This document shows, in pieces, positions 1 through 64,000 of a DNA stretch of 64,000 nt. The DNA lies in the NCBI GenBank assembly GCA_035693785.1, contig DASSFZ010000212.1, positions 4,647 through 68,646 on the forward strand, written 5' to 3'. A program made the translations under genes and the position numbers. The notes under the pieces are model-generated. The model was not told where the DNA came from. It saw nothing but the letters and a program-made list of their open reading frames with translations, and did not search any database. Within the stretch, counting starts at the first letter, position 1. Each line of letters begins with the position of its first letter. Source of the stretch: Anaerolineae bacterium (GTDB lineage: Bacteria > Chloroflexota > Anaerolineae > Fen-1058).

Positions 1-191
1 AAGAATGTGAAGTAATCGATCTGGAACGTGGTTGAGCCCGCCGGATACGCAAAGCGCGGCAGCAGGCGCGTCATAGCCGGGCCGAAGGCCAGCAGCAGCA
101 GGACGATGTCGAGCAGGAGCACCGCGAAAAACACCCAGAACTTGCGTATCAACTTCAAGTCGCGCTGCCACACGTCGAATGCGCCGAGCAT
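1..191 (-). CDS. ABC-2 type transporter permease, N-terminal fragment (gene runs off left edge)
   Basis: Own minus-strand translation from ATG 191..189: MLGAFDVWQRDLKLIRKFWVFFAVLLLDIVLLLLAFGPAMTRLLPRFAYPAGSTTFQIDYFTF. It starts 1 nt after the TGA (195..193) of the upstream ATPase. A basic stretch is followed by a hydrophobic helix, as in ABC-2 permeases. Partial, so absent from the ORF track. Confidence 0.55.
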   Translation of the reverse strand, partial: MLGAFDVWQRDLKLIRKFWVFFAVLLLDIVLLLLAFGPAMTRLLPRFAYPAGSTTFQIDYFTF

Positions 192-192
192 A

Positions 193-1149
193 TCAGGCCT
201 CGATTCGCATACCCGTCAGGTTGATGAACGCATCTTCCAGCGTCGGCCCCTGCACCGTCACGGCGTTGGCCGTCACACCGTGGTCGTGCAGATAGTTCAA
301 CACATAGGGCATCTTGCCCACCGCATCGTCGAGATACAGCCGGGCGATACGCTGATGGTAATTGCCCACAATGACGTACTTCTCGATCTCGCCGGCGCGC
401 ACCAGGGGAATCAGCATGGCGTCGGTCAGGTTGGGCGCGTGAACTTCCAGACTGCTCTTGCCGCTCACCTGCGACCTGATCTCGTGTGGCGCACCTTCGG
501 CCACTTTGCGGCCGCGATGCAGAATCGCCAGCCGATCGCACAGGCGATCGGCCTCTTCCATATAGTGCGTGGTGAGGATCACCGTGCAGCCGCGCGCTTT
601 CATTTCGCCGACCATGTCCCACACACTACGCCGAGAGGCCGGGTCCAGGCCGGCGGTTGGCTCGTCCAGGAAGACGAACTGAGGCGAGAGCATCATCACG
701 CGAGCCAGATCGAGCTTGCGCTTCATGCCGCCGGAGAACGAATCAACCAGGTGCCGTTCCTTGCCGTCCAGGTTGGCCCAGCGGAACGCTTCTCGTAGGC
801 GCTGTGCGCGCTCGGCGCCGCGCAGGCCGTGGATCTTGGCGTAGAAATCGAGGTTGTCATACGCCGTCAACATGCAGTCCAGGCAGGCATTCTGCGCGAC
901 GACGCCGATGCGCTGGCGCACCTGGGCGGGCTGCTTGCGCACGTCGTAACCGCCCACACTGGCCGTGCCGGACGAAGGTCGCAAGATGGTTGTCAAGATG
1001 CGCACTGCCGTCGTCTTGCCCGCGCCGTTGGGACCCAGCAGTCCAAAAATCTCGCCGGCCGCCACGTCCAGATCGAGCTCGGCCAACGCCAGGACGTTGC
1101 CGGCGTAGCGCTTGGTCAACTTGTGCGTACGTATTCCGTCGCTCATCAT
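193..1149 (-). CDS. ABC transporter ATP-binding protein (ABC-2/DrrA type, no peptidase or TM domain)
   Basis: Walker A GPNGAGKTT, signature FSGGMKRKL, Walker B FVFLDEPTAGLD. ATGATGA start/stop overlap with the upstream ligase gene; the second ATG (1146) is an equally possible start. Confidence 0.93.
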   Translation of the reverse strand: MMSDGIRTHKLTKRYAGNVLALAELDLDVAAGEIFGLLGPNGAGKTTAVRILTTILRPSSGTASVGGYDVRKQPAQVRQRIGVVAQNACLDCMLTAYDNLDFYAKIHGLRGAERAQRLREAFRWANLDGKERHLVDSFSGGMKRKLDLARVMMLSPQFVFLDEPTAGLDPASRRSVWDMVGEMKARGCTVILTTHYMEEADRLCDRLAILHRGRKVAEGAPHEIRSQVSGKSSLEVHAPNLTDAMLIPLVRAGEIEKYVIVGNYHQRIARLYLDDAVGKMPYVLNYLHDHGVTANAVTVQGPTLEDAFINLTGMRIEA

Positions 1150-2648
1150 CCCTCCACCGGTTGCTCGACCGGCAAAAACCAGCTGCCCGCGCGAATGATC
1201 GGGGACGGGTCGATCAACCGCTCCACTAGGGCTAACAGCGGTTGGTACTCGTCCGGCGCGCGCCCCGACACGGTATCCAGGTACAGGCGCGACTTGAGGG
1301 ACGCGCCGTCCCGAATGGGGATGGCGCCGGGCGGCACGCGAATCGCGGGGAAGAAGAATCGCTGTTTAGCAAAAGCGTGTGTCTCGCGCACTTCCGCCTC
1401 GCTTTTGCCACAGCACGCAGCCAGGATATGTCCGGCCATGCCAGTGTCCACACGCGGCACGTCCGGCGTATCATCTTCCAGGAACGTCACGACGATGCGT
1501 GGAAAGCCGCCATTCAAAGCGTAGTAGACGGGAAAGACGCGCCTGAAACCTTTCAGTTCCTGGGCAATCCATTGCAGGTTGTAAGTGCTGCCATTGATCC
1601 CGATGTAGGGCACTTGGACTTCGTGATCGCGGTGGTGGAAGCGCATAGAGCGTCCAGAGAAGCCACAGGCGCACTCGGCGGCGGGCGAAATTTCGACCAT
1701 GTCGGCGTTCAAGTGCTTGACGATGGGGAACACCGAGTTGGCGCAGGTAATGGCCAGCTCGCCGAAGCCGGTTTTCTCCATGCGGCCATTCTCCGCCTGG
1801 ATGCGGATGTCGCGCCGGCCGATCATACGCTGAAGGTCAAGCCCCTGGTAACACTCGCACGGAAACAGCCTGGTCAGCATCTGCAGCTTGAGGCCGCCCA
1901 ACCGGCCGAGCTGGCTGCTGATGGCCAACTTGAGCATGGTCGCCGGGTCAGCATCCGACAGGTGATACACCTCGCCGATGCCGGCGTGCGAGTAGCCGAA
2001 CAGCCCGCCCTCGGTGCATCCGAACACGCTGCCGTATTGGATGCCCATAGCCTCGATCTTGTGCGCCAGTTCCTGGTTGGGCAGCATCAACACCATCTGG
2101 ATGCCTGCCGCGCGCGGCTCCAGGCCGTGTTCGATCAGGTAGTTGAACCAGATGCCCGGCGAGTTATCCACGATGACATTGGGGCGTTCGCGTTCGATCA
2201 GATCCAAAACGTACGGCGCGTCGGAGAGCCTGTCGCGCGACACACCGACCAGGACCGAGCCAAAAGCCTTGGCACGTTCTTCTTCGTCAGGATTTACACA
2301 AAAGAGAAATCGGGGGCTGCCTTTGATCTGGCTGATAAAATTGAGGAAGATGCTCTGACACAGGAAAAACCATTCGGCTCTGAGCCAGGGAAAAGTGATG
2401 GGGCGATTAGTTGTGCCAGAAGTGTGTCGATACTCGATCTGCGTGTCGGGATAGGCAACCGGCAAGTAGTAGGGTTGGCCGGTTTCTTCCTCGTAGCGGA
2501 TGATGTCGCTTTTGGTGAGAAACGGAATGTCTTGCACGCCGGCCCGCTCCACGTCCACAGCAGCATTGTCGTACAGCCAGCGGTAGAACGGTTTCTCTTG
2601 GTAAGCCTGGCGCGCCAGCGCCAGAATGAATTCGTCACCGTCGTTCAT
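1146..2648 (-). CDS. PaaK / coenzyme F390 synthetase / CapK-like adenylate-forming enzyme (copy 1)
   Basis: N-terminal KPFYRWLYDNAAVDVERAGVQDIPFLTKSDI resembles the PaaK-type motif. ANL nucleotide loop is HTSGTTNRPITFPW. Start moved from 2696 to ATG 2648 (GGAGAA 7 nt upstream). Paralog of 4481-6010. Confidence 0.8.
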   Translation of the reverse strand: MNDGDEFILALARQAYQEKPFYRWLYDNAAVDVERAGVQDIPFLTKSDIIRYEEETGQPYYLPVAYPDTQIEYRHTSGTTNRPITFPWLRAEWFFLCQSIFLNFISQIKGSPRFLFCVNPDEEERAKAFGSVLVGVSRDRLSDAPYVLDLIERERPNVIVDNSPGIWFNYLIEHGLEPRAAGIQMVLMLPNQELAHKIEAMGIQYGSVFGCTEGGLFGYSHAGIGEVYHLSDADPATMLKLAISSQLGRLGGLKLQMLTRLFPCECYQGLDLQRMIGRRDIRIQAENGRMEKTGFGELAITCANSVFPIVKHLNADMVEISPAAECACGFSGRSMRFHHRDHEVQVPYIGINGSTYNLQWIAQELKGFRRVFPVYYALNGGFPRIVVTFLEDDTPDVPRVDTGMAGHILAACCGKSEAEVRETHAFAKQRFFFPAIRVPPGAIPIRDGASLKSRLYLDTVSGRAPDEYQPLLALVERLIDPSPIIRAGSWFLPVEQPVEG

Positions 2649-2706
2649 CAGACTTTCTCCGATCGTCACACATCGCGGTGCTGCCTCTCGCGCCACTGTC
2701 CGTTGC

Positions 2707-4101
2707 TCACAGGCAGGCGGGCTGCGTCGGCGCGGACACTTCCGTCGTTTGCTGCAACTGCAGGTATACAGGCACCAGTTGGCAGTCGAACGACGAGGTC
2801 GCCCTGAGTTGTCCTTGTTCGTAGTACGCCTGCGCCGGGCAGCGGCTGCAATACTTCTGGTAAGCGGGGCACGTCCGGCATTGGTCGGGATCCGCGAACC
2901 AGCGTTCTTCGCGCATTTGGCATAGCGCGGGCGATTGTCGCCAGATGTCGGCGAAACTCTCCCGCTCCAAGTCGCCCACTTCGATCATCAGTCGTTGACA
3001 CGGCGTCACGCGCCCGTTGGGCGTGATGGCATACTTGGTCCGAGCCGCACCACAGTATAAGTTAGGGAAGGGCCGGTACCAACCTCGCGACATCAGGTTT
3101 CGAATCTGGTCGAGCGACAGTCGATCGTTCAGCGTGTCGGTCGCGCCATTGGTGCGGGCGTATACGGCAATCGACAGGATAGGCTGAGACAGTCCCCAGG
3201 TCGCCGATAATCGCGCGAAATTGTCCACATCGTCGAAATTACGGCGAGTGACCACCATCCCCGGAATGACCTTGACGCCATGCTCCCGAAGCAGTGCGAC
3301 GCCGTGGCAGCTGCGTTCAAATGCGCCGTTCCGCCCTGCCAGACGATCGTGAACGTCCGGGCTGCCGCCGTGAAAGGAGACGGCGACGCTTTCGAGAGCC
3401 AGCCGGCCAAGGCGCTCGGCCAGCTCCGGGGTGATCAGCGTGCCGTTCGTCACAACCGATGTGACAAACCCACGCTGCACGGCGTATTCGAGAATCAACA
3501 TGAAGTCGGGGTGCGCCGTCGGTTCGCCGCCGCTCAGGCGGATGCACAGCGTGCCCGCCTCGGCTATTTGATCCAGGATGTCTCGCCAGTGGCTGAAGTC
3601 CAGCGCGCGCCCGCGCTGTCCGGCGTCGTAGCAGTAATAGCACTTCAGATTGCAGGCATGGGTCAGCGTCAGAGTGGCCACCAGTGGGACGCACTTCTCA
3701 TCAGCAGCACCGTAAAAGCGGGCGACCTGCGCAGGTACGGGCAAATTGGAGCGTCGATTCTGACGTGAGAAAGCGGGCGTCGTGCAACCCTCCAGTGTCA
3801 CGAGTCCGCTCTGGTGGAGTGCATGCACAAACCGAGCCACACTGTCCGTGACGGCGGCCAAGTCGGCATCGTAGTGCCGCGCCACGGCGCGCGCCATCTC
3901 CTCGCCTGTTCGGGTGCCGTCAGCCAACTGCCAGATATATGTTCCGACTCGATCCATACGGTGTTGGATGGTCGCACCTTCACGCAGGCTGATGATGAAC
4001 GTGTCGTCGCCGACGGTTCGCGAGCGCGCGGCCTCGTGGCGACTGATCCGGCGTTTCAATTCGTTCGCTGTGGGCTGTTCTGCACGACCGTTGCTGCCCA
4101 T
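2707..4101 (-). CDS. Radical SAM/SPASM peptide maturase with N-terminal PqqD/RRE-like domain (rSAM-1)
   Basis: THACNLKCYYCY (CxxxCxxC). C-terminal SPASM cysteines are CGAARTKYAITPNGRVTPCQ ... CRTCPAYQKYCSRCP. N-terminal FIISLREGATIQHRMDRVGTYIWQLADGTRTGEEMARAVARHY is PqqD-like. Start moved to ATG 4101 (AAGGAG 7 nt upstream). Confidence 0.9.
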   Translation of the reverse strand: MGSNGRAEQPTANELKRRISRHEAARSRTVGDDTFIISLREGATIQHRMDRVGTYIWQLADGTRTGEEMARAVARHYDADLAAVTDSVARFVHALHQSGLVTLEGCTTPAFSRQNRRSNLPVPAQVARFYGAADEKCVPLVATLTLTHACNLKCYYCYDAGQRGRALDFSHWRDILDQIAEAGTLCIRLSGGEPTAHPDFMLILEYAVQRGFVTSVVTNGTLITPELAERLGRLALESVAVSFHGGSPDVHDRLAGRNGAFERSCHGVALLREHGVKVIPGMVVTRRNFDDVDNFARLSATWGLSQPILSIAVYARTNGATDTLNDRLSLDQIRNLMSRGWYRPFPNLYCGAARTKYAITPNGRVTPCQRLMIEVGDLERESFADIWRQSPALCQMREERWFADPDQCRTCPAYQKYCSRCPAQAYYEQGQLRATSSFDCQLVPVYLQLQQTTEVSAPTQPACL

Positions 4102-4307
4102 CCGTACACTCCTTCGTAATCCCGATGGAGAGTGTCGCACTGTCCGGCAGTCGCTAACGAGTGCCTGCCACTAACCGAGACCGCTCAGTCAATCGTGACG
4201 TCCGTGTTGGCCGCAAGGGCCGTGACGCATGCACAGGCAACACTCTCCTCGACAGTCAGGGGAGACAATCCAGCCCTGGCTATGCTCGCTGGCTCGTCAG
4301 TGACGGA

Positions 4308-4388
4308 CTAGCAAGCGGCGGCGCACTCCTTCAGAGCTTCCGCTTCCTCGCCAACATCGAGTGTGATCAGCTCAGGCTCGGCGTACAT
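4308..4388 (-). CDS. Putative RiPP precursor peptide A, 26 aa: MYAEPELITLDVGEEAEALKECAAAC
   Basis: Hand-translated; too short for the ORF track. ATG 4388..4386 is preceded by GGAGG (GGAGGTAAGCAC-ATG). An in-frame TAG six codons upstream fixes the start. Stop is TAG at 4310..4308. It lies upstream of rSAM-1 (about 200 nt before its start) on the same strand. Confidence 0.65.
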   Translation of the reverse strand: MYAEPELITLDVGEEAEALKECAAAC

Positions 4389-4480
4389 GTGCTTACCTCC
4401 TCTCTAGTAGGATGTGAGATCGACTCCCCGGCCGGAGGAATCGCGAAACCGCTCGATGCGTACACTCGCCGGCATTGCCG

Positions 4481-6010
4481 TCAGGCCGGCGTTGGCTGAG
4501 AAACCTCAACGGGCAAGAACCAGCTTCCCGACCGGATGATGGCGGCGCGGTCGACAAGCTGGTCGATCAACGCCAGCACAGGTCGATACTCGTCGGGCAC
4601 GTATCCGGACACCGCATCCAGGTACAGGCGAGATTTGAGCGAATGTTGGTCTCGCAGGGGTATCGTCCCGACCGGAATGCGAACGGCCGGGAAAAATGGC
4701 AAGAAGTTCCTTCTCGATGAGATGAGGCGCATCGTCTCTGAATTGATGCCGGTTGCCGCCGTCATAATGCGCTCAGCCAGGTCGAGATCCAGGCAGGCTG
4801 CCGTCGCGAGTTCGTCTTCAACGAGCGTGACGACTATCCGAACCGTCGGGTCCGGTGCGATATGAATCGGGAAGACGCGCCGAAAGCCCTTCAGCCCGAG
4901 CGCGATGCCTTCCAGGCTGACGTTCATGCCGCCGCCCAGATAAGGAATCTGGACATTATGGTCGCGGCACTCGAACCGCATCGACTGCCCCACGAAGCCG
5001 CAGTCACACTTAGCCTCAGGATGAATCTCGACCCGATCGCTGTTTAAGTACTTGATGAAGGGGAATGCCGAATTCGCGCAAGTGATGACCAACTCGCCTG
5101 CACCGGCAGTGCTCAGTTCCCCATCCACCCGGCGCACTCGAATATCGCGCCGGCCGAACATGGCCTGCAGATCCATACCCTGATAGCAGTCGCAAGGGAA
5201 CAGCCGGCTGAACACCTGTAGCCGGATACCGCCTAACAGCGTTGGAGAGTCGCTGGCGGAACGGATCGGCTCTGCATCGGACAGGTGGTACACATCGCCC
5301 AGGCCGGCGTGCGCATAGCCGAAGAACCCGGCTTCCATACAGCCAAACGCGCTGACGTACTTCAGGCCCAAGGACTCCACCTTCTGGGCCAGTTCGGCGC
5401 TGGGATATGCACAGACCATTTGGATGCCGGCCCGGCACGGATCTAGGCCGTGGTCGAGGAGATAGTTAAACCACAGGCCCGGCGAATTATCGAGAAAGAT
5501 ATTGGGCCGATGCCTGGCGATGAGGTCTAAGACGTAGGGCGCGTCGGCCATGCGATCGTGCGGCACATTCACCAGCACCGACTGGAAGGCTCGCATCTCT
5601 TCCAGTTGATTGGGATTGACGGCGTTGAGGAAACGCGGGCGACCTTTGATTTGCTCGATGAAGTTCAACAGCAAGCTGTTGTAGAGGAACGACCACTCGG
5701 ACTTCAGCCAGGGTATCACCAGAGGCTGGCAGGTTGTGCCGGAGGTACGCAGATATTCCAAGCTGGAATCTGGATAGCCCAGCGGCAGATAATAGGGCTG
5801 CCCCGTCTCTTCCTCGTAGTGGAAGAAGTCCTTCTTGGTGATGAAGGGCAATCGTCGCACGTCCGCGTGTTCTACGTCCACGCTTGCGTTATCATAAAAC
5901 CAGCGGTAAAAGGGCTTTTCCTGATAAGCCTCGCGAGCGAGTGAGAGGATAAACTCGTCTCGCTGCCTCAGCCGCCCAACCGCGTTTTTCTCCTCGTGTC
6001 GCTTATCCAT
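4481..6010 (-). CDS. PaaK / coenzyme F390 synthetase / CapK-like adenylate-forming enzyme (copy 2)
   Basis: KPFYRWFYDNASVDVEHADVRRLPFITKKDF and RTSGTTCQPLVIPW. Clearly paralogous to 1146-2648 along its whole length. Start moved to ATG 6010 (GGAAGG upstream). Confidence 0.8.
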   Translation of the reverse strand: MDKRHEEKNAVGRLRQRDEFILSLAREAYQEKPFYRWFYDNASVDVEHADVRRLPFITKKDFFHYEEETGQPYYLPLGYPDSSLEYLRTSGTTCQPLVIPWLKSEWSFLYNSLLLNFIEQIKGRPRFLNAVNPNQLEEMRAFQSVLVNVPHDRMADAPYVLDLIARHRPNIFLDNSPGLWFNYLLDHGLDPCRAGIQMVCAYPSAELAQKVESLGLKYVSAFGCMEAGFFGYAHAGLGDVYHLSDAEPIRSASDSPTLLGGIRLQVFSRLFPCDCYQGMDLQAMFGRRDIRVRRVDGELSTAGAGELVITCANSAFPFIKYLNSDRVEIHPEAKCDCGFVGQSMRFECRDHNVQIPYLGGGMNVSLEGIALGLKGFRRVFPIHIAPDPTVRIVVTLVEDELATAACLDLDLAERIMTAATGINSETMRLISSRRNFLPFFPAVRIPVGTIPLRDQHSLKSRLYLDAVSGYVPDEYRPVLALIDQLVDRAAIIRSGSWFLPVEVSQPTPA

Positions 6011-6072
6011 TCCGAACCTTCCATCCCCGCCACGGCCAACCGATAGTCGCACGCGCGAATGTCGCCGGGCCG

Positions 6073-6630
6073 TCACGCCAAGGCGGTGTCAGCCATGACG
6101 AGCAGGTCTTCTCCGACGTCGATAGCGTCGTGTCGCTGGTCGGCGAACTGCGCCAATCGCCCCGTTAGGAGCGCCAGGCCGGACACGATCGATTCGCGTT
6201 CGAGGGCTGATAAGCCTGACAGCAGCCCCTGGAAAAACACGTTTTGCAACGTCCGAATTTGCGTGCTGCGCGCTTCGCCGCTCTCTGACAGCTTCAGACA
6301 AACGACACGCCGATCCCGTTCGTCGCACATCCGCTCTGTCAGGTTGGCTTTGACAAGCTTATCCGCGACCCGCGTCACCGTGCTGGCCGCCAACTTGGTA
6401 TAGTCGCTGATTTCGGTCATCGTCATCGGGCCGTTGACTTGCAGACCCATTAAGATGTAGCTTTGCAAAATGGTGATGTCCAGGGCGCCTAGCATCTCGC
6501 GGCTTAATACATAAAACAGGCGTATCAACTGCGGCAGATCGCGTTGCAGCCTGTTTGCCTCCGATAGATTCACGCTGGCTGGGTCGCAACACAACCGCTC
6601 GACGTACTCTTCCATCTGACGCCTCTTCAC
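6073..6630 (-). CDS. MarR family transcriptional regulator
   Basis: Winged-helix core LQSYILMGLQVNGPMTMTEISDYTKLAASTVTRVADKLVKANLTERMCDERDRRVVCLKLSESG is typical of MarR. An alternative start exists at MEEYV (6615). Confidence 0.85.
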   Translation of the reverse strand: MKRRQMEEYVERLCCDPASVNLSEANRLQRDLPQLIRLFYVLSREMLGALDITILQSYILMGLQVNGPMTMTEISDYTKLAASTVTRVADKLVKANLTERMCDERDRRVVCLKLSESGEARSTQIRTLQNVFFQGLLSGLSALERESIVSGLALLTGRLAQFADQRHDAIDVGEDLLVMADTALA

Positions 6631-6661
6631 ACAGTTCGCGCGGCTCCGTGTCGCAGCGCAA

Positions 6662-8077
6662 TTAGGCCAGAGCGGCTACCATCTGATCACGCTGATCGAT
6701 GTAGGCAATCGCATGCGCCAATTGGCAGGCTTCTTGACAACGGCCGTCAAACGTCGTGCTCTCCAGATACGACAGGCCCACGCAATCGACGCAGTAAGAT
6801 CGCACACGGCATTCGCGACAGCCCGCCCGGTCTTTCGTCTCCAAATAAGAGCGGAAGCGAGCGATCCACTCCTGGCGCTCGGGGGAACGCAAAACCGTCT
6901 CGAAAGAATGGTGAGCCAGGTTGCCCAATTCGATCGTCGATAACATCTCGCATGGGTGCAACGAGCCATCCGGCCCTATGCGAAATCGGCTGACCCCCGC
7001 CGTGCATCGGCTGCGCCGCAGCGTGATGCCCAGTTGTGGCGTCATCGCCCTGAATTGTTCGCGAGTCGCCCGGTATTGCGTTGGAGCGGCGTTGCGCTGA
7101 ATCGTGGGATATACGAGCGGGCTGACCTGAAACCGAATGCCCAGTGAGTCCAGCCGGCGCTTGATCTCCAACAACTGATCGGCATTGTCGCTCATCAGTG
7201 TGCTGGTGACCGTGACCGGAACGCCGTGGGTATGGAGCGCCACAATCCCCTTCCACGTCCTCTTGAAGGAACGTGCGTTCCGCACAAAACGGTTGTGGTA
7301 GGCTTCTAAGCCGTATATGGGCACCCGCACCTCGACCAGCGAAACAGAGGCGAGCAATTCGACTAGTTCTTCGTCAAGCCGCGTACCGTTAGTCAGCAGT
7401 TCCACGGCGAAGTGCAGTTCATGAGCACGCTGCAGTATCTTGGTGAAGGCACGGTGCAGCGTCGGCTCGCCGCCAGTCAGAATCAACTCCAACACGCCGG
7501 CTTGCGCCATCTCGTCCAGGAGTTCTAGCTGGCGCGAAGTGGAGAGCGCCGACGTGCCCGGCACGCCTACGCCGAACCCCAAGTAACAATGCTGGCAGTG
7601 ATGATTGCAGTGATGCGTCAACTCAAAGAAGACCTTGAGCGGCAGCACCTGGGCGCTGGCCTTTTCAAACATAGTATCCAACACATCGGCTTCGGACACT
7701 TCCGGCTCGCCTCCGTTCGACACGGGTGATCTGAGCGAGAGGCTCGTCGCGCCATTCGGGGATTCTTCGGTGAACAAGCCCGCCGCCACAGCCGACACCA
7801 GAAACTCCTCCAGACCGGAGTCGAATTCATCGGGCGATACATCGAAGCGGGCGAGTATCTCGTCTCTGAATGCGTCGAAGGCCGCGCGCCGTTCGACGGA
7901 CGAGAACACTTCGACGCCAAGCCCGCCGACAATGGCGAATCGGTTCTCAACCTTTGCGCCTGTTCGCCAGCAGAACACTTCATCACCGACGAAGCGATAG
8001 GCCAGGTTGTCCGCGATCTTCAGGTGAGACCATGCCTGCCCGACTTTCCCGTCAGCACCAGAATCGTGATCGTTCAC
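6662..8077 (-). CDS. Radical SAM/SPASM peptide maturase with N-terminal PqqD/RRE-like domain (rSAM-2)
   Basis: THHCNHHCQHCY (CxxxCxxC). SPASM cysteines are CTAGVSRFRIGPDGSLHPCE ... CRECRVRSYCVDC. GTG start at 8077 with AGGAGA upstream. Confidence 0.9.
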   Translation of the reverse strand: MNDHDSGADGKVGQAWSHLKIADNLAYRFVGDEVFCWRTGAKVENRFAIVGGLGVEVFSSVERRAAFDAFRDEILARFDVSPDEFDSGLEEFLVSAVAAGLFTEESPNGATSLSLRSPVSNGGEPEVSEADVLDTMFEKASAQVLPLKVFFELTHHCNHHCQHCYLGFGVGVPGTSALSTSRQLELLDEMAQAGVLELILTGGEPTLHRAFTKILQRAHELHFAVELLTNGTRLDEELVELLASVSLVEVRVPIYGLEAYHNRFVRNARSFKRTWKGIVALHTHGVPVTVTSTLMSDNADQLLEIKRRLDSLGIRFQVSPLVYPTIQRNAAPTQYRATREQFRAMTPQLGITLRRSRCTAGVSRFRIGPDGSLHPCEMLSTIELGNLAHHSFETVLRSPERQEWIARFRSYLETKDRAGCRECRVRSYCVDCVGLSYLESTTFDGRCQEACQLAHAIAYIDQRDQMVAALA

Positions 8078-8195
8078 ACCATATTCTCCTGATCGAGTAT
8101 CAACACGTCCGGCTCATAGCCCCTGAAACCGTGGCGGGGCGCCTCTGGGCACGCTGCGCCAAATCCGTCCTTTATGGTCTCACCGTTGAGAACCA

Positions 8196-8225
8196 CGAGC
8201 GCCCGGTTTCGGCGCTCGGTTTTTG
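8196..8225. terminator. GC-rich hairpin with flanking A5/T5 tracts between precursor B and rSAM-2
   Basis: CGAGCGCC-cggtttc-GGCGCTCG (8 bp stem) is followed by gTTTTTg on the plus strand. On the coding (minus) strand the stem is preceded by AAAAA and followed only by a weak U-containing tail (GUGGUUCUC). Confidence 0.35.
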
Positions 8226-8261
8226 CCCCCCCGCCTTACGGTGTATCGAAGAGCGACTCGA

Positions 8262-8330
8262 TTAGCAGCCTGAGCCGCACGCAACGGCGCCACTGGTGCG
8301 GCGCGTCTTTCCAACGACGAGCTTGAACAT
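8262..8330 (-). CDS. Putative RiPP precursor peptide B, 22 aa: MFKLVVGKTRRTSGAVACGSGC (34 aa if started at ATG 8366)
   Basis: Hand-translated. ATG 8330..8328 is preceded by AAGGAGG (AAGGAGGTATAAGC-ATG). Stop is TAA at 8264..8262. An in-frame upstream ATG at 8366 would give MFRILNFQGGISMFKLVV... but has no SD. The ORF lies between rSAM-3 and rSAM-2 on the same strand. Confidence 0.6.
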   Translation of the reverse strand: MFKLVVGKTRRTSGAVACGSGC

Positions 8331-8555
8331 GCTTATACCTCCTTGGAAGTTCAGAATTCGGAACATGGTGCCATCCACATCTCGGCAGATACTCACGACC
8401 GATTCGCGAGATGCCAATCAGCACACAAGCTGACTGTACACGAGACCGTCAAGGGCGTGGTACACCAACGGGCCCAGAGGCAACAAGTTGATACCAACTC
8501 TGTTTTAACCAATGTCAGTTGATGCCCTCATGAGTGCGCGCCACAGGCAGTGGCC

Positions 8556-9884
8556 TCACGCTGGCTGTCGTTCAAGCGCGTACGTTTCCTGCTTCGCCTC
8601 GGCGCACAAGCGCGCGACGCGGCAGGCCTCGCTCGAAGGGCTATTCGGATTGCCGTCTTCCATCTCGGCCAACGCCGGGCAGCGACGGCAGTAATCCGAC
8701 CATGCGCAAGCGTGGCAGGCTTCGGGCGTGCAGAAAAACTCGGACGCCCGGAATGCTTCCAACTCGGCCCCGCGCCAGATATCTTCAAACGCCTGCTCAC
8801 GCAGGTTCCCAAAGGAACGCCGCACCAGCTCGCAGGGATAAACATCACCGAATGGTGAGATGCGCGCTTTAGTGGTGGCGGCTGTGCATACGCTTCGCCG
8901 GCGCACCAGCTTGCCCTGCCGCGCCAGATCCAGCACCCAGTCATCCGAAATACGATAATCCAGTGGCGCGAGTGAGCCGTTGACGTTTGGCAGCAGGTGA
9001 ACATTCAGAGCAAAGCCCACCTGCCATTGCTCGCACAGCCGGCGCAGGGCATCTTCCTCACGGACGTTGTGATACGTGGCATTGAAGATCACGTAAACGT
9101 TTGCGCCGGCTTGAGCCAGATACTCGATACCCCGGCAGGCCCGGCGAAACGATCCATTCACAGCGGTGAATGCATCGTGCGTGGACGGGCGCGCGCCGTG
9201 CAGGCTGACCTGCACCGTACACCAGCGCGCCAGCAGGTCTGCGTACGCCGGTGTGATCAACGTGGCATTCGTCAAAACCAGAATGGCAAACCGGCGCTCG
9301 TGGGCGAGCCGGATGAGCTGCTCCAGGTCGCGACGCGCGAAGGGTTCGCCGCCCGTGAAGCACAAGAACAGCGTCCCCGCTTCAGCCAGTTGATCAAGAA
9401 TCGATTGAACTTCTGATGTATTCAAAACCCGGTGGTTGTCTTTGGCCGTGTAGCAATACACGCAATCCAGATTACAGGCGTAGGTCGTCTCAAAATCAAC
9501 ACGAAATGGAACCCGCTGTCGCTTAACCTCGGTGATGACGAGCTCCGGCTGCCAACGCGTCGCTTCGCGGAATGACCGGCGCACGCCGCCAGTTTCGCCA
9601 TCGGCCGTGACAATCGAGCGGTCGTATAGCGAACGGACGAACTTGCACACATCCTGCGCGACCTGCGCGAGAGGCACGGCAAACTGGTCGCTGAGTGAAG
9701 CGGCGATTTCGCGCAACGGTGTCTGGCGCGTCAAATGCCCCCAAATCAACTCGCCGACGCCGGTCAGTTTGCTCGTTTCGCCAGTGCGCAGCGCGTAGAC
9801 ATAGACGCTGTCCCCCACTTTGCGGTAAGCGACATCATCCCTGAGCGCGATTTGTCTATCCAGCCAATTCAGATCGGCTTCCAT
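8556..9884 (-). CDS. Radical SAM/SPASM peptide maturase with N-terminal PqqD/RRE-like domain (rSAM-3)
   Basis: TYACNLDCVYCY (CxxxCxxC). SPASM cysteines are CTAATTKARISPFGDVYPCE ... CHACAWSDYCRRCP. PqqD-like segment is VYVYALRTGETSKLTGVGELIWGHLTRQTPLREIAASL. Start moved from 10139 to ATG 9884 (MEADLNWL); the exact start is uncertain. Confidence 0.88.
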   Translation of the reverse strand: MEADLNWLDRQIALRDDVAYRKVGDSVYVYALRTGETSKLTGVGELIWGHLTRQTPLREIAASLSDQFAVPLAQVAQDVCKFVRSLYDRSIVTADGETGGVRRSFREATRWQPELVITEVKRQRVPFRVDFETTYACNLDCVYCYTAKDNHRVLNTSEVQSILDQLAEAGTLFLCFTGGEPFARRDLEQLIRLAHERRFAILVLTNATLITPAYADLLARWCTVQVSLHGARPSTHDAFTAVNGSFRRACRGIEYLAQAGANVYVIFNATYHNVREEDALRRLCEQWQVGFALNVHLLPNVNGSLAPLDYRISDDWVLDLARQGKLVRRRSVCTAATTKARISPFGDVYPCELVRRSFGNLREQAFEDIWRGAELEAFRASEFFCTPEACHACAWSDYCRRCPALAEMEDGNPNSPSSEACRVARLCAEAKQETYALERQPA

Positions 9885-9979
9885 GCTCACCCCATCTCTC
9901 AACTGGCGCCAACGACGAGTGCCCTCCGCCCCGCGCGCCTTCACCGGCTGACTCGGCAGGCCTGATCGCGAATGGATGC

Positions 9980-10034
9980 TTGCTACTAGCAACACTTGTA
10001 TCTGTATAGTATTGGGAAACCGCACGGCGCACAA
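9980..10034 (-). promoter_or_regulatory. Candidate sigma70-like promoter plus palindromic operator upstream of rSAM-3
   Basis: Minus strand: TTGTGC (10034..10029), 17 nt spacer, TACTAT (10011..10006). About 13 nt further downstream lies the perfect palindrome TTGCTAgTAGCAA (9992..9980). The stretch is locally AT-rich. The hexamers match the consensus only 3/6 and 4/6. Confidence 0.25.
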
Positions 10035-10125
10035 TGGCGCGCGGTCGAGTTCCGACCTAGACCCCAGTCTAGTTCGCGCCTCAAGCGATGTGCCGGCCAC
10101 TGGGCGTAAGCCGAACCACGACAGG

Positions 10126-10917
10126 TCAGATGCGCTCACGCATGCGGACGTAGTAGCGGCTCAGCACCACATCGGCCAGCCCTGGAAATGCTCGGAGGAA
10201 TGCAATCAGGGGGCGCCAGCTCGTCGGCAGGATGTCATGGCGACGCGGATGCCGGAGCAGTCTGGCAACGCGTTCGGCGACGACGTCGGAACACATCACG
10301 CCGCGCACGCGCTGGCCGTTGGCCAGCTTCTCGGCCGCGCGCCGCAGGCGTGGGCTGAAGTTGGTGGCGACAAAGCCTGGGCTTAGCACCGTCACGCGAA
10401 TGCCGCTGTCCTGCACTTCGCGCCGCAGCGCGTCGGAGAAACCGACGATCGCGGATTTGGTCGCGCAATAGATGCTGGCGCCCGGTATCCCGATCAGACC
10501 GGCGAGGGAAGCGACGTTGATGATGTGCCCCGACGACTGGCGCAGCATGGCCGGCAGCACCGCCTGCACGCAATCGATCACCGCGATCAGATTCACGTCG
10601 ATCTGTTCGCACACCTGGTCGGGATCCAGATCGATCACGCGCCGCGGGTAACTCAACCCGGCATTATTGACGAGCACATCCACGCGCCTCCACCGGTCGA
10701 GGGTGGCCTGGACCATGTGCTGGATGGCCGCGCGATCGCGCACGTCGGTCGGGACGACGAGGGCGCGCGTCTCGTCGCCGATTGCAGCGGCCACCCGTTC
10801 GAGTTCTTCTCGTCGCCGCGCGGCCAGCGTCACACACATTCCGTCACGCGCCAGGCGACGCGCCGTTGCCTCGCCAATTCCACTCGATGCGCCTGTCACG
10901 ATAGCCACTTTGTCCAC
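10126..10917 (-). CDS. Short-chain dehydrogenase/reductase (SDR)
   Basis: VTGASSGIGEATARRLA Rossmann motif and YCATKSAIVGFSDAL (YxxxK). GTG start with AGGAG 6 nt upstream. Confidence 0.88.
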   Translation of the reverse strand: MDKVAIVTGASSGIGEATARRLARDGMCVTLAARRREELERVAAAIGDETRALVVPTDVRDRAAIQHMVQATLDRWRRVDVLVNNAGLSYPRRVIDLDPDQVCEQIDVNLIAVIDCVQAVLPAMLRQSSGHIINVASLAGLIGIPGASIYCATKSAIVGFSDALRREVQDSGIRVTVLSPGFVATNFSPRLRRAAEKLANGQRVRGVMCSDVVAERVARLLRHPRRHDILPTSWRPLIAFLRAFPGLADVVLSRYYVRMRERI

Positions 10918-10975
10918 GATCGACTCCTACGTTGGCCGCTTGCGCGTCGATCCGACGCCTGGGCGGCGCGGCACC

Positions 10976-12406
10976 TCAAGCGCGAGCGACCGACCTTTTA
11001 GTCCGCGCCGCTTTGACGACGGCCACTGCTCGCTTGATCGGCGCGCCGACGGCTGCGTGTCGCCAGGCAGGCCCTGTCGTCCCCAGGCGTGTGCCCAGGC
11101 GCATGATAGCCTTGGCGATGGCCGAATCGCGTTGACGCGGGGCGAGCCAGGTCGGTTCCCGCCGCGCGTGATTCAAGACTCGCTCCATCATCTTCGGCGC
11201 AAGCTCTGGTGACAAATAGAAACGCGGTTCCAGCAGATCGTCGTCCGAGAACGCCCCCCCTTCCTGTTGGAGCACCTCGGCCAGGCCGGTGGCCGGAAAG
11301 ATGCGCAGTCCGAATGAATACGTCACGGCCGTGGCGCGCATCTTGCCAATGGCTGTCAACGTCTCCTCGATCGTTGTCGCCGTCTCGCCTAGCCCGCCGA
11401 AGATCAGATGGAAGAGGAACGGCAACCTGGCCTGGCAGCAGCCCTCACTGCAGGCGGCTACGTCGTCCAGCGTGAACCCCTTGCGCAACCGATGCAGCAT
11501 CCCATCGTTTGCCGCGTCGATGCCCAGCTCGACGCCGCTGCAGCCGGCGCGCCTCATCAGGCAGGCCAGCTCGGGCGACAGCGAGGACGGGTTGGCTCCG
11601 CACACCCAGTGCAGGTCGAGCCTGCGCCGCAGTATCTCCTCGCAGATCGCCGCAGCGTGATCCGGCGGATACGTGAACACCGCATCCACGAAATGGATCT
11701 TCTTCACGCCGGCGCGCGCCAATCGCTCCAACTCTTCGCCTACGTTCTGCGGAGAGCGCAGCCGCACGTCTCGCCCCTCGATCACGGGGTAGTTGCAGTA
11801 CAGGCACCGAAACGGGCAACCCCGCTTGGTCTGGACGTTAACCGCGCTGCCTGCCAGCTCGTACGTCCGGGAGACTGCCCGATCGCGCGTGGGAATGGGC
11901 AAAGCATCGAGATCGCGCACACGAGCCGGTGGCTGCCTGTCGCCTGGCGAGTCGCGGTTCGTCACAACGCCTGGGACACGATGCGGGTCACCGCACGCCA
12001 GCCACAACGGGAACGCCTCTTCGCCTTCGCCGACAATCCCGATTTGCAGGTCCAAGAAGCGCAGTATGGCCTGAGGAAAGATGGAGAAGCCCGACCCGCC
12101 GGCCACGATGGGCGCATGGAACGCCTGACGGCAGGCATCGACGATAGGGCGTATCGCAGGCAGGTAACGCACGGGCGCATCGTAAGTCAGGTTGTCGATG
12201 TTTCGGATGGACAGGCCGATGCAATCCGGCTTGAACGTCTGCACGGCATCGCGCGCGACCTGCGCCGCATCCTTTGCAAAGCACAGGTCCAGCAGGCGCG
12301 TCTCGATGCCCCGCTGTCGCAGGCTGGCATCCACATAGGCGAGTCCCAGCGGCAGGACCGGATAGGGCGACTGCTCCCGATTGGTGTAGATGAGCAAGAC
12401 TCTCAT
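10976..12406 (-). CDS. B12-binding domain radical SAM enzyme (class B type)
   Basis: N-terminal MRVLLIYTNREQSPYPVLPLGLAYVDASLRQRGIETRLLDL is B12-binding-domain-like. It is followed by TKRGCPFRCLYCNYP (CxxxCxxC). The ATG at 12406 overlaps the upstream KS stop (ATGA). Confidence 0.85.
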   Translation of the reverse strand: MRVLLIYTNREQSPYPVLPLGLAYVDASLRQRGIETRLLDLCFAKDAAQVARDAVQTFKPDCIGLSIRNIDNLTYDAPVRYLPAIRPIVDACRQAFHAPIVAGGSGFSIFPQAILRFLDLQIGIVGEGEEAFPLWLACGDPHRVPGVVTNRDSPGDRQPPARVRDLDALPIPTRDRAVSRTYELAGSAVNVQTKRGCPFRCLYCNYPVIEGRDVRLRSPQNVGEELERLARAGVKKIHFVDAVFTYPPDHAAAICEEILRRRLDLHWVCGANPSSLSPELACLMRRAGCSGVELGIDAANDGMLHRLRKGFTLDDVAACSEGCCQARLPFLFHLIFGGLGETATTIEETLTAIGKMRATAVTYSFGLRIFPATGLAEVLQQEGGAFSDDDLLEPRFYLSPELAPKMMERVLNHARREPTWLAPRQRDSAIAKAIMRLGTRLGTTGPAWRHAAVGAPIKRAVAVVKAARTKRSVARA

Positions 12407-13674
12407 GCCACTGGCTTCCTGTACACGACGGCATTGTTGCGCCCGAAAAACGAGATCGTGTTTTGCAGGATCGTCCGAATGGGAATTGCCCGGCCCACGT
12501 TCGGCACGTAATCCAGATCGCATTCGGGATCAGGCTCGCGATAGTTGATCGTCGGGGGCACGAAACCGTGCTCCATCACTAACGCGCACGTCACCGCCTG
12601 CATGATCCCGGCCGCGCCCTGCGTATGCCCGAGCATCGACTTGATCGCGCTGACCGGCACGCGACACGCCGCTTCACCAAACACGTTCTTGATCGTCTTG
12701 GTCTCGTTGACGTCGTTCAACTGTGTACTGGTACCGTGCGCGCATACGTAATCCACCTCGTCAGGCTGTACGCCCGCCTCGTGCAACGCCAGGCGCATGG
12801 CCCGCGCCGACTGTTCGCTCGTCGGGCTGGGAGCCGTCATGTGATAAGCATCCGCCGACGCGCCGTAGCCGGCCACCTCCGCGTAGATATGCGCGCCGCG
12901 CCGCCGGGCATGCTCCCACTCTTCCAGCAGGATCACGCCTGCGCCCTCGCCCATCACGAATCCGTTGCGCGTACGGTCGAAGGGACGCGACGCGCGTTCC
13001 GGCTCATCGTTGTGCTGCGACAGCACGTTGAGCATCGCGTAACTGTAGAAGATGTAGGGCTGGATCGGCGCCTCTGCGCCGCCTGCGATCATCAAGTCGG
13101 CCTCGCCATACTGGATCTGGCGAAAAGCGTAGCCCACTGCATCGGTGGACGACGCGCACGCTGCGGCGGTGACCGTGCTATCACCCTGCAGGCCGAACAT
13201 CCCGTTCACGCTCAGCGCCACCTGTCCCAAGAAAGTGGTCAAGACGTGACGCGCGCAGCGCTGCGCCTCCGCTTCGTCGCCACGGGCGGCTGCGGCGAAC
13301 AAGTCGTCCAAAAGAGGCAGACGCGCTTCCAAATCCCCCGCCGCCGAACCGATGCTCACCCCAGCACGCGTCCGATCTTCGGCGTCGAGCTGCACATCGG
13401 CATCGGCCAGCGCCTGCTGGGTCGCAACCAGCATGAATTGATTCGCGCGATCGGCTTGATCGGTCCAACGCGCAACGGCGGCGGCATCCAGATAGCGGCG
13501 CACATCGAAGACCTTCACTTCGGCAGCCATCGTGGAGCGGTAGCCGCTGGCATCGAACGCCTGGATCGGCCCTGCACCGGAGCGACCCGCCTTGAGGTTC
13601 TCCCAGAAGTCGCGTTTGCCGATCCCAATCGGCGACACGATCCCCACGCCGGTCAGCGCCACACGTCTAGCCAT
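12403..13674 (-). CDS. Beta-ketoacyl-ACP synthase (KS, FabF-like, full Cys-His-His triad)
   Basis: Active-site AAACASSTDAVGY, CAHGTSTQLND and LGHTQGAAG. The start overlaps the upstream CLF-like gene by 8 nt. Confidence 0.92.
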   Translation of the reverse strand: MARRVALTGVGIVSPIGIGKRDFWENLKAGRSGAGPIQAFDASGYRSTMAAEVKVFDVRRYLDAAAVARWTDQADRANQFMLVATQQALADADVQLDAEDRTRAGVSIGSAAGDLEARLPLLDDLFAAAARGDEAEAQRCARHVLTTFLGQVALSVNGMFGLQGDSTVTAAACASSTDAVGYAFRQIQYGEADLMIAGGAEAPIQPYIFYSYAMLNVLSQHNDEPERASRPFDRTRNGFVMGEGAGVILLEEWEHARRRGAHIYAEVAGYGASADAYHMTAPSPTSEQSARAMRLALHEAGVQPDEVDYVCAHGTSTQLNDVNETKTIKNVFGEAACRVPVSAIKSMLGHTQGAAGIMQAVTCALVMEHGFVPPTINYREPDPECDLDYVPNVGRAIPIRTILQNTISFFGRNNAVVYRKPVA

Positions 13675-14968
13675 CGGCAGGATCTCCTTCGCGCCAGCGC
13701 TTGTAGACGAGCGCGCCGCACTTGCCCAGGACAGATAGGCTGTTGTGTAGGATCACGGCGGGCGAGGCTGCCCGCGCCTGGTTGGGCACGTAATCCAGGT
13801 CGCACATCGGATCCGGCTGGCTGTAATTGATTGTCGGCGGCAGCAAGCCGCGCCCCAGCGCCAGACAGCAGCTCGCCGCTTGCAGCGCGCCGTCGGCGCC
13901 CAACGTATACCCGAATATGGGCTTGATGGAACTGACCGGCACGTCGTACGCGTGTTCGCCCAGAGCCTGCTTGATGGCCAGCGTCTCCCGGATGTCGCCC
14001 GCTTGAGTGCCGATGCCGTGCGCGGCGATGAACTCGACGCAGTCAGGAGCCAGGGCCGCATCCGCCAGCGCCATGCGCATGGCGAGGCTGGTATCGCCTG
14101 GCGCGTCGTGCGCCGGCAGGTCGTTGGCGGGCAGGCACGTCGCGGCATAGCCGGCCAGTTCGGCGTAGACGTGCGCGCCGCGCCGCAGCGCATGCTGCAT
14201 CTCTTCCAAGACGAGAATGGCCGCACCCTCGCCGAGCACAAACCCGTCCCGCCCGGCATCGAACGGCCGGCAGGCGCGCTCTGGCTGATCGTTGCGGCGC
14301 GACAGCAAGCCGAGGCCGTCGAACAGGATTAGCGACGAATGCAGGATCGGCGCTTCGCTGCCGCCAGCGATCATGACATCGGCCTCGTCGTACTTGATCT
14401 GCCGATACGCATAGCCCAGCGCATCCATGCCGGCGGTCTCGGCGGCGTAGACCGTCACGCCCGGCCCGCGCAACTGAAAATTGACCGTGATGTTGCCGAA
14501 CGACGCGCCGCTGCTGCCGATGATGCACGACAGGGCGTTCATCTTGTGAATGCCGCCTGTCTGGATGCGCTCTATCTCGCCGCGCGCCATACGGATCGGG
14601 CCGGCAAACGTGCCGATGCTCGTGCCTGCGCGTTCGGAGTCGCTCGGGGTGAGGGTGAGATCGGCATCCTCCATCGCCATCTGGGCGGCCGCATACGCAA
14701 AGCCCGACACGCGCTCCATGAAGCGCGCCTGCTTGCGGTCGGTGTAATCGTTGATGGAGAAGCCATCCACGCTGGCTGCGATGTGCACGCGCTGGCCCGG
14801 CCGAGGCTCAAGCGTGCGGATCGGCCCGGCGCACGAGCGGCCTTGACGGATGGCCTGCCAGAAGGCTTCTTTCCCGATGCCGGCCGGCGACACGACGCCA
14901 ATGCCGGTCACCACCACGCGGCGGCGCGCGTTTTGTCGTGTCGAGGCGTCATGTGTCAGCATAACCAT
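13667..14968 (-). CDS. Ketosynthase-like protein lacking the active-site Cys (chain-length-factor-like)
   Basis: KS fold throughout. The Cys position reads YAAETAGMDALGY and the second His motif reads FGYTLGADG. Start moved to ATG 14968 (MVMLTHDA...). Confidence 0.82.
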   Translation of the reverse strand: MVMLTHDASTRQNARRRVVVTGIGVVSPAGIGKEAFWQAIRQGRSCAGPIRTLEPRPGQRVHIAASVDGFSINDYTDRKQARFMERVSGFAYAAAQMAMEDADLTLTPSDSERAGTSIGTFAGPIRMARGEIERIQTGGIHKMNALSCIIGSSGASFGNITVNFQLRGPGVTVYAAETAGMDALGYAYRQIKYDEADVMIAGGSEAPILHSSLILFDGLGLLSRRNDQPERACRPFDAGRDGFVLGEGAAILVLEEMQHALRRGAHVYAELAGYAATCLPANDLPAHDAPGDTSLAMRMALADAALAPDCVEFIAAHGIGTQAGDIRETLAIKQALGEHAYDVPVSSIKPIFGYTLGADGALQAASCCLALGRGLLPPTINYSQPDPMCDLDYVPNQARAASPAVILHNSLSVLGKCGALVYKRWREGDPADG

Positions 14969-15399
14969 CCGATTTCCCCGTAGTGCAGATTCGCCGTCAT
15001 CAACAGCGCCAGCACCCGCTTCTGAGGATTGGGAGAGCGCCATAGTTCTTTGCGAAACTCGAGTTCGCGCTGGTGAATGCGGGTCTCGCTCATCAGCGGC
15101 CGCGAGCAACACAAGGGAGCCAGCAGGTCGAGATACTCGACGAGCTGGCCGACGGTGGAGATCTCGGCGGCGCGGGCCTCCAGCGTTTCCTCCCACGATG
15201 GATCGACGTACCGAAACACGTCGGCCTCGAACTCGCGCTCGATGGCGATTATGAGTTCCACGATGTCCAGCGAATCGGCGTCGAGGTCTTCGCGAAAACG
15301 GGCCTGGAGCGTCACGTCGTCCGGCGCGACATTGAGCGTATGCACAATGACATTTCGCATTCGCTCAAACGTGTTAAGCGAGTTCTTGCGTTCGCTCAT
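14956..15399 (-). CDS. Acyl carrier protein with ~55-60 aa C-terminal extension
   Basis: LDADSLDIVELIIAIEREF contains the DSL phosphopantetheine-attachment motif. Start ATG 15399 has GGAGAGAGG upstream. The ORF continues to 14956, giving 147 aa. Confidence 0.78.
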   Translation of the reverse strand: MSERKNSLNTFERMRNVIVHTLNVAPDDVTLQARFREDLDADSLDIVELIIAIEREFEADVFRYVDPSWEETLEARAAEISTVGQLVEYLDLLAPLCCSRPLMSETRIHQRELEFRKELWRSPNPQKRVLALLMTANLHYGEIGWLC

Positions 15400-15886
15400 C
15401 GGAACCTCTCTCCGCGCGCAGCCGCTCACCGGTGTGGTCGCCGGGCGACGCAATGACCACCTCGCCCTCGGCGACTGTCCCGCCGCCGGTGGTGATGCGA
15501 CCTTGAATCACCATCACGCCCAGGCAGGCTCGAATCACCGTCGCTTCGATGCGCAGCGAGTCGCCGGGCCGCGCCGGTTGGCGAAAGCGAAAGTTGCGAA
15601 TGCGCGCCAGGAAACCCAGGTAGGCAGTAGCCTCGTCGTCGTTCGACCCTGCCCGCAAGGCAATCCCGCCGACCTGCGCCACCATTTCGACCAGCAGAAC
15701 ACCCGGCACAATGGGATGATCGGGGAAGTGCCCGGCGAAGTACGGCTCGTTGATGCTAACGTTCTTGATCGCCACCGCGCGCCGTCCCGGCTCAACTTCG
15801 AGGACGCGATCGACGAACAGGAAGGGATAGCGGTGGGGAAGCAGCCGAAAGATATCCTGAATGTCCACGGCGTCCACCTCGCTCAC
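15374..15886 (-). CDS. fabZ: 3-hydroxyacyl-ACP dehydratase
   Basis: [14 protein letters not shown] and [28 protein letters not shown] (canonical FabZ His and Glu motifs). The GTG start overlaps the FabG stop (GTGA). Confidence 0.9.
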   Translation of the reverse strand: [170 protein letters not shown]

Positions 15887-16626
15887 ATGGCCAGACCGCC
15901 GTCCACTACCAGCACATGGCCGGTGATGTACTCGGCGGCCGGGCTGCTCAGGAAGACGACGGCTTTGGCCACGTCTTCAGGCCGGCCCAGGCGCTGGAGT
16001 GGAATCGCCTGCACAAACTTCTCCTGAACGTGAGCCGGAATCGCTTTCACCATCCGCGTGTCGATGAACCCCGGCGCGACGACGTTGACGGTGATGCGGT
16101 AGGTCGCCAGCTCGCGGGCGAGCGCTTTGCTCAGACCGATCAGGCCGGCTTTGGCCGCGCTGTAGTTGGCCTGACCGGCCTGCCCCATGATCCCGCTGAT
16201 CGAGGCGACGTTGATGATGCGACCAGCCCGCTTTTTCATCATGGTCTTGGCGACGGCACGCGCGCAGTGAAACGCGCCCTTGAGGTTGATGTCGAGGACG
16301 TGGTCCCAGTGCTCGTCGCTCATCATCAGCAGCAGCCGATCGGCGGTAACCCCGGCGTTGTTCACCAGCACGTCGACACGGCCCCAGCGGTCGAGCACGG
16401 TCTTGACCATCGACCTGACCGCACCAGCGTCCGCCACGTCGGCGCACACGGCGACGCCCTCACCGCCGGCAGCGGCGACGTCGGAGACGAGCCGATCCGC
16501 GCTCGCCGCATCGCACACGTAGTTCACGGCCACGCTGGCGCCTTCTTGGGCGAGCGCCAAACAGATAGCGCGTCCGATCTCGCCGGTTCCGCCGGTGACC
16601 AACGCCACGCAGCCCGATAGCCTCAT
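15883..16626 (-). CDS. fabG: 3-oxoacyl-ACP reductase
   Basis: ALVTGGTGEIGRAICLALA and NYSAAKAGLIGLSKALA. Start moved to ATG 16626, which overlaps the FabI stop by 1 nt. Confidence 0.88.
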   Translation of the reverse strand: MRLSGCVALVTGGTGEIGRAICLALAQEGASVAVNYVCDAASADRLVSDVAAAGGEGVAVCADVADAGAVRSMVKTVLDRWGRVDVLVNNAGVTADRLLLMMSDEHWDHVLDINLKGAFHCARAVAKTMMKKRAGRIINVASISGIMGQAGQANYSAAKAGLIGLSKALARELATYRITVNVVAPGFIDTRMVKAIPAHVQEKFVQAIPLQRLGRPEDVAKAVVFLSSPAAEYITGHVLVVDGGLAM

Positions 16627-17417
16627 CACGCTTCCTTCACCGGCTCCGGCAGGCGAATGCCCAGGATGTTGAAGCCGCCGTCGACATACACCACTTCGCC
16701 GGTCACGGCGCCGGACAGATCGCTGCACAGCCACACGGCCGTCTTGCCCACGTCCTCGATGGTGACGCGCCGCCGCAGCGGGGCGATGTCCTCGAAAGTG
16801 CGAAACAGCGTCTTGAAACCGGTCACGCCGGCCGAAGCCAGCGTGCGAATCGGCCCGGGGCTGATGGCGTTGACGCGTATATGGCGCGGCCCCAAGTCGC
16901 AGGCCAGATAGCGCACGCTCGCTTCGAGCGCGGCCTTGGCCACACCCATCACGTTGTAGTGCGGCATCACTTGCCGGCTGCCGTGGAAGGTGAGGGTGAG
17001 GACGCTGCCGCCCGGGTTCATCAACGGCGCGGCGGCCCGCACCAGAGCCGTGAGCGAATAGGCGCTGATGTCGAGCGCCAAGTGAAAACCCTCGCGCGAG
17101 GTGTCGAGGTACGGCCGGTTGAGATCGTCGCGATTGGCGAAGGCGACGCTATGCACCAGGAAGTCCAGCGTCCCGAACGCCTGACGCGCTTTCTCAAACA
17201 GCGTCGCGATGTCCGCGTCGCGCGTCACGTCGCACGGCTCGACGAACTCGGCCCGCAGGCTGCGCGCCAGCGGCCGCACGCGTCGCTCCAGCGCGGGCAC
17301 GGCGTAACTGAAGCCGAGTGTCGCGCCCTCCGCGTGCAGAGCCTGGGCGATGCCCCAGGCAATGCTGTGATCGTTTGCCACGCCGAAGATCAGGCCTTGC
17401 TTGCCGCTGAGTAACAC
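16626..17417 (-). CDS. fabI: Enoyl-ACP reductase
   Basis: [36 protein letters not shown] and [18 protein letters not shown] are typical FabI motifs. GTG start with GAGGAGG upstream. Confidence 0.88.
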
Positions 17418-17563
17418 AGCGCCTCCTCGCTCTCACAGTGCATCCGACATGTCATTCTGAGGCACGAAGCGCCGAAGAATCTCTGTTTTCGCGGCCCGAC
17501 ATGAGACACTTCGCTCGCTGCGCCCGCCCAGAGTGACGGCTGCACGGAGTCTTAAGACACACT

Positions 17564-18805
17564 CTAAATCGCCGCGCGTTGCAGGATCAGGCACGCGTTT
17601 TGCCCGCCGAAGCCTGCCGAGTTGGAGAGCGCCACATCTACCCGGGCCTGACGCGCTGTGTTCGGTACGTAATCCAGGTCGCACTCCGGATCCGGATACT
17701 CGTAGTTGATCGTGGGCGGCAGCACGCCGTCGCAGATCGCTTTCACGCAGATCATCGCCTCCACCGCGCCGGCAGCGGCAATCAGGTGGCCTGTCATCGA
17801 CTTGGTCGAGCTGACCGGCACTCGCTGGGCATGCTCGCCGAACACCGACTTGATGGCGCGCGTCTCGATCGCGTCGTTGAGCGACGTCGAGGTGCCGTGC
17901 GCGTTAATGTAGTCCACGTCCTGCGGCGAGAGCCGGGCCTTGCGCAGCGCGAGATGCATAGCCCGCGCCAGGCCCTCGCCGTCCTCCGGAGGCGCGGTGA
18001 TGTGGTAAGCGTCGGCCGTCGCCGCATAGCCCACCAGCTCGGCGTATATGCGTGCGCCGCGCGCCTGCGCGTGCTCAAGCTCTTCCAGGATCACCACGCC
18101 CGCTCCCTCGGCCAGCACGAAGCCGTCGCGCCAGGCATCGAACGGGCGGCTGGCGCGCGTCGGCTCGGCGTTGCGCCGTGAGAGCGCGCGCATGGCGCTG
18201 AATCCGGCAACGGTCAGCGGCCCGACCGAGGCTTCCGTCCCGCCCGCGATCATCACGTCGGCGTCGTCGCGCCGGATGATCTCCGCTGCCTCGCCGATGG
18301 CGTGTGCGCCGGTGCTGCACGCCGACATGACGCAGAAATTCGGTCCCTTCACGCCCAGCGCCATGGCGATCTGGCTGGAAGCCATGCTGCTGATCCACAT
18401 CGGCACCAGCAACGGGTGGATGCGCTTGGGACCGTGTTCGAGCATCACGCGGAATTGCTCGAAGAGCGTGGTCGTGCCGCCTTTGCCGCTGCCGATAATC
18501 ACGCCGGTTCGCTCAGCGAGGCCGTTGTCGAAGCACAGACCCGTCTCCTGCACGGCTTGAAACGCGGCGGCCATCGCGTATTGCACAAACGGATCGAGTC
18601 GCCGCGCCTGCTTCGCGCCCAGAATGGACGCCGGGTCGAAGTCCTTGATTTCGGCCCCGATGTGGACGTCCCACTCCGAAGTGTCGAACTTCGTGATGAG
18701 GCCGACACCGGATTGCCCCGCGCACAGGGCTGACCACAGCGACGGAACGTCGGGCCCCAACGACGTCAACGCTCCCATACCGGTGATGACCACACGTCGA
18801 GTCAT
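17564..18805 (-). CDS. Beta-ketoacyl-ACP synthase II-like (full triad)
   Basis: MSACSTGAHAIGEA, NAHGTSTSLND, MTGHLIAAAG. Confidence 0.92.
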   Translation of the reverse strand: MTRRVVITGMGALTSLGPDVPSLWSALCAGQSGVGLITKFDTSEWDVHIGAEIKDFDPASILGAKQARRLDPFVQYAMAAAFQAVQETGLCFDNGLAERTGVIIGSGKGGTTTLFEQFRVMLEHGPKRIHPLLVPMWISSMASSQIAMALGVKGPNFCVMSACSTGAHAIGEAAEIIRRDDADVMIAGGTEASVGPLTVAGFSAMRALSRRNAEPTRASRPFDAWRDGFVLAEGAGVVILEELEHAQARGARIYAELVGYAATADAYHITAPPEDGEGLARAMHLALRKARLSPQDVDYINAHGTSTSLNDAIETRAIKSVFGEHAQRVPVSSTKSMTGHLIAAAGAVEAMICVKAICDGVLPPTINYEYPDPECDLDYVPNTARQARVDVALSNSAGFGGQNACLILQRAAI

Positions 18806-18834
18806 GTCATCTCACCTTCTTTCTCAAACGCAAC

Positions 18835-20097
18835 TCAAGCCGGCGCGGCGCCGTGCCCGTTGCGCCACTTGCCGAAGATTAGGCTCGCGTTGTGCCCACC
18901 GAATCCGGCCGAGTTGGACAGCGCTACGTCGACGCGGCGCACCAGGGGCTGGTTGGGCACGTAGTTCAAGTCGCAAGCCGGGTCCCGATACTCGTAGTTG
19001 ATCGTCGGCGGAATTATGCCGTCGTTGATGGCGCGCAGGCAGAAGATGGCCTCCACCGCGCCGGATGCGCCCAGTAGATGACCGGTCATCGACTTGGTCG
19101 AGCTGACCGGCAGGTCGTAAGCGTACTCACCGAAGACGCCCTTGAGCGCCAGCGTCTCGACGCGATCGTTGAGCGGCGTCGACGTGCCATGCGCGTTGAC
19201 GTAATGGACGTCTTCGGGCGCCAGGCCGGCCTTGTTCAGCGCAATGCGGATGGCGCGCACCAAACCGTCGCCACCCTCCACCGGAGCGGTGATGTGATGC
19301 GCGTCGGCCGTCGCGCCGTAACCCAGCAGCTCGCCGTAGATGCGCGCGCCGCGTCGCTGCGCGTGCTCGGCCGACTCGAGCACGAGCACGCCGGACCCTT
19401 CGCCGATGACGAACCCGTCGCGTTGGGCGTCGAACGGCCGGCTGGCATGCACCGGGTCATCGTTGCGACGCGAGAGCGCGCGCATGGCCGTGAAGCCGGC
19501 CACGCAAATGGGGTGGAGCGAGGCATCGCTGCCGCCTGCAATCATCACATCGGCGTCGCCGCGCCGGATGACCTCGGCGGCCTCGCCGATCGAATGTGCG
19601 CTGGTGCAGCACGCCGAGACAATGGCGAAGTTGGGTCCCTTGGCGCCCACCCGCATGGCAACGTGAGCCGACGCCATATCGCAAATCATCATCGGGATCA
19701 GGAAGGGACTGACCCGTTCCGGCCCGTAACGATCGAGCGTCCGCAGCTCGTCGCACAGGGTGATGGTGCCGCCTTTGCCCGAACCGATCAGCACGCCGAC
19801 CCGCTCGGCGTCGACCTCGTCCATCTTCAGCCCGGCGTCGGCAACGGCGCGGTCGGCTGCGTACAGCGCGTATTGCACAAATCGATCGAGTCGCCGGGCC
19901 TCCTTGCGGCTGCAACAGACGGCTGCATCGAAGTCGCGTACCTCGGCGGCGATCTGGCTGTCGAAAGGCGTGGGATCGAACGATTGAATGCGCCGCACGC
20001 CGGAGCGACCTTCGAGCAGCGCCGTCCACACTTCGTCCACTTCATGCCCCAGCGAGATCAAAATACCCATGCCGGTGACAACCATGCGTCGGCTCAT
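18835..20097 (-). CDS. Beta-ketoacyl-ACP synthase II-like (full triad)
   Basis: VSACCTSAHSIGEA, NAHGTSTPLND, MTGHLLGASG. Start moved to ATG 20097 (GGAGAT upstream). Confidence 0.92.
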   Translation of the reverse strand: MSRRMVVTGMGILISLGHEVDEVWTALLEGRSGVRRIQSFDPTPFDSQIAAEVRDFDAAVCCSRKEARRLDRFVQYALYAADRAVADAGLKMDEVDAERVGVLIGSGKGGTITLCDELRTLDRYGPERVSPFLIPMMICDMASAHVAMRVGAKGPNFAIVSACCTSAHSIGEAAEVIRRGDADVMIAGGSDASLHPICVAGFTAMRALSRRNDDPVHASRPFDAQRDGFVIGEGSGVLVLESAEHAQRRGARIYGELLGYGATADAHHITAPVEGGDGLVRAIRIALNKAGLAPEDVHYVNAHGTSTPLNDRVETLALKGVFGEYAYDLPVSSTKSMTGHLLGASGAVEAIFCLRAINDGIIPPTINYEYRDPACDLNYVPNQPLVRRVDVALSNSAGFGGHNASLIFGKWRNGHGAAPA

Positions 20098-20126
20098 ACG
20101 CCCGATCTCCAATCAGGTCGGCCAGG

Positions 20127-20558
20127 TCAACGTGCGGATTCGTCGCGGGGCATGCTCAAGACGACTTCACCTTCGGCCACCAGGTCGTCGCCGGCCTTCA
20201 CCTGGCCGCGCACGCAGACAAACCCACGTCGCCCAGCAGCGACTTCGACTTCGAGTGTCAAGGCGTCTCCCGGCCCAGCCGGGCGAACGATGTGAAAGTT
20301 CTCGATGCTCGCCAGGTAGCCGGCGCGCCCGGCGGCATCCGTTCCCAGCGACGCAGTCAGCCGACCCGCCTGGGCAATCGCTTCGATCAGCCACACACCG
20401 GACCAGTCAGGCGCGCTCGTCGCCAGCGGCTCGCCGATGCTAATCACATTGCGGGCCACGCCGCGCCGGCCCGGCTCAATCGCGAGCACGCCGTCGACGC
20501 GCAGCATCGGCGGTCGGTGCGGCAGGACGGCCAGCACGTCGGCGCTATACAGGTTCAA
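20127..20558 (-). CDS. FabZ/FabA-like hotdog-fold protein lacking the catalytic His motif
   Basis: VLPHRPPMLRVDGV and WLIEAIAQAG are retained. The GHFP segment is replaced by ATSAPDWSG. Confidence 0.75.
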   Translation of the reverse strand: MNLYSADVLAVLPHRPPMLRVDGVLAIEPGRRGVARNVISIGEPLATSAPDWSGVWLIEAIAQAGRLTASLGTDAAGRAGYLASIENFHIVRPAGPGDALTLEVEVAAGRRGFVCVRGQVKAGDDLVAEGEVVLSMPRDESAR

Positions 20559-22302
20559 CGGTTGCTCCGCATGTGCACCACGACCGCAGATAAGTCTGGA
20601 GCGCCTCCACGTAGCGCTGAAAGTCGCTCAAGGCCTCTGGCGATCCGGCCGTGTGCGCGCCATTGAGCGTTGGGCCAGGATCCGCGCCGAGACCGATGAG
20701 CAGCCGGCGCAGCGCCGCGTTGTCCAGCCGGAGGGCCACGTCGGCCCCATCCGCCTGCGCCGAAAACGCCTGGACCTCGCCCTGCACAATGGCCAGGCTT
20801 CCAGAACCGATGTCTGTGTCCATCCGAACCGTCGTCGAGTACGCAGGGAACTGCTGCGCCAGGTGTGCATTGACCAGCGGCTTGAGCACGGCGATGAGCT
20901 CCGACCATTCAGCCAAGGTGGCAGGGACGCAGTAGTGGTGCAGCAGCGTCGGCCAGGCGCTCTTGAGCAGGCCTTCGCGCACCACGTCGCGCGCAGTCTT
21001 GATACCCGCCGGATTGAACACCTGGATGAGTTTAGCCAGATGAGGGTTCTCGGCGCGCAGACGGGTCCACATGCGAGGCAGCGCGAACTCCTGGCGCAAG
21101 TAGTACGCCTTGTACAATTCGCGGAGCGTCGCGTAGGCCGATTCGGGCGACACGTCTTCACCACACACCCGGTGATGCGGGTTGTAATCTTCCCAATCGT
21201 GCGCGAGCAGCAGCCCTTTGCGCCGGCACTCGTCGTATAACGGCGTGCCTGGGTACGGTGTGGCGAACCCGATCTGTGCGAATTCGAGATCGAGCTCGCG
21301 CGCGAATTCGATCATCGACCAGCGTTGGGCGCGATCCGGCTGAAGCCCGTCGATCAGCAGCGTCGCCCACAGTGCAACATCGCACTCGTGCAACGCCTGG
21401 ACGGCCTGGCGTAGGTTGTCGCGGCGAGATGCGTCGGCCACGTCGCACGGCTGCACCGTCAGCAACTGTACGACGAAGCCCGCTTCGCGCATCTTGGCGA
21501 CGATCTCTGGCTGTTGTCGGATCGCCAGGACATCGGCATGACACCACATCCAGGGGCGCACTTGGCGCTGGATGAGCTCCTCGCAGATATGGCGCACACG
21601 GCCGATGTCGGCCATGAAGTGATCGTCGAGCACCATGATCAGCTCGGCACCCCGGCTCACCAGGTCGGCGATCTCGCCGACGACGCTAGCGGCCGAGCGC
21701 GCCCGCCAGCCGCTCGTCGGGCTGCCCCGGCTGCTCTCGATAGCGTCCAGCCGCTTGCCGAAGGCCGTGTACCGGGCGCGGTCGCAGATTCGGGCCGGCA
21801 GGTGCGCGTCGAGATCGGGCAGCGGGGACGCAGCAGGCGTACTGACAACCGCTCCGTCGTCCCGATAGCACAATCCGGCCACCTGGCGGGGATCCGCGCC
21901 CGATACCAGCTGGCGGAATGCGATTTCGCCCTCACCCTGGACGACGAAGTCCACGCATCCGGACGCGATGATCTCCGGCGCGACGGCGGTTGTCGCAGCG
22001 CCACCCATGGCGATCGGCGCCGACAGCCCGGCCTGCTTGAGCTGGCGTGATAGGGCCACCGCGGTTGCCACCCAGGGGAGCGCCAGCGCGGTCAGGCCCA
22101 CCCAGTCCGGCTGAAAGGCTTCCGCCTCTCCAACCACGTCGCTCGCATCCAAGCCATCCGCTTCAGCATCCAGAATTCTGACCTCGGCCTCCGGTGGCGG
22201 GCTGGCAGCCAGGTACTCCAGCGCCAGCGGTGGAAGGCGGGCGGCATCCGGATTCCACAGACTATGTGCCGGTCGCGGCGGATTGATCAGAAGGACTCTC
22301 AT
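20545..22302 (-). CDS. B12-binding-domain radical-SAM-like protein without the CxxxCxxC cluster motif
   Basis: N-terminal MRVLLINPPRPAHSLWNPDAARLPPLALEYLAAS is B12-domain-like. Where class B rSAMs have SRGCPxxCxFC, this protein reads ESSRGSPTSGWRARSAASVVGEI. Confidence 0.75.
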   Translation of the reverse strand: MRVLLINPPRPAHSLWNPDAARLPPLALEYLAASPPPEAEVRILDAEADGLDASDVVGEAEAFQPDWVGLTALALPWVATAVALSRQLKQAGLSAPIAMGGAATTAVAPEIIASGCVDFVVQGEGEIAFRQLVSGADPRQVAGLCYRDDGAVVSTPAASPLPDLDAHLPARICDRARYTAFGKRLDAIESSRGSPTSGWRARSAASVVGEIADLVSRGAELIMVLDDHFMADIGRVRHICEELIQRQVRPWMWCHADVLAIRQQPEIVAKMREAGFVVQLLTVQPCDVADASRRDNLRQAVQALHECDVALWATLLIDGLQPDRAQRWSMIEFARELDLEFAQIGFATPYPGTPLYDECRRKGLLLAHDWEDYNPHHRVCGEDVSPESAYATLRELYKAYYLRQEFALPRMWTRLRAENPHLAKLIQVFNPAGIKTARDVVREGLLKSAWPTLLHHYCVPATLAEWSELIAVLKPLVNAHLAQQFPAYSTTVRMDTDIGSGSLAIVQGEVQAFSAQADGADVALRLDNAALRRLLIGLGADPGPTLNGAHTAGSPEALSDFQRYVEALQTYLRSWCTCGATVEPV

Positions 22303-22349
22303 CGCTGGGCCTACCCGTCCGAAGTATCAGGGCGTCGCACGGCGAGTCA

Positions 22350-23846
22350 TTAGGCGCGGGCCAGCGCATTCCGGCGCTGCATGTCCTTTTCACGATGAAA
22401 GATGTTGTAGTTGCAGAACGGCATCATGCGCCCGTCGGTCGTGAGGACGTGATAGCAGCATTTCATCGCCCGGCTCTGGTCGTAGGTGCTGGGATCCATG
22501 AAGCCGTGGACGCCGATCATCTTGCCCATGCCGACCAGCGTCTTGTCTTTGGCGTAAGCCGCCGCGCAGCAGCTGAGCGCCCGTCCCACTTTCTCGGACT
22601 CCATCACCGCCGAGGCTGACCATAGCGTCTCCAGGTTCGATTGCAGATCGCGCATCCACTGCTCGCTGTTGAACAGCAGCCGGTTTTGCAGGTAGTTCAG
22701 CATCTTGTCGGCCTGGGTGATGCGGGCCAGCGAGACCCAATCGTTCGGCCCGGCCTTCAGGAAGTAGCCCACCGCCGAGCAGGAGGGGTGCGAGCACGGG
22801 ATGGATACAAAATCCTCCTTGGTCATCAAGCCGTCCATCTGAGCCTCGAGCAGGTTCAGGATCGTCGTCAGTGTGATGTGACGCTGCATGTCGTGCGGCA
22901 GATGGTTGGAGAGCGCGTCGCCACAATAGATCAGCGGCTGCAGCGTCAGCGAGTGGATGAAGTCGTTCTCCAACACCAGCCGAATCGTCTCGCCGACGGC
23001 ATCCTCGTTGAGGTCTTGCGCGATGGTGGTGATCAGCAGCGTCTTGACGTTGTACTTAGCCAGATGGTCGAAGGCCAAGCGCTTCATCTTGCTGAGATCG
23101 GCGCCGCGCAGCCGCCTGTAAGTCTCCGCTTTGAACCCATCGAACTGCAACTGGATGTAGGCCCCGGTCTCGGCGATGCGGCGGACGAACTCTTCGTCGC
23201 GGGCGAGGCGCAGGCCGTGCGTGTTGACGGCCACCTTGGTGGCGACGGGATGGTTGATCGCAATGTCCAGCAGCTCGAAGAATTGCGGATGCACGGTCGG
23301 CTCGCCGCCGGTCAGGCACACGATCTCCGCGCGGCCCTCGGCCTGCGCCAGACGATCGAGCATGAAGGTCATTTGCTCCGGCGACAGATACCAGGCATGC
23401 TGATTCCGGGCGAAGCAGATCGGGCAATGCAGATCGCAGTGATCGGTAATCTCGATCAGAGGATAGCAGGTGTGCTGCTGGTGATCGTCGCACAGGCCGC
23501 AGTCCTCGGGACACTGCGTTTTGCGCTGTGTGGCGTGCCACAGCGGAATGGTGCCAGGCTTGGTCCGGCTGAGCGCGTGCAGCCACCAGTCTGCGTCGGC
23601 AGCCATGAGCGCCTCGAAGTGACCGTGCTCCGGGCAAAACTTGCGCATGAACACCTGGCCGTCGCGGAAGAGGATCTGCGCGTTGATCAGCGCCAGGCAC
23701 TCCGGACACGTGCTACGCGTGATGCCGAAGAAGATGTGGTCCTGATCCTGTCTGGTATTCGCTCGCTCGATTGCCGCTTGAACCGGGTCATGGACTTGAG
23801 CGCCTAGCGGGACAACCGGCGCGTCGACGGGGACGGTCGTACTCAT
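22350..23846 (-). CDS. Radical SAM enzyme with N-terminal zinc-ribbon/rubredoxin-like motif (COG1964, MJ0619/Tes-like architecture)
   Basis: TRSTCPECLALINAQILFRDGQVFMRKFCPEHGHF, followed by ITDHCDLHCPICFA (CxxxCxxC). Start moved to ATG 23846 (AGGAGG upstream). Confidence 0.8.
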   Translation of the reverse strand: MSTTVPVDAPVVPLGAQVHDPVQAAIERANTRQDQDHIFFGITRSTCPECLALINAQILFRDGQVFMRKFCPEHGHFEALMAADADWWLHALSRTKPGTIPLWHATQRKTQCPEDCGLCDDHQQHTCYPLIEITDHCDLHCPICFARNQHAWYLSPEQMTFMLDRLAQAEGRAEIVCLTGGEPTVHPQFFELLDIAINHPVATKVAVNTHGLRLARDEEFVRRIAETGAYIQLQFDGFKAETYRRLRGADLSKMKRLAFDHLAKYNVKTLLITTIAQDLNEDAVGETIRLVLENDFIHSLTLQPLIYCGDALSNHLPHDMQRHITLTTILNLLEAQMDGLMTKEDFVSIPCSHPSCSAVGYFLKAGPNDWVSLARITQADKMLNYLQNRLLFNSEQWMRDLQSNLETLWSASAVMESEKVGRALSCCAAAYAKDKTLVGMGKMIGVHGFMDPSTYDQSRAMKCCYHVLTTDGRMMPFCNYNIFHREKDMQRRNALARA

Positions 23847-24068
23847 GGTTCCTCCTGTTTGGCACAGCGAGTTCCTGGCAACTGCAGGTGAACTGCGCGA
23901 TTCCGCCGGAACGGGAATAGCTATCGAACTCGGATCGAAACGGCGGGTCACACCCTTGCCGGCGAGTAGAGTTCAGCCATCTTCGTGTTATTAGCGGAAT
24001 GGCAACGACGACTCGGAGCTGTCTTTGAAGAGAGTATGCGATGCGGCGCAGGCAAGCAACAGCGGAAA

Positions 24069-24135
24069 GTCGAGTTTGAACCTCGACCGGAGTTTAGATC
24101 GCTACAGCCTAGTTTTAGATTGCAGTCGAGGTCGA
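24069..24135. promoter_or_regulatory. Cluster of short direct and inverted repeats in the divergent intergenic region (rSAM operon <-> hlyD-like gene)
   Basis: GTCGAG-tttgaac-CTCGAC (24069-24087). AGTTTAGAT (24091-24099) and AGTTTTAGAT (24111-24120). GTCGAGGTCGA (24125-24135). CCTCGAC...GTCGAGG brackets the two AGTTT(T)AGAT copies. Confidence 0.3.
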
Positions 24136-24241
24136 AACTCACCTGGGCGCGGTTGTGTCCGCCTGTGCGGTTTGGGTACGATGAGCACGAGAGGTTTTCG
24201 GGAGTGCCGAAGCGGACAGGCTGTACCCTGGAGAAAAACTG

Positions 24242-25420
24242 ATGAAAGCCGTCAACCTTATGAGGATTGTCGTGATATCCATGCTCATCGCGGCCTGCGA
24301 GGAAAGCACGGCCGCCCAGCGCGAGATTCAACCCGCCCCAGCAGCGTCACCGGGAATCGCGCCGGATACTGTGTCCGCTTCCGGCAAGGTGATGCCGGAG
24401 CGGTGGGCTGTGCTCAGCTTTCAAGTGAGTGGCGCGGTAAAGGCCGTGCTGGCGCAGCCTGGCGACGTCGTCCACACGGGCGACGTGTTGGTGCGGCTGG
24501 ACGATGTGGATGCGCAGATGGCCCTGGCGCAAGCCGAGGCCGGGCTGGCACTGGCCCAGGCACAATTAGCGCAGCAGACAGCCAGCCCGCGCTCCGAGCA
24601 GATCGCAATCGCCGAGCAGGCGGTTCAATCGGCTGAAGCGGAGCTGCGGGCAGCTTCGGCGCAATTAGCGCAGGCGCAGGCCGGCCCGCCGGCCGCCGAG
24701 ATCGCGGCTGCCCAGGCGGCGCTGGCCGCAGCCGCGCGCGACCTGAAAGTCGCGCAGGACACCTACGACCGGGTCAAAGACATCGGGGGCACGCCGGAGG
24801 AGCAGGCTCGCGCGGCGCTCGAGGCGGCCAGGCAGGCGCATCGTGCCGCTCAGGAACGTGTGAACCAACTGATATCCGGTGCGGCAGAGAACGAGCTGAA
24901 TGCCTTGCGGGCGCAAGTCACCGCTGCGCAGGCCAAGCGCGACGCGGCCAGAGCGCAGGTCGAGCTTCTGCAGGCAGGCTCTTCTGAGGAGGAGTTGTCC
25001 GTTGCGCAGGCCACTGTCGCGCAGGCTCAGGTGGCTGTCGATGCGGCACAGGCGCGTTTGTCCAGGTTGCAGATCGTAGCACCGTTCGACGGCAGCGTCG
25101 GCGCTGTGTCCGTCCGCGCCGGTGAACTTGCAGCGCCGGGTCAGCCGGTAGTGACGTTGGGCGACCTGAACCGTCTACACGTGGAAACTACCGACCTGAA
25201 CGAGATCGACATTGCGCGCGTGCGCGAAGGGCAAACGGCTCTCGTTACCTTCGATGCGCTGCCGGGGATGGCGCTCACGGGCACTGTCACGCGCATCAGC
25301 CCGATGTCCACGCCCGGGCAGGGCACTGCCAACTTCACCGTATGGATCGAGCTGGCCGCAACCGATCCGGCGCTGCGCTGGGGTATGACGGCATTTGTCG
25401 AAATCAGCACCGAGCCATAG
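24242..25420 (+). CDS. HlyD/MacA-family periplasmic adaptor lipoprotein
   Basis: Lipobox MLIAAC. Long Ala/Gln-rich coiled coil. C-terminal beta-barrel segment is RLQIVAPFDGSVGAVSVRAGE ... VTFDALPG. GGAGAA lies 6 nt before the ATG. Confidence 0.85.
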   Translation: MKAVNLMRIVVISMLIAACEESTAAQREIQPAPAASPGIAPDTVSASGKVMPERWAVLSFQVSGAVKAVLAQPGDVVHTGDVLVRLDDVDAQMALAQAEAGLALAQAQLAQQTASPRSEQIAIAEQAVQSAEAELRAASAQLAQAQAGPPAAEIAAAQAALAAAARDLKVAQDTYDRVKDIGGTPEEQARAALEAARQAHRAAQERVNQLISGAAENELNALRAQVTAAQAKRDAARAQVELLQAGSSEEELSVAQATVAQAQVAVDAAQARLSRLQIVAPFDGSVGAVSVRAGELAAPGQPVVTLGDLNRLHVETTDLNEIDIARVREGQTALVTFDALPGMALTGTVTRISPMSTPGQGTANFTVWIELAATDPALRWGMTAFVEISTEP

Positions 25421-25437
25421 GTTGGTTATTACAGCGC

Positions 25438-25965
25438 TTATCTTCCCTTGAAGTCGGGCTTGCGCTTCTCTTTGAACGCTTCGTAAAAAGCGCGATGGTC
25501 TTCGCCCATCATCATCAGCGCCTGCGCCTGGGCTTCCGCCTCCAGTGCGGCGTTGAGGTCCATCGTCCACTCGTTGTTCACCATCAGCTTGGTCATGCCA
25601 GTAGCGTACGTCGGGCCGGCACTCAGCCGCTCAGCAAGGTCGTGCGCCGTGGCCAGCACCTGATCGGCGAGGACCACTCGATTGGCGAGGCCATGGCGTT
25701 CAGCCGTCGGCGCGTCTACGTCGCCGCCCAGCATCAATAGATCCATCGCGCGGCCCTGCCCGACCACGCGCGGAAGCAAGAAGGCTGCACCCCTATCGGC
25801 GCCGGTCAGACCTACCCGCGTGAAGAGGAAAGCGAATCTAGCCGTATCGGCCACGACCCTCAGATCGGCTGCGCGGGCGATGACAGCGCCCGCCCCGGCG
25901 GCCAGCCCATTGACGGCGGCGATGATCGGCTTGGGCAGGAGGCGCATGTTGCGCAGATCGGGCAC
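25438..25965 (-). pseudogene. Enoyl-CoA hydratase/isomerase (crotonase) family, N-terminally truncated fragment
   Basis: Only the C-terminal ~175 aa is present, starting just before KPIIAAVNGLAAGAGAVIA. The first oxyanion-hole region (~90 aa) is absent, and the upstream space is occupied by the IMPase gene. Confidence 0.55.
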
Positions 25966-25989
25966 GCCGGATGTTCCGCCGCTTCCCCG

Positions 25990-26772
25990 CTAAGCATGTT
26001 TATATGTGATCCGCTGTCGCAGGATCTCAACCACTTTGGCCCCTCCAGTGAAAATCGGCTCCGGTACTTTACTGCGTCCCATGAGTTCAGAAAGAACCAC
26101 CGGCCGGCCAGATGCATAAACCAACACCGCCCCTGTGCGCTCCAGAAGCAGGCTGGGCAGCGCCAGGTCCCACAGGTTGATCGCCGGATCGAAAAACAAC
26201 GCGGCGACCGCGCCCTTCGCCACCAGACACAACTGATAAATCGGCGCGCCCAGGCAATAGATTCGACCCGGAAAATCGATCGTGAACGTTCGATGATGAT
26301 TCGTCGGGCCAAAAATGAACGTGTTAGGCTCCAGCGCCGAGGAGAACGTCGGGTGCAGCGGTTCGTCATTGCAGAAAGCCGGGCCGTCTTCGCCGGCCCA
26401 GAACAACTCGTTGGTGACCGGGTTGAAGGCGGCGCCGGCCACTGGCTGATTGCCTTGCATCAAACATACTGCTGGCATCCAGAGCGGCATTTGCGCCACG
26501 AACGCCCGGCTGCCGTCCAGCGCATCCACGACCCAGGCGTGCTCTTCCCCCGGCGCAGGCGGCCGCGACTCTTCGGTTTCTTCGCCTATATAGCCGTACT
26601 GCGGCGCAAGCGCGGTGAGCGACAACCGAAGGAAGTTTTCGACGGCTGCATCGGCCTCGCTGACAACACTCAAATCGGCCTTCACCGACTTGGACACTTT
26701 TCCATAGTAGAGCAAGGCCAGTCGTCCCGCCTCGACGACGATCTGCTTGACGTCGGCTATCTGGATAGACAT
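25990..26772 (-). CDS. Inositol monophosphatase family protein
   Basis: GEETEE and WVVDALDGSRAF metal-binding motifs. Confidence 0.82.
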   Translation of the reverse strand: MSIQIADVKQIVVEAGRLALLYYGKVSKSVKADLSVVSEADAAVENFLRLSLTALAPQYGYIGEETEESRPPAPGEEHAWVVDALDGSRAFVAQMPLWMPAVCLMQGNQPVAGAAFNPVTNELFWAGEDGPAFCNDEPLHPTFSSALEPNTFIFGPTNHHRTFTIDFPGRIYCLGAPIYQLCLVAKGAVAALFFDPAINLWDLALPSLLLERTGAVLVYASGRPVVLSELMGRSKVPEPIFTGGAKVVEILRQRITYKHA

Positions 26773-26820
26773 ATCGCCTCCCCGGTCAAGATCGAATCAC
26801 TTGTCCACGTCCACGCCCGT

Positions 26821-27921
26821 TCAGGATGGCGGTTCGCCGAGCGCGGGATCCCTCGAAGCAGGCTTCCCTTCCACCATTGCGAGTTGCCCCTGGGCCATCG
26901 CGGCGGGCAACCGTCGCCGAATCGTGAAAAGCTCAAGCCCGAAGCGGCGGTGCAGGACGCCCCATAAGCCGTCCGGCGCGACAAGCACGATGATGACGGC
27001 GGTGCCTCCAAGAAGAATGATTGACCACGGCCCCAAACTGGACAGGTAATGCCGGAGGACGAAAAAGACGACCGCGCCGACGATCGGGCCTTCGACCGTT
27101 CCCAGCCCGCCGATGACGACCATGAACGCCATGAAGGCCGACCATTGGATGCTGAAAGATGCCTGAGGCGTAATCCGGAGCGCGTTCAAGTAAATCAGCC
27201 CGCCGACAACACCGGTGCCAAAGGCGCCGATCACGAAGACCAGCAACTTGATGCGCGTGATCTTCACGCCGACACTCATGGCCGCGCTCTCGGAATCTCG
27301 AATGGCGGTGAGGCCCAACCCCACACGGGAACGCATGAGATAATAGACGAGTGCGATTGCCCCGGCCCCAATGACGATGGCCAGCCAATACGTGTACTGC
27401 TCGCGCAGGGGGCGCGCCATCAACCCCGCCGCCGCAAGAGAGCGGCCAAGTCCCCCTTTCAGCCATTCGGTGGAACTGGCGACTAGCAGCCGAAAGACCT
27501 CGGCGATCACCCAGGTTCCGACCGCGAAATACCCACCCCGCAGGCGAAAGGCGAGCGCGGCAGTCGGCAGCGCGACGAGCGCCGCCACCACGCCCCCCAC
27601 GATCACCGCCAGAAACATATTCACGTGCAGGTCGTCCGCCAGGACGATCAGCGTATACCCGCCCAGCCCGATCCAGGCTTGCTGGCCAAACGACACCATC
27701 CCGCCGTAACCCGCCAGCAGATTCCACATCTGCGCCAGCGCCAGGAAGGTGATGAACTCGACGAGGGTGCGCATCTGGTCCGGCGTGCCCCACCACGGCA
27801 AGGAGAACAGGGCCGTCAGCAGAAGGACGCTGCCGAGGGCAAGCCCACGCGGGGATATGGGGCGCGCTTTGGGGTGGTCGGTCGCTGGGGATGACTCCGG
27901 GGTTGGCGTCGGCGCTCCCAT
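26821..27921 (-). CDS. livM: Branched-chain amino acid (HAAT family) ABC transporter permease
   Basis: LALAQMWNLLAGYGGMVSFGQQAWIGLGGY is a LivM-type motif. Multiple TM segments. Confidence 0.85.
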   Translation of the reverse strand: MGAPTPTPESSPATDHPKARPISPRGLALGSVLLLTALFSLPWWGTPDQMRTLVEFITFLALAQMWNLLAGYGGMVSFGQQAWIGLGGYTLIVLADDLHVNMFLAVIVGGVVAALVALPTAALAFRLRGGYFAVGTWVIAEVFRLLVASSTEWLKGGLGRSLAAAGLMARPLREQYTYWLAIVIGAGAIALVYYLMRSRVGLGLTAIRDSESAAMSVGVKITRIKLLVFVIGAFGTGVVGGLIYLNALRITPQASFSIQWSAFMAFMVVIGGLGTVEGPIVGAVVFFVLRHYLSSLGPWSIILLGGTAVIIVLVAPDGLWGVLHRRFGLELFTIRRRLPAAMAQGQLAMVEGKPASRDPALGEPPS

Positions 27922-27924
27922 GGC

Positions 27925-28797
27925 TCACTCGGTATCCCGTGTACGCGCGAACAGGCCGGTGGGTCTGAACGCCAACAACGCCAGTGTGATCAAATGCCCG
28001 GCCAGTTGAAACCAGGCCGGACTTAGCTGCGCGCCAATGTTCTGGGCCACCCCCAGGATAATGCCTCCGGCGAGTGTTCCCCACAGGCTGCCCAGCCCGC
28101 CGATGATGACCGTCTCAAAAGCGAAGATCAACCGGGCCGGCCCATCCGTCGGTGCAAACGTCGTGCGGATTCCCAAGAGCACGCCGCCCACCGCCCCGAT
28201 GGCGAGCGACAGGCCCATCGCCCAGCCATAAACCTGGCGGCTGTTGATTCCGACCAACTCTGCCGTGGTGGGATCATCTGACGTGGCCCGGAACGCTCTG
28301 CCCAGCTTCGTGCGTGTAAGGAACAGGTGCAACCCTGCAAGAACGACGAGTGCCGTGGCGAACACAATCAACGGCAGAACACCCAGCGTCACACCCTTCA
28401 CCACCTCGATACTCGCGGCCTCAACGGGGCCGGCGTCCAGCCCCTGCGTATCTGCCGAGAAGCCTAGCTGAAGCACATTCTGGGTAATCACCGAAAGTCC
28501 GAACGTGATGATGAGCGGCGGCAGTACGCCTTTTCCGAGAGTCGCGTTGAGCAAGCCGCGCTGCAACAAGACGCCGATGATAAAGAGTGCCGGCGCGGCC
28601 AGCAGCAAACTCAGCCAGGGAGACAAGCCCAGGAATTGCCCGGCGAGCAGCGCCAGATATGCCGCTGCCACGATCATGTCGCCGTGCGCCAGGTTCACCA
28701 GCCGCATCACCCCGAAGATGAGAGACAACCCCGTCCCGTAGAGCGCATACAGTCCTCCCAGCAAGACTCCTTGTGCAACGATGTTCACCCACTGCAT
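27925..28797 (-). CDS. livH: Branched-chain amino acid (HAAT family) ABC transporter permease
   Basis: GVLLGGLYALYGTGLSLIFGVMRLVNLAHGD is a LivH-type N-terminus. Confidence 0.87.
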   Translation of the reverse strand: MQWVNIVAQGVLLGGLYALYGTGLSLIFGVMRLVNLAHGDMIVAAAYLALLAGQFLGLSPWLSLLLAAPALFIIGVLLQRGLLNATLGKGVLPPLIITFGLSVITQNVLQLGFSADTQGLDAGPVEAASIEVVKGVTLGVLPLIVFATALVVLAGLHLFLTRTKLGRAFRATSDDPTTAELVGINSRQVYGWAMGLSLAIGAVGGVLLGIRTTFAPTDGPARLIFAFETVIIGGLGSLWGTLAGGIILGVAQNIGAQLSPAWFQLAGHLITLALLAFRPTGLFARTRDTE

Positions 28798-28799
28798 CG

Positions 28800-29504
28800 T
28801 CAGACTCCGAAGTAAGCCTGAGAGACCTGAGCCAGGCTCAACTCTGCTGGGCGGCCTGCCAGGCTGACCTTACCCTCCAGCAGGCAATAAACTCGGTCGG
28901 CGGCTTTGAGGCCGCGGCTCACGTCCTGCTCGACCAGAATGACGGTCGCGCCCGCTTCGGCCACCGCGCGTACGACTTTATACAACTCTCGAACGATCAC
29001 GGGTGCCAGCCCGAGCGAAATCTCGTCCATCAAGATCAGGTCGGGGTTGCTCATCAGGGCCCGACCGATCGCCAGCATTTGTTGCTCGCCGCCCGAAAGT
29101 TCCGTCCCGGGGGCACGCGCCCGGTCGCGCAGGATGGGAAACAAGTCATAGATGGCATCTCGTTGCCAGGGGCCGCGCCGGCCGGAATACGCGCCGGCTT
29201 CCAGATTCTCTTCCACTGTCAGGCTGGGAAATATTCTCCGGCCCTCCGGCACCAGCGAAATGCCGCGCCGGCAAAGCCGATATGACGGAGAGCCGGAAAC
29301 CACCTCGCCTCGATAGATCACCCGCCCCCGGCGCGGGGTCAGCACGCCGGCGATCGTGTTGAGCAGAGTCGTCTTCCCGGCCCCATTCGCGCCGATGATG
29401 GCGATGGTTTCTCCGGCGGTTACCTCCAGACTCACCCCGAACAGCGCCTGAAACTCGCCGTAAAAGACTTCGAGGTTCTCGACACGCAAGCCACGCTCAG
29501 TCAT
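28800..29504 (-). CDS. livF: HAAT family ABC transporter ATP-binding protein
   Basis: IIGANGAGKTTLLNTIAG, LSGGEQQMLAIGRAL, LILMDEISLGLAP. Start moved from 29609 to ATG 29504; the upstream extension is Arg-rich and covers a repeat region. Confidence 0.88.
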   Translation of the reverse strand: MTERGLRVENLEVFYGEFQALFGVSLEVTAGETIAIIGANGAGKTTLLNTIAGVLTPRRGRVIYRGEVVSGSPSYRLCRRGISLVPEGRRIFPSLTVEENLEAGAYSGRRGPWQRDAIYDLFPILRDRARAPGTELSGGEQQMLAIGRALMSNPDLILMDEISLGLAPVIVRELYKVVRAVAEAGATVILVEQDVSRGLKAADRVYCLLEGKVSLAGRPAELSLAQVSQAYFGV

Positions 29505-29510
29505 CCACAG

Positions 29511-29678
29511 CTCCGTGCAATCCGCCTGCCCTCGCCTGCTGCCTGCCCTCGCCCGCTGTCTGCGGGGGTGTGCGGGGGTGCGAATCCGTGTCGTGCGACG
29601 ACCATCCATCGCCGCCGGGGTAGATCGTGCTGATCACGCGCCTCCTCTCCGTGCAATCCGTGCGAATCCGTGTTGTGC
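29511..29678. repeat. Composite short-repeat region in the livG-livF spacer
   Basis: CTCCGTGCAATCCG at 29511-29524 and 29647-29660. GCCTGCCCTCGCC at 29524-29536 and 29541-29553. Tandem TGCGGGGGTG x2 at 29561-29580. TGCGAATCCGTGT(C/T)GTGC at 29579-29596 and 29661-29678. Confidence 0.7.
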
Positions 29679-30415
29679 TAATCCACCCCGAGGTAAATTT
29701 CCTGAAACTCGCGGCTGGCGATCACGTCTTGCGGCAGGCCCTCCACGAGCTTAACGCCGAAATTGATGGCGAGAATGCGATCGACTGCCGAGACGAGGGC
29801 GTGCACGATGTGCTCGATCCAGATGATCGTGATGCGCCGGGAGCGGATTTCGGCAATCACCCCCAGCAGCGCACGTACCTCAGGCTCCGTCAAACCACCC
29901 GCAATCTCGTCCAGCAACAGCAGCGAGGGCCGCGTGGCGAGCGCCCGGGCCAGTTCGAGGCGTTTGCGCTCCAGCAACCTCAGGTTCCCGGCCAAAACGT
30001 CGGCGCGCTCCAACAGGCCCGTCAGTTGGAGGGCATCCCGACACAACTCGTGCGTGTCATCGTCGCGCCGCTCCGGGCCGCGGCCATACGTCGCCCCGAC
30101 CAGCACGTTCTCGAAAACCGTCATGCCCACAAAGGGGCGCGGAACCTGGTAGGTGCGGCCAATGCCCCGGTGACAGCGAACCGGCGCAGGCTCGTGGGTA
30201 ATGTTCACGCCCTGGAACAAAACCTGGCCTGACTCAACCCGCAGATCGCCTGAGATCAGATTGAGCAGCGTCGTCTTCCCAGCCCCGTTGGGACCGAGGA
30301 TGCCCAGCGCCTCGCCCTCGCCCAGGCCGAAAGAGAGCCGGGCCAAAACCTGCAGACGGCCAAAAGACTTCGACAGCTCGCGGACTTCGAGGAGTGGTGG
30401 GGCTGCCGCCGTCAC
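29678..30415 (-). CDS. livG: HAAT family ABC transporter ATP-binding protein
   Basis: ILGPNGAGKTTLLNLISG, LLLLDEIAGGLT, and a LivG-type C-terminus. Confidence 0.88.
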   Translation of the reverse strand: MTAAAPPLLEVRELSKSFGRLQVLARLSFGLGEGEALGILGPNGAGKTTLLNLISGDLRVESGQVLFQGVNITHEPAPVRCHRGIGRTYQVPRPFVGMTVFENVLVGATYGRGPERRDDDTHELCRDALQLTGLLERADVLAGNLRLLERKRLELARALATRPSLLLLDEIAGGLTEPEVRALLGVIAEIRSRRITIIWIEHIVHALVSAVDRILAINFGVKLVEGLPQDVIASREFQEIYLGVD

Positions 30416-30512
30416 TCTAACTCTATCTCCTCACTCTAACTCATCACTACAAAGGCAGACCTTCGGAGCCGACCGAACCCCGAAGGTCTTGTCCGCACGT
30501 TGGCCCTGGACT

Positions 30513-31874
30513 TCACGAACCCGGCATGGGCCGCGCCTGACCGCCCACCGGGATATCCGGATAGTCGCTGTGGACGATCGTCAACTCAAATGGGAAGTCA
30601 CTACCCGTGCCCCACTGGCCTCCCACCAGCGGCGTCTTCGCGACGTTGGGCACCGGCCCGCTTGCCCACGAGAGATGCCCCACGATCGTGTCCAGGTTGG
30701 TCGCCTTGAGCGCATCGCGGATAGCCGCCTTGTCGTCTACGTTCTGCGTGCGCTTCAGCGTGTCCGCCGCCACTTCGAACAGGGCATGCACAAAGCCAAT
30801 CGGCTGGGTCCATTGCCTGTTCGTATCGTTCTGGTAGGCGTCGGCCAGTTCCCTGGCGCTCGCCCCGGTGAGCGACGACTTGAAGGGGTGACTCGGGCTC
30901 CACCAGATCTCTGTCGTCAGTCCATCGCCCAAACCGCCGCCGATGGCTTCCACCGCCGAAGGGAAGAGCGCCGCCTTGCCGACCGTCATGGCCTTGGGGA
31001 TGAACCCCTGCTGGCTGGCCTGGACCAGGAACGTTCCCAGGTCTGGCGGGAGCATCACCCCGGTCACGATTTGGGCCTGCTGATCCTTGAAGAGGGAGAG
31101 CTCGGCCGAGAAATCGTCTTTCAGGTTTTCGTAGCGGCCCGGATCGACGACCGTGTAGCCCTGGGGTTCCAGCGCTGGCGGGAAGCCCACCTCCGGGCTG
31201 CTCCACGCCAGACCGTCGCCGTCGTTGGGCCACATCCCGCCGACCACCTTGTTCGTGTCCAGCGAGTTCCAGATGCTGAGGAAGACTCCGATGATGTCTT
31301 CCAGGCCCCAGAAGTAGTGGTAAGTCCACTTGAACTCGGTCTCGCCAGGCGTTCCACCCCGGCCAATGAACCACGGCTGCCACGGCGCGACCGTGGAGAT
31401 GCAGGGCACACCGTTGACCTCGCATTGATCGCTCACCGGGTTCGTGGTCTCCGGGGTCGAAGACACGACCATGAGGTCAATGCCATCCGTCAAGATGAGG
31501 TCGGCGGCGACCTCTGCCGCGCGGTTGGGATCGGATTGGCTGTCCTTGACGAGGATTTCCACCGGATGCTTCGTCCCGCCTACGGAAATGCCATCGGCGA
31601 AGACCTGCCGTACCCCCGTGAGGATAAAGCTGTCGGCTTCGCCGAAGCCGGCGATGGGGCCGGTCTGCGGGCTGACGTAACCGATCTTGATCGTCCGCCC
31701 CGCCTGGACGGCGGCGGTGGGGCTTGCGGCCGGAGCGGCGCTGGTCGGCGCGGCTCCCGTCGTCGGCGCGGCAGTGGGCGTGGTTGCCGGGCCGCATGCG
31801 CCCAGGGTCAGGCCAGCCGCCGTCATCGCGGACGCCTTCAGAAAATCACGACGTGAGACGTATTTCCTGCCCAT
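30513..31874 (-). CDS. ABC transporter substrate-binding lipoprotein (Liv/periplasmic binding protein type), Tat-type signal
   Basis: MGRKYVSRRDFLKASAMTAAGLTLGAC (twin-arginine plus lipobox). TIKIGYVSPQTGPIAGFGE is typical of Peripla_BP_6-type proteins. Confidence 0.85.
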   Translation of the reverse strand: MGRKYVSRRDFLKASAMTAAGLTLGACGPATTPTAAPTTGAAPTSAAPAASPTAAVQAGRTIKIGYVSPQTGPIAGFGEADSFILTGVRQVFADGISVGGTKHPVEILVKDSQSDPNRAAEVAADLILTDGIDLMVVSSTPETTNPVSDQCEVNGVPCISTVAPWQPWFIGRGGTPGETEFKWTYHYFWGLEDIIGVFLSIWNSLDTNKVVGGMWPNDGDGLAWSSPEVGFPPALEPQGYTVVDPGRYENLKDDFSAELSLFKDQQAQIVTGVMLPPDLGTFLVQASQQGFIPKAMTVGKAALFPSAVEAIGGGLGDGLTTEIWWSPSHPFKSSLTGASARELADAYQNDTNRQWTQPIGFVHALFEVAADTLKRTQNVDDKAAIRDALKATNLDTIVGHLSWASGPVPNVAKTPLVGGQWGTGSDFPFELTIVHSDYPDIPVGGQARPMPGS

Positions 31875-31934
31875 GGTTCTTCTCCTCCTATGGGTAGAGT
31901 AGCAGAACACGAATCCGTTCAGTCGAGCTTCTAT

Positions 31935-33635
31935 TCAGCGCGTTCGATCTGCTCTTTTCACCACCTCCACGACGCCCGAGTTGCCATCCACCTTGACGAC
32001 GTCGCCATTGCGAATGGAATTGGTGGCGTTCCACGTGCCCACGACCGCCGGGATGCCATACTCCCGGGCCGCGATCGCGGCATGGGTCAACATGCCACCG
32101 GTGTCCGTCACCACTCCGCCAATCTTTAGGAAGAGCGGCGTCCAGGCAGTGCTGGTGTAAGGGCAGATCAGAATTTCGCCGGATTGCAGGGTCGGGAATT
32201 CTTCGAAACTCAGAATCACGCGGGCCGGCCCCTCGACGACGCCCGGCGATCCCGGGAAGCCCTCCAATCGTTCCACCACCTCCTTTTCTGCCTTGGGATG
32301 AAGCACCTCGTCAATGATCCCAAAGACTTTGATCGCGATCGGATCGGTCATCGTCGGCGGCACGTTACCCACGGTCAAGGGCGCATCCGCCCGCCGGGCC
32401 ATTTCCCAGCTCTCTTTCCTTTCCTTGATCAGAGGCGGCACGAGCGCCTGATGATGGTAGGTGCCGATTTTTTCATCCCGCGACAGATCGTCCAGGATTT
32501 CAACCAGCTCGCTGAAGGTGAGGAAGAACACGTCGTCCGCGCGTTCGAGCAATCCGAAACGCCGCAGCCGATGCCCGCAGGCCATGAGGGTATTGTGGAG
32601 CGCCGCCGTGGAGCCTTGATCGATATAGAAGCCGTGATCTTCCTGGTAGGCGTAGACCTCCTGGGCCACAGGGAGCAGCCGCTTAAAAACCGGCATGTCC
32701 TCGGCGGACACTCGCTGCTCGAAATCCGCAATCGCTTGCGCACGCTGCTGGTTGACCGCGTTGCGCGTCTGGAACAGATCCCAGCCGGTGTCCATCTGCG
32801 GGAAGTAGCTCCGGATCGTCTCCAGAACCGGTCGCGGATCCTCCTTCCAGGTGGGAAACATCACGTCCAGGTGCGCGGCGCTGATCCGGTTGCCGTGAAC
32901 CTGTAGAAAGTCGTCGAAGCGCTGGCACCACTCGCGTGCTTCGGGCTTGTCCCTCAAGATTTCCAGGAGAGACTCGGCAGGTGTGTTCACGAACGTATCG
33001 CGCAGCCCGGTCGCCTGGGCCATCCTGGCCAGGTTCCACAGTTCTTCGTCGGTTTGCGCGGGCATCGAGTTAAACCCCTTCAGCAGTCCAATGAAATCCC
33101 TCTCCGCCAGGCCGTACTTTCCGCAGAAGGCTTCGAATTCCAGGTAGATGGTGTCGGCGGGGTACATCAGAATGAAGTGGATTTCCCAGTGCCGGCGGTT
33201 GAACTCCTCGCTCTTCTTCAGGTAATCCAGCAGATGCGAGGTTGTCAAGCGGTTGCCGTCCACGGCGGCCAGCGAATTCAGGTTGGCGATCACTTCGCTG
33301 ATGTATTTCTGGTAATACTCCCGCCAGTGGTCCTTGCAGTATTCGATCAACTGGCCGAACTCTTGCGCACGCCGGGCGATCTCTGCTTGATCGTCAAGCA
33401 GCGCAAAGCCCAAATAAACCCGGCCCTGATACACCTTGACGTGAGCGCCTTTGGACGGCGGCAACTGTGTCTGCTCTGAAGCGACGTGGTAACCCCAGGC
33501 GTGATGTTTCTGGATGGTCGTCATGCCCATCGGCGAGATGGGATAGGGCTGGTGCAGATCGTCCCGGAACCAGAAGATACTCCGGTCGTAATCCGGTCTG
33601 AGTGTTCTCAGCGCCGTCATGCTTCGATCGATCAT
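31935..33635 (-). CDS. PEP-utilising-enzyme family protein: unknown substrate domain plus C-terminal swivel phosphohistidine domain
   Basis: C-terminal GSPGVVEGPARVI...ILICPYTSTAWTPLFLKIGGVVTDTGGMLTHAAIAAREYGIPAVVG. Start moved to ATG 33635 (GAGGAGG 6 nt upstream). Confidence 0.82.
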   Translation of the reverse strand: MIDRSMTALRTLRPDYDRSIFWFRDDLHQPYPISPMGMTTIQKHHAWGYHVASEQTQLPPSKGAHVKVYQGRVYLGFALLDDQAEIARRAQEFGQLIEYCKDHWREYYQKYISEVIANLNSLAAVDGNRLTTSHLLDYLKKSEEFNRRHWEIHFILMYPADTIYLEFEAFCGKYGLAERDFIGLLKGFNSMPAQTDEELWNLARMAQATGLRDTFVNTPAESLLEILRDKPEAREWCQRFDDFLQVHGNRISAAHLDVMFPTWKEDPRPVLETIRSYFPQMDTGWDLFQTRNAVNQQRAQAIADFEQRVSAEDMPVFKRLLPVAQEVYAYQEDHGFYIDQGSTAALHNTLMACGHRLRRFGLLERADDVFFLTFSELVEILDDLSRDEKIGTYHHQALVPPLIKERKESWEMARRADAPLTVGNVPPTMTDPIAIKVFGIIDEVLHPKAEKEVVERLEGFPGSPGVVEGPARVILSFEEFPTLQSGEILICPYTSTAWTPLFLKIGGVVTDTGGMLTHAAIAAREYGIPAVVGTWNATNSIRNGDVVKVDGNSGVVEVVKRADRTR

Positions 33636-33656
33636 ATGAAGCCTCCTCAAGTTCGC

Positions 33657-33695
33657 CCCAGACCTCACAGGTCTCAGAGACCTGTGAGGTCTGGG
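33657..33695. repeat. 39-nt near-perfect palindrome (19-bp arms) in an intergenic spacer
   Basis: CCCAGACCTCACAGGTCTC-a-GAGACCTGTGAGGTCTGGG. It lies between the amidohydrolase stop (33739) and the PEP-utilising gene start (33635). Confidence 0.8.
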
Positions 33696-33738
33696 ACGCG
33701 CGCGGGGCGATCCCTCGGCGTGCCCGGCGGCGCCAGCG

Positions 33739-34773
33739 TCAATTCTTGGGCATGGGCGGCAGCTTGTAGAGCGCTTCGGCGTTCTTGCCCAGGATCGCGT
33801 CCACCTGATCTGCCGGCAGATTGATCGACTCGCCCAAGTCCTTGATCGCCTTGATCGCCCCCTCGGGGTCGCCTACCCGGTGGGCGTAGTCAGTCCCGAC
33901 CATGAGATGCCGCGGCCCCACCCATTCCAAAGCGCACTTCATCGCCGGTAGATAGAAGGATGTGGTGTCGGGATAGACGCGCTTCTGGTAGGTGATATCG
34001 GGAGTCTCGCTCAGTTCGAGACCCCACTCCTTGCTGTAGCCTTTCCAGGCGTGTCGCAGGCGCTGGACCAGATAGGGCACCATGCCGCCCAGGTGGGCGT
34101 GCACCATGGTGAGTTTCTGATGTTTCTGGAACACACCGTTGAAGATCAGGCTGATCACGGATAGGGTTGTGTCAAAGGTGTACCCGTACAATTGGTAGGG
34201 GATCCGGAGCTGATTCATAATCGGCGCTGTCCAGGGAACGGTCGGATGCATCAGAATGGGCAACCCCCACTCGCTGGCCATAGCGAAGATCGCGTCGTAC
34301 TTGTCCAGGAAGAGCGCCTCCCCGTTCACATTGGAGAACATCTGAATGCCCTTGACGCCCAGTTCTTTGTAACAGCGCTCCAATTCCTTGGCTGCCGCAT
34401 CGGGGTCCTGATACGGCAGATTGGCCATCGCATAGAAACGGCCGGGGTGATCCTGCACGGCCTTGGCGTAGGCATCGTTGATCTTTTGCGCCCAGTAGAC
34501 GCCGTCCGATGCGGGTAAGCTCTCCGGCCCGGGTATGGTGATGCTGAGGACCTGGGTGTCCAGCCCGGCGGCATCCATATCCCGGAGGCGGGCCGCGAGG
34601 TCGTAGTGGCCAGGCCGGTCAATGTGGGCCACCCGCACATCGCCCGGCGCCAGGGCCACGTAGGAGTTCGGGCCGGTCTGCTCTACACGCGGCGCCTCGG
34701 TCCGGCTCTTAAGGTAATCGAGATAGTCAGGCGGATACCAATGATTGTGAACGTCAACGGTTCGCTGTGGCAT
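33739..34773 (-). CDS. Amidohydrolase-2 family protein (ACMSD/non-oxidative aromatic-acid decarboxylase-like)
   Basis: VDVHNHWYPPDYLDY (HxH metal site) and TIM-barrel length. Resembles ACMSD/gamma-resorcylate decarboxylase type proteins. Confidence 0.78.
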   Translation of the reverse strand: MPQRTVDVHNHWYPPDYLDYLKSRTEAPRVEQTGPNSYVALAPGDVRVAHIDRPGHYDLAARLRDMDAAGLDTQVLSITIPGPESLPASDGVYWAQKINDAYAKAVQDHPGRFYAMANLPYQDPDAAAKELERCYKELGVKGIQMFSNVNGEALFLDKYDAIFAMASEWGLPILMHPTVPWTAPIMNQLRIPYQLYGYTFDTTLSVISLIFNGVFQKHQKLTMVHAHLGGMVPYLVQRLRHAWKGYSKEWGLELSETPDITYQKRVYPDTTSFYLPAMKCALEWVGPRHLMVGTDYAHRVGDPEGAIKAIKDLGESINLPADQVDAILGKNAEALYKLPPMPKN

Positions 34774-34806
34774 GGGACACTCTCCTTCGTCTGGGTCTGT
34801 TCGTGA

Positions 34807-35775
34807 TTATTCACCGTGGTAGCGGATCCGGCGTGTCTGCAAGATGTAGAGGGCGCCGTTCTGATAGGCCCATTCGATGTCGGCGTTGAAATCGAAGTGG
34901 CGCTCGATATTCCGGCCGATCTGTCCTAACTCAACCAACTGCGCAGCAGACAAGGCGGGCGCTGTGGCCCGTTCCGGCGGCACGGGCTGCTCCCTGCGGC
35001 CAGAGCCCCGATCGTAGTCCATGGTCACCATCATGGTCTTTCGGGCAATCTTCTCCTGTTTGACGGCCAGGTTGTCCTTGTCGAGGACGTAGAAGTCGTT
35101 CATGGACCGGCCGGAAACGACCGACTCGCCCAGCCCCCAGTTGGCCTCGATCACCAGTTCATTGGTGGCCCGCGAGATCGGGTTGGCCGTAAATAGCACT
35201 CCGGCGACGTCGGCGTTCACCATGAGCTGAATGACGGCAGCGATCAAGCCTCGCTCGTGCGCGATGTTCTTCTGATGGCGGGCGAACGCCGCGCGCGCCG
35301 TCCACAGCGACGCCCAGCACTCACGGATCTTCTCCAGTACCTGACCTTCACCCAGAACATAGTGGTAGGTATCCATCATCCCTGGAAAGGAAGAGATCGG
35401 GCTGTCCTTCACCGCGACCGACGAGCGCACGGCGACGAACTTGTTGCTGCCGCTGGTCAGCGTCCGATAGTGCTGGAGGATGTCCTGCTCGAGGTCGGCG
35501 GGGATGGTGGCCGACGTGATGAGTGCACGGATCTCGGCCGTACGCTTTTCGACATCGGCGTAGTCCTCGAAGTTGAGCCTGGCCGCCATATCGGCGATGC
35601 GCTCGCCGATTGAGTTGGAGGTCGCCAAATACGACAACGCCGCGGCGGCGATGCAAAAGCCGGGCGGCACGGAGATGCCGGCCCGCGTCAACTCGCCCAG
35701 GCTGGTCGCTTTGCCCCCGCAGCGTTGAACATCATCTTTGGTGATTTGCTCCAGTGGCAAGATGTGCCTGGTCAT
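34807..35775 (-). CDS. PEP synthase/PPDK N-terminal ATP-grasp (nucleotide-binding) domain protein
   Basis: CGGKATSLGELTRAGISVPPGFCI and VAVRSSVAVKDSP are typical of the PPDK_N domain. There is no swivel domain in this ORF. Confidence 0.85.
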   Translation of the reverse strand: MTRHILPLEQITKDDVQRCGGKATSLGELTRAGISVPPGFCIAAAALSYLATSNSIGERIADMAARLNFEDYADVEKRTAEIRALITSATIPADLEQDILQHYRTLTSGSNKFVAVRSSVAVKDSPISSFPGMMDTYHYVLGEGQVLEKIRECWASLWTARAAFARHQKNIAHERGLIAAVIQLMVNADVAGVLFTANPISRATNELVIEANWGLGESVVSGRSMNDFYVLDKDNLAVKQEKIARKTMMVTMDYDRGSGRREQPVPPERATAPALSAAQLVELGQIGRNIERHFDFNADIEWAYQNGALYILQTRRIRYHGE

Positions 35776-35806
35776 CTCGCTCCAGCGGTTGTGAGCAGAT
35801 GGGCTT

Positions 35807-36205
35807 CTACCCGCCCAGGCTGAAGGGCCAGGGCTGTGGAATGGCCAGGAACATCAGCGCCGAGCCGAACAGCCCGACATTCTTGATGAACTGATGAATC
35901 TGGTTCCACTTCGCGAGCGGGTCTGTCTCGACCCAGAAGTTATGCATGATAGGGGTTACCGGCACAAAGAATATGCCCAGCGCAATGACCCCGATAACCG
36001 GCATGAAACCCGTCAGAAAGGTCAGCCCGGCGATGGCTAGAAGCAAACCCGCAAACAGCACCAGCGCCCTAGAGGCGGGCACGCCCTTGAAAGTGGCCCA
36101 GCCGCTCAGGGCCGCCGTCTGGCCAAAGAGGTTGAAGTGGTTGAGGGCGTTGAACAGGTAGTACCCGCCCACGATGATGCGCCCGATCAGTAATACGGTG
36201 TCCAT
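35807..36205 (-). CDS. DoxX family membrane protein
   Basis: Small protein with about four TM helices. MDTVLLIGRIIVGGYYLFNALNHF is DoxX-like. Start moved to ATG 36205 (AAGGAGG upstream). Confidence 0.6.
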   Translation of the reverse strand: MDTVLLIGRIIVGGYYLFNALNHFNLFGQTAALSGWATFKGVPASRALVLFAGLLLAIAGLTFLTGFMPVIGVIALGIFFVPVTPIMHNFWVETDPLAKWNQIHQFIKNVGLFGSALMFLAIPQPWPFSLGG

Positions 36206-36225
36206 TGTGGACCTCCTTAGATTTA

Positions 36226-37803
36226 TCACAGGATGAAGTAGTCAAAGTGCTGGCTGCGCAACTTGGCACGCTGGATCTTGCCGGTAGCCGTCTTGGGCAG
36301 CTCATCCACGAACTCAATCCAGCGCGGGCGCTTGTAGGCTGACATCACCTCCTTGCAATGTTCGATCAGCTCTTGGGCCAATTCCTGCGAAGGCTGGTAG
36401 CCCTTGTTCAAGGCGACGAACGCTTTCGGTTTGATCAAGTCGGCCTGATCGGGGTGCCCAACCACCGCGACTTCTAACACCGCCGGGTGACTGATCAAGA
36501 CGCTTTCGACCTCCGTCGGTGAGACCCATATGCCCCCCACCTTCAGCATGTCGTCCGTGCGCCCGACGTGATGGTAATAGCCATCCTCGTCCACGTAGAA
36601 TTTGTCGCCGGTAAAGAGCCACTCACCCCGGAACGTCCGGCGGCTCTTCTCGTATTGGTGCAGATAGGATAGGGAGGCCGTCTCGCCCTTGACGAGCAGG
36701 TTGCCCACCTCACCGGGCGGCACCGGATTGTCGTCGTCGTCCACGATTTTGATTTCAAAACCCTCCACTGGCTTACCGGTGCTGCCAGGCCGGCTAGCGC
36801 CGGGGCGGTTCGTCAGGAAGAGAGCGAAGTTCTCCACCAATCCGATCCCTTCAATGATTTCCACGCCAGTCTGCTTCTTCCAGGCATGCCAGATAGGCGC
36901 CGGCAACGCTTCCCCGGCAGAGATGCCCATGCGCAGCGAGGACAAATCGTATTTCTCGGTGAAACCCTCGACGGCCAACATGGCTGCGTAGTTGGTCGGC
37001 ACACTGTTCAGGACGGTCGGCTTGAAGCGGTCGATCGCCTCCAGCACGTTGGCGGCGATGCGCGACGGCGCAGGGGACAGCACGACGCTTGCGCCGGTGT
37101 ACCAGGGGTAGATCAGATTGTTGCCCAGGCCATATGTGAAGAATAGTTTGGCAACGGCGAAGGTGCGGTCATCCTCGCATAGGCCCAGCGCATCGACACC
37201 GTACAACTGGGCACTGAGCGGCAGATCTTTGTGTGCGTGCGGGATTCCCTTAGGCTCGCCCGTCGTCCCGCTGGAATAATTCAGCGTGCACAGATCATCG
37301 CGATGGGTCGGGCCAGCATCGAATTCGGTCGGTTCGGAGGAGATCCAGTCGCGATAGGCCAGGTCGCCTGTCCGAGCCGGGTAGCCGATCACAACAACGC
37401 GTTCCAGAAATCGCTGCTCGTCACGGATGTCCTCAACGATTGGCAGCAGAGATTCGTGGACGATCAATACCCGGGCGCGGCAGTCGCGCAGTATGTAGGC
37501 GTACTCCTGCCGCGTCAACAGGGTATTCATGCCTACCGCAATCGCGCCGATTTTCAGCGTGCCGAAAAACGAGGTGACCCACTCCGGGCCATCGGGCGAC
37601 AGGATGCCGACGAAGTCCCCCAGGCGAACTCCCAGCTTCTTGAGCGCATTCCCGACCTGGTTCGCCTCGTTCGACACCTGCCGGAAGGTCATTGCCCGAT
37701 CCGGGCTGTACAAGGCAACTTTGTCCGCGCGTTTGGTCAGGTTGCGCTCCAGGATGTCGACGGCGTTGTAGTAAAGGGGAACCTCTGCGGCTTTTCTCAT
37801 CAT
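36226..37803 (-). CDS. Benzoate/4-hydroxybenzoate-CoA ligase-like AMP-dependent synthetase
   Basis: YNAVDILERNLTKRADKVALY N-terminus, YSSGTTGEPKGIPHAH, YKRPRWIEFVDELPKTATGKIQR. Start moved to ATG 37803. Confidence 0.82.
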   Translation of the reverse strand: MMRKAAEVPLYYNAVDILERNLTKRADKVALYSPDRAMTFRQVSNEANQVGNALKKLGVRLGDFVGILSPDGPEWVTSFFGTLKIGAIAVGMNTLLTRQEYAYILRDCRARVLIVHESLLPIVEDIRDEQRFLERVVVIGYPARTGDLAYRDWISSEPTEFDAGPTHRDDLCTLNYSSGTTGEPKGIPHAHKDLPLSAQLYGVDALGLCEDDRTFAVAKLFFTYGLGNNLIYPWYTGASVVLSPAPSRIAANVLEAIDRFKPTVLNSVPTNYAAMLAVEGFTEKYDLSSLRMGISAGEALPAPIWHAWKKQTGVEIIEGIGLVENFALFLTNRPGASRPGSTGKPVEGFEIKIVDDDDNPVPPGEVGNLLVKGETASLSYLHQYEKSRRTFRGEWLFTGDKFYVDEDGYYHHVGRTDDMLKVGGIWVSPTEVESVLISHPAVLEVAVVGHPDQADLIKPKAFVALNKGYQPSQELAQELIEHCKEVMSAYKRPRWIEFVDELPKTATGKIQRAKLRSQHFDYFIL

Positions 37804-37811
37804 CCTGTCGA

Positions 37812-38273
37812 TCAAGGATTCAGCCAGGGGTAACGCGCAGTGTCCTTGCCGGCGTAGTCGGGATCCAGATAGATAAAGCAGCGCTGGATTTTGAAATCGC
37901 GAATCTCGAAAACGTCGCACCAGCGCCCAGCCCCCCAGTCCGGTACACCAGCACGCCAGGGTCCATCACGATGCTCACCGTGACTTGTGCCCTCGCAGAC
38001 CACCAGGTCGCTGCCCGAGAAGATCCAATTGAAGTGTGAGTAATGATGAACGATTGACTTGAGCGTACCTCCGACATCGCTGAAGAGTTTGCTAATCTGA
38101 TCCCGGCCGGCTGCCAGGCCCCACTTCGGGAAATAGACCTGGGCATCGGTAGCAAACAGATCGAGGATTGAGCCGCCCGACGATGTGACGCCAGCATTGT
38201 CAAATGCCTTGAGATATTCCAGTGCGACCGATTTGCGCTGCTCGTCGGTCATGGTCTGCGTGGTGATTGCCAT
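37812..38273 (-). CDS. NTF2/SnoaL-like small protein
   Basis: ~150 aa. QRKSVALEYLKAFDNAG resembles a SnoaL/ketosteroid-isomerase fold. GAGGAGG lies 5 nt before ATG 38273. The family call is tentative. Confidence 0.5.
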   Translation of the reverse strand: MAITTQTMTDEQRKSVALEYLKAFDNAGVTSSGGSILDLFATDAQVYFPKWGLAAGRDQISKLFSDVGGTLKSIVHHYSHFNWIFSGSDLVVCEGTSHGEHRDGPWRAGVPDWGAGRWCDVFEIRDFKIQRCFIYLDPDYAGKDTARYPWLNP

Positions 38274-38376
38274 GGTTGCCTCCTCATGCATCGAGAATAA
38301 GGTTGACGAGAGTGGTGCCTGTGACTCAACCTATTCGCTTCTGGCAGTTCTTCTGACAATCACCTCCCTTCCGGTC

Positions 38377-39159
38377 TCAATACACGAGCGCCCCCCCGTC
38401 CACGTTGATCGCCTGCGCAGTGATGCCGCGCGCCCCCTCACCGGCCAGCATCACGGCCACGGCGGCGACCTCTTCCGGCGAAATCAGGCGACTCTGCGGG
38501 TTGGTGGCTTCCAGGAATTTGCGCACCTCGGCTTCGGATTTGCTCGTCCGCGCCATCATGTTGGCGACGTTCGCGTCGGTCATGGGCGTATCCACGTAAC
38601 CGGGACAGATGGCGTTGACCGTGATGTGGTAGGGGTTGAGTTCAACGGCGAGGGCGCGCATCAATCCCAGCACACCATGCTTGGAAGCGGTGTACGCGGC
38701 CACGTAGCGCGCCCCGACCTTGCTAGAAATGGAAGCGATGGTGATGATGCGCCCCCATTTGCGTTCGATCATGCCTGGCACGATCGCCTTGCAGACCCGG
38801 TATACGCTCGTCAGATTGATCTCCAGCATGCGCGCCCAGAGATTGTCAGGATGGCCCACGAACTTGTGACTCTCGGAAGCGCCGGCGTTGTTCACCAGAA
38901 TATCAATCGACCCCAATGCTTCGCCCACCGTGGCGGGCAGTTGGTTGACCTGTCCGGCGTCTGTCACATCACACACTGTGGCGAAGGCGCGGCGCCCAGT
39001 CGCCCGGACCGCGTCCGCAACCGGCTCCAGGTCTGCCATCTTTCGCGCACAGATTGCTACGTCCGCGCCCGCTTCCGCCATCGCCAGCGCCACGGCGCGA
39101 CCGATGCCCTTGCTGCCGCCCGTGATGAGCGCTACTCGGCCTGTCAAAGAGTTCGTCAT
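38377..39159 (-). CDS. SDR family oxidoreductase
   Basis: ITGGSKGIGRAVALAMA, NNAG, YTASKHGVLGLMRAL. Confidence 0.88.
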   Translation of the reverse strand: MTNSLTGRVALITGGSKGIGRAVALAMAEAGADVAICARKMADLEPVADAVRATGRRAFATVCDVTDAGQVNQLPATVGEALGSIDILVNNAGASESHKFVGHPDNLWARMLEINLTSVYRVCKAIVPGMIERKWGRIITIASISSKVGARYVAAYTASKHGVLGLMRALAVELNPYHITVNAICPGYVDTPMTDANVANMMARTSKSEAEVRKFLEATNPQSRLISPEEVAAVAVMLAGEGARGITAQAINVDGGALVY

Positions 39160-39213
39160 GCCAGGACGACTACCTCTTTCTCACCCTGCTGTGTTGGTCG
39201 GCGCCGTGACGTG

Positions 39214-40146
39214 CTAAGCCTGAAGTGCAGGCATAACCTCCTTGGCAAACCGCTCGATCTTCACTTTCCGCTCAGGCCAACGGCCTACCATGAATTGAAG
39301 CGCCATGTGTTCTACGCCGATCTCTTTGAACCGCTTCAGCGCTTCAATGAGCTGTTCAGGCGTACCTTTCAGAGTATCTTCCTCCTGAGGCACTGGTGCC
39401 GAGGTGATATCAATGGGGCGGCAACAACAGAAATGAACCTCAGCCGGGTCCCGGCCTGCCTCGGCGGCTAATTTTCGGACATTGGCAAAACGCGCAGCTA
39501 AATCCTGGGGCGTAATCGTCACAAAGTAGGAGAACCAGGCGTCGCCATACGTGGCCGCCCGCCGCTGGGCGGCTTCGCTTTCTCCACCTGTCCAGATTGG
39601 GAAGCGAGGTTTCTGAACCGGCTTGGGGCTGACCGCCACCTCGTCGAAACGATAATAGCGCCCCTCGAAGCGTGGGCGCTCTTCCTTCCAGAGCAGGTTG
39701 AAAATCTGGAGCTGCTCATTGGCCATCCCTGCCCGCTTCTTGAAGGGCACGCCCAACGCCTCGAACTCTTCGACCATCCAGCCGATCCCCACCCCCAGGA
39801 TCAGTCGTCCTTTCGAGAGGGTATCGATAGAGGTGGCTACTCTGGCGATGTAAAGTGGGTGGCGATAGGGCAACACGGCGACACTGATACCGAGCGCGAC
39901 TCTCTCGGTGCAGCCGGCCAGGAAGGCCAGGCAGGTGAGAGGCTCCAAGAAAGGACTATCGGGGGGGACGAACCATTGTTGGCTGTCTTTGTACGGGTAA
40001 GGGGTTTTCATGACCCAGGGATTGACGAGACGTTCCGCCGCCCAGACCGAATCGTAACCCAGAGTCTCGGCCTGGCGGGCAGCATCCATCAGGACCTCTG
40101 GGACTGCCGCCCGGCCGGAGACAGGGAGAAAGACACCCAGTTTCAT
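39214..40146 (-). CDS. Luciferase-like monooxygenase (LLM) class, probably F420-dependent oxidoreductase
   Basis: MKLGVFLPVSG...AETLGYDSVWAAERL and GRLILGVGIGW are LLM motifs. Confidence 0.8.
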   Translation of the reverse strand: MKLGVFLPVSGRAAVPEVLMDAARQAETLGYDSVWAAERLVNPWVMKTPYPYKDSQQWFVPPDSPFLEPLTCLAFLAGCTERVALGISVAVLPYRHPLYIARVATSIDTLSKGRLILGVGIGWMVEEFEALGVPFKKRAGMANEQLQIFNLLWKEERPRFEGRYYRFDEVAVSPKPVQKPRFPIWTGGESEAAQRRAATYGDAWFSYFVTITPQDLAARFANVRKLAAEAGRDPAEVHFCCCRPIDITSAPVPQEEDTLKGTPEQLIEALKRFKEIGVEHMALQFMVGRWPERKVKIERFAKEVMPALQA

Positions 40147-40429
40147 GTTGACATTCCTCCTTGAGCTTAGTAGGTGCCGCCGTATCAGCCGCTTGAAAGA
40201 CCTCGGCCGAAATATTCATCTTGGTCCGGCAACCCAGTCATCGTTGCCGGTGTCACAATGCCATCGAGCAGGACAATACCCTTGACGCCGGAGGAGGGAA
40301 CAGAAGGTGAAGGCTAATTGTAATAAACTTACGTCGAGGACCTTTAGTCTATCTTTAGCCGTGCGCGGCAGACGAGCGGACGGGATTGGGATGGATGTCG
40401 AGTGGAAGGCCGAACTGGAGAGCAGCAGT

Positions 40430-41974
40430 TCATACTGTGGCAATGAGTGATTGATAGAGCGCCTGCGTAACCGGCGATGGTGCGCGTCCATCGTATCGCT
40501 CTAGTGCCTGAATACACAAACGGTACTGCCGATCCAAGGCATCGCGCCGACCGCTGGCGTGAAAGTTACGCATCATCTCCTGATGAGCGCGTTCGGAACA
40601 GGCATCAATCGTCAATACTTTCTCGCAGTAGACCAGGGCGCGCGGAATGTCATTGCGACGACGATAAGTGCCCGCAATGTAAGTCAGCATCTTCAAGTAC
40701 ATCTCTTGCAGCCAGTAGCGGCGGCTCCAGCACCAATCCTTGTCCACGTTCTCAGCGTACTGCGCCGGAATATCTGCCAACAAAGCACCCCGGTAAAGGT
40801 TTTCCGCCGCCCGATGGCAGATGAGCGACTCTTCGTCCTTGTTCTCGCGCAGCAATCTCTCCGCCTTGTAACAGAGCTGCTCGAACACCGGAATATCAAT
40901 CCACGTACCCTCTGGCAAAGACAGGTAATACCGCTGGTCGTCATTGAGGACGAACGGTGAGTCGCGGCTGGAGGTCAGCGCCGGGCTGAGTGCCATGCGT
41001 AAACAGTAGACGGTGTGATAGAGCCGATTGAGACCCTGTTCCGTCGAGTTCGCCTCCGGCCAGAGGAAGTCGGCAAGTTCCTCCGCCGTGGCGCCTTTCT
41101 GTCCGCAATGTAGAAGATAGGCGAACAGCGTTTTGGTCTTGAGCGTCGCGCCATGCATCATATTCCACCGCACGGGTGTGCCATCCTGACGATAAACCTT
41201 CAACTCCCCCAAACAGTGAATTTTCCAGCGATGCTGATCGGTATTGGACGCCACAAGTGGGGCTGGCGATTCGAGGCTGTAGATGGGCACTTTGGAGATC
41301 GTGCTCGCAGGATGAGATATTGGCGGCGACGCATGACTCGGTTCGGATGCCTCGTTCTGTTGATCCCAGGCATCGGCTAAAGTCGGACTGATCGCCCTCA
41401 GCCAGTGCTGCAACTGTATGCGGACATCCCCGCTCAACAAGGCTGTCGGCGGCACGAAATGCGGGTTACGGTGCAGCCCATCGGCGGCGTAGACGCCTGG
41501 ATGCGTCCGCAGCGCCTCAAGGATCATGGTCTCTGGGAAAACGCGACGGTTGTACAAACACCCAGCACGCATAGAGGTGCTGCTCAACAACTCGTGCAAC
41601 CGGCCTTCAAATTCGCTCAGGTAAGCTACACCAAACGACGTGCGCAAGGACCATGTCATCTCCGTGAGGAGGAACAAACCGTGGAAACCTTCTTCTAGGG
41701 CTAATTGGGCGTGCGCTCTCAGTTTGCTGATGATGGTGTTGAACGAGATGGAGGTCTCGAGCAGGCTCAGCGAGTCGGCGTTGACCGCCTCGCCGCGGGG
41801 CAGAGGTTGAAGGTGGCTCTTAATGGCCGATAGGACATCGCGGACGTCATGTTCGTCGGCGATGTACAACCATTTGAAACCCGTATGCGCACTTTCGTGA
41901 ATCAGGGGAACGCATAGGTTCCACAGATCATCCGTGCATTCGTAGAAAATACATCGGTGCTGGTTGAGCGGCAT
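40430..41974 (-). CDS. Transcriptional regulator: N-terminal MEDS-like domain + OmpR-type winged helix + BTAD (SARP family)
   Basis: N-terminus is HRCIFYECTDDLWNLCVPLIHESAHTGFKWLYIADEHD (MEDS-like). Middle segment is WKIHCLGELKVYRQDGTPVRW...LKTKTLFAYLL (wHTH). C-terminal TPR-like BTAD is YLKMLTYIAGTYRRRNDIPRALVYCEKVLTIDACSERAHQEMMRNF. Confidence 0.72.
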   Translation of the reverse strand: MPLNQHRCIFYECTDDLWNLCVPLIHESAHTGFKWLYIADEHDVRDVLSAIKSHLQPLPRGEAVNADSLSLLETSISFNTIISKLRAHAQLALEEGFHGLFLLTEMTWSLRTSFGVAYLSEFEGRLHELLSSTSMRAGCLYNRRVFPETMILEALRTHPGVYAADGLHRNPHFVPPTALLSGDVRIQLQHWLRAISPTLADAWDQQNEASEPSHASPPISHPASTISKVPIYSLESPAPLVASNTDQHRWKIHCLGELKVYRQDGTPVRWNMMHGATLKTKTLFAYLLHCGQKGATAEELADFLWPEANSTEQGLNRLYHTVYCLRMALSPALTSSRDSPFVLNDDQRYYLSLPEGTWIDIPVFEQLCYKAERLLRENKDEESLICHRAAENLYRGALLADIPAQYAENVDKDWCWSRRYWLQEMYLKMLTYIAGTYRRRNDIPRALVYCEKVLTIDACSERAHQEMMRNFHASGRRDALDRQYRLCIQALERYDGRAPSPVTQALYQSLIATV

Positions 41975-42285
41975 CGCTGAGAACTAATCCCAAGCTTCGA
42001 CGGCGCGAACAGCAGCCATCTGCATTCAATAGACGAAGCGTCATCAGCAAACCTGCACGGATTATAACCCCAAATGCGCCTGTGAGCTTCTCCTGCCCCA
42101 AAGGTCAGATGTTCACCGCTTAGACACTCCAGAATGATGTCTTCAAAGGCAGGGTGTAGATTCGAACGAATGCCGTATCGTGCTTGACCATAAGCGCTGA
42201 TGCGAGTATCCTTGGACAGCACGGTGCACGAAAGCCTCATCGGGATCTGTCGGGTTATATCGCTCAGATACGGAGGGAATGAATT

Positions 42286-43371
42286 TTGAAGGCAGCCGTC
42301 TGCTATGAATTCGGCAAGCCGCTGGTCATAGAGGAGATCGACATCGATCCGCCTCAGCCCGGCGAGGTGAAAGTCAAGGTGGCCGCCACGGCTATCTGTC
42401 ACTCGGACGTGCATCTCGTGCGGGGGGAATGGGGTGGCAAATTACCCGTGGTTGCCGGTCACGAGTCCGCGGGGATCATTGCCGAAGTGGGCCAGGGCGT
42501 CACCGCTCTCCGGCCAGGCGATTACGTGGTCGTGTCGTTGCTGCGCTCTTGTGGTCGCTGTTCGGATTGCACGAGCGGCGCGCCGCACCTGTGCAGCGGC
42601 TCTTTTGCGCTCGATTCACAGAGTCGTCTGCACAGCAAACACGGCCAGACGATTCATCACGGTATCAAAACGGCGTCTTTTGCAGAGTACACGATTGTCG
42701 ATCAGAGCCAATGCGTCAAAATCCCCGACGATGTCCGCCCGGAGAGTGCTGCCCTGCTAGCGTGTGGCGTCATCACGGGCATGGGAGCGGTCACCAACAC
42801 GGCCAACGTCACGCCAGGTAGTCGTGTCGCGGTCATCGGCGTGGGTGGCGTGGGCGTGAATTCGATCCAGGGCGCAGTTCTCAGGGAAGCGCGCATGATT
42901 ATCGCTATCGATCAGGTGGAAGATAAGCTGGCAGTAGCGCGCACATTTGGGGCAACGCATACGGTAAACGCCAGCACTGAAGACCCGGTGAAAGCCGTCC
43001 GCGCACTGACCGATGGAGCGGGAGTGGACTACGCATTTGTCACCGTAGGTAACGCGCTCGCCATTAACCAGGCGTTCAAAATGGTCCGGCGCGGCGGCAG
43101 CGTCGTCGCGATCGGCTTGCCGGAGGCTTCGGCGACCGTCGATCTCAGGGTGCACTCTCTCGTCAGCGGCGAGCGCCGCATCCTAGGCAGCTTCATGGGC
43201 TCTACCCGATTGAGCGTAGACGTGCCCAAGCTGGTCGAACTTTATCAACAGGGCAGGCTCAAGCTCGACGAGTTGATCTCAAATTGCTATTCCCTGGAAC
43301 AGATTAACGAGGCCATCGCAGCGATGGAACACGGAGCGGCTTTGCGCAACGTCATCGTGTTTCCGCAATGA
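42286..43371 (+). CDS. Zinc-dependent alcohol dehydrogenase
   Basis: MKAAVCYEFGKPLVIEEIDIDPP..., ICHSDVH, GHESAG, VIGVGGVGVN. TTG start with GGAGGG 8 nt upstream. Confidence 0.9.
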   Translation: MKAAVCYEFGKPLVIEEIDIDPPQPGEVKVKVAATAICHSDVHLVRGEWGGKLPVVAGHESAGIIAEVGQGVTALRPGDYVVVSLLRSCGRCSDCTSGAPHLCSGSFALDSQSRLHSKHGQTIHHGIKTASFAEYTIVDQSQCVKIPDDVRPESAALLACGVITGMGAVTNTANVTPGSRVAVIGVGGVGVNSIQGAVLREARMIIAIDQVEDKLAVARTFGATHTVNASTEDPVKAVRALTDGAGVDYAFVTVGNALAINQAFKMVRRGGSVVAIGLPEASATVDLRVHSLVSGERRILGSFMGSTRLSVDVPKLVELYQQGRLKLDELISNCYSLEQINEAIAAMEHGAALRNVIVFPQ

Positions 43372-43412
43372 TCCGCCAGAGCGGCACATCATCATCGATT
43401 GGGAGAAACGAT

Positions 43413-44504
43413 ATGTTTTCGTTCGAGCCATCTGAAGAACAGAAAATGTTAGTCGATGCGGTGCTCAAGTTCGCGTTGAAAGACATCCGCGAAGCCGCGC
43501 CCGAGGCGGACGAGAAGTGCCAGTTGCCCCAAACGTTGATCGGCAAGGGTTGGGATCTCGGCCTGCTGCAATCGTCGATCCCCGAGGAATACGGCGGGTT
43601 CGGCGCGCGCTCGGCAGTGACGCTGGCGCTGGCCGCCGAAGAGCTGGCCTACGGCGATCTCGCCACGGCGATGGCGATCCTCGCGCCGAACCTGTTCGCG
43701 CTGCCGATCCTGATCGCCGGCAGTCAAGAGCAAAAGCAGACCCACCTGCCGAAGTTCTGCGAAGGTGGCTACCTGCCGGCCACCGCCGCACTGATGGAAC
43801 CGCGCTACGACTTCCAGCCGGGCGCGCTGAAGACGACGGCGCGCGACGACGGCGACGGCTGGGTGCTCGACGGCGAGAAGTGTTACGTGCCGCTGGCCGC
43901 CGAGGCCGAACACCTGCTGGTATACGCCGCGCTTGACGGGCAAACGCAAGGTTTCATCGTCCGCAAGGATACGCCTGGCCTGTCGATCGGCGAACGCGAG
44001 CAGAACATGGGCATCCGCGCGCTGCCGACCTACACGCTCCATCTGTCGAACTGCAAGGTGGCCTGCGCGGATCGGCTGGGCGGCGAAGCCGGGCACGACT
44101 TCGCACCGATCATCAACGCCTCGCGAGCGGCACTGGCGGCGATGGCCGTGGGCGTGAGTCGTGGCGCGTATGAATACGCGCTCAAGTACGCCAAGGAGCG
44201 CGAAGCCTTCGGCGAGCCGATCGCACAACGTCAATCGATTGCGTTCATGTTGGCGGAGATGGCAACCGAGATCGAAGCGACGCGGCTGATGGCCTGGGAA
44301 GCGGCCTGGCTGATCGACCAGGGACGCGACGCGACGCGCGAAGTCTATCTGGCCAAGATCACGGCCGATGACATATCCCTGATGTGCACGGATCGCGCCG
44401 TGCAGATCCTCGGCGGGCACGGCTACATCCGCGATCATCCGGTGGAGATGTGGCTGCGCAATGCGCGAGGTGTTGCGACCTTTGAAGGCATGGCGATGGT
44501 GTAG
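43413..44504 (+). CDS. Acyl-CoA dehydrogenase family protein (short C-terminus)
   Basis: MFSFEPSEEQKMLVDAV is a typical ACAD N-terminus. The protein ends ...ATFEGMAMV directly after the catalytic-base motif. Start moved to ATG 43413 (GGGAGA upstream). Confidence 0.85.
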   Translation: MFSFEPSEEQKMLVDAVLKFALKDIREAAPEADEKCQLPQTLIGKGWDLGLLQSSIPEEYGGFGARSAVTLALAAEELAYGDLATAMAILAPNLFALPILIAGSQEQKQTHLPKFCEGGYLPATAALMEPRYDFQPGALKTTARDDGDGWVLDGEKCYVPLAAEAEHLLVYAALDGQTQGFIVRKDTPGLSIGEREQNMGIRALPTYTLHLSNCKVACADRLGGEAGHDFAPIINASRAALAAMAVGVSRGAYEYALKYAKEREAFGEPIAQRQSIAFMLAEMATEIEATRLMAWEAAWLIDQGRDATREVYLAKITADDISLMCTDRAVQILGGHGYIRDHPVEMWLRNARGVATFEGMAMV

Positions 44505-44557
44505 AGAATTGGAAGTGATGAATCGGGTCTTCCCGTTGACTCAAAGGAGGCTCAAAG

Positions 44558-45778
44558 ATGATCTCATTTGAAATACCGGAGTCGATCGCGCAGGAGCGCG
44601 AGCAGTTGCAGGCGACCGCAGCCGGGATGATGCGCGAGCAGGCGCGATACTACGACGAGCACGAGCACGAGATTCCGTGGGACTACATCAACATGATGTG
44701 GCAGGCAGCCCGGGCGAGCGGACGAAGCTACCGTGGCCGAGGTCAGGACACAGGCGAGGGGCCGCGCATCGGACAGCAACGCATGAGCCATATGGTCGAA
44801 ATGATGTCGTGGGGGGACGCCGGGCTTTACCTGTGCACGCCGGGCAGCGGGCTGGGCGGCGCGGCGGTCGAAGCCACCGGCACGCCCGAGCAAAAGGAAA
44901 AGTTCCTGGCGCGCTTTGCGGACGAGAAACCGGCCTGGTCGTGTATGGCGATGACCGAAGCGCACGCCGGCTCCGACACCGCCGCCATCCGCACGCGTGC
45001 GGTGAAGGACGGGGACGAATGGGTGATCAATGGCCGGAAAATCTTCGTGACGTGTGGGCACAAGGCGCTGGTTGACTCGCAGGGATTCGTCGTGGTGTGG
45101 GCCACGATCGATCCGGCGGCGGGACGCGCCGGGATGCGCCCGTTCGTCGTCGAGGCAGGCACGCCGGGCATGACGGTGACCAAACTTGAGTACAAAATGG
45201 GCATTCGCGCCAGCGACACAGCCGAACTCGTCCTGGACAACTGCCGCGTCCCGGCTGAGAACATGCTCGGCAGCGAAGAGATCGCCACCCAGCAGAAGGG
45301 CTTCAAGGGCGCGATGGCGACCTTCGACGCAACACGGCCGCTGGTTGCCGCCAGCGCCCTGGGCATCGCCCGCGCCACGCTTGATTTGGTGAAAGAGCTA
45401 CTGGCCGCCGAAGGCGTCACAATTCCCTACGGCGTCCCGCGCACACAGCTCAGCGCCGTCCAGCGCGATGTGCTGGAGATGGAAGCGATGATCCACGCGG
45501 CGTGGCTGCTCACGCTCAAGGCGACCTGGCTGATGGACGAGCGCAAGCCGAACACGATCGAAGCGTCGATGTGCAAGGTCAAGGCCGGCGACGTGGTGAC
45601 GCGCGTGACGCAGAAGGGCGTGGAGCTGCTCGGCCCGCTCGGCTATTCGCGCCGGCTGCTGCTGGAGAAGTGGATGCGCGACGCGAAGATCAACGATCTG
45701 TTCGAGGGAACCGGGCAGATCAATCGGCTGGTCGTGGCCAGGAGGATTCTGGGCTATCGGAGTCGAGAGTTGAAATGA
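44558..45778 (+). CDS. Acyl-CoA dehydrogenase family protein
   Basis: MTEAHAGSDTAAI, and LFEGTGQINRLVVARRIL at the C-terminus. Confidence 0.88.
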   Translation: MISFEIPESIAQEREQLQATAAGMMREQARYYDEHEHEIPWDYINMMWQAARASGRSYRGRGQDTGEGPRIGQQRMSHMVEMMSWGDAGLYLCTPGSGLGGAAVEATGTPEQKEKFLARFADEKPAWSCMAMTEAHAGSDTAAIRTRAVKDGDEWVINGRKIFVTCGHKALVDSQGFVVVWATIDPAAGRAGMRPFVVEAGTPGMTVTKLEYKMGIRASDTAELVLDNCRVPAENMLGSEEIATQQKGFKGAMATFDATRPLVAASALGIARATLDLVKELLAAEGVTIPYGVPRTQLSAVQRDVLEMEAMIHAAWLLTLKATWLMDERKPNTIEASMCKVKAGDVVTRVTQKGVELLGPLGYSRRLLLEKWMRDAKINDLFEGTGQINRLVVARRILGYRSRELK

Positions 45779-45785
45779 ATTGCGG

Positions 45786-45815
45786 GCGCTGCTTGCGCCC
45801 CGCCCAGCGGGGTTG
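45786..45815. repeat. 30-nt intergenic repeat, copy 1 (contains CCCCGC-cca-GCGGGG hairpin); likely bidirectional terminator position
   Basis: GCGCTGCTTGCGCCCCGCCCAGCGGGGTTG. It lies between convergent genes (ACAD stop 45778, ligase stop 45830). Confidence 0.7.
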
Positions 45816-45829
45816 AGCGTCTCTTGCTG

Positions 45830-47353
45830 TCAGCCGCGACCATGCGCGGCCTTGACCGCAGTGCGATCGATTTCGCCGTCGGGCTGCCTCGGCATCTTTT
45901 CGACGAAGTTGACGCTCTGCGGTTTCTTATAGGCGGCGATTCGGTCGGCAACGGCGGCGCTGACCTGCTCGGCGGTGAGCGCCTGACCTGGCTTCAATTC
46001 GACGACGGCCTTCACCGCTTCGCCCCACTTGGGATGTGGCACACCGATGACGCAGACGGCTGCCACTTCCGGCAGTTCCTGGATCACGCGCTCGACTTCG
46101 GCCGGATAGACATTCTCGCCGCCGGATTTGATCAGATCCTTCTCCGGCTTGCGGCCCACGTAATACAGGTAGTTTTCGGCGTCGAACCTGCCGATGTCGC
46201 CGGTGTGATGCCAGCCGCGCCGAAAAGTGTAATCAGTGGCATCGGGATCGCGCCAATACCCGGCAAAGACCAGCGGCCCCTGCGCGGCGATCTCGCCCGG
46301 CTCGCCCACAGGCACGTCGTCGCCGGCTTCGTTCACCAGGCGAACGCGCGCCAGGGGCAGCGGCTTACCGGCCGAACCGGGCTTTTCGTCCACGCGGGTC
46401 AACGTCAACAGCCCGGCGGTTTCAGATTGCCCGAAGCCCGTCCAAAACTTGGCACCGGTTTCGGCCAGCAGGCGCTGAATGACGTCGGGCGCGTCCAGGC
46501 CGACGACATGCTTGAGCGTCTGCCACCTGGCCCCGACCTTGTCGCGCGCCTCCAGCAGCATCGACAGCACGGGTGGAAAGACGGCTATCAACGTCGCTTC
46601 GTGCTCGTCGATCCACTGCGCCGCCAGCGCCGGATCGAAGCTCTCCATGACCACATTCGCGCCACCAACCTGTGCCATGCACAACGACAGGCCCAGCCCG
46701 GTGACATGAAAGAACGGAAGCGCGGCCAAGTGTCGATCGCGCGCGGTCAATCCTAAAGCCGTGATCAACTGATAGCCGCCCAGGATCATATTCGCGTGGG
46801 TGAGGACCGCACCGCGCGGCACACCCGCCACGGCAGCCGTCGAGAGGATCACGAACGGATCGTTGCTGTTCACCTCGGCCGGCGAGCCGGCGGGCGACTG
46901 ATAAAACTCGGCCAGGGGGACGTAGCCGGCGGCACCCGTCATCGATCCGCCTTCCTCGCCGATGATCGCCCCCGCGCGCAGGCCCGTCAGATCGATGCCT
47001 TCCACCTGCGCCATATGATTGGCGCCCACCACTATCATTTGTGGATCGGCCAGCGCGACCACCGCCTGAACTTCCGAAGCCGATAGGCGCCAGTTGATCG
47101 GGTACGCGACTGCGCCCGTCTTGGCGCAGGCTCCGTACAGTTCCAGGTATTCGATCGAGTTTTGGGCCAGGATGCAGACCCGATCGCCTTTCGCAACGCC
47201 GCGAGCGGTGAGGCCCGCCGCCAGCCGATCGACGCGGTTGAGAAACTCCCGGTGGGATACCGTCCGGCCAGCACTGATCGCGGCCGGGGCGTCGCCCGAG
47301 GCGAGTGCGTTGTGTTGAAGGAGATCGTAGACGGTGAAGCCTCGCAGACTCAT
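45830..47353 (-). CDS. AMP-dependent acyl-CoA synthetase/ligase
   Basis: ANL fold. GWHHTGDIGRFD, GGENVYPAEVE, YKKPQSVNFVEKMPRQPDGEIDR. The P-loop is degenerate (LSTAAVAGVPRG). Confidence 0.82.
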   Translation of the reverse strand: MSLRGFTVYDLLQHNALASGDAPAAISAGRTVSHREFLNRVDRLAAGLTARGVAKGDRVCILAQNSIEYLELYGACAKTGAVAYPINWRLSASEVQAVVALADPQMIVVGANHMAQVEGIDLTGLRAGAIIGEEGGSMTGAAGYVPLAEFYQSPAGSPAEVNSNDPFVILSTAAVAGVPRGAVLTHANMILGGYQLITALGLTARDRHLAALPFFHVTGLGLSLCMAQVGGANVVMESFDPALAAQWIDEHEATLIAVFPPVLSMLLEARDKVGARWQTLKHVVGLDAPDVIQRLLAETGAKFWTGFGQSETAGLLTLTRVDEKPGSAGKPLPLARVRLVNEAGDDVPVGEPGEIAAQGPLVFAGYWRDPDATDYTFRRGWHHTGDIGRFDAENYLYYVGRKPEKDLIKSGGENVYPAEVERVIQELPEVAAVCVIGVPHPKWGEAVKAVVELKPGQALTAEQVSAAVADRIAAYKKPQSVNFVEKMPRQPDGEIDRTAVKAAHGRG

Positions 47354-47368
47354 GAGCACACCCCTTTC

Positions 47369-48163
47369 TTACCCCAGCCAGCGTTTACGCCGCTTGTAGT
47401 GCTTCACGTCGCGGTAGCTCTTCCGCTCGCCGACACTGGTCAACCCCAGATAGAATTCCTTGATGTCCTCGTTCTCCCGCAGCGTCTCGGCCGGGCCGTC
47501 GAGTACCACGCGTCCGTTCTCCATCACGTAGCCGTAGTTCGCCACCTCCAGCGCCATGCGAGCGTTCTGCTCTACCAGCAGGATCGAGGTGCCCTCCTCG
47601 CTGTTGATGCGCTGGACGACTTCGAAGATCTCCGTGACCAGCAGGGGAGCCAGCCCGAGCGAAGGCTCGTCCAGCAGCATCAGGCTGGGACGTCCCATCA
47701 GCCCCCGGCCGATGACGAGCATCTGCTGTTCGCCGCCGGAGAGGTATCCGCTGACCTTGTGCCGCAGATCCTTGAGGAGGGGGAAGTAGTGGTAGACCTG
47801 TTCGATGTCCTGCCGAATTTCAGGACCGTTGGAGCGCACCAGTGCACCGGCCAACAAGTTTTCTTCGACGGTCAGGTGCTGGAAGAGCTTGTGTCCCTCA
47901 AGCACCTGGACGACGCCCATCCGGACAATCTCATCGGGCCGCATTCTATCAATGCGTTGGCCTTTGAACTCGATACTGCCACGGGTGACCTCACCTCGCT
48001 GGGAGCGCAGCAGGCCGGAAATCGCTTTCAGCGTCGTCGATTTGCCCGCTCCATTAGCGCCCAAGAGCGCCACAATCTGTCCCTTCTTGACTTCGATGGA
48101 GACGCCGTGCAAGATGAGGATCACGTCGCTGTAGACGACTTCGACGTTGTTGATTTTCAGCAT
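47369..48163 (-). CDS. HAAT family ABC transporter ATP-binding protein (LivF-type)
   Basis: LLGANGAGKSTTLKAISG, LSGGEQQMLVIGRGL, LMLLDEPSLGLAP. Basic C-terminal tail. Confidence 0.88.
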   Translation of the reverse strand: MLKINNVEVVYSDVILILHGVSIEVKKGQIVALLGANGAGKSTTLKAISGLLRSQRGEVTRGSIEFKGQRIDRMRPDEIVRMGVVQVLEGHKLFQHLTVEENLLAGALVRSNGPEIRQDIEQVYHYFPLLKDLRHKVSGYLSGGEQQMLVIGRGLMGRPSLMLLDEPSLGLAPLLVTEIFEVVQRINSEEGTSILLVEQNARMALEVANYGYVMENGRVVLDGPAETLRENEDIKEFYLGLTSVGERKSYRDVKHYKRRKRWLG

Positions 48164-48222
48164 CGAGAACCTGCCGCTGGTACGGGGTTAGGATTCGGGA
48201 AAAGGGGGAGCGCCCCCTGAAC

Positions 48223-48252
48223 GCGCTGCTTGCGCCCCGCCTAGCGGGGTTG
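48223..48252. repeat. 30-nt intergenic repeat, copy 2 (29/30 identical to copy 1)
   Basis: GCGCTGCTTGCGCCCCGCCTAGCGGGGTTG. It lies in the 138-nt spacer between the binding-protein gene stop (48302) and the livF-type gene start (48163). Confidence 0.7.
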
Positions 48253-48301
48253 GAGGAGCTCCCACCTTCTTGCTCACAACACCTCGTCGAAACGTGCCAC
48301 G

Positions 48302-49684
48302 CTACTCAGCCGGCGACGGGCGCAAGTCGGGCAGTTCGAAGAAGTCCTTGACGACGACGAACTGCGGCTGGCCGTCCACCAACTGAACCTGGCGGATCTG
48401 CGCCACATGCGGCGCGCGACTTCCATCGCGGACGTCGAACGACCAGACGCCGAGATTGTCGACGGTGCCCAGCTCTTTGAAGGCGTCGAAGAAGGCGTCG
48501 CCGTCAAGATTTTCGTAGCCGACTGTGTCGATGGCGTGCTCGACGATGGTCTTGAACCCCCACAGTCCCGCATAGGAAGTCAGGTAGCTGACGCCCTTAT
48601 CGCTCTCCGGATAACCGCCGGCTTCAAAAGCGGCCAGCGCCATCTGGACGCCCGGCACATCGGTGTCATTCCACCACCGATAGGGGAAGGGCGCATACAT
48701 GCCCACTGCCGCCGGGGCGCTCTCGCCGAGGAACGTCAGGACATCCGTGTTCATGGCCCAGTTCACGCCGCCGACGACCACCGAATCCCACATGCCGAGG
48801 GCGCGAAGCGTGCCGATCACCTGCGCCGGGCCGAAGCCAAGCGACTGAATGTAGATCACGTTTGCGCCCTGCACGGCCAAGCTTTGCAGCGGTGTGACCA
48901 CGTCCGCCTCGGCCGATACGGCCTGCGTCTCCAGAGGGAGAACGGTGATGCCCAGTGATTCGGCAAAGGCCAGCGCCTCCGGTGTGGTTGCCCCGGCCCC
49001 GAAGGGGCCTTCCCAACCAATCACGCCGACGATGATCTCGTCGCCGGCGCCGTCAGGCTTGATGTCGTCCCAGTTGTCCTGGACGAACTGCAGGAAACCG
49101 CCGAACTGATCGGGGTAGATCGGATAGTCGCCCACCGTCCAGCCGTCCGGCGGATTGTAGAAAGCCTCCGCGTTGAGGCCGGCGGCAAAGTTGACGACGT
49201 GGTCCTCGACGAGCAAATCCTTGAGCGCGATGGTCGCGCCACTGCCGTAGGTGTTGATAGACGTCAGATTGGGAAAGTCGGCTTTGGTTTGCTGATAGAC
49301 CGCGATTTCCTGCTCGGCCTCGTACTGCGTATCGGTCAGATGCAATTCGAGCGTCGCGCCACAGATGCCGCCGCTGGCGTTGATCTCGGCAATCCCGTCA
49401 TTGAGGCCGTTGACAAAGGCGGTGCCGAGAATGGTGGCCAACGGCCCGGTCAGACCGGCTTGCGAGTGGTAGTAGATGGTTTCGCCTTCCAAACCGTCGG
49501 CGCAACGTCGAACGGCTGGCGGCGCTTCGGTGGGCGGTGGCTCTGCGGTCGGCGGTACTGCAGTCGGCGGCGCTGTGGTGGGTGGCGCTTGGGTAGGCGT
49601 GGCCGTTGCGGCGGGTGCGCAGGCAGCGAGGGCAATCCCGACCAGGACCACCACGGACAACATTGCGAAAACTTGCTTGTGCAT
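48302..49684 (-). CDS. ABC transporter substrate-binding lipoprotein with Pro/Thr/Ala-rich linker
   Basis: Signal and lipobox VVLVGIALAAC, then APAATATPTQAPPTTAPPTAVPPTAEPPPTEAPP, then a Liv-type binding fold. Confidence 0.8.
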   Translation of the reverse strand: MHKQVFAMLSVVVLVGIALAACAPAATATPTQAPPTTAPPTAVPPTAEPPPTEAPPAVRRCADGLEGETIYYHSQAGLTGPLATILGTAFVNGLNDGIAEINASGGICGATLELHLTDTQYEAEQEIAVYQQTKADFPNLTSINTYGSGATIALKDLLVEDHVVNFAAGLNAEAFYNPPDGWTVGDYPIYPDQFGGFLQFVQDNWDDIKPDGAGDEIIVGVIGWEGPFGAGATTPEALAFAESLGITVLPLETQAVSAEADVVTPLQSLAVQGANVIYIQSLGFGPAQVIGTLRALGMWDSVVVGGVNWAMNTDVLTFLGESAPAAVGMYAPFPYRWWNDTDVPGVQMALAAFEAGGYPESDKGVSYLTSYAGLWGFKTIVEHAIDTVGYENLDGDAFFDAFKELGTVDNLGVWSFDVRDGSRAPHVAQIRQVQLVDGQPQFVVVKDFFELPDLRPSPAE

Positions 49685-49799
49685 GGTTTCTCTCCTCCTT
49701 AGGATGGAATAACGGGGTAATCAGACTCCCCTCATTGGCAAGACCTAGCGGCGAATACAGGATTGAGTCGAAATGCATCACCTCCTTGTGATGATGTGT

Positions 49800-50870
49800 C
49801 TAACGCGAGAAAGGCCTCAGACGCCAGGCAGCTTTGAAGAGTTGCCAGCGACGGGCCAGGCCATGCGGCTCAAAGATGAGAAACAACATCAGGACCACGC
49901 CGAAGAAGATCGGCCTGAACGAAGTCTGCAGACGGGCCGTCATCTCTATGGGCATGGCCTCCGCCACCGTTCTCCCCAACCAGTTAGAGACTTCTTGCAT
50001 GCCGATGATGAAAGTCGCCCCCATAAACGGACCGGCGTTCGTGCCCAATCCTCCGACGACCAGCATGCCCAACATCACGATCGACTCGATGAGACCATAT
50101 CCGAATTCGGTGCCCACCGCGCGCTGGGAGTGGGCTTTCAACGCGCCGGCCACGCCGGCGTACATGGCGGCGATGAAGAATGCGCGGAGCTTGTAGCCGA
50201 ACAGGTTCACGCCGAGCAGCTCAGCCGCCAGGTCGCTATCGCGGATGGAGACAAACGCCCGGCCCAGACGCGATCGCGAGATGTTGGCGGCCAGGACGGT
50301 GGTGACGATCAGGACGCCCAGCGTGATATAGATATAGCGGGCCGGTTCGTCAAAGGCAAAGTCGCCGATCTTTGGGACGGGAGTGGAGATGCGCCCCTCG
50401 GTGCCGCCCAGATATTCCGGAAAAGTGTATCTGGTCAACCACGGAATGATGAACTGGGCGGCCAACGTGGCCATTGCCAGGTAGAAGCCCTTGACACGCA
50501 GCGAGGGCAATCCAAAAATCAACCCGGCCAGCCCTGCCCCCAGCGCCGCAATCGGCAGGGCCACGAAGAACGAAAAGCCCAGGTACGTGACGCATAAGGT
50601 GGAGACGTATCCGCCCACCAGCATGAAGGCCGCCTGCCCCAGCGAGATTTGCCCGGTATACCCGACCAGAATGTTCAGTCCCTGCACGGCGATGATCCAA
50701 TAGCCGATACGGTTGGCCTGAATGACGAAAGCAGGCGGCGCCCAATAAGGCGAGGTCGCGACAGCGCCAATGGATGCAAACAACAAGACCCAGTGCCAGG
50801 GCTTTCGCAGGAAGGACATGTCCTGTTGATAGCTGCGATCAAAATCGCCAGAAGGACGCATAACGCCCAT
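49800..50870 (-). CDS. HAAT family ABC transporter permease (LivM-type)
   Basis: IAVQGLNILVGYTGQISLGQAAFMLVGGY. Confidence 0.85.
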   Translation of the reverse strand: MGVMRPSGDFDRSYQQDMSFLRKPWHWVLLFASIGAVATSPYWAPPAFVIQANRIGYWIIAVQGLNILVGYTGQISLGQAAFMLVGGYVSTLCVTYLGFSFFVALPIAALGAGLAGLIFGLPSLRVKGFYLAMATLAAQFIIPWLTRYTFPEYLGGTEGRISTPVPKIGDFAFDEPARYIYITLGVLIVTTVLAANISRSRLGRAFVSIRDSDLAAELLGVNLFGYKLRAFFIAAMYAGVAGALKAHSQRAVGTEFGYGLIESIVMLGMLVVGGLGTNAGPFMGATFIIGMQEVSNWLGRTVAEAMPIEMTARLQTSFRPIFFGVVLMLFLIFEPHGLARRWQLFKAAWRLRPFSR

Positions 50871-50882
50871 GCCCTATTCTCC

Positions 50883-51818
50883 TTAAATCCTTTCGATACG
50901 CTTCTGTCCGAACAGCCCTTCAGGCCGGATGAGTAGGACGATGAGCAGCAGCACGTAGGGCGCGATATCCGACGAGTTGCGTATCTCGATCAGTCTGGAT
51001 GCACTGACAAATTCCTGCGCCAGCCCCACGGCGATACCGCCCACGATTGCGCCGCCGAGTGAGTCTACGCCGCCCAAAAGAAGCGCTGGAAAAGCCACCA
51101 ACACAACGGTCGACAGGCTGAGACTGACACCGGTCAGCATCGCCAAGAGCACCCCGCCTGCCGTGGCAATCATTCCGGCAATCGCCCACGAAAGTCCGAA
51201 GACACGCGGGACGTTGATGCCGACGCTGCGCGCCAGTTCATGGTCTTCCGCCGTGGCGCGCATCGCCAGGCCAGTGCGGCTGAGCTTGAAGAACAACGCA
51301 AACAAGATCGCGCCGACGATCGCCACGCCAAAGGCCACCACGCGCGTCTTTTGAATGTGAATCGCCCCGCCGAAGGCCAGATCAAACGGGATATTGAAAG
51401 ACTCGGTGGGCGGGAAGGGCTTGGGAAAGTTACCTTGAGGCTCGATGCCAAAGAGAATGCTGACGACACCCTCGATGAATTGCGCCAGGCCAAGCGTCAT
51501 CAAGATAATCGACAGAAGGGGTTGCCCCGCCATGGGGCGCAGGGTAAGCCGCTCGACGAGAAAGCCAACCCATACGGCCACCACCAGGGCGGCAAGGACG
51601 GCAAACCCCAACGGCAGATTGAATAACTCACCGCCCTTTTCCTGGGCACCGGCGAACCACCACACCACGAATGCGCCGAGCATCACCAGAGAGCCTTGCG
51701 CGAAGTTGAAGACTTCGGATGATTTATAGATCAGCACCAGGCCCAGCGCGATGAGGCCCAGCACCCCGCCGTTGAGAAGACCGGTTACGATTGCCTGCGG
51801 TACAAGCGGCCAGTTCAT
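50883..51818 (-). CDS. HAAT family ABC transporter permease (LivH-type)
   Basis: GLLNGGVLGLIALGLVLIYKSSEVFNFAQGS. Confidence 0.85.
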   Translation of the reverse strand: MNWPLVPQAIVTGLLNGGVLGLIALGLVLIYKSSEVFNFAQGSLVMLGAFVVWWFAGAQEKGGELFNLPLGFAVLAALVVAVWVGFLVERLTLRPMAGQPLLSIILMTLGLAQFIEGVVSILFGIEPQGNFPKPFPPTESFNIPFDLAFGGAIHIQKTRVVAFGVAIVGAILFALFFKLSRTGLAMRATAEDHELARSVGINVPRVFGLSWAIAGMIATAGGVLLAMLTGVSLSLSTVVLVAFPALLLGGVDSLGGAIVGGIAVGLAQEFVSASRLIEIRNSSDIAPYVLLLIVLLIRPEGLFGQKRIERI

Positions 51819-53746
51819 GGTGTGACTGACTCCTCCAGTGTCATGATGTGGACGGTCGTCTCGACAACCCCCTCACGCCCGTCGCGGTAACGCACCTCAG
51901 CCTGCACGCGCACTTCCTGGCCGCCGTCGTACATCGCCACCAGCATGTCCCGGTAGCGTTCGCTACACCGGTCTCGCCGCAGTTTGCGGGTCCGAGTCAG
52001 CTCACCTTCATCGGCATCGAACTCCTTGTGCAGCAGCACGAACTTGCGCACGCGCGCCGCTGGCGGCAAGGTGCGATTGACCTGCTCGACCTCTTTCCGG
52101 ATCAATTCGTAGACCTCCGGTTTCTGAGAGAGGTCTACGAAAGTCGTGTAGGCCAGGCCGCGCTTCTCGGCCCAGTGACCGACGTTTTCAAAGTCGATGT
52201 TGATCAAGGCCGTCACGAAGGCTTTGTCGGCCCCGCCCACCGTCATGACGTCGCGGATATAAGGGTTGAACTTGAGTCGCCCTTCGATATACTGTGGCGA
52301 ATATTTCTGGCCGCCGGCCAGCTCGATCAATTCTTTCACACGATCGAGATAGATCAGATGACCGTCTGGCCCGAAGTGACCGGCGTCGCCGGTGCGAAAC
52401 CAGCGGCGGCCTTCCTCGTCAGTGAACAAGGCTCTGGCGGTGGCTTCGGGATTCTTGTAATAGCCTTGAAAGACTGTCACACTACTCACGTGAATTTCGC
52501 CGGCATCGGAGATGCGAAGCTCCACGCCGGGAGGCGGCACGCCTACCGTCTCGAACTTCACGTCGTCTCCGATGTGCAGGGTGTGCGTCTGCGCCTCGGT
52601 CGAGCCGTACAGTTGCTTGATGCTGACGCCGATGGCGCGGAAAAAGCGTATGACATCCGGGCTGAGCGCCGCGCCGGACGAATAGGCCGACGTAACACGG
52701 GTCAGTCCCAACTTGTCGCGCAGGGGGTGGAAGACGGCGAACTCTCCCAACGCGTGAAGGAGCCGCCAGAGCAGCCCCACCGGTTGGCGCTGCTCGAATC
52801 GCAGGCCGGCCACCTTGTATCCGACGGGCATAAACATCCTGTACAACCAGCGGTTCAGCCATGAACACTCGGCCATTCTGACTTGCACCAACGCCACCAG
52901 GTTTTCCCACAGGCGGGCGCTGAAGAGCAGCGAATGGGGGGCGATTTCGCGAATATTCTCCTGCACCGTTTCCGGCGCTTCGGGAAAGTTGACCACCACG
53001 CCGAATCGCAAGTGATACGTCAGACCCAGAGCGTTTTCAGTGATCCAGGCCGGTGGCAGGAACGACACATATTCATCTGTCGGCCCGCGCGGGTCGATCT
53101 GCACACCCTGGTCGGCGCCGAGGATAAGATTCGAGTGGCTGATCATGGCCCCCTTCGGCTGGCCGGTGGTTCCCGAGGTGTAGCAGAATACCGCCAGGTC
53201 GTCGCCCTGCCCTTCGCCGACGGAACGGTCGAACAGATCGGGCTGTTCCGCGTCGAGCGACTGCCCTAGGGCCTGCACGGCTTCGAAGCTCATCAGCCAC
53301 GGATCGCTGTAACTCCACAGGCCCTTGTCGTCCCAGTAGATCACGCGGCGTACGGCCGGAATCTGATCCCGGATGTCGAGGAATTTGTCGCACTGCTCCT
53401 GGTCTTTCGCGAAGACCAACACGGTATCCGAGTGCTGGACGATGTGCTGGATCTCGGCAGGGATGCTGTCGGTGAAAATGCCAACCGCGACCCCGCCCGC
53501 CGCCTGGATGGCCAACTGCGTCCAGAAGTATTGCGGGTCATTGTCGCCGATGATGCACACTTTTTCACCGCGTTGCAGGCCCAGGCGGATCAAGCCCAGT
53601 GTCAAGCGCCTTACCTGTTCGTACGATTGCTGCCAGGTATACTCGCGCCAGATGCCCTTGTCTTTCTGGCGCATGGCGACCCTATGAGCGCCGAATTTGG
53701 GGCGGGCAGCCACCAGGCACTTGGGCAGGGTATCTACGGCGTCCAT
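51815..53746 (-). CDS. Long-chain acyl-CoA synthetase (AMP-forming) embedded in the transporter operon
   Basis: FCYTSGTTGQPKGAMISH, WFRTGDAGHF. 4-nt overlap with the downstream permease gene. Confidence 0.85.
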   Translation of the reverse strand: MDAVDTLPKCLVAARPKFGAHRVAMRQKDKGIWREYTWQQSYEQVRRLTLGLIRLGLQRGEKVCIIGDNDPQYFWTQLAIQAAGGVAVGIFTDSIPAEIQHIVQHSDTVLVFAKDQEQCDKFLDIRDQIPAVRRVIYWDDKGLWSYSDPWLMSFEAVQALGQSLDAEQPDLFDRSVGEGQGDDLAVFCYTSGTTGQPKGAMISHSNLILGADQGVQIDPRGPTDEYVSFLPPAWITENALGLTYHLRFGVVVNFPEAPETVQENIREIAPHSLLFSARLWENLVALVQVRMAECSWLNRWLYRMFMPVGYKVAGLRFEQRQPVGLLWRLLHALGEFAVFHPLRDKLGLTRVTSAYSSGAALSPDVIRFFRAIGVSIKQLYGSTEAQTHTLHIGDDVKFETVGVPPPGVELRISDAGEIHVSSVTVFQGYYKNPEATARALFTDEEGRRWFRTGDAGHFGPDGHLIYLDRVKELIELAGGQKYSPQYIEGRLKFNPYIRDVMTVGGADKAFVTALINIDFENVGHWAEKRGLAYTTFVDLSQKPEVYELIRKEVEQVNRTLPPAARVRKFVLLHKEFDADEGELTRTRKLRRDRCSERYRDMLVAMYDGGQEVRVQAEVRYRDGREGVVETTVHIMTLEESVTP

Positions 53747-53747
53747 A

Positions 53748-54524
53748 TCACTCCACCTCCCCCAGGTAAGCCTTGATCACAGCCGGGTTGTGCCGGATTT
53801 CGTCCGGTTTCCCCTCGGCGATCTTCACGCCGAAGTCCAGCACGACCACCCGGTCGGCGATGTCCATGACCAACCCCATGTCATGCTCGATGAGCAAGAT
53901 CGTCATCTTCTGGCGCTCGTGGATGTCCAGGATGAAGCGGGCCATGTCTTCCTTCTCCTCGACGTTCATCCCGGTCATCGGCTCGTCGAGAAGGAGCAAG
54001 CGAGGCTCCAGCGCCAGCGCCCGACCCAGTTCCACGCGCTTGCGCAGGCCGTAGGGCAGCGCGCCGACGATCGCCTTGCGGATGTGCTCGATTTCAAGGA
54101 AGTCGATGATGTCTTCCACGACCTGGCGATGGGCGATGTCTTCGCGGCGGGCCGCCCCCCAGTAGAGGAGACATTGAAGCAGGCCGGCGCGCATATGAAC
54201 ATGGCGCGCCGCCAACAGGTTGTCCAGTGTGCTGAGACCGGTGTACAGGGCGAGATTCTGAAAGGTGCGCGCGATGCCCCACTGGGCGATGCGATGTCGC
54301 GGCACGCGTCTGAGGTCGCGTCCTTCGAAAATAATCCGGCCTTTATCGGGTTCGTAGAAGCGGTTGAGGCAGTTCAGCGTCGAGGTCTTGCCCGCGCCGT
54401 TGGGGCCGATGAGGGCAAGGATTTCGCCACGGCAAACGTCGAAGCTGACGTCGTTGAGCGCCGTGGTGCCACCGAAACTGAGTGAAACATCCTGCACGGA
54501 CAGGTGAACGGAGTCTTCGGCCAT
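53748..54524 (-). CDS. HAAT family ABC transporter ATP-binding protein (LivG-type)
   Basis: LIGPNGAGKTSTLNCLNRFY, LLLLDEPMTGMN. Confidence 0.88.
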   Translation of the reverse strand: MAEDSVHLSVQDVSLSFGGTTALNDVSFDVCRGEILALIGPNGAGKTSTLNCLNRFYEPDKGRIIFEGRDLRRVPRHRIAQWGIARTFQNLALYTGLSTLDNLLAARHVHMRAGLLQCLLYWGAARREDIAHRQVVEDIIDFLEIEHIRKAIVGALPYGLRKRVELGRALALEPRLLLLDEPMTGMNVEEKEDMARFILDIHERQKMTILLIEHDMGLVMDIADRVVVLDFGVKIAEGKPDEIRHNPAVIKAYLGEVE

Positions 54525-54727
54525 GTGTGTCCTACATTAGAGACACTTCGTTCTGTCGCTTCGGATGGCGGAGAGGGCCAGGATATACTTCGTCAGCACC
54601 TCTTGCAAGACTAAGTGATCTGTTTTCGTGCGATATGAAAGGCTGAGGCCAACCCTTACTTCAAGCGCACCTCGCGCTCGAGGTAGCCATTCAGGTAAGC
54701 GACGGCCCGATTGACATAGGCCCTCAT

Positions 54728-54745
54728 TTCAGACCGAGCGGTCTG
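54728..54745. promoter_or_regulatory. Perfect inverted repeat (operator-like) in a divergent intergenic region
   Basis: TCAGACC-gagc-GGTCTGA. It lies in the 367-nt AT-richer spacer between livG-type (minus) and LLM oxidoreductase (plus). Confidence 0.35.
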
Positions 54746-54789
54746 ATAGTGACAGGATACTCGCGCAGAGGCGAGTTGTCAAGGTTCCG

Positions 54790-54806
54790 ATTCTGTACGT
54801 TCTGTA
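54790..54806. promoter_or_regulatory. Tandem direct repeat TTCTGTAC-g-TTCTGTAC upstream of the LLM oxidoreductase gene
   Basis: Seen directly, about 85 nt upstream of ATG 54892. Confidence 0.3.
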
Positions 54807-54891
54807 CACCGCCGCCACAACTGCCGGGTCAGGCAAGCGCGATTTTGCACATCGACCCGACTGTGTCACAATTGCCAGGGCGAGGTGGACA

Positions 54892-55917
54892 ATGAGACTC
54901 GGGATCAATCTTGGCTATTCTGGCGCAACCCTCAACCTGCCGATGGACTGGATCCAGGAAGCCGATCGCCTGGGCGTGTATGCGGTGTGGACGGCCGAAG
55001 CGTACGGCTCGGATTGCATCGCGCCCCTGGCGTGGATCGGCGCGCTCACGAAACGGATCCGTCTCGGCACGGCCATCATGCAAATGCCGGCGCGCACGCC
55101 GGCGAACGCGGCGATGACGGCGATGACGCTGGATCAGCTGTCGGGCGGACGTTTTCTGATGGGATTGGGCATGTCCGGCCCGCAAGTCGTCGAGGGCTGG
55201 CACGGTCAGGCGTACGGCAAGCCCCTGGCCAGAACCCGCGAATACGTCGGTATTATACGCGCGATCTTCAAACGCGAGAAGCCGCTCGTCCACGACGGCG
55301 AACATTATCAGATCCCCTATCGCGGCGCTGATGCGACCGGGTTGGGCAAGCCGCTGAAGAGTACGCTGCACGGAAGACCCGACATTCCGATCTACCTGGC
55401 CGCGATCGGGCCGAAGAACGTCGAGCTCGCCGCCGAGATCGGCGACGGCTGGCTGCCGATCTTTTTCGCGCCACGCCACTACGACTCGGCCTACAAGGAG
55501 CACGTCGAGGCCGGGCTGGCGAAGGCTGGTAAGCGTCCTGAACAACTTGATATCGCGCCGTCCGTCATCGTCGCGCTGGGCGAAGATGTCGATGCCTGCC
55601 GGAGTCTCGTCAAGCCTATCTTGGCGCTGTACATCGGTGGCATGGGCGCGCGCGGCAAGAACTTCTACAACGACCTGGCCTGCCGTTACGGCTACGAGGC
55701 GGCTGCGAAAGAGATTCAAGACCTTTATCTCGTTGGCCGGAAAGACGAAGCCATCGCCGCCGTGCCCGATGCGCTCGTCGACGACGTCGCGCTGTGCGGC
55801 CCGCAGGCGCGCATCGCCGAACGGCTAGAGCTGTGGCGCCAGTGCCCGGTCACCACACTCAACATCACGACGTTCACGATCGACGGACTGCGCGCGATGG
55901 TCGAGCTGGTGATGTGA
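54892..55917 (+). CDS. LLM class (probably F420-dependent) oxidoreductase
   Basis: [11 protein letters not shown]...[39 protein letters not shown]. Confidence 0.82.
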
Positions 55918-55947
55918 ACATCACCGGTGAACGTTCGTATCGCCAAC

Positions 55948-57612
55948 TCAGGTCTTCTTCGCTTTCTCGCGCTCCTGCAGCGCCCGCCACATGATCTTGC
56001 CGGTAGCCGACTTGGGCAGAGTGTCCACGAACTCTACGATACGCGGATATTTGTAGGCCGCCATGTTCTGGGCCGCCCAGTCGATGATGTCCTGCTCGGT
56101 GACCGTGCCGTGGGCGTCTGGCTTGAGCACGACCAGCGCTTTGACGGTCTCGCCGCGACGGGCATCCTCGACGCCGATGATGCAAGCCTCCTGGATCGCC
56201 GGATGCTGGTACATCATAACCTCCACTTCCGCCGGCCAGACCTTGTAACCGGCGGCGTTGATCATGCGCTTCAGGCGATCCACAATGAAGAAGTAACCGT
56301 CCTCGTCGATGCAGCCCAGGTCGCCGGTACGGAAAAAGCGCTTGCCGTCCATGTCGAGGAAGGCCTCCTCAGTCGCGCGCGGGTTGTTCCAGTAACCGAG
56401 GAATACTTGGGGGCCTGAAACCACGATCTCGCCTACCTCGCCCGGCGGCAGCTCGCGGAAGGTCTCGATATCCACCACGCGCGCCTCGGTGTCGAAGATA
56501 GGAATGCCGAGGCATTGTTTTTTGGGTCGATCGGGCGGATTGATGTGGGTCGGCGCCATGGTCTCCGTAAGCCCGTAGCCCTCGACGTAGGTGAGGCCGC
56601 ACAGGTCCTGCAGGCGCTGGGCGATGGCTTCGGGCATCGCAGCGCCGCCGCCGGCCACGTGCATGATGCTGGATAGATCGAATTCCGTGACTTTGGGGTT
56701 GCTCAGAAAATCCACGATCATCGTCGGAATGTTGGTCCAGCCGGTTACTTTGTAACGCTGGATCAGCTGGCCCGCCACCTCGCGGTCCCAGCGCGGCAGC
56801 AAGACCACGGTGCTGCCGCTATACAGGGGACTATTCATACTGCCCTGCATGCCGGTGACATGAAAGAATGGTAACACCGCCAGTGCCACCGCGTCCTGGT
56901 TGGTCTGGAACCACTCGACATTCGCCACCAGCGTGTGCATCACCGTGCGGTGAGTATGCATGCAGCCTTTGGGACGACCCGTAGTGCCGGAAGTATAGGG
57001 CATGACGCACAAATCATCCGGCCCGGCGATCAGCGGCCCGGGGCGGTGATTGCGTGCCAGAGCCTCGCTCCACAAAGTCACGCCCGCATCCCGGATGTTC
57101 TGTCGTGGCGCGCTGATGAATTCGGGCACGCGCAGGTCGGTCGCTTGCCTGAGGTAGTCCGAATAGGCAGCCAGCACCACTTGCTTGAGACCCTCGCTAA
57201 TGAGCGGCTTCACCTGCGGATACAGTTCCTGGGAAGTCACCATCGTGGTGGCCCCGCTGTCGGTCACGTAAGAGCGCAGCTCGTGGGTGAGGTTCATGGG
57301 ATTGATAGGCACCACCACCGCATTGGCGCGCAGGATGGCGTAAAAGGCCAGCACGAATTGGGGGCTGTTTTGCATGAACAGCAGCACCCGGTCGCCCTTT
57401 TTGATGCCGCACTCGTGCTCCAGAAATCCCGCCAGACGTTCGGCCCCATCCTTGAATTCGGCGAAGCTGATCGCCGTGTCGTAGTAAATGAGGTAGGGCT
57501 TGTTCGGGTAGCGCGTGGCCGAGACTTCCACGTTGTAAAACAGGTTGGTCTCGGGCGCCGTCAGGTGACGCGGTACGGTTCTGGGCCAATGGGCGAAATG
57601 TCGTTGCGACAC
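55948..57612 (-). CDS. Long/medium-chain fatty-acid-CoA ligase (FadD-like)
   Basis: [53 protein letters not shown]. The ORF-track N-terminus (to 58026) overlaps the upstream ACAD. Start moved to GTG 57612 ([10 protein letters not shown]), with GGAGGA upstream. Confidence 0.85.
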
Positions 57613-57650
57613 GGCTCTTCCTCCCCTTATCCTCCCTGATTGGAAAGCCC

Positions 57651-58871
<1,221 letters not shown>

Positions 58872-58928
58872 TGGCCTTCCTCCTGTCGGTCGGCGGATGT
58901 GGGTCGACGGCGAAAGCGCCTGCCGCGC

Positions 58929-59999
58929 TCAATTCCTCTCGGCCATGATTCTCTCCACTTGACGCCAGGCTGCCTCGCTGAGAGCGCGCGCGCGGCGACC
59001 GGTCTCCAGGGCATTCTGGTTCGAGGCGTTTCCCTGCAACGCCCGCGCCAGCACCCCCTGCAAAATGGCGGCGAGCCGAAACATGTTGAACGCCATATAG
59101 TATTCCCATTCGTGCTCCGGCACAGGCTCGCGCCCCACACGGCGACAATAGGCTGCCACGTATTCCGCCTCGCTTGGGATACCCAGAGCCTTGACGTCCG
59201 CGCCCGCCAGACCACGGAACTCACCCGGCGACATGCGCCAAACGATGCAGTGGTAGGCGAAGTCGGACATGGGGTGCCCCAGGGTGGACAATTCCCAATC
59301 GAGCACCGCCAGGGCGCGCGGCTCCCTGGGATGGAAAACGACGTTGTCGATGCGGAAATCGCCGTGCACGATGCGGGTCTCGTCATCGGCGGGAATATGC
59401 TGCGGCAACCAGTCGATGAGATTGTCCATGGCCTCGATGGTCTCGGTCTCCGAGGCGCGATACTGTTTGGCCCAACGGTTGATCTGGCGCGCAAAGTAGC
59501 TGCCCGGTTTGCCGTAGTCTCCCAGACCGACAGCCTGGTAGTCAACGCGATGCAGTGCGGCGATGACCCGGTTCATCTCGTCGAAGATGGACGCGCGCTC
59601 AGCCGGCGTCGCCCCCGGTAGAGCGGGATCCCAAAAGATGCGGCCCTCGACATACTCCATAATGTAGAACGCCGTGCCGATCACCGATTCATCTGTGCAC
59701 AGCGCGTACGTCTTCGCCACAGGCACGTCGGTCGCGGCCAGCGCGGTGATGACGCGGTATTCGCGATCGACCGCGTGGGCAGAAGGCAGTAGCCTGCCGG
59801 GGGGCTTCCTGCGCATCACATAGGATTTGCCGCCGGCGCGGACGAGATACGTCGGGTTGGACTGCCCGCCCTTGAACTGCTCCACTTCGATCGGACCGGC
59901 AAAATCCTCCACGTTCTGACGCATGTACTCGGCCAACCGCTCTGTGTCGAAGCGGTGCGCTTCCCGAACTGACGTCGTGCCTACGAGACTTCTGCTCAC
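58929..59999 (-). CDS. Phosphotransferase (APH/choline-kinase fold) family protein
   Basis: GGQSNPTYLV, catalytic loop HGDFRIDNVVFHP, LDWELSTLGHP. Confidence 0.85.
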   Translation of the reverse strand: MSRSLVGTTSVREAHRFDTERLAEYMRQNVEDFAGPIEVEQFKGGQSNPTYLVRAGGKSYVMRRKPPGRLLPSAHAVDREYRVITALAATDVPVAKTYALCTDESVIGTAFYIMEYVEGRIFWDPALPGATPAERASIFDEMNRVIAALHRVDYQAVGLGDYGKPGSYFARQINRWAKQYRASETETIEAMDNLIDWLPQHIPADDETRIVHGDFRIDNVVFHPREPRALAVLDWELSTLGHPMSDFAYHCIVWRMSPGEFRGLAGADVKALGIPSEAEYVAAYCRRVGREPVPEHEWEYYMAFNMFRLAAILQGVLARALQGNASNQNALETGRRARALSEAAWRQVERIMAERN

Positions 60000-60053
60000 G
60001 CCGTTTCTCCCTTCTTGCGCGCCCGCGCCTGCAATTCCGCAATTATCGAGACC

Positions 60054-61055
60054 TCAGATCAGCTTGACGAGTTGCTTGCCGAGGTTTTTGCCAGCCAACA
60101 TTCCGATGAAAGCTTCCGGCGCGCTTCGCAGTCCTTCGGCCACCGTCTCGCGATACTTGATCTTTCCTTCGGACACCCATTGAGCCAGCTCCTTGATCAC
60201 GACCGGCCAGCGCGCCGAATGATCAAAGATGAGGAAGCCTTGCAGCTTGATGCGATTGATCAGCAGGCTGCGAGTGTTTTTCACGCCGTACGGCTGGGTG
60301 GCGTTGTACTGCGAGATCACTCCGCACAGCGGGATGCGCCCGAACGGGTTCATGCGGCGCAGGATGGTATCCAGTATTTCGCCACCCACGTTGTCGAAGT
60401 AGACGTCGATACCCTGGGGCGTGGCTTCCTTCACATCTTCCCACAACCGGCCCGTTTTGTAGTCCACGCAGGCATCGAAGCCCAATTCTTCGACTACGTA
60501 GCGGCATTTTTCCGGCCCGCCGGCAATACCCACGGTGCGACAACCGTGAATCCTGGCGATCTGTCCGACTACACCGCCGACCGCGCCGCCGGCGGCCGAC
60601 ACGACCACCGTCTCGCCGCTCTTCGGCTGCCCAATATCGAGCAACCCGACATACGCCGTCACGCCGGGCATACCCACGACGCCCAGGTAAGCCGAAAGCG
60701 GGAGGTTGCGGTCCGTGATCTTACGTACGCCCGCGCCGTCGCTCACAGCATAGAGCTGCCAGCCGAAGTTACCCACGACCATGTCGCCCGCTTTGAACTT
60801 CGGATGGCGCGAGGTCACCACTTGGCCCACGGCGCCGCCGATCATCACCTCGCCCAACTCAACCGGCTTGGCGTACGACTTCGCCTCGCTCATGCGACCG
60901 CGCATGTAGGGATCGAGTGAGAGATAGTGACTGCGCACCAGGAACTGCCCGTCGCCGATTTCCGGCACGGCCGTCTCAACCCACCGGAAGTCACTTGTCT
61001 GCGGCGCGCCGGTCGGGCGATGAGCCAGAAGGATCTGTTGATTCAGCTCGCTCAT
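60054..61055 (-). CDS. NADP-dependent oxidoreductase (medium-chain reductase, YncB/CurA/PTGR1-like)
   Basis: FLVRSHYLSLDPYMRGRM, VVSAAGGAVGGVVGQIA. Confidence 0.82.
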   Translation of the reverse strand: MSELNQQILLAHRPTGAPQTSDFRWVETAVPEIGDGQFLVRSHYLSLDPYMRGRMSEAKSYAKPVELGEVMIGGAVGQVVTSRHPKFKAGDMVVGNFGWQLYAVSDGAGVRKITDRNLPLSAYLGVVGMPGVTAYVGLLDIGQPKSGETVVVSAAGGAVGGVVGQIARIHGCRTVGIAGGPEKCRYVVEELGFDACVDYKTGRLWEDVKEATPQGIDVYFDNVGGEILDTILRRMNPFGRIPLCGVISQYNATQPYGVKNTRSLLINRIKLQGFLIFDHSARWPVVIKELAQWVSEGKIKYRETVAEGLRSAPEAFIGMLAGKNLGKQLVKLI

Positions 61056-61480
61056 GCATTTTTCCTCTTGGATCGGGACGATGTCCTATGCCGGCGGCGA
61101 CGCAGCTTGAAGGTGCCGATGGCCTTGGCCACGAGCCGGCCGCTGTCGTCGCGTACCTCGCCTTCGCAAAACACCAGTGCGCGGCCGTTACGCAGCACCC
61201 GGCCCTCGGCTGTCAGCCGGCCCGCGCCAGACTTCATGAAGTTAACCGACATCTCCACCGTCACTACTCCCTCGGCATGATCGTTGACGCTGCGTGCCGC
61301 CGCGGCCATCGACACGTCGAGCAGCGCCACGACCACGGCGCCGTGGGCCACTTCCCAACTGTTCGTAAGCTCGTGCCGAACATCGAGCGACACCACGGCC
61401 CGCCCCTTTTCCCGATGCTCGGCTTGCACGCCCAACAGCTCGAGGAAGGGGATAGACAGGCCAAAGAACGATTTTTCCAC
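61052..61480 (-). CDS. PaaI/4HBT-type hotdog thioesterase
   Basis: ~140 aa. VAHGAVVVALLDVSMAAAA, GRALVFCEGEVRDDSGRLVAKAIGTF. Confidence 0.75.
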   Translation of the reverse strand: MEKSFFGLSIPFLELLGVQAEHREKGRAVVSLDVRHELTNSWEVAHGAVVVALLDVSMAAAARSVNDHAEGVVTVEMSVNFMKSGAGRLTAEGRVLRNGRALVFCEGEVRDDSGRLVAKAIGTFKLRRRRHRTSSRSKRKNA

Positions 61481-61489
61481 AAGGCACCA

Positions 61490-62263
61490 TCACGCGATCG
61501 ATGCGCCGCCGTCCACGACGATGGTCTGGCCGGTGATGTGGCGCGAGGCTTCGGAAGCCAGGAACGCGATCACACCTTTCAAATCCTCGTCACCTCCGAT
61601 CCGCTGGAGCGGTGTCGCGGCGATGACGGCCGGCGTTATCTGCTCCAGTACTCCCCGCGACATCTTGGTGGGGAAAAACCCAGGACAGATGGCGTTCACG
61701 TTGATATTGTACTTCCCCCACTCCGCCGCCAACGCGCGCGTGAAATTGACCACGGCACCCTTACTGGTGTTGTAGGCGATGGTCCTCACACCTAGCGAAT
61801 TGCCGCTCAACCCGGAGACCGAAGCGATGTTCACGATCTTACCCGCGCGCTTCGGAATCATGCAGCGCTTTCCCACCTCCTGTGTCAAGAAGAACAGGCC
61901 ATTGACGTTGAGGTTGATCACCTTGTGCCAGCCCTCGGCCGGATAATCCTCGGCCGGCGCGCCCCATGTCGCCCCGGCGTTGTTGACCAGAATATCGATG
62001 TCGCCGAGTCCGCTCACAACCTGATCGACCAGACCGGGAATAGTATCGAACTTGGACAGGTCGTTGACGATAGTCAGGGCATCGATGCCCAGCTTCTCCA
62101 GATGGGCGGCCGCCTGCTCCAGCTCGGCCGATTTGCGCGCGGTGATCGCCACCCTGGCGCCCATTTCGCCCAGGGCTTCGGCCATCTGCAGTCCCAGCCC
62201 ACGCGAACCGCCGGTAATGAGAGCCGCTTTGCCGCCGATATCAAATAGCTCCTTCACGCCCAT
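61490..62263 (-). CDS. SDR family oxidoreductase
   Basis: ITGGSRGLGLQMAEAL, NNAG, YNTSKGAVVNFTRALA. Confidence 0.88.
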   Translation of the reverse strand: MGVKELFDIGGKAALITGGSRGLGLQMAEALGEMGARVAITARKSAELEQAAAHLEKLGIDALTIVNDLSKFDTIPGLVDQVVSGLGDIDILVNNAGATWGAPAEDYPAEGWHKVINLNVNGLFFLTQEVGKRCMIPKRAGKIVNIASVSGLSGNSLGVRTIAYNTSKGAVVNFTRALAAEWGKYNINVNAICPGFFPTKMSRGVLEQITPAVIAATPLQRIGGDEDLKGVIAFLASEASRHITGQTIVVDGGASIA

Positions 62264-62287
62264 TCTGGATTCCTTTCTGCGTTCCCC

Positions 62288-63466
62288 TTACGCCACTTCG
62301 AACAGGCCGGCGGCTCCCATGCCGCCGCCGACGCACATGGTGGTTACGACGTACTTCGCGCCACGGCGCTTGCCCTCGATCAGTGCGTGGCCCACCAGAC
62401 GCGCGCCGGATACACCGTAGGGATGCCCCACGGCGATCGCGCCGCCGTCGACGTTGAGCATGTCGTTTGGAATGCCGAGGCGGTCGCGGCAATAGATCAC
62501 CTGCACGGCAAAGGCTTCGTTCATCTCCCACAAATCGATATCCTCTATCCTCTTGCCCGCCCGCTCGAGCAGCTTCGGAACCGCGAAGACGGGACCAATG
62601 CCCATCTCATCAGGCTCACAACCGGCCACGGCGAAGCCACGGAAGATGCCCAGCGGCTGCAACCCTTTCTTCTCGGCAACTTTGGCATTCATCACCACCG
62701 CAGCCGAAGCGCCATCGGAGAACTGGCTGGCGTTGCCGGCGGCGATCACGCCGCCCGGCAGCGCCGGCCTGATCTTGGACACACCTTCGTAGGTGGTGTC
62801 GGGACGGATACCCTCGTCTGCCGCGAGTGTCACCTCTTTTGTATACAGGCGACCGGACGCCTTATCCGCCACACCCATCGTCACCGTGATCGGCACGATT
62901 TCATCATCGAACTTGCCCGCGGCCGCGGCTGCCGCCGCGCGTTGCTGGCTCTGCACGCCGTACTCGTCCTGTTTTTCGCGCGGAATGTTGTAGCGCTGGG
63001 ACACGTTCTCCGCCGTCTGCAACATCGACCAGAAGATCTCTGGCTTTTTCTCCAGCAGCCAGGGTTCGCGCGCCATATGTCTGTTCGCCTCGTTCTGCAC
63101 GCAGGAGATGGACTCCACACCGCCGGCCACGAAGATGTCCCCTTCGCCGGCTATGATGCGCTGGGCGGCCATGACGATCGTCTGCAGGCCGGACGAGCAG
63201 AAGCGGTTGACCGTCGCACCCGGCACCGTGACCGGGCACCCGGCGCGCAGCGCGATCTGACGGGCGATGTTGCCGCCAGTGGTGCCTTCAGGGAGGGCAC
63301 AGCCCATCAACACATCCTCGACCTCCCCCGGGTCGAGTTCGGCGCGTTCGATGGCATGCTTGACGACATGTCCGCCGATCGTCGCGCCGTGGGTCATGTT
63401 GAGCGATCCGCGCCAGGATTTGGCCAGGCCGGTGCGTGCGGTAGAAACGACTACTGCTTCGTTCAT
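62288..63466 (-). CDS. Acetyl-CoA C-acyltransferase (thiolase)
   Basis: [11 protein letters not shown] (active Cys), [31 protein letters not shown]. Confidence 0.92.
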
Positions 63467-63500
63467 GATGTCACTCCTGGAGAATGAGAGGACCCATCAA

Positions 63501-63544
63501 CCCTCGGAGCGCAGACAAGGTGCTCGTCTTGTGCGCTCCGAGGG
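63501..63544. other. Long imperfect hairpin between the 3-hydroxyacyl-CoA dehydrogenase and thiolase genes
   Basis: CCCTCGGAGCGCA(ga)CAAG-gtgctcgt-CTTGTGCGCTCCGAGGG: 13+4 bp stem with a 2-nt bulge. It abuts the stop codon at 63545-63547. No U-tract follows on the coding strand. Confidence 0.6.
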
Positions 63545-64000
63545 TCAACCGTTGAACGTTTTGCCTTCCTCGGCCAGCTTGGCCAGCAGAGGCGCAGGCT
63601 CCCAGGACTTCGGGTCGGCGTGCGAGTTTTGAGCAAAGCGGCCCATGGCGCGCACGACGCTGTACAGGCCGACCGTATCGGCATAGAACATAGGCCCCCC
63701 CCGGTGCAGCGGGAAACCATAACCGGTCAGGTAAACCATGTCGATGTCGGAGGCACGCTGCGCAATGCCCTCTTCGAGGAGGCGCGCGCCTTCGTTCACC
63801 AGGGCGAAGACGCAGCGCGCGACGATTTCCTCGTCGCTGATCGGGCGCGAGGTGATGCCGATCTCTTTGCGGTAATTATCGATCAATTCTTCCACCGCCG
63901 GATCGGGAATGGCGTCGCGCCGGCCGGCCTCGTAGCGGTACCAGCCCATGCCGGTTTTCTGCCCAAAGCGGCCCTGCTCGCACAGACGATCCGCGATCTT
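63545..64000 (-). CDS. 3-hydroxyacyl-CoA dehydrogenase, C-terminal part (gene runs off right edge)
   Basis: ARCVFALVNEGARLLEEGIAQRASDIDMVYLTGYGFPLHRGGPMFYAD is the 3HCDH C-terminal domain. The reading frame is open to the window edge. Confidence 0.8.
   Translation of the reverse strand, partial: KIADRLCEQGRFGQKTGMGWYRYEAGRRDAIPDPAVEELIDNYRKEIGITSRPISDEEIVARCVFALVNEGARLLEEGIAQRASDIDMVYLTGYGFPLHRGGPMFYADTVGLYSVVRAMGRFAQNSHADPKSWEPAPLLAKLAEEGKTFNG

Follow-up and report, generated by a model that had tools for sequence, protein, structure and literature searches.

The question raised by this locus is whether an open reading frame of only 22 codons, lying between two genes for radical-SAM (rSAM) enzymes in a 64,000-nucleotide stretch of Anaerolineae DNA (the window), is a gene at all and, if so, what its product is for. 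The frame is on the minus strand at 8262-8330 and encodes MFKLVVGKTRRTSGAVACGSGC, a peptide whose leader is basic and whose C-terminal core is CGSGC, and which we call peptide B; its ATG occupies 8330-8328 and its TAA (8264-8262) stands right behind the final Cys. Peptide B is most likely the substrate of the adjoining radical-SAM peptide-modifying enzymes and a member of a rare, uncharacterized natural-product family from Chloroflexota. [quoted passage not shown]

The translation signals noticed in the first-pass annotation were all confirmed: a Shine-Dalgarno sequence (SD), AAGGAGG (8338-8344, minus strand), is followed by the 7-nt spacer TATAAGC, the ATG, 22 codons and the TAA. The SD motif alone is no more than suggestive, since AAGGAGG at 6-9 nt before an ATG also precedes four long ORFs (132-460 aa) in the window, on whose two strands it occurs 12 times against ~8 expected from composition. 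Scanning all six frames of the 64-kb window for C-x3-4-C-x0-1-stop motifs returned 16, and only two of these belong to a 15-60-aa ORF with an SD and a start codon, namely peptide B and a second peptide, peptide A (4308-4388, minus strand; MYAEPELITLDVGEEAEALKECAAAC), each located just upstream of a co-oriented rSAM/SPASM gene. Peptide B might nonetheless be a chance ORF, the real gene being either a 62-aa ORF that overlaps it in a different frame (8236-8424) or a longer form begun at an in-frame ATG (8366-8364), which would prepend MFRILNFQGGIS and is without a good SD (sequence upstream, GATGTGGATGGCACC). At a genome G+C of 62%, long spurious ORFs and short ORFs are indeed both common. The evidence that decides the matter is comparative: homologous peptide ORFs occupy the same place in other loci.

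Only four other homologues of the downstream maturase, rSAM2 (471 aa; 6662-8077, minus strand), with identities of 47-61%, were found among 5.8 billion clusters, and short homologous ORFs lie just upstream of three of them (MFKLVIGKTRRSSQGVCGTGC, MKKKYSKPTLLLGKTQRTSAVAHCVCAC and MKKYTKPLLLSGKTQRASAHAHCVCAC; L008 347-412, L003 272-358 and L002 130-213). A peptide ORF upstream of an rSAM2 homologue is accordingly seen in the window/L005, L008, L003/L004 and L002, and a GGAGG-type SD precedes each of the homologous peptide ORFs; in the short contig L007, 30 bp separate the rSAM3-like gene from the rSAM2-like gene, and no peptide gene lies in between. The DNA of the ORF is 77% identical between the window and L008, with flanks at ~48%, the shuffled baseline, and 72% identical between L003 and L002, with intergenic flanks again at the shuffled baseline (~0.48-0.50). 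The indel that separates the window and L008 ORFs is 3 nt long, and the codons of L003 and L002 comprise 13 that are identical, 10 synonymous and five non-synonymous changes. These orthologues, the island of DNA conservation and the mostly synonymous codon changes bear out the earlier proposal that peptide B is a genuine, conserved, unannotated short gene.

The same comparison fixes the start codon and the frame. ATG 8330 is conserved, as had been proposed, and the N-terminal extension from ATG 8366 (or TTG 8417) was rejected, as ATG 8366 is missing in L008, has no SD and is unsupported by L002 and L003. The first-pass annotation had allowed that the 62-aa frame might turn out to be the conserved one instead; that frame is interrupted by an in-frame stop in L008, its amino acid sequence is not conserved and no ORF of its kind occurs in L002 or L003, so that the 22-aa frame came through this check and the 62-aa ORF was set aside. 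We consider the probability of a chance ORF to be negligible, and on the sequence comparison with L008 it can be regarded as already refuted.

The family is small and has escaped annotation. The B-type set comprises four distinct sequences from a handful of lineages, all of them metagenomic, and scans of genomes and metagenomes added no locus to those known, the further rSAM genes that they gave, from Streptomyces and elsewhere, being unrelated and lacking such peptides. Two more distant rSAM matches, P0110 and P0031, belong to other systems. None of the eight peptides of the wider family, nor two alternative-start versions, was found by exact look-up among ~15 billion called proteins, and searching NCBIfam and Pfam with the eight peptides at E up to 10 gave no match except two insignificant N-terminal ones, to an SSH-motif RaS-RiPP model and a cyanobacterial lasso model.

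A conserved short ORF need not act through its product. A strong GC-rich hairpin with an 8-bp stem (8196-8218; z = -2.4) lies 44 nt past the peptide B stop codon, and a short ORF immediately before the gene for an Fe-S enzyme could serve as a cis-regulatory attenuator uORF, in which stalling at the Cys codons together with the hairpin would tune rSAM2 transcription or translation. However, the hairpin has a T-run on the plus strand only and none on the coding strand, and no equivalent was found in L008, L003 or L002, and we rejected an attenuator with terminator on these grounds. Moreover, amino acid conservation extends over the full length of the peptide and, in its relatives, takes in an RRE-type leader motif, and in L002 and L003 the peptide ORF is directly followed not by the maturase but by a different small gene (...ELPLIGTKDDGG), whose counterpart was not found in the window. 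Regulation in cis is very improbable in our estimation; the hairpin may stabilize the transcript or act as a partial terminator between precursor gene and maturase gene.

The genes adjoining peptide B had been taken to encode maturases, and this assignment holds: they are of the RRE-rSAM-SPASM kind. Pfam Radical_SAM and SPASM domains are present in rSAM2, immediately downstream, in rSAM3 (8556-9884, minus strand), immediately upstream, and in rSAM1 (2707-4140, minus strand), downstream of peptide A; the rSAM3 open frame runs to 10139, and the gene call in an identical contig is 442 aa long. The rSAM2 translation contains a CX3CX2C motif and the full set of SPASM cysteines, features by which RaS-RiPP maturases are recognized, as is the PqqD-like RRE, found here in rSAM3 (Pfam PqqD, E = 3.6e-9) and rSAM1 (E = 1.2e-10). 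There is no significant Pfam PqqD match in rSAM2 itself, and its putative RRE is assigned indirectly, from a weak match in its orthologue P0005, from alignment of its N-terminus to the PqqD (RRE) region of rSAM3 and from a predicted model of moderate overall quality (pLDDT 61), in which N-terminal beta-strands followed by three helices (pLDDT 70-85 there) would fit an RRE fold. The closest solved structures are those of the RiPP maturases SkfB, PqqE, SuiB, CteB and TigE, with SkfB, a sactionine synthase, as the top PDB sequence match of rSAM2 (E = 5e-26) and also the top match by fold search.

The short ORF is adjacent to, co-oriented with and conserved with its maturase, as is expected of a RaS-RiPP precursor, although L007 has no such ORF in that place, and judging by sequence rSAM2 appears to be the conserved partner of B-type peptides. 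Genes resembling rSAM3 lie ahead of the peptide in L008 and L018 too, and in L007 such a gene directly adjoins the rSAM2 homologue; in L018 it is an A-type peptide that lies between rSAM3-like and rSAM1-like genes. The earlier view that each peptide is next to its own maturase was too simple, as peptide B is flanked by two, rSAM3 and rSAM2, and this arrangement is kept in L008.

As anticipated, C-terminal C-x3-C-stop is the most conserved element of the B-type peptides, whose tails read CGSGC, CGTGC and, twice, CVCAC, with an invariant Cys pair. What holds across the B type is not strict in the wider family, where precursors span 21-31 aa: the relative of peptide A in L018 (MYTKPEVITVEFAAAEDSPKATGCGSSGC) ends in CGSSGC (C-x4-C), and the two copies in L019 end in CDIGCA and CDSGCA. 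The leaders of A and B had been called unrelated, a description that is not borne out. Distant B-type orthologues begin MKK(K)Y(S/T)KPxLL and A-type peptides begin MYAEPELI, MYTKPEVI and MKHYQKPQVV, so that both have in common Y-x-x-P-x-(L/V), with mostly Lys before the Pro; peptide B of the window has simply lost this leader motif, YxKPx(L/V), which is missing from the L008 peptide as well. The motif resembles leaders to which RREs bind, those of lasso peptides and of PqqA. Since peptide B of the window is without YxKP, its recognition by an RRE is less obvious.

Both peptide types and all three rSAMs of the window lie in one array, which had suggested either parallel pathways or a two-component product. 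An obligate two-component product is not favored: the DNA recovered for L001/L003 contains the B type alone and that for L019 the A type alone, many contigs being short, and the separate occurrence of the two types argues for parallel modules.

We propose that the leader of peptide B (MFKLVVGKTRR...) would be bound by the PqqD-like RRE domain with which the flanking radical-SAM/SPASM enzymes begin, with rSAM2 as the conserved partner enzyme and rSAM3 probably as a second. 5'-Deoxyadenosyl-radical chemistry would then be directed at the C-terminal core (...ACGSGC), where the two invariant Cys may react, most probably to form intramolecular thioethers to carbons of residues N-terminal to them. 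A C-x3-C core that is probably cross-linked through thioethers is suggested by the match of rSAM2 to SkfB and by a second rSAM beside the 3-Cys B-type peptides of L001 and L003, to which QhpD, PapB and SCIFF maturases are nearest (244, 232 and 227 bits), although matches to named thioether synthases are all far under curated cut-offs. With Cys at the extreme C-terminus, the thioether topology would reverse that of classical sactipeptides. Trimming of the product would follow, and then its export via the ABC transporter that closes the gene array, with MarR as the controlling regulator. Peptide A and rSAM1 would form a parallel, distantly related module of the same array, to which two PaaK-type ligases may add a further ATP-dependent step.

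Among known systems, the two-component sactipeptide thuricin CD (precursors TrnA/TrnB, rSAM enzymes TrnC/TrnD) resembles this array in its two short precursors, more than one rSAM/SPASM maturase per operon and ABC export. The thuricin CD cysteines share the C-x3-C spacing but lie in the N-terminal half of the peptides, linked to acceptors nearer the C-terminus, while in peptide B the chain ends with the Cys pair; our precursors are also about half as long, the A and B types are found apart from each other in other genomes and nothing at the level of sequence indicates membership. Two rSAM enzymes are known to act together on the thuricin CD peptides (PMC12093266). Of the sactisynthase families considered for membership (AlbA, SkfB, StsB and RumMC), rSAM2 scores 83 bits with AlbA (cut-off 850), 85 with SkfB (300) and 82 with StsB (625), and because the Cys pair falls within the last five residues there are no C-terminal acceptors from which a sactipeptide hairpin could be built. 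SkfB shares with rSAM2 the architecture of RRE, rSAM and C-terminal Fe-S domain, but the precursors are unrelated, and SkfB forms a single Cys thioether and has a twitch domain, not a full SPASM.

PapB (freyrasin), the SCIFF enzymes CteB/Tte1186 and QhpD employ Cys thiols as donors and make radical thioethers in short motifs, e.g. C-x3-D (PMC9413430). Likeness to this ranthipeptide/QhpD type is confined to two distant loci, L001 and L003, and there to the sub-threshold PapB-like rSAM beside their 3-Cys peptides; the rSAMs of the window reach 60-66 bits against a PapB cut-off of 340, and peptide B has two Cys only and no six-Cys pattern. It also contains no Asp or Glu acceptor, which speaks against a thioether of the PapB/QhpD type. 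As for the ACGX-repeat system (TIGR04340/04341), the rSAM_ACGX model gives 62-71 bits, its cut-off being 400, and peptide B contains a single ACGS, with no tandem Ala-Cys-Gly-Xaa repeats and no NCBIfam peptide model match. Literature searches on rSAM RiPPs whose cysteines are C-terminal, on those associated with PaaK ligases and on those of Chloroflexi turned up no description of the family.

The size of the precursors invites comparison with the PqqA/PqqD/PqqE and MftA/MftB/MftC systems, in which precursors of ~22-30 aa are likewise combined with a PqqD-type RRE that recognizes the leader and an rSAM/SPASM enzyme that acts at or near the C-terminus. Peptide B could accordingly give rise to a small cofactor or metabolite of peptide origin and not to a secreted cross-linked peptide: its last residues would be modified, for example by oxidative decarboxylation or cyclization of the C-terminal Cys by the rSAM/SPASM enzymes, and peptidases would release a small dithiol-derived molecule. 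PqqA and MftA are themselves very short, as are the present peptides (21-31 aa), whose conserved reactive residues are the last five, and the aromatic-x-K-P-x-hydrophobic start of the peptide B relatives is presumably akin to that of PqqA. All three rSAMs have the models of MftC and PqqE among their better matches, rSAM3 can be aligned to MftC along almost all of its length and the peptidases TldD/PmbA and M3 occur in related loci. Those matches are, however, below threshold (MftC 89-123 bits against a cut-off of 265; PqqE 69-132 against 381), the reactive residue here is Cys in place of Glu/Tyr or Val-Tyr, and the PQQ and mycofactocin precursor motifs (E-x3-Y and C-terminal GVY) are absent from peptide B. 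The neighborhood differs too, with an ABC exporter, MarR and PaaK-like ligases, and the clusters between them carry a MarR regulator, a CPBP-type protease and ABC exporters, as is typical for bioactive RiPPs that are secreted; redox enzymes such as accompany mycofactocin or PQQ were not seen, and the extreme rarity of the family would be unusual for a cofactor. A cofactor precursor is rather unlikely.

The rest of the array bears on what happens after the rSAM step. Downstream of rSAM2 on the minus strand lie a MarR-family regulator (6073-6630; synteny kept in L007 and L008), a divergent, nearly orphan PaaK-family adenylate-forming (ANL) ligase with a TSGTT motif (paralogue 1; 4481-6076), a second PaaK-family ligase (paralogue 2; 1146-2696) and an ABC-transporter ATPase (193-1149) that is probably an export or immunity component. 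ABC ATPase and ABC-2 permease pairs are also found in L001, L003 and L019, and related loci elsewhere carry an ABC-2 transporter, CPBP protease, GNAT, M3 peptidase and TldD/PmbA. By itself, paralogue 1 has no Pfam match, and the AlphaFold model of the PaaK-like protein (pLDDT 32) is unusable, so its family was assigned by searching a family profile against the PDB, which returned phenylacetate-CoA ligase structures (E = 1e-29).

These ligases raise the possibility that peptide B is the peptide half of a hybrid. After rSAM modification they would use ATP to activate a carboxylate, either that of the peptide itself, whose C-terminus would close into a thiolactone or lactam ring on the Cys four residues before it, or that of an acid from the adjacent fatty-acid-like (FAS-like) gene cluster, giving a lipopeptide. 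The two ligases, which are 58% identical, are interleaved with the peptide and maturase genes; in L017 and L018 the gene right after the rSAM1 homologue encodes a PaaK homologue; the FAS-like cluster (several ketosynthases, SDRs and B12-rSAM genes) is immediately upstream on the same strand; and distant B-type loci have a GNAT acyltransferase in place of the ligase. Yet the very lack of such a ligase in the distant B-type loci counts against the hybrid, as does the linkage to lipid genes, which is seen in this genome only and across 240 bp between the gene sets, and we think such a product improbable. Equally doubtful is a wider proposal, that radical-SAM enzymes and divergent PaaK-type ligases cooperate in a new RiPP logic on a five-residue C-terminal C-x3-C unit, for which an AIP-like five-residue thiolactone, closed once the ligase has adenylated the C-terminal carboxylate, or joining to an unusual lipid of the adjacent B12-rSAM/ketosynthase cluster, can be imagined; were it true, Chloroflexota would be the source of a new class of peptides, very small and either macrocyclic or lipidated.

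To our knowledge, almost no RiPPs have been characterized from Chloroflexota. If the reading of peptide B as a substrate of its flanking maturases is correct, the locus would represent a new family of very small precursors, 21-31 aa long, with an invariant C-terminal Cys pair and dedicated radical-SAM maturases in Anaerolineae/Chloroflexota. As the peptides were never called as genes and are not recognized by curated models, they illustrate RiPP diversity that is missed in standard annotation. With one 22-aa peptide, two enzymes and two cysteines the system is compact and testable, and the cluster could reveal how RRE-rSAM-SPASM enzymes act on a Cys pair at the extreme C-terminus and what role a PaaK-type ligase may have in a RiPP pathway.

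Peptide B, the short ORF under study, lies on the minus strand, where an AAGGAGG Shine-Dalgarno (SD) sequence (8344-8338) is followed after a 7-nt spacer by an ATG (8330-8328) that opens a 22-codon coding region, MFKLVVGKTRRTSGAVACGSGC, running from 8330 to a TAA (8264-8262) right behind the second Cys. These features, read from the sequence, are as the first-pass annotation described them, and the two alternatives that it listed, an in-frame ATG at 8366 and a 62-aa ORF (8236-8424) overlapping in a different frame, are present too. A six-frame scan of the window returned 16 'C-x3-4-C-(x0-1)-stop' motifs, only two of which combine an SD, a start codon and an ORF of 15-60 aa: peptide B and peptide A (MYAEPELITLDVGEEAEALKECAAAC, minus strand, 4388-4308), each immediately followed by a radical-SAM/SPASM gene in the same orientation. 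The window contains 12 copies of AAGGAGG where composition predicts ~8; because it also stands 6-9 nt before the ATG of four long ORFs, the motif alone is only suggestive evidence for a peptide B gene.

Conservation was evaluated through rSAM2, the radical-SAM/SPASM gene downstream of peptide B. Its family is tiny: among 5.8 billion protein clusters one is identical and four more have identities of 61, 59, 52 and 47%, after which the values fall to 30%, and genome and metagenome scans for further homologues gave nothing new. One related locus comes from a Chloroflexota MAG. Peptides encoded upstream of rSAM2 homologues (B-type), each with a GGAGG-type SD, are found in L008 (347-412, MFKLVIGKTRRSSQGVCGTGC), L003/L004 (272-358, MKKKYSKPTLLLGKTQRTSAVAHCVCAC) and L002 (130-213, MKKYTKPLLLSGKTQRASAHAHCVCAC), so that conservation is judged on four distinct sequences, all from metagenomic sources. 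Between the window and L008 the peptide B ORF is 77% identical at the DNA level with a single 3-nt indel, the adjacent coding DNA of rSAM2 reaches 62-68%, and the upstream and downstream intergenic flanks (50% and 47%) are at the shuffled baseline. In the independent pair L003 and L002 the peptide ORFs are 72% and their flanks about 49% identical, with 13 identical codons, 10 synonymous and 5 non-synonymous differences. The 62-aa frame is interrupted in L008 by a stop codon exactly inside the region overlapping the 22-aa ORF, and a counterpart of ATG 8366 is missing there; this comparison, the refuting check that the first-pass annotation proposed, thus favours the 22-aa ORF and ATG 8330, and makes it barely credible that peptide B is a chance ORF or that the alternative frame is the real one. 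One observation points the other way: at L007, whose rSAM2 is 61% identical, rSAM3-like and rSAM2-like genes lie 30 bp apart (184-254) on a contig of just 2 kb with no peptide gene between them, and the precursor either is encoded at some other site or has been lost.

Two further observations concern the DNA between the B-type peptide and rSAM2. A second small gene occupies this interval at L002 (249-371) and L003 (385-498), and also in L004, L013 and L014; the window and every other locus lack it. Already gene-called, it has its own GGAG SD and encodes 40 aa in L002 and 37 aa in L003; these products contain no cysteines and share the C-terminus (V/T)ELPL(I/L)G(T/A)KD(D/P)G(G/D)-stop. The gene could encode a further precursor or an accessory peptide. 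Separately, within otherwise unalignable DNA, the translations RHGFRGYEPDV (window ~8110-8140, minus strand) and RYHGFETDV (L008 ~478-505) match in one and the same frame, all differences falling at third positions; both lack a convincing start codon or SD, and the match may be accidental or mark a small conserved element.

Peptide B belongs to a single minus-strand array that reads, in order, rSAM3 (8556-9884, bounds from the gene call on an identical contig), peptide B, a hairpin, rSAM2 (8077-6662), MarR (6630-6073), a 531-aa protein (6076-4481), peptide A, rSAM1 (4140-2707), a 516-aa paralogue 58% identical to the 531-aa protein (2696-1146) and an ABC ATPase (1149-193). The hairpin (8218-8196), strong and GC-rich with an 8-bp stem, lies 44 nt past the peptide B stop codon. 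Peptide B as an attenuator uORF is very improbable, as no equivalent of the hairpin is conserved in the related loci and no sense-strand T-run follows it. The pattern scan labelled the hairpin a plus-strand terminator (T-run on the plus side), yet on that strand no gene ends at this point. The 240-bp gap preceding rSAM3 contains a minus-strand, TTG-initiated ORF of 32 aa (9986-10084) that ends in ...HCAPCGFPILYRYKCC-stop and has no obvious SD; the related contigs stop short of this ORF.

All three maturases carry Radical_SAM and SPASM domains; rSAM1 and rSAM3 also have a PqqD domain, a RiPP recognition element (RRE). They match many SPASM-family models far below curated cut-offs and, by these scores, fall outside every named equivalog: rSAM2 reaches 85 bits with SkfB (cut-off 300) and 83 with AlbA (850), and across rSAM1-3 the scores are 60-66 for PapB (340), 89-123 for MftC (265), 69-132 for PqqE (381) and 62-71 for ACGX (400). 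That peptide B is a small-molecule precursor, PQQ- or mycofactocin-like, is unlikely. Among solved structures, SkfB is the top match of the rSAM2 family profile (E = 5e-26), with PqqE, BlsE, CteB and SuiB next; the best structural matches of its AlphaFold model are SkfB, SuiB, PqqE, CteB and TigE. This model, of moderate quality (pLDDT 61; 70-85 at residues 50-100), begins with four beta-strands and then three helices, as would fit an RRE fold, and this stretch can be aligned to the part of rSAM3 in which Pfam detects PqqD. The distant B-type peptides, which have three cysteines (HCVCAC), adjoin a second radical-SAM/SPASM gene (L001 1553-2860, L003 3794-4861) closest to the thioether-forming QhpD (244 bits), PapB (232) and SCIFF (227), all below cut-offs. 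Nif11-type maturases are also among its closest models in this sub-cut-off range (227-244 bits), and at L003 a transposase fragment separates it from the first maturase.

Relatives of rSAM1 are few, with two kinds of peptide upstream (A-type). At L018, MYTKPEVITVEFAAAEDSPKATGCGSSGC has an rSAM3-like gene on one side and the rSAM1 homologue on the other, followed by a PaaK-like gene; L019/L020 encode two copies, MKHYQKPQVVSVRLPAERSFVNICDIGCA and ...VNVCDSGCA, beside three tandem RRE-rSAM-SPASM genes, a methyltransferase, TldD/PmbA and an ABC transporter. Only the two cysteines are invariant across all eight peptides. The same alignment reveals an N-terminal Y-x-x-P-x-(L/V), mostly with Lys ahead of Pro, in A-type and distant B-type peptides, a segment lost from peptide B and its L008 orthologue. 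Because of this shared segment the leaders of peptides A and B, earlier called unrelated, are divergent relatives. The proposed common Cys-x3-Cys-stop ending holds for every B-type peptide and loosens elsewhere, to x4 in L018 and to an extra Ala after the pair in L019. As for parallel pathways or a two-component product, the B-type loci (L001/L003) and the A-type locus (L019) each lack the other type within the short contigs recovered, which speaks more for parallel modules than for an obligate two-component product.

Pfam finds no domain in the 531-aa and 516-aa proteins, which are nearly orphan, with hardly any close relatives and only about 64 distant representatives among 1.84 billion proteins. 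Since a profile combining 29 distant representatives with the two paralogues aligns to structures of phenylacetate-CoA ligase near full length (4r1l, E = 1e-29) and both proteins carry a TSGTT motif, we assign them as divergent PaaK-family adenylate-forming ligases. In L017 as well as L018 the rSAM1 homologue is followed by a homologue of these ligases. Directly upstream of the array on the same strand is a FAS-like lipid cluster (10126-23951, 10-24 kb) with four to five ketosynthases, three SDRs, a B12-binding radical-SAM protein that narrowly misses the TIGR04072 'lipid biosynthesis' cut-off (345 bits against 360), another B12-binding protein and an rSAM carrying an HMPTM-type zinc ribbon. 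Conversion of peptide B to a ligase-dependent thiolactone or lipid hybrid is decidedly unlikely. The ligases imply an additional ATP-dependent acylation or cyclisation step, and the ABC transporter and MarR suggest export and regulation.

Building on the demonstrated gene, its conservation and its enzyme class, we infer a route in which translation of peptide B would begin at ATG 8330, its leader would be held by the RRE of rSAM2 and/or rSAM3, 5'-deoxyadenosyl radicals from the enzymes would abstract hydrogen from a core residue, and the two cysteine thiols would capture the carbon radicals to form thioether rings. Any acceptors would have to lie N-terminal to the Cys pair, the reverse of the topology of classical sactipeptides. 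One precursor flanked by two rSAM enzymes recalls thuricin CD, for which TrnC and TrnD form a complex acting on two precursors (PMC12093266).

Pfam and NCBIfam models recognise none of the eight peptides, none is present among about 15 billion called proteins, and our literature search found no description of such a system. RRE-dependent rSAM/SPASM pathways to RiPPs (ribosomally made, post-translationally modified peptides) are a well-known kind of system; what is new here is the family of precursors, with their extreme shortness and terminal Cys pair, together with the partners of PaaK type. The peptide B system is a solid genome-mining lead of moderate interest.

Follow-up and report, generated by a model that had tools for sequence, protein, structure and literature searches.

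Fatty-acid-synthase (FAS)-like clusters of the TIGR04072 type are found in anammox bacteria and many other anaerobes; those of anammox bacteria are syntenic with those of Desulfotalea, and relatives occur in Nitrospirota, Thermodesulfobacteriota, Acidobacteriota and others. In the anammox system, amxFabFmut and amxFabF2, encoded in that order, pair as a heterodimer with malonyl-ACP decarboxylase activity (bioRxiv 10.64898/2026.05.19.726425). In Thermotoga, the radical SAM (rSAM) enzyme Mss, a membrane-spanning lipid synthase, joins two fatty acids tail-to-tail into diabolic acids (PMC13159169), and bacterial homologues of the archaeal tetraether synthase Tes have been proposed for brGDGT synthesis, with demonstrated activity reported for none of them (PMC11868695). 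Here we analyzed a 64 kb stretch of DNA from an uncultured Anaerolineae bacterium, hereafter the window, in which a preliminary description had proposed a dedicated FAS/PKS-like gene set that, together with radical SAM enzymes, would make an unusual saturated lipid. That proposal is supported by domain content, by synteny and by homology to both Tes and TIGR04072, and we put at roughly 55% the probability that the locus is a dedicated, self-priming type II FAS operon with radical enzymes that modify its saturated products at unactivated carbons.

Gene content and organization of the operon

The 13 genes at 10126-23846 form one operon. An ORF check found 13 co-directional ORFs on the minus strand, at the coordinates given in the preliminary description, whose picture of same-direction genes with tight or overlapping junctions was borne out. 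In transcription order, a zinc-ribbon rSAM gene (Zn-rSAM) lies +47 nt from gene 2, which encodes a cobalamin protein and overlaps a hotdog gene (-14 nt); the hotdog gene, KS1 and KS2 follow one another at +29 nt each, and the widest gap, +146 nt, separates KS2 from a FabI-like gene. Beyond this gap the coordinates give junctions of -1 nt (FabI-like/FabG), -4 nt (FabG/FabZ), -26 nt (FabZ/ACP), -13 nt (ACP/KS3), -8 nt (KS3/KS4) and -4 nt (KS4/B12-rSAM), followed by +58 nt between the B12-rSAM and a terminal SDR gene. At NCBI the proteins from HET7088750.1 (B12-rSAM) to HET7088761.1 (Zn-rSAM) carry consecutive accessions, consistent with the same 12 gene calls. The domain content previously claimed matches the Pfam and NCBIfam profile results, and among the ORFs of the window that were scanned for domains the reported absence of FabD, FabH, PPTase, thioesterase and glycerolipid acyltransferase was likewise upheld. 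No acyltransferase, thioesterase or ether-forming gene in the window points to a destination for the chain.

Each step of a reductive cycle is represented. The FabG 3-oxoacyl-ACP reductase (15883-16626) scores 313 bits on TIGR01830 (cut-off 298) and is 46–49% identical to the ketoreductases of TIGR04072-type clusters, while the FabZ dehydratase (15374-15886) scores 154 bits on TIGR01750 (cut-off 155) and aligns with the canonical His and Glu in place. The FabI-type enoyl-ACP reductase (16626-17417) scores 303 bits on adh_short_C2 and ∼340 bits on FabI models, below their equivalog cut-offs. A second hotdog protein, weakly FabZ/FabA-like (20127-20558; 75 bits on NCBIfam FabZ against a cut-off of 113), has lost the catalytic His through deletion of the GHFP motif and kept the Glu, as judged by alignment with FabZ homologues. 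The acyl carrier protein (14956-15399) has a PP-binding domain, scores 68 bits on ACP models, just below their cut-offs, and has, besides a DSL serine, 7 extra residues inserted behind helix II and ∼50 aa of C-terminal tail. The last gene (10126-10917) encodes a classical SDR with TGASSGIG and YxxxK motifs (adh_short, 201 bits) that matches only generic SDR models and is missing at this position on two metagenomic contigs, L068 and L069, that share part of the gene order.

Four ketosynthase (KS) homologues are encoded. KS1 (18835-20097) and KS2 (17564-18805) are FabF-type enzymes, 63% identical to each other, with intact Cys-His-His triads and scores of 607 and 614 bits on TIGR03150 against a cut-off of 494. 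KS4 (12403-13674) also has an intact triad and scores 459 bits on the fabF model, below that cut-off, as does KS3 (13667-14968) at 377 bits. KS3 retains both the N- and C-terminal KS domains and is 44% identical to KS4, but in the triad columns Cys is replaced by Glu, the first His is retained and the second His is replaced by Tyr, so that the chain-length-factor (CLF) assignment made earlier is upheld, with Glu/His/Tyr in place of Cys/His/His. KS4 is predicted to be active and KS3 is its likely partner in a KS/CLF-type pair, which plausibly accounts for the absence of FabH. Orthologues of KS4 stand directly upstream of a B12-rSAM in both L068 (68% identity) and L069 (59%).

The Tes-family and cobalamin proteins and their recurrence

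The first gene of the operon (22350-23846) encodes a Tes-family radical SAM enzyme, with 65 bits on Pfam Zn_ribbon_HMPTM and 68 bits on Radical_SAM. It carries an N-terminal Cys3His zinc-ribbon, the rSAM motif CDLHCPIC and the auxiliary-cluster motifs CPEDCGLC and CC-H...PFC-YN. On NCBIfam models it scores 260 bits for Tes (cut-off 450) and slightly higher, 293 bits (cut-off 490), for TrsS, a family of unknown function. It aligns with the GDGT-MAS structure 7TOL at E = 2e-56, with 34% identity over 307 aa and the Cys motifs conserved where the two align, and its AF2 model (pLDDT 69.5) superposes over its full length on 7TOL/7TOM with a TM-score of 0.70–0.72, the next match reaching 0.35. As modeled, Zn-rSAM is thus a full-length structural homologue of the archaeal tetraether synthase Tes/GDGT-MAS, and the analogy with Tes first drawn for this locus reflects real homology. 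A PCSHPxCS motif is invariant in the Tes-like clade and has non-Cys residues at the aligned positions of 7TOL, so the chemistry of this clade may differ from that of Tes.

The second gene (20545-22302) had been described as B12-rSAM-like. Its product has the B12-rSAM fold, with TsrM, AprD4 and CysS as the best Foldseek matches, but a B12-binding domain is the only Pfam domain detected, and alignment reveals that a 12-aa deletion has removed the CxxxCxxC loop, which rules out a radical SAM enzyme. Its sole close relative, P0242 (55% identity), has the same deletion. The C-terminal extension shares homology with that part of another protein, P0274, which scores as SCP2, and a profile built from it retrieves SCP2 structures as first matches; we predict from these sequence comparisons an SCP2-like, lipid-binding domain. 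Relatives with an intact cluster are found beside a FAAL-like ligase on one locus (L151) and within a KS/KR/DH/ACP cluster on another (L152).

The genuine B12-rSAM (10976-12406) has B12-binding and Radical_SAM domains and an intact CPFRCLYC motif. It scores 344.9 bits on TIGR04072, the 'lipid biosynthesis B12-binding/radical SAM protein' family, 15 short of the cut-off of 360 bits, and is 40–45% identical to family members, including 42% to one from Brocadia, with TsrM as the closest solved structure (1.8e-36). By sequence it is a borderline member of this family, and the ladderane analogy raised in the preliminary description is therefore also one of homology.

Partial gene order is repeated on three other metagenomic contigs at 55–74% protein identity, with Zn-rSAM, the B12/SCP2 gene and a KS in this order on L067, and KS3, KS4 and the B12-rSAM in this order on L068 and L069. 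This recurrence indicates that the arrangement is not due to chance. More distantly, L062 has a Tes-like gene (48% identity) two genes away from one whose product is a clear TIGR04072 member at 382 bits, L076 has the order FabG, Tes-like, B12-rSAM, CLF-like, KS, SDR, and in L096 and L103 a Tes-like gene and FabG adjoin KS genes and a dehydratase (DH), with both KS triads intact in L096 and one KS lacking its triad in L103. FAS genes are not nearby at most sampled Tes-like loci: among the 52 with enough flanking sequence, an SDR lies within 5 kb in 10, and a KS, DH or B12 gene in 5. Around TIGR04072 members, the rSAM was downstream of at least one KS/CLF pair in every neighborhood examined, together with a ketoreductase (KR), an ACP and a hotdog-fold protein, which is a dehydratase in L065 and L066 and a 4HBT-type thioesterase-fold protein in L064.

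A proposed pathway and competing explanations

Since no product has been reported for any TIGR04072-type cluster or bacterial Tes homologue (PMC10139942, PMC8941075, PMC11868695), we infer each chemical step of the following scheme. By analogy with amxFabF2/amxFabFmut, KS3 and KS4 would act as a KS/CLF-like heterodimer that decarboxylates malonyl-ACP on the cluster's atypical ACP, making FabH unneeded, with FabD and PPTase supplied by primary metabolism. KS1, KS2, FabG, FabZ and FabI would, judging from their domains, run complete reductive cycles, and saturated chains are expected because an enoyl reductase is present; the His-less hotdog protein may be a partner of FabZ. The TIGR04072-like rSAM would then act on an sp3 carbon in the chain, with C-methylation as the most likely reaction, while the cluster-less cobalamin/SCP2 protein may bind or present lipid or cofactor. 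From its homology and fold, the Tes-family enzyme would join inert alkyl carbons by a C–C bond, as archaeal Tes does, giving tail-coupled (bipolar) or otherwise cross-linked chains, and the terminal SDR could reduce a leftover carbonyl. We consider a fatty-acyl lipid that is branched, membrane-spanning or both the most likely end product.

The operon adjoins an rSAM/SPASM peptide unit, which is a conserved neighbor in L068, so that the two may be linked as lipid and peptide. It is possible, though in our view rather unlikely, that the locus is a hybrid lipid–peptide (or peptide–cofactor) cluster, in which the operon's acyl chain is joined to short Cys-tailed peptides after their maturation by the neighboring PqqD-rSAM-SPASM enzymes, possibly by the paralogous PaaK-like adenylating proteins p516 and p531. 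Two peptides, at 4308-4388 and 8262-8330, do have upstream ribosome-binding sites and CxxxC ends, and the unit comprises an ABC ATPase and three rSAM/SPASM genes, of which two encode PqqD domains; p516 and p531 have a TSGTT motif and weak similarity to PaaK and AjiA1; and in L068 the B12-rSAM orthologue (66% identity) is directly followed by a PqqD-rSAM orthologue (49% over 51 aa). In L069, however, a permease takes the place of the peptide unit after the B12-rSAM, and in the window a conserved non-coding block (9980-10075, minus strand) lies past the stop codon of the SDR gene, ahead of the gene that follows. This block, in which CGCGCGCCATTGTG and CAAGTGTTGCTA-T-GCAA are invariant in the alignment with L068, is a promoter/operator candidate that would give the peptide unit its own promoter, and it marks the boundary between the two units. 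GC3 also falls from ∼0.78–0.86 in the FAS genes to ∼0.70–0.75 in the peptide unit, a GNAT, condensation or other recognized acyl-peptide transferase was not found, and the operon's three radical-family genes belong to lineages known from lipid contexts without peptide genes.

Two further explanations keep to lipids. The fab genes could be a housekeeping FAS II operon, and indeed the cell's main FAS, with the rSAM and cobalamin genes unrelated or serving general lipid maintenance: KS1, KS2 and FabG exceed the equivalog cut-offs for housekeeping FabF/FabG, FabZ is at its cut-off, and a second FAS set was not seen in the 64 kb window. We think this improbable, as the usual plsX-fabH-fabD core is missing, the KS/CLF pair and the atypical ACP are non-housekeeping features, the fab genes overlap or abut the radical-family ones (-14, -4, -8 nt), and the runs from Zn-rSAM through B12/SCP2 to KS and from KS3 through KS4 to the B12-rSAM are kept on other contigs. 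Highly improbable is a ladderane or another polyunsaturated or cyclized product of the anammox/Desulfotalea TIGR04072 type, with the Tes-like enzyme cyclizing chains rather than coupling separate molecules. Such a product would fit the module of ACP, FabZ, KS/CLF and B12-rSAM shared with anammox clusters and the identity to the Brocadia protein, but TIGR04072 is common beyond anammox bacteria, and Desulfotalea has it without ladderanes (PMC2649909). The phytoene-dehydrogenase-like oxidase, MMPL transporter, methyltransferase and GT2 genes of L065 and L066 are absent here, FabI points to saturation, and the host, an Anaerolineae bacterium, lies outside Brocadiales.

Comparison with known systems

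As a proposed dedicated, self-priming FAS operon with radical tailoring, the locus can be set against several described systems. It was previously held not to be a described pathway, and this stands insofar as literature and locus searches for a syntenic locus found no characterized cluster with this gene order; the locus is nevertheless less of an orphan than that implied, as shown by its class, below.

By the BLAST-type criteria in the literature (PMC8941075), Zn-rSAM counts as a bacterial Tes homologue. It has the same zinc-ribbon, rSAM core and CPxDCGLC and CCxH...C motifs as Tes/GDGT-MAS of M. jannaschii (PDB 7TOL), whereas the bacterial clade has an invariant additional Cys pair, C351 and C356, and the context here is a type II FAS instead of isoprenoid ether-lipid synthesis. 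The interest of the locus lies in this link between a bacterial Tes homologue and fatty-acid synthesis. Mss is a functional model for the proposed outcome, the tail coupling of ordinary fatty acyl chains; Thermotoga genomes have no Tes homologue, and, unlike this operon, Mss has no FAS-like gene context described in the literature examined for it. Type II PKS KS/CLF and aryl-polyene (APE) clusters likewise pair an active KS with a dead paralogue and have a separate ACP, KR and DH, but the CLF position of KS3 is Glu and not Gln, the enoyl reductase here predicts saturated chains, and cyclase/aromatase, aryl starter ligase and APE export genes are absent.

Anammox Cluster I (kuste3603-3608) comprises amxACP, amxFabZ, amxFabF2, amxFabFmut, PDH and a B12-rSAM. 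In gene content the two systems share an atypical dedicated ACP, FabZ and a cobalamin rSAM, and in both a dead KS gene stands just upstream of an active one, KS3 before KS4 corresponding to amxFabFmut before amxFabF2, which there form the KS/CLF-like heterodimer that initiates synthesis. The differences are that PDH is absent here, that the host lies outside the anammox bacteria, and that the dead KS of Cluster I has Val or Thr plus Asn/Glu/Cys, whereas KS3 has Glu/His/Tyr, is full-length and is 44% identical to its partner.

The operon belongs to a recognizable, widespread class marked by a KS/CLF pair with a TIGR04072 rSAM after it. TIGR04072-type clusters likewise have such a pair immediately upstream of a cobalamin rSAM from the family of the B12-rSAM (40–45% identity), with KR, ACP and a FabZ/ApeP-like DH. 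Relative to them, this operon lacks amine-oxidase (PDH-like), MMPL, methyltransferase, GT2, acyltransferase and polysaccharide-deacetylase genes, and adds a full elongation set (two FabF, FabI and FabZ), a Tes-family enzyme and a cluster-less cobalamin/SCP2 protein.

Gene content and layout of the operon

All 13 minus-strand open reading frames (ORFs) that the preliminary description had listed between 10126 and 23846 were found in their places, and annotation with Pfam and NCBIfam bore out the gene content it had claimed, save for an amendment to gene 2 (20545–22302). The operon encodes a zinc-ribbon rSAM, a B12-binding protein, a weak FabZ-like hotdog protein, two FabF proteins, FabI, FabG, FabZ, an ACP, two more ketosynthases (KS), a B12-binding rSAM and a classical SDR (10126–10917) within 13.7 kb, with 10 of the 12 gene junctions overlapping or shorter than 50 nt. 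The zinc-ribbon rSAM, the cobalamin protein of gene 2 and the B12-rSAM are identical to the NCBI proteins HET7088761.1, HET7088760.1 and HET7088750.1, from a 70.7 kb contig of a metagenome-assembled Anaerolineae bacterium (Chloroflexota); the run of consecutive NCBI accession numbers agrees with the same gene calls. Upstream lie a divergent HlyD gene and then unrelated transport genes; no Pfam match at E up to 10 was obtained for an ORF at 23948–24331, which is unlikely to be a gene. An Rfam scan of the window gave zero matches, and a promoter and terminator scan of 8000–24600 returned fewer matches than shuffled sequence, thus neither supporting nor splitting the operon.

Base composition varies along the window, with a G+C of 0.657 in the FAS part (10126–22302), 0.601 in the peptide unit (the rSAM/SPASM genes downstream of the SDR) and 0.616 in the remainder, and GC3 values of 0.75–0.86 in the FAS genes, 0.70–0.75 in the peptide unit and 0.70–0.81 elsewhere; the zinc-ribbon rSAM gene has a G+C of 0.616, yet a GC3 of 0.84. 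Horizontal transfer was considered and set aside, as these differences are small and ambiguous. Separately, the region at 34800–63500, near the lipid-synthesis operon, is dense in genes of acyl-CoA metabolism. It encodes four AMP-binding ligases, a thiolase, two acyl-CoA dehydrogenases and SDRs, together with two Liv-type ABC systems and luciferase-like monooxygenases, and resembles a catabolic region for fatty or organic acids.

A housekeeping FAS II operon would have FabH and FabD, usually with PlsX and AcpP, alongside FabG and FabF. The present set lacks the first two: as claimed earlier, none of the ORFs scanned across the 64 kb window encodes FabH, FabD, a PPTase or an acyltransferase. 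The housekeeping equivalog cut-offs are nonetheless passed by the tandem FabF genes KS1 (18835–20097; 607 bits) and KS2 (17564–18805; 614 bits against 494), which are 63% identical to each other, and by FabG (313 bits against 298). The Cys-His-His triad is intact in the alignment of KS1, KS2 and KS4 (12403–13674). In KS3 (13667–14968) the same positions hold Glu, His and Tyr, so that the CLF-like character proposed for it agrees with a protein that has no catalytic Cys and adjoins an active KS4. KS3 is a full-length protein that shares 44% identity with KS4, and its gene lies directly upstream of the KS4 gene with an overlap of 8 nt. The arrangement matches the KS/CLF pairs of type II PKS, in which an active KS stands beside a Cys-less paralogue, although the CLF of those systems carries Gln at the active-site position where KS3 has Glu; domain scans of the window ORFs found none of the cyclase domains of type II PKS tailoring. 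The same gene arrangement is seen in anammox bacteria, where amxFabFmut and amxFabF2 pair as a KS/CLF-like heterodimer and start synthesis by decarboxylating malonyl-ACP (bioRxiv 10.64898/2026.05.19.726425). If KS3/KS4 is by analogy such an initiating pair, it could explain why FabH is missing.

The second hotdog protein (20127–20558) has lost the GHFP histidine motif and kept the glutamate. In alignment, the ACP has kept the DSL serine and has gained 7 residues by insertion. Its ORF runs ∼50 codons past the normal ACP end, giving a long predicted C-terminal tail (14956–15100), and overlaps the KS3 start.

The three radical-family proteins

The first gene (22350–23846) was described as a zinc-ribbon rSAM, and its N-terminal region indeed matches the rubredoxin-like zinc-ribbon PF23545 at 65.3 bits against a cut-off of 27, with C47, C50, C71 and H74 invariant within the bacterial Tes-like clade. 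The protein matches the Methanocaldococcus jannaschii GDGT-MAS (7TOL) with E = 2e-56 in phmmer and 34% identity over 307 residues. In the alignment, the motifs CPxC...CPEHG, CPxDCGLC, CxLxCPxC and CCxH...PFCxYN pair with 7TOL, with CDLHCPIC, CPEDCGLC and CC-H...PFC-YN falling on the same motifs, and the rSAM CxxxCxxC and the Cys motifs predicted for two auxiliary [4Fe-4S] clusters are present. A further motif, PCSHPxCS, is invariant in the bacterial clade, and in the alignment 7TOL has no cysteines that match it. An AF2 model (pLDDT 69.5, pTM 0.76) superposes over its whole length on 7TOL/7TOM with a TM of 0.70–0.72 (E = 3e-30), and the next match in the structure search reached a TM of only 0.35. 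The scores of 260 bits on the Tes model (NF045702) and 293 bits on TrsS are under the curated cut-offs of 450 and 490, and the other FAS-linked bacterial Tes homologues score 257–315 bits on both models. Judged by sequence and predicted fold, the protein is a true Tes-family member. Bacterial Tes homologues occur in hundreds of genomes, with Chloroflexota among the richest, and have been proposed as makers of brGDGT-type membrane-spanning lipids, a function demonstrated for none of them (PMC8941075, PMC11868695).

The B12-rSAM (10976–12406) has both of its domains (PF02310, 53 bits; PF04055, 82 bits) and, in translation, an intact CxxxCxxC (CPFRCLYC). It matches the family TIGR04072 ('lipid biosynthesis B12-binding/radical SAM protein') over its full length, from position 1 to 438 of 443, at 344.9 bits, which is below the cut-off of 360, and is labelled only 'radical SAM protein' by NCBI. 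Of its three closer relatives, one at 100% identity is the same organism from other samples, and the remaining two reach 65% and 57%; the next are hundreds of proteins at 40–45% identity, which include named TIGR04072 members from Brocadia, Nitrospirota, Thermodesulfobacteriota and Acidobacteriota. We examined four TIGR04072 neighbourhoods on other contigs. In three of these (L064, L065, L066) at least one KS/CLF pair lies immediately upstream of the TIGR04072 rSAM, with a KR, an ACP and a hotdog-fold protein nearby, the latter a FabA/ApeP-like dehydratase in L065 and L066 and of the 4HBT type in L064. The window, with the order FabZ, ACP, KS3(CLF), KS4, rSAM, has the same module as these three loci. 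The fourth, on a short contig (L150), holds only an AMP-ligase, an rSAM/SPASM gene and the B12-rSAM. Frequent extras in TIGR04072 loci are an AMP-ligase, an rSAM/SPASM enzyme, methyltransferases, an MMPL transporter, a phytoene-dehydrogenase-like oxidase and a GT2.

No other part of the operon is as unusual as gene 2. Described earlier as a B12-rSAM-like protein, it is not a radical SAM enzyme: a 12-residue deletion has removed the CxxxCxxC, which in class B rSAM enzymes binds the SAM-cleaving [4Fe-4S] cluster, and there is no Radical_SAM Pfam match. The B12-binding domain is kept, and in a poor AF2 model (pLDDT 56.8) the fold is B12-rSAM-like, with TsrM, AprD4, CysS, MgmA and TokK as the first Foldseek matches. 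An identical deletion is found in a relative with 55% identity (P0242), which argues for a conserved, functional and cluster-less protein, as read from the two sequences. An exhaustive HMMER search of 1.84 billion representative proteins found as close relatives only the full-length P0242 and one fragment. The next tier consists of B12-rSAMs of 650–820 aa with intact clusters that have a C-terminal extension in common with gene 2. The C-terminal 155 aa of gene 2 have no Pfam match at E up to 10, whereas the homologous region of one relative (P0274) matches SCP2 at 27.1 bits against a Pfam cut-off of 21.3, and a profile of the extension from 11 sequences including gene 2 matched SCP2 structures first (E = 0.001–0.004). 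Since the AF2 model of gene 2 is too poor, with low confidence in its C-terminal region, the tentative SCP2 assignment rests on these sequence profiles. We regard gene 2 as a novel type of degenerate class B rSAM paralogue, which we infer to be a lipid- and cobalamin-binding accessory subunit.

The settings of next-tier relatives point to lipids, as they lie beside a fatty-acyl-AMP-ligase-like gene in one locus (L151) and within a KS/CLF-KR-DH-ACP cluster with three B12-rSAMs in another (L152; GCA_001655685.1, LYVF01000106.1). In this large FAS-like cluster at least P0277 of the B12-rSAMs has an SCP2-like C-terminal extension, and a second one of 687 aa may have it too. The cluster also encodes a KR, an ApeP/FabA-like DH, an amine oxidase, an ACP, an RND pump, an SCP2-hexapeptide protein and a KS pair, the second member of which shares just 25% identity with KS1. 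The cluster seems to represent a further uncharacterised radical-lipid pathway.

Recurrence of the gene set and the adjacent peptide unit

Parts of the operon recur in the same order on other contigs. In L067 the zinc-ribbon rSAM (74% identity) is followed by the gene 2 (cobalamin/SCP2-like) protein (55%), a small ORF and the start of a KS; in L068 the order is KS3 (61%), KS4 (68%) and B12-rSAM (66%), and in L069 it is KS3, KS4 (59%) and B12-rSAM (58%), the sample of the latter also holding a 67%-identical zinc-ribbon rSAM (L063). More distantly, a Tes-like gene (48%) and a genuine TIGR04072 member (382 bits) stand two genes apart in L062, and L076 carries FabG, Tes-like, B12-rSAM, CLF-like, KS and SDR genes. 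In L096 and L103 a Tes-like gene and FabG are adjoined by KS genes and a DH, with a triad-less KS only in L103. Across the 52 sampled Tes-like loci that have at least 4 kb of flank, an SDR lies within 5 kb in 10 and a KS, DH or B12 gene in 5; the link between Tes-like and FAS genes is therefore recurrent, yet confined to a minority of the sampled loci. A scan of the genome collection with the cobalamin/SCP2 protein gave 61 loci at no more than 34% identity over the best aligned segment, none of them FAS-syntenic. Two tandem Tes-like genes, 32–40% identical to the zinc-ribbon rSAM, were seen in the metagenomic contigs L070, L071, L108 and L146, and in the last two they adjoin FabG and FabZ homologues.

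Downstream of the SDR lie three rSAM/SPASM genes, two of which have PqqD domains, a MarR regulator and an ABC ATPase. Two short minus-strand ORFs, MYAEPELITLDVGEEAEALKECAAAC (4308–4388; GGAGG 8 nt upstream) and MFKLVVGKTRRTSGAVACGSGC (8262–8330; AGGAGG 7 nt upstream), each follow a strong ribosome-binding site and end in a C-terminal CxxxC. They probably encode precursors on which the adjacent PqqD-rSAM-SPASM enzymes act, the product being likely either a RiPP or a peptide-derived compound in the style of PQQ or mycofactocin. The unit also contains two PaaK-like minus-strand paralogues of ∼520 aa, p516 (1146–2696) and p531 (4481–6076), with 58% mutual identity and a TSGTT motif. They have no Pfam match at E up to 10 and no NCBIfam match, and are weakly similar to phenylacetate-CoA ligase, AjiA1 and an AMP-binding protein of the Brocadia cluster; p516 lies directly downstream of an rSAM/SPASM gene, and p531 likewise but with the MarR gene between.

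Between the SDR stop at 10126 and an ATG at 9884, a non-coding block (∼9980–10075) is conserved at 3060–3160 of L068, and in both it contains CGCGCGCCATTGTG and the palindrome-containing CAAGTGTTGCTAGTAGCAA. The block is a candidate promoter and operator for the rSAM/SPASM unit and possibly a site for the MarR regulator encoded at 6073–6630. In L068 a PqqD-rSAM orthologue directly follows the B12-rSAM. We take the peptide unit as a separately promoted, conserved neighbour.

Proposed pathway and comparison with known systems

The earlier interpretation, a dedicated FAS set with rSAM enzymes for an unusual lipid, is supported with the amendments described. Domain content, catalytic motifs, fold relationships, operon-like structure and recurrent synteny are established by observation, and the best-supported mechanism that we infer, with all its chemical steps and its product, is a self-priming dedicated type II FAS. 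Synthesis would begin by KS/CLF-type initiation on the operon's own ACP and proceed through full reductive elongation to saturated chains, which the cobalamin rSAM would tailor, most likely by C-methylation. The Tes-family enzyme would couple alkyl carbons, the cobalamin/SCP2 protein would assist in the tailoring, and the SDR may carry out the last step. At its most specific, this reading would make the operon the first compact genetic unit that links a bacterial Tes homologue to fatty-acid synthesis, and would have it produce membrane-spanning, methyl-branched alpha,omega-diacids in Chloroflexota, as diabolic or iso-diabolic-type cores of brGDGT-like lipids, a conjunction to which we give roughly one chance in five. 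The Tes-like enzyme would here join two tails, the cobalamin rSAM would install mid-chain methyl groups and the cobalamin/SCP2 protein would serve as a lipid chaperone.

The main rival is a lipid-peptide hypothesis in which the FAS operon and the peptide unit are connected, and we keep it because the peptide unit is a conserved neighbour. Ladderane synthesis was rejected as the main explanation: the anammox ladderane Cluster I is a PDH-containing set in a Brocadiales host, whereas the present host is an Anaerolineae MAG, domain scans found no amine-oxidase/PDH domain in the window, MMPL and methyltransferases are absent, and FabI is present. FabI likewise speaks against an aryl-polyene or aromatic type II PKS pathway, for which cyclase and aryl starter ligase are missing, and this candidate was also rejected.

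Two problems meet in this operon. Bacterial Tes homologues are invoked as the source of brGDGTs, which serve as palaeoclimate biomarkers (PMC8941075, PMC11868695), and the KS/CLF and TIGR04072 clusters of the ladderane debate are without a known product (PMC10139942, bioRxiv 10.64898/2026.05.19.726425). Since both enzyme families and all substrate-building genes lie within 13.7 kb, the operon is an unusually tractable target for heterologous expression. As a third case, with relatives that recur in soil and sediment (L062, L076, L096, L103), it would widen the picture. We found no described equivalent of this gene combination in the literature searched on TIGR04072, TrsS and Tes. Rattray et al. 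reported an anammox cluster syntenic with Desulfotalea (PMC2649909), and the TIGR04072 module of the examined loci is its counterpart. With these TIGR04072 clusters the window operon has the core module in common, their accessory genes all being missing from it. It belongs to a known but uncharacterised class and forms a compact, testable link between a bacterial Tes homologue, TIGR04072 and fatty-acid synthesis.

Follow-up and report, generated by a model that had tools for sequence, protein, structure and literature searches.

Tes and other described systems

How bacteria synthesize membrane-spanning and branched tetraether lipids (brGDGTs), which underpin widely used palaeoclimate proxies, is an open problem. 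Bacterial homologues of the euryarchaeal enzyme Tes (GDGT-MAS) are standing candidates for this synthesis, and our search of the literature found no experimental test of any of them (PMC11868695; PMC13459092). Another radical SAM enzyme, Mss of Thermotoga maritima and Thermoanaerobacter ethanolicus, has been shown to join two fatty-acyl tails (PMC13159169), and Mss models are reported to have a catalytic architecture in common with Tes (PMC13274423). At the sequence level, however, Mss is a separate family; its discovery came about precisely because Tes, used as a BLAST query, has no match in those genomes (PMC13159169). Radical SAM genes also occur in the "ladderane-type" FASII clusters of anammox bacteria and Desulfotalea (Rattray et al. 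2009, PMC2649909; TIGR04072).

We analyzed a Tes-like radical SAM gene in a 64,000-nucleotide stretch of DNA; the whole of that stretch is referred to here as the window.

22350..23846, minus strand: Tes/GDGT-MAS-family radical SAM gene, operon gene 1 (assigned by Pfam, NCBIfam, PDB and AF2 model)

The ATG (23846-23844) is preceded at 4 nt by an AGGAGG Shine-Dalgarno sequence (23851-23856, minus strand), and the 498-aa product is identical to catalogued protein P0001. A longer GTG-started open reading frame (to 23951, 533 aa) was dropped because ATG 23846 has the AGGAGG and fits the catalogued 498-aa protein; a plus-strand reading of 22350-23846 was dropped because of stops inside. The gene is the single Tes homologue of its genome (250.5 bits with NF045702 run on the genome).

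Profile and structure matches identify the product as a genuine GDGT-MAS/Tes homologue. It matched Pfam PF23545 Zn_ribbon_HMPTM (65 bits, E = 3.6e-18, cut-off 27) and PF04055 Radical_SAM (68 bits). The top NCBIfam matches were TrsS NF045646 (293 bits, E = 2.5e-87, aligned end to end) and Tes NF045702 (260 bits, E = 3.5e-77), and the closest solved structure by sequence was GDGT-MAS (PDB 7TOL, E = 2.6e-56). An AF2 model (pLDDT 81.7, pTM 0.83) matched 7TOL/7TOM in Foldseek over ~490 aligned columns (E = 3e-36, TM 0.73 to 0.75), while the remaining radical SAM structures matched in the core only (TM ~0.35). These results support the Tes/GDGT-MAS family placement that a preliminary description of the gene had made from motif resemblance. 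The description had named best matches to an unrelated family, such as one for cofactor maturation, as evidence against this placement; the cofactor-maturation and RiPP radical SAM families (mycofactocin, MoaA, PqqE, NirJ, SkfB) were rejected, as they matched the core only, at ≤53 bits.

Since the scores fall below the curated cut-offs for both Tes (450 bits) and TrsS (490 bits) and the protein lies in a separate bacterial clade (see below), it counts as a relative within the Tes family but not as an orthologue of Tes. Other bacterial homologues score similarly with NF045702 (250 to 369 bits in ten compared; 250 to 375 bits for those proposed for brGDGT synthesis), all under the Tes cut-off. 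TrsS is a (seleno)protein family, although the window gene needs no in-frame TGA; it is uncharacterized and only listed among selenoproteins (PMC13188914), and our literature search for it returned one table entry and no function.

Cluster motifs and the C-terminal site

The following motif regions were located in the window protein.

23625..23708, minus strand: rubredoxin-like mononuclear-Fe motif C47-x2-C50-x20-C71-x2-H74, with the spacing C9X2C12X20C33X2H36 of GDGT-MAS (PMC9433317)
23472..23513, minus strand: N-terminal auxiliary [4Fe-4S] motif C112-x3-C116-x2-C119-x2-H122 (CPEDCGLCDDH), aligning to C73, C77, C80 and a His of GDGT-MAS
23415..23438, minus strand: radical SAM cluster motif C137-x3-C141-x2-C144 (CDLHCPIC)
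22779..22799, minus strand: PCSHPSC motif, in which C356 aligns to C338 of MJ0619 and C351 is the extra Cys of all non-euryarchaeal homologues
22404..22514, minus strand: C-terminal cluster region with H447 (site of the labile Met439), C463/C464, V467 (site of Tyr459) and C478

The Cys-x2-Cys...Cys-x2-His element and the radical SAM motif quoted in the preliminary description were both found, the first within TRSTCPECLALINAQILFRDGQVFMRKFCPEHGHF (residues 43-77) and the second within ITDHCDLHCPICFA (residues 133-146), and the long C-terminal domain with more Cys that it mentioned contains eight (308, 351, 356, 426, 427, 463, 464, and 478). A SAM-binding GGEPT follows at residues 180-184. C47/C50/C71/H74, C112/C116/C119/H122 (85/85 sequences), C137/C141/C144, C356, C463, and C478 are all invariant among the 85 homologues compared, and the window protein retains all 55 columns that are invariant over 28 aligned homologues.

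In common with euryarchaeal Tes (MJ0619, 7TOL/7TOM; MA_1486; NF045702), to which it has ~27% identity, the window protein has the full-length fold, C-x2-C-x20-C-x2-H, CPxDCGLCxxH, CxxxCxxC, GGEPT, and three C-terminal Cys, C356, C463, and C478, which align with C338, C455, and C470 of MJ0619. It differs from euryarchaeal Tes in lacking a ~20-residue insert ahead of the SHxxC motif, in the loss of C438 and gain of Cys127, Cys351, and Cys464, and in the replacement of Met439 by His447 and of Tyr459 by Val467. Met439 and Tyr459 are reported to be fully conserved in 1000 archaeal homologues (PMC9433317) and were each present in 9/9 euryarchaeal Tes compared here. With C438 lost and C351 and C464 gained, the Cys ligands of the C-terminal cluster also appear to be rearranged. 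The extra Cys127/351/464 and the absence of the insert are shared with the brGDGT-candidate bacterial homologues of Ca. Solibacter usitatus, Ca. Koribacter versatilis, and Edaphobacter aggregans (PMC8941075; PMC10087280), which are of the same non-euryarchaeal type.

Clade A and its chain-building operons

A careful maximum-likelihood tree (gene set extracted by frame; supports given as UFboot/SH-aLRT) placed the window protein inside a 28-row bacterial clade, clade A (99/98), in a subclade with P0002, P0003, and P0006 (100/98). Euryarchaeal Tes formed a separate clade (100/100), with which the window protein did not group. The terminal branch of the window protein was ordinary (0.23). At the Met439 position, every clade-A row (28/28) had His, as did every row (12/12) of a neighboring Chloroflexota clade. 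Bryobacteraceae, Terriglobia, and Acidobacteriaceae rows, which represent the brGDGT-candidate side (the named strains' own proteins are outside the tree), lie in another clade with Gln, Lys, or Arg at this position.

Close relatives of the window protein are very rare. The nearest (67 to 72% identity) are on contigs too short for gene context; the contigs of P0002 to P0005 span 1.4 to 3 kb, with nothing downstream on that of P0002, and a metagenome scan with the window protein found no close relative. Distribution is patchy, with a homologue in 15/301 genomes of the class and none in a same-genus genome. In G220, a genome of the same family, the homologue is divergent and lies in another context, with NifD/K-like genes after it.

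The Tes-like gene and 12 co-directional genes downstream form a tight 13-gene operon (junctions -26 to +146 nt). Upstream are a 395-nt intergenic region and a divergent HlyD-family gene (24242-25420, plus strand), an arrangement that bears out the earlier description of the gene as the head of a lipid operon. The downstream genes are as follows.

20545..22302, minus strand: B12-binding radical SAM-like protein without CxxxCxxC, 47 nt downstream of the Tes-like gene; Pfam finds the B12-binding domain only; reads SRGSPTSGWRARS
20127..20558, minus strand: divergent FabZ-like hotdog dehydratase (PF07977, 31 bits; TIGR01750, 70 bits, under cut-off)
18835..20112, minus strand: FabF-type ketosynthase (TIGR03150, 607 bits, over cut-off)
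17564..18805, minus strand: FabF-type ketosynthase (TIGR03150, 614 bits, over cut-off)
16626..17417, minus strand: FabI-type enoyl-ACP reductase
15883..16629, minus strand: FabG-type ketoreductase (TIGR01830, 313 bits, over cut-off); start picked for its 4-nt overlap with fabI
15374..15886, minus strand: FabZ dehydratase (TIGR01750, 154 bits, cut-off 155)
14956..15399, minus strand: long non-canonical ACP, ~147 aa, with a DSL motif and a C-terminal extension (PF00550; TIGR00517, 66.5 bits, under cut-off)
13667..14968, minus strand: CLF-type ketosynthase paralogue (fabF model, 377 bits, under cut-off)
12403..13674, minus strand: ketosynthase partner of the CLF-like protein, 8-nt overlap
10976..12523, minus strand: B12-binding radical SAM protein of the "lipid biosynthesis/ladderane-type" family, true start uncertain (TIGR04072, 345 bits against a cut-off of 360)
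10126..10917, minus strand: SDR oxidoreductase, with a 14-nt overlap with the next gene, radical SAM/SPASM (8556-10139)

The CLF-type protein reads YAAETAGMDALGY where the downstream ketosynthase reads AAACASSTDAVGY, leaving the nucleophile position without Cys. Beyond the SDR gene, the operon continues unbroken into a radical SAM/PaaK-ligase peptide cluster. Separate housekeeping acpP, fabD, fabG, fabF, and fabI genes are present elsewhere in the genome, which is 89% complete. Its only FabZ homologues are those in the operon, so part of the operon might serve general fatty-acid synthesis.

This setting differs from that of euryarchaeal Tes: the window gene belongs to a bacterium whose fatty-acid genes are of the ester type, and it is in a FAS/PKS-like operon and not beside isoprenoid lipid genes. 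Features in common with the ladderane-type clusters are an ACP dedicated to the cluster, variants of FabZ, FabF homologues in pairs, and a B12-binding radical SAM protein, but no gene resembling a phytoene desaturase was seen in the window operon, and the host belongs with Chloroflexota by its tree neighbors and shows no sign of anammox.

The surroundings of clade A are gene clusters of a type II fatty-acid/polyketide-like kind, and its members almost always adjoin chain-building genes. Of the loci compared, 11 had a ketosynthase within 10 kb, and all 11 belong to clade A; among 46 loci outside the clade with ≥5 kb on both sides, none had a ketosynthase, or an SDR within 1 kb. The recurring clade-A pattern comprises the Tes-like gene, a KR, a second SDR, a FabA/ApeI-like dehydratase, CLF, KS, and a long ACP, with a B12-radical SAM gene in many cases, and it was found in Acidobacteriota, Myxococcota, Bacillota, Actinomycetota, and unbinned contigs. 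KR/SDR, dehydratase, KS, and ACP gene types occur in the window operon and in loci L035, L048, L049, L051, L065, L083, L091, L092, and L093. The ACP gene abuts the Tes-like gene in L065 (24-nt gap) and L093 (stop/start overlap), and L092 additionally contains a Condensation-domain protein. Members of this operon family are labeled as coming from at least six bacterial phyla, and the clade-A rows include MAGs of Pyrinomonadaceae, Myxococcota, and Syntrophomonadaceae.

In the clade with the Bryobacteraceae, Terriglobia, and Acidobacteriaceae rows, by comparison, a class I SAM methyltransferase is the next gene in 39/68 loci, and a ketosynthase is never near. Bacterial Tes homologues are thus not one thing: one clade is found with methyltransferase and membrane-lipid genes, and clade A is found in private chain-building clusters with their own ACP. 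The conserved synteny of clade A is a functional link; as to substrate form, it fits an ACP-bound chain, a free chain, and a chain in a glycerolipid equally.

Candidate reaction and alternatives

For the window protein, the homology, the fold, the ligand motifs, the place in clade A, and the conserved synteny are observed, and the cofactor content, chemistry, substrate, and product are inferred. The reading that we favor, with a rough probability of 45%, is that it is a multi-cluster enzyme on the GDGT-MAS/Tes scaffold that would use radical chemistry to form a C-C bond on a saturated acyl chain produced by the operon. Predicted cofactors are a rubredoxin-like Fe site, an N-terminal [4Fe-4S] cluster, the radical SAM [4Fe-4S] cluster, and a C-terminal [4Fe-4S] cluster. 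By analogy with GDGT-MAS, SAM would be cleaved to a 5'-deoxyadenosyl radical, which would take a hydrogen off an unactivated sp3 carbon of the saturated acyl chain; the substrate radical would then be held on the C-terminal cluster until a second round produced a C(sp3)-C(sp3) bond. The presumptive substrate is the chain built by the KS/CLF pair, two FabF, FabG, FabZ, and FabI on the private long ACP, either still carrier-bound or newly released at the time of coupling. The presence of FabI implies that this chain is saturated, and saturated chains are the substrate type of GDGT-MAS (PMC9433317). The reaction may give a specialized lipid with a tail-to-tail dimer or with an intramolecular ring or cross-link. 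That the enzyme might couple or modify unactivated acyl tails had been suggested in the preliminary description, and the clade-wide link to chain-building genes strengthens this suggestion. We nominate this compact operon family as one in which unactivated fatty chains could undergo radical C-C bond formation.

A more specific proposal, which we regard as unlikely, is that clade A contains the first Tes-scaffold enzymes to act on a chain still attached to a private long ACP and not on membrane phospholipids; within a type II FAS/PKS line, such enzymes would join two saturated tails or form a carbocycle. If true, lipids that are long and dicarboxylic, macrocyclic, or ring-bearing would be made by a biosynthetic logic that is new. 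Since the operon in this Chloroflexota genome runs unbroken into the peptide cluster, even a lipopeptide whose tail is cross-linked is conceivable as the product.

The strongest alternative is that the window protein is a bacterial Tes in the classical sense, for which finished glycerolipids are the substrate: the tails of two phospholipids, or both tails of one, would be joined into diabolic-acid- or brGDGT-type membrane-spanning lipids, and the FAS genes would only supply tails. GDGT-MAS does use complete phospholipids of archaea as its substrates, and it binds ester phospholipids of E. coli as well (PMC9433317; PMC13274423); in addition, the published brGDGT-synthesis candidates are bacterial Tes homologues (PMC8941075; PMC10087280). 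The operon's two FabF, its FabG, and its FabZ resemble canonical proteins, with scores at about or over the NCBIfam equivalog cut-offs, and the location of the genome's only FabZ homologues in the operon is also consistent with a general supply of tails. However, the Acidobacteriota rows from orders of known brGDGT producers (Bryobacteraceae, Terriglobia, Acidobacteriaceae) lie in the other clade, with no FAS genes near and with methyltransferase, Lgt, or PlsY as neighbors. The KS/CLF pair and unusual long ACP of clade-A clusters, like the Condensation-domain protein in L092, are hallmarks of specialized products; the window operon contains no glycerolipid acyltransferase, and the gene is patchy in the class and absent from a same-genus genome. 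On balance, we consider the classical function of the window protein rather doubtful. Clade A probably makes something else, and a Tes match in a metagenome does not automatically indicate a brGDGT producer.

Coupling on the operon's own chain must also be weighed against another radical chemistry on the same scaffold, which could be methylation (the old HMPTM/"class D" idea), sulfur insertion via a kept C-S bond, desaturation, or epimerization. A modified auxiliary-cluster site, as suggested by the uniform His at the Met439 site in clade A and the altered C-terminal Cys set, would suit such a change, and the GDGT-MAS mechanism runs via a C-S(cluster) intermediate that is in principle a possible end point (PMC9433317). 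The slightly better NCBIfam match to TrsS, a family without known function (PMC13188914), points the same way. In comparison, the M439A variant of GDGT-MAS retains activity, which means that the chemistry can stay the same when that site changes (PMC9433317), no sulfur-donor gene was seen in the window operon, and the operon already has a B12-radical SAM protein of a methylase-typical family. As for methylation, the "class D methylase" label for MJ0619 rests on a methyltransferase activity that Lloyd et al. were unable to reproduce (PMC9433317). A different chemistry seems to us improbable.

A decaying, non-catalytic remnant, which the rarity of the lineage and the lost CxxxCxxC of the adjacent B12-like protein (20545-22302) might suggest, is very hard to reconcile with an intact frame, a strong Shine-Dalgarno sequence, an ordinary terminal branch, and retention of GGEPT, the 55 invariant columns, and all family-invariant Cys/His ligands.

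Tetraether synthase homology and operon position

The radical SAM gene at 22350-23846 (-) encodes a true homologue of the archaeal tetraether synthase (GDGT-MAS/Tes) by sequence and by structure. Its best NCBIfam matches were TrsS (293 bits; cut-off, 490), a listed selenoprotein family without assigned function, and Tes (260 bits; cut-off, 450), with each remaining radical SAM family at ≤53 bits; all ten bacterial homologues scored also fell under both cut-offs. Pfam recognized Zn_ribbon_HMPTM (65 bits) and Radical_SAM (68 bits), and the top solved structure by sequence was GDGT-MAS 7TOL (E = 2.6e-56). An AlphaFold2 model built from 28 homologues (pLDDT 81.7, pTM 0.83), whose sole long low-confidence stretch was the N-terminal cluster loop, matched 7TOL/7TOM over ~490 columns (E = 3e-36; TM, 0.73 to 0.75), whereas the next structural matches (SkfB, viperins, anSME, and MoaA) covered the core alone (TM, ~0.35). 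The preliminary description had proposed this family from motif resemblance, and profile, sequence, and fold comparisons all bear it out, none giving an unrelated radical SAM family as the best match. Both motif strings that it cited lie in the protein, at residues 43-77 and 133-146, and eight more cysteines occur in the C-terminal half.

The frame is open on the minus strand, while the plus strand is interrupted by stops. Translation from ATG 23846 gives a 498-aa product, the same as the catalogued protein P0001. A GTG at 23951 is also in frame; the ATG was preferred given AGGAGG four bases upstream and the identity with P0001. On its 5′ side the gene is separated by a 395-nt spacer from a divergent HlyD-family gene, and on its 3′ side it is followed by 12 co-directional genes with junctions of -26 to +146 nt. 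It therefore heads an operon, as had been suggested, and is the only Tes homologue in the host genome.

Genes of the window operon, in order
22350-23846 (-), Tes-like radical SAM
20545-22302 (-), B12-binding radical SAM-like protein without CxxxCxxC (reads SRGSPTSGWRARS; Pfam, B12 domain alone)
next, weak FabZ-like hotdog
next, two FabF, both over the equivalog cut-off
next, FabI, FabG, and FabZ
14956-15399 (-), acyl carrier protein (ACP) of ~147 aa with a C-terminal extension (66.5 bits; acpP cut-off, 70.45)
next, CLF-like ketosynthase (KS), then KS
10976-12523 (-), B12-radical SAM, TIGR04072 "lipid biosynthesis B12-binding/radical SAM protein" (345 bits; cut-off, 360)
last, SDR, overlapping by 14 nt (10126-10139) the first gene of a radical SAM/SPASM peptide-like cluster

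Since canonical acpP (C526), fabD with fabG (C163), three further fabF, and one further fabI lie elsewhere in the host genome, most of the operon is an additional, dedicated chain-building set. In the 89%-complete genome, FabZ (TIGR01750) is matched by the two operon genes alone; the operon may share its FabZ with general synthesis, or the ~10% of the genome that is missing may contain a housekeeping copy. The peptide-like cluster opens with a radical SAM/SPASM/PqqD gene and also holds MarR, two PaaK-like ligases, and an ABC transporter; because the SDR overlaps that first gene, the lipid genes and this cluster may be transcribed as a single unit and might even serve a single pathway.

A bacterial clade linked to chain-building genes

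In a tree of 85 rows and 482 columns (IQ-TREE, LG+C20), euryarchaeal Tes formed one clade (support, 100/100), and the window protein fell within a 28-row bacterial clade, clade A (99/98), where it grouped with relatives P0002, P0003, and P0006 (100/98). All 11 loci with a KS within 10 kb belonged to clade A; among the 46 non-clade-A loci with at least 5 kb on each side, none had a KS, and none had an SDR within 1 kb. Comparable clusters recur on annotated contigs of clade A members.

Gene clusters at four clade A loci
L091: Tes-like, B12-radical SAM, ketoreductase (KR), SDR, FabA/ApeI-like dehydratase, short KS (CLF-like), KS, 132-aa ACP
L092: Tes-like, KS-like, KR, ACP, two dehydratases, KS, Condensation-domain protein, two further KS
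L093: radical SAM, CDGSH, Tes-like, KR, SDR, dehydratase, CLF, KS, ACP overlapping a second Tes-like gene
L065 (Pyrinomonadaceae): Tes-like, ACP, intact B12-radical SAM, 242-aa unknown, KS, KR, 133-aa ACP, dehydratase

Downstream of the gene for P0006 (48% identical; locus L009) come a small open reading frame and a B12-radical SAM 40% identical to the second one of the window, 10976-12523 (-); this neighbor is also the closest context match of the latter, whose TIGR04072 family is a lipid biosynthesis/ladderane-type one. The counterpart of 20545-22302 in the L065 cluster (L065:1861-3183) has an intact motif (ATRGCPFTCEYCS; Radical_SAM, 69 bits), and the loss of CxxxCxxC in 20545-22302 seems specific to the window lineage. 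Long ACPs with a C-terminal extension (130 to 147 aa versus ~80) occur at window 14956-15399 (-), L091:11251-11649, L092:3478-3912, L093:12049-12477, and L065:5831-6232. Paralogous Tes-like pairs lie 3 to 9 kb apart in L026, L048, L083, and L093; the window has one copy.

Among the papers searched, none was seen to link a clade of the Tes family to type II FAS/PKS clusters. Ladderanes and Desulfotalea hydrocarbons have prompted an unsettled discussion of clusters that combine FASII and radical SAM genes, a B12-radical SAM among them (PMC2649909; PMC13459092). The window gene encodes a Tes-scaffold enzyme of a distinct, uncharacterized, FAS/PKS-linked bacterial clade.

Metal sites and candidate chemistry

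Alignment to M. jannaschii MJ0619, with ligands as published by Lloyd et al. (PMC9433317), suggests that the cofactors are those of GDGT-MAS. C47-x2-C50-x20-C71-x2-H74 has the spacing of C9X2C12X20C33X2H36; C112-x3-C116-x2-C119 plus H122 corresponds to C73, C77, C80, and the His; C137-x3-C141-x2-C144 is retained; and C356, C463, and C478 pair with C338, C455, and C470. In GDGT-MAS, a saturated phytanyl chain loses a hydrogen from its terminal carbon, and the radical is stored on the C-terminal cluster as a C-S bond until a second SAM cleavage leads to a C(sp3)-C(sp3) bond (PMC9433317; PMC13459092). The window enzyme may direct this type of radical chemistry at the operon's own saturated acyl chain, a reading to which we give a probability of roughly 0.45. 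It draws on the conserved scaffold and ligands, on FabI, which implies a saturated chain, and on coupling across phyla to a private KS/CLF-KR-dehydratase-ACP set, with the ACP abutting Tes-like genes in two loci. Being compact, the operon would lend itself to tests of whether fatty chains undergo radical C-C bond formation.

We consider the classical alternative, coupling of finished membrane phospholipids, unlikely. Somewhat less probable still is non-coupling chemistry (methylation, sulfur retention, or other) at an altered C-terminal site. In that region C438-Met439 of MJ0619 is replaced by Val446-His447 and Tyr459 by Val467; Met439 and Tyr459 were reported to be completely conserved across 1000 archaeal homologues, and the M439A variant to be still active (PMC9433317). 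Among 85 sequences, the Met439 position was Met in euryarchaeal Tes (9/9), His in clade A (28/28) and the neighboring Chloroflexota clade (12/12), and Gln, Lys, or Arg in the main bacterial clade. A dead gene, with frame open and ligands retained, is very improbable.

Other bacterial homologues and distribution

That bacteria carry Tes homologues has been known since Zeng et al. (PMC8941075), and these proteins were proposed to synthesize brGDGTs (PMC10087280), a role still without experimental confirmation in a 2025 study (PMC11868695). Sahonero-Canavesi et al. found them in just 3 of 14 iso-diabolic-acid-producing Acidobacteria; the enzyme that they identified in Thermotogae and Clostridia, Mss, is a different radical SAM protein (PMC13159169). 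Rows from Bryobacteraceae, Terriglobia, and Acidobacteriaceae, groups discussed for brGDGTs, fell in the main bacterial clade (those of loci L012-L090 that are not in clade A). At 39 of 68 loci there (e.g., L024:11412-12215), the next gene downstream, on the strand of the Tes homologue, encodes a ~268-aa class I SAM methyltransferase (PF08241); Lgt-like genes are present at 8 loci and PlsY at 6. This Tes-methyltransferase association could be relevant to methyl-branched tetraether lipids. From sequence, fold, and synteny, the separation of clade A predicts that the "bacterial Tes" candidates form groups that differ in function.

All bacterial homologues among the 85 sequences and one from Thaumarchaeota lack a ~20-residue euryarchaeal insert and have in common three additional near-invariant cysteines (127, 351, and 464). 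The latter, from a MAG of this phylum of major GDGT producers (L084, the single sequence examined), also has Gln at the Met439 position; being of bacterial type, it shows that euryarchaeal features reported as universal in archaea fail for one Thaumarchaeota sequence.

The window protein's lineage is rare: just five clusters among 5.8 billion clustered proteins had 48 to 72% identity, followed by thousands at ~40%. GTDB species genomes held >597 relatives (best, 42 to 44% identical) in Chloroflexota, Acidobacteriota, Actinomycetota, Myxococcota, and other phyla. Within the host's class, 15 of 301 genomes had a homologue, none above 45% identity, and the same-genus genome among them had none. 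A same-family genome carries a divergent, long-branched Tes-like gene basal to clade A (40% identity; locus L106, G220:C809, region 7273-12517) in a context wholly unlike the window operon: a hotdog thioesterase-like protein precedes it, and the first of two nitrogenase component-1-type genes (NifD/K-like, PF00148) overlaps it by 11 nt.
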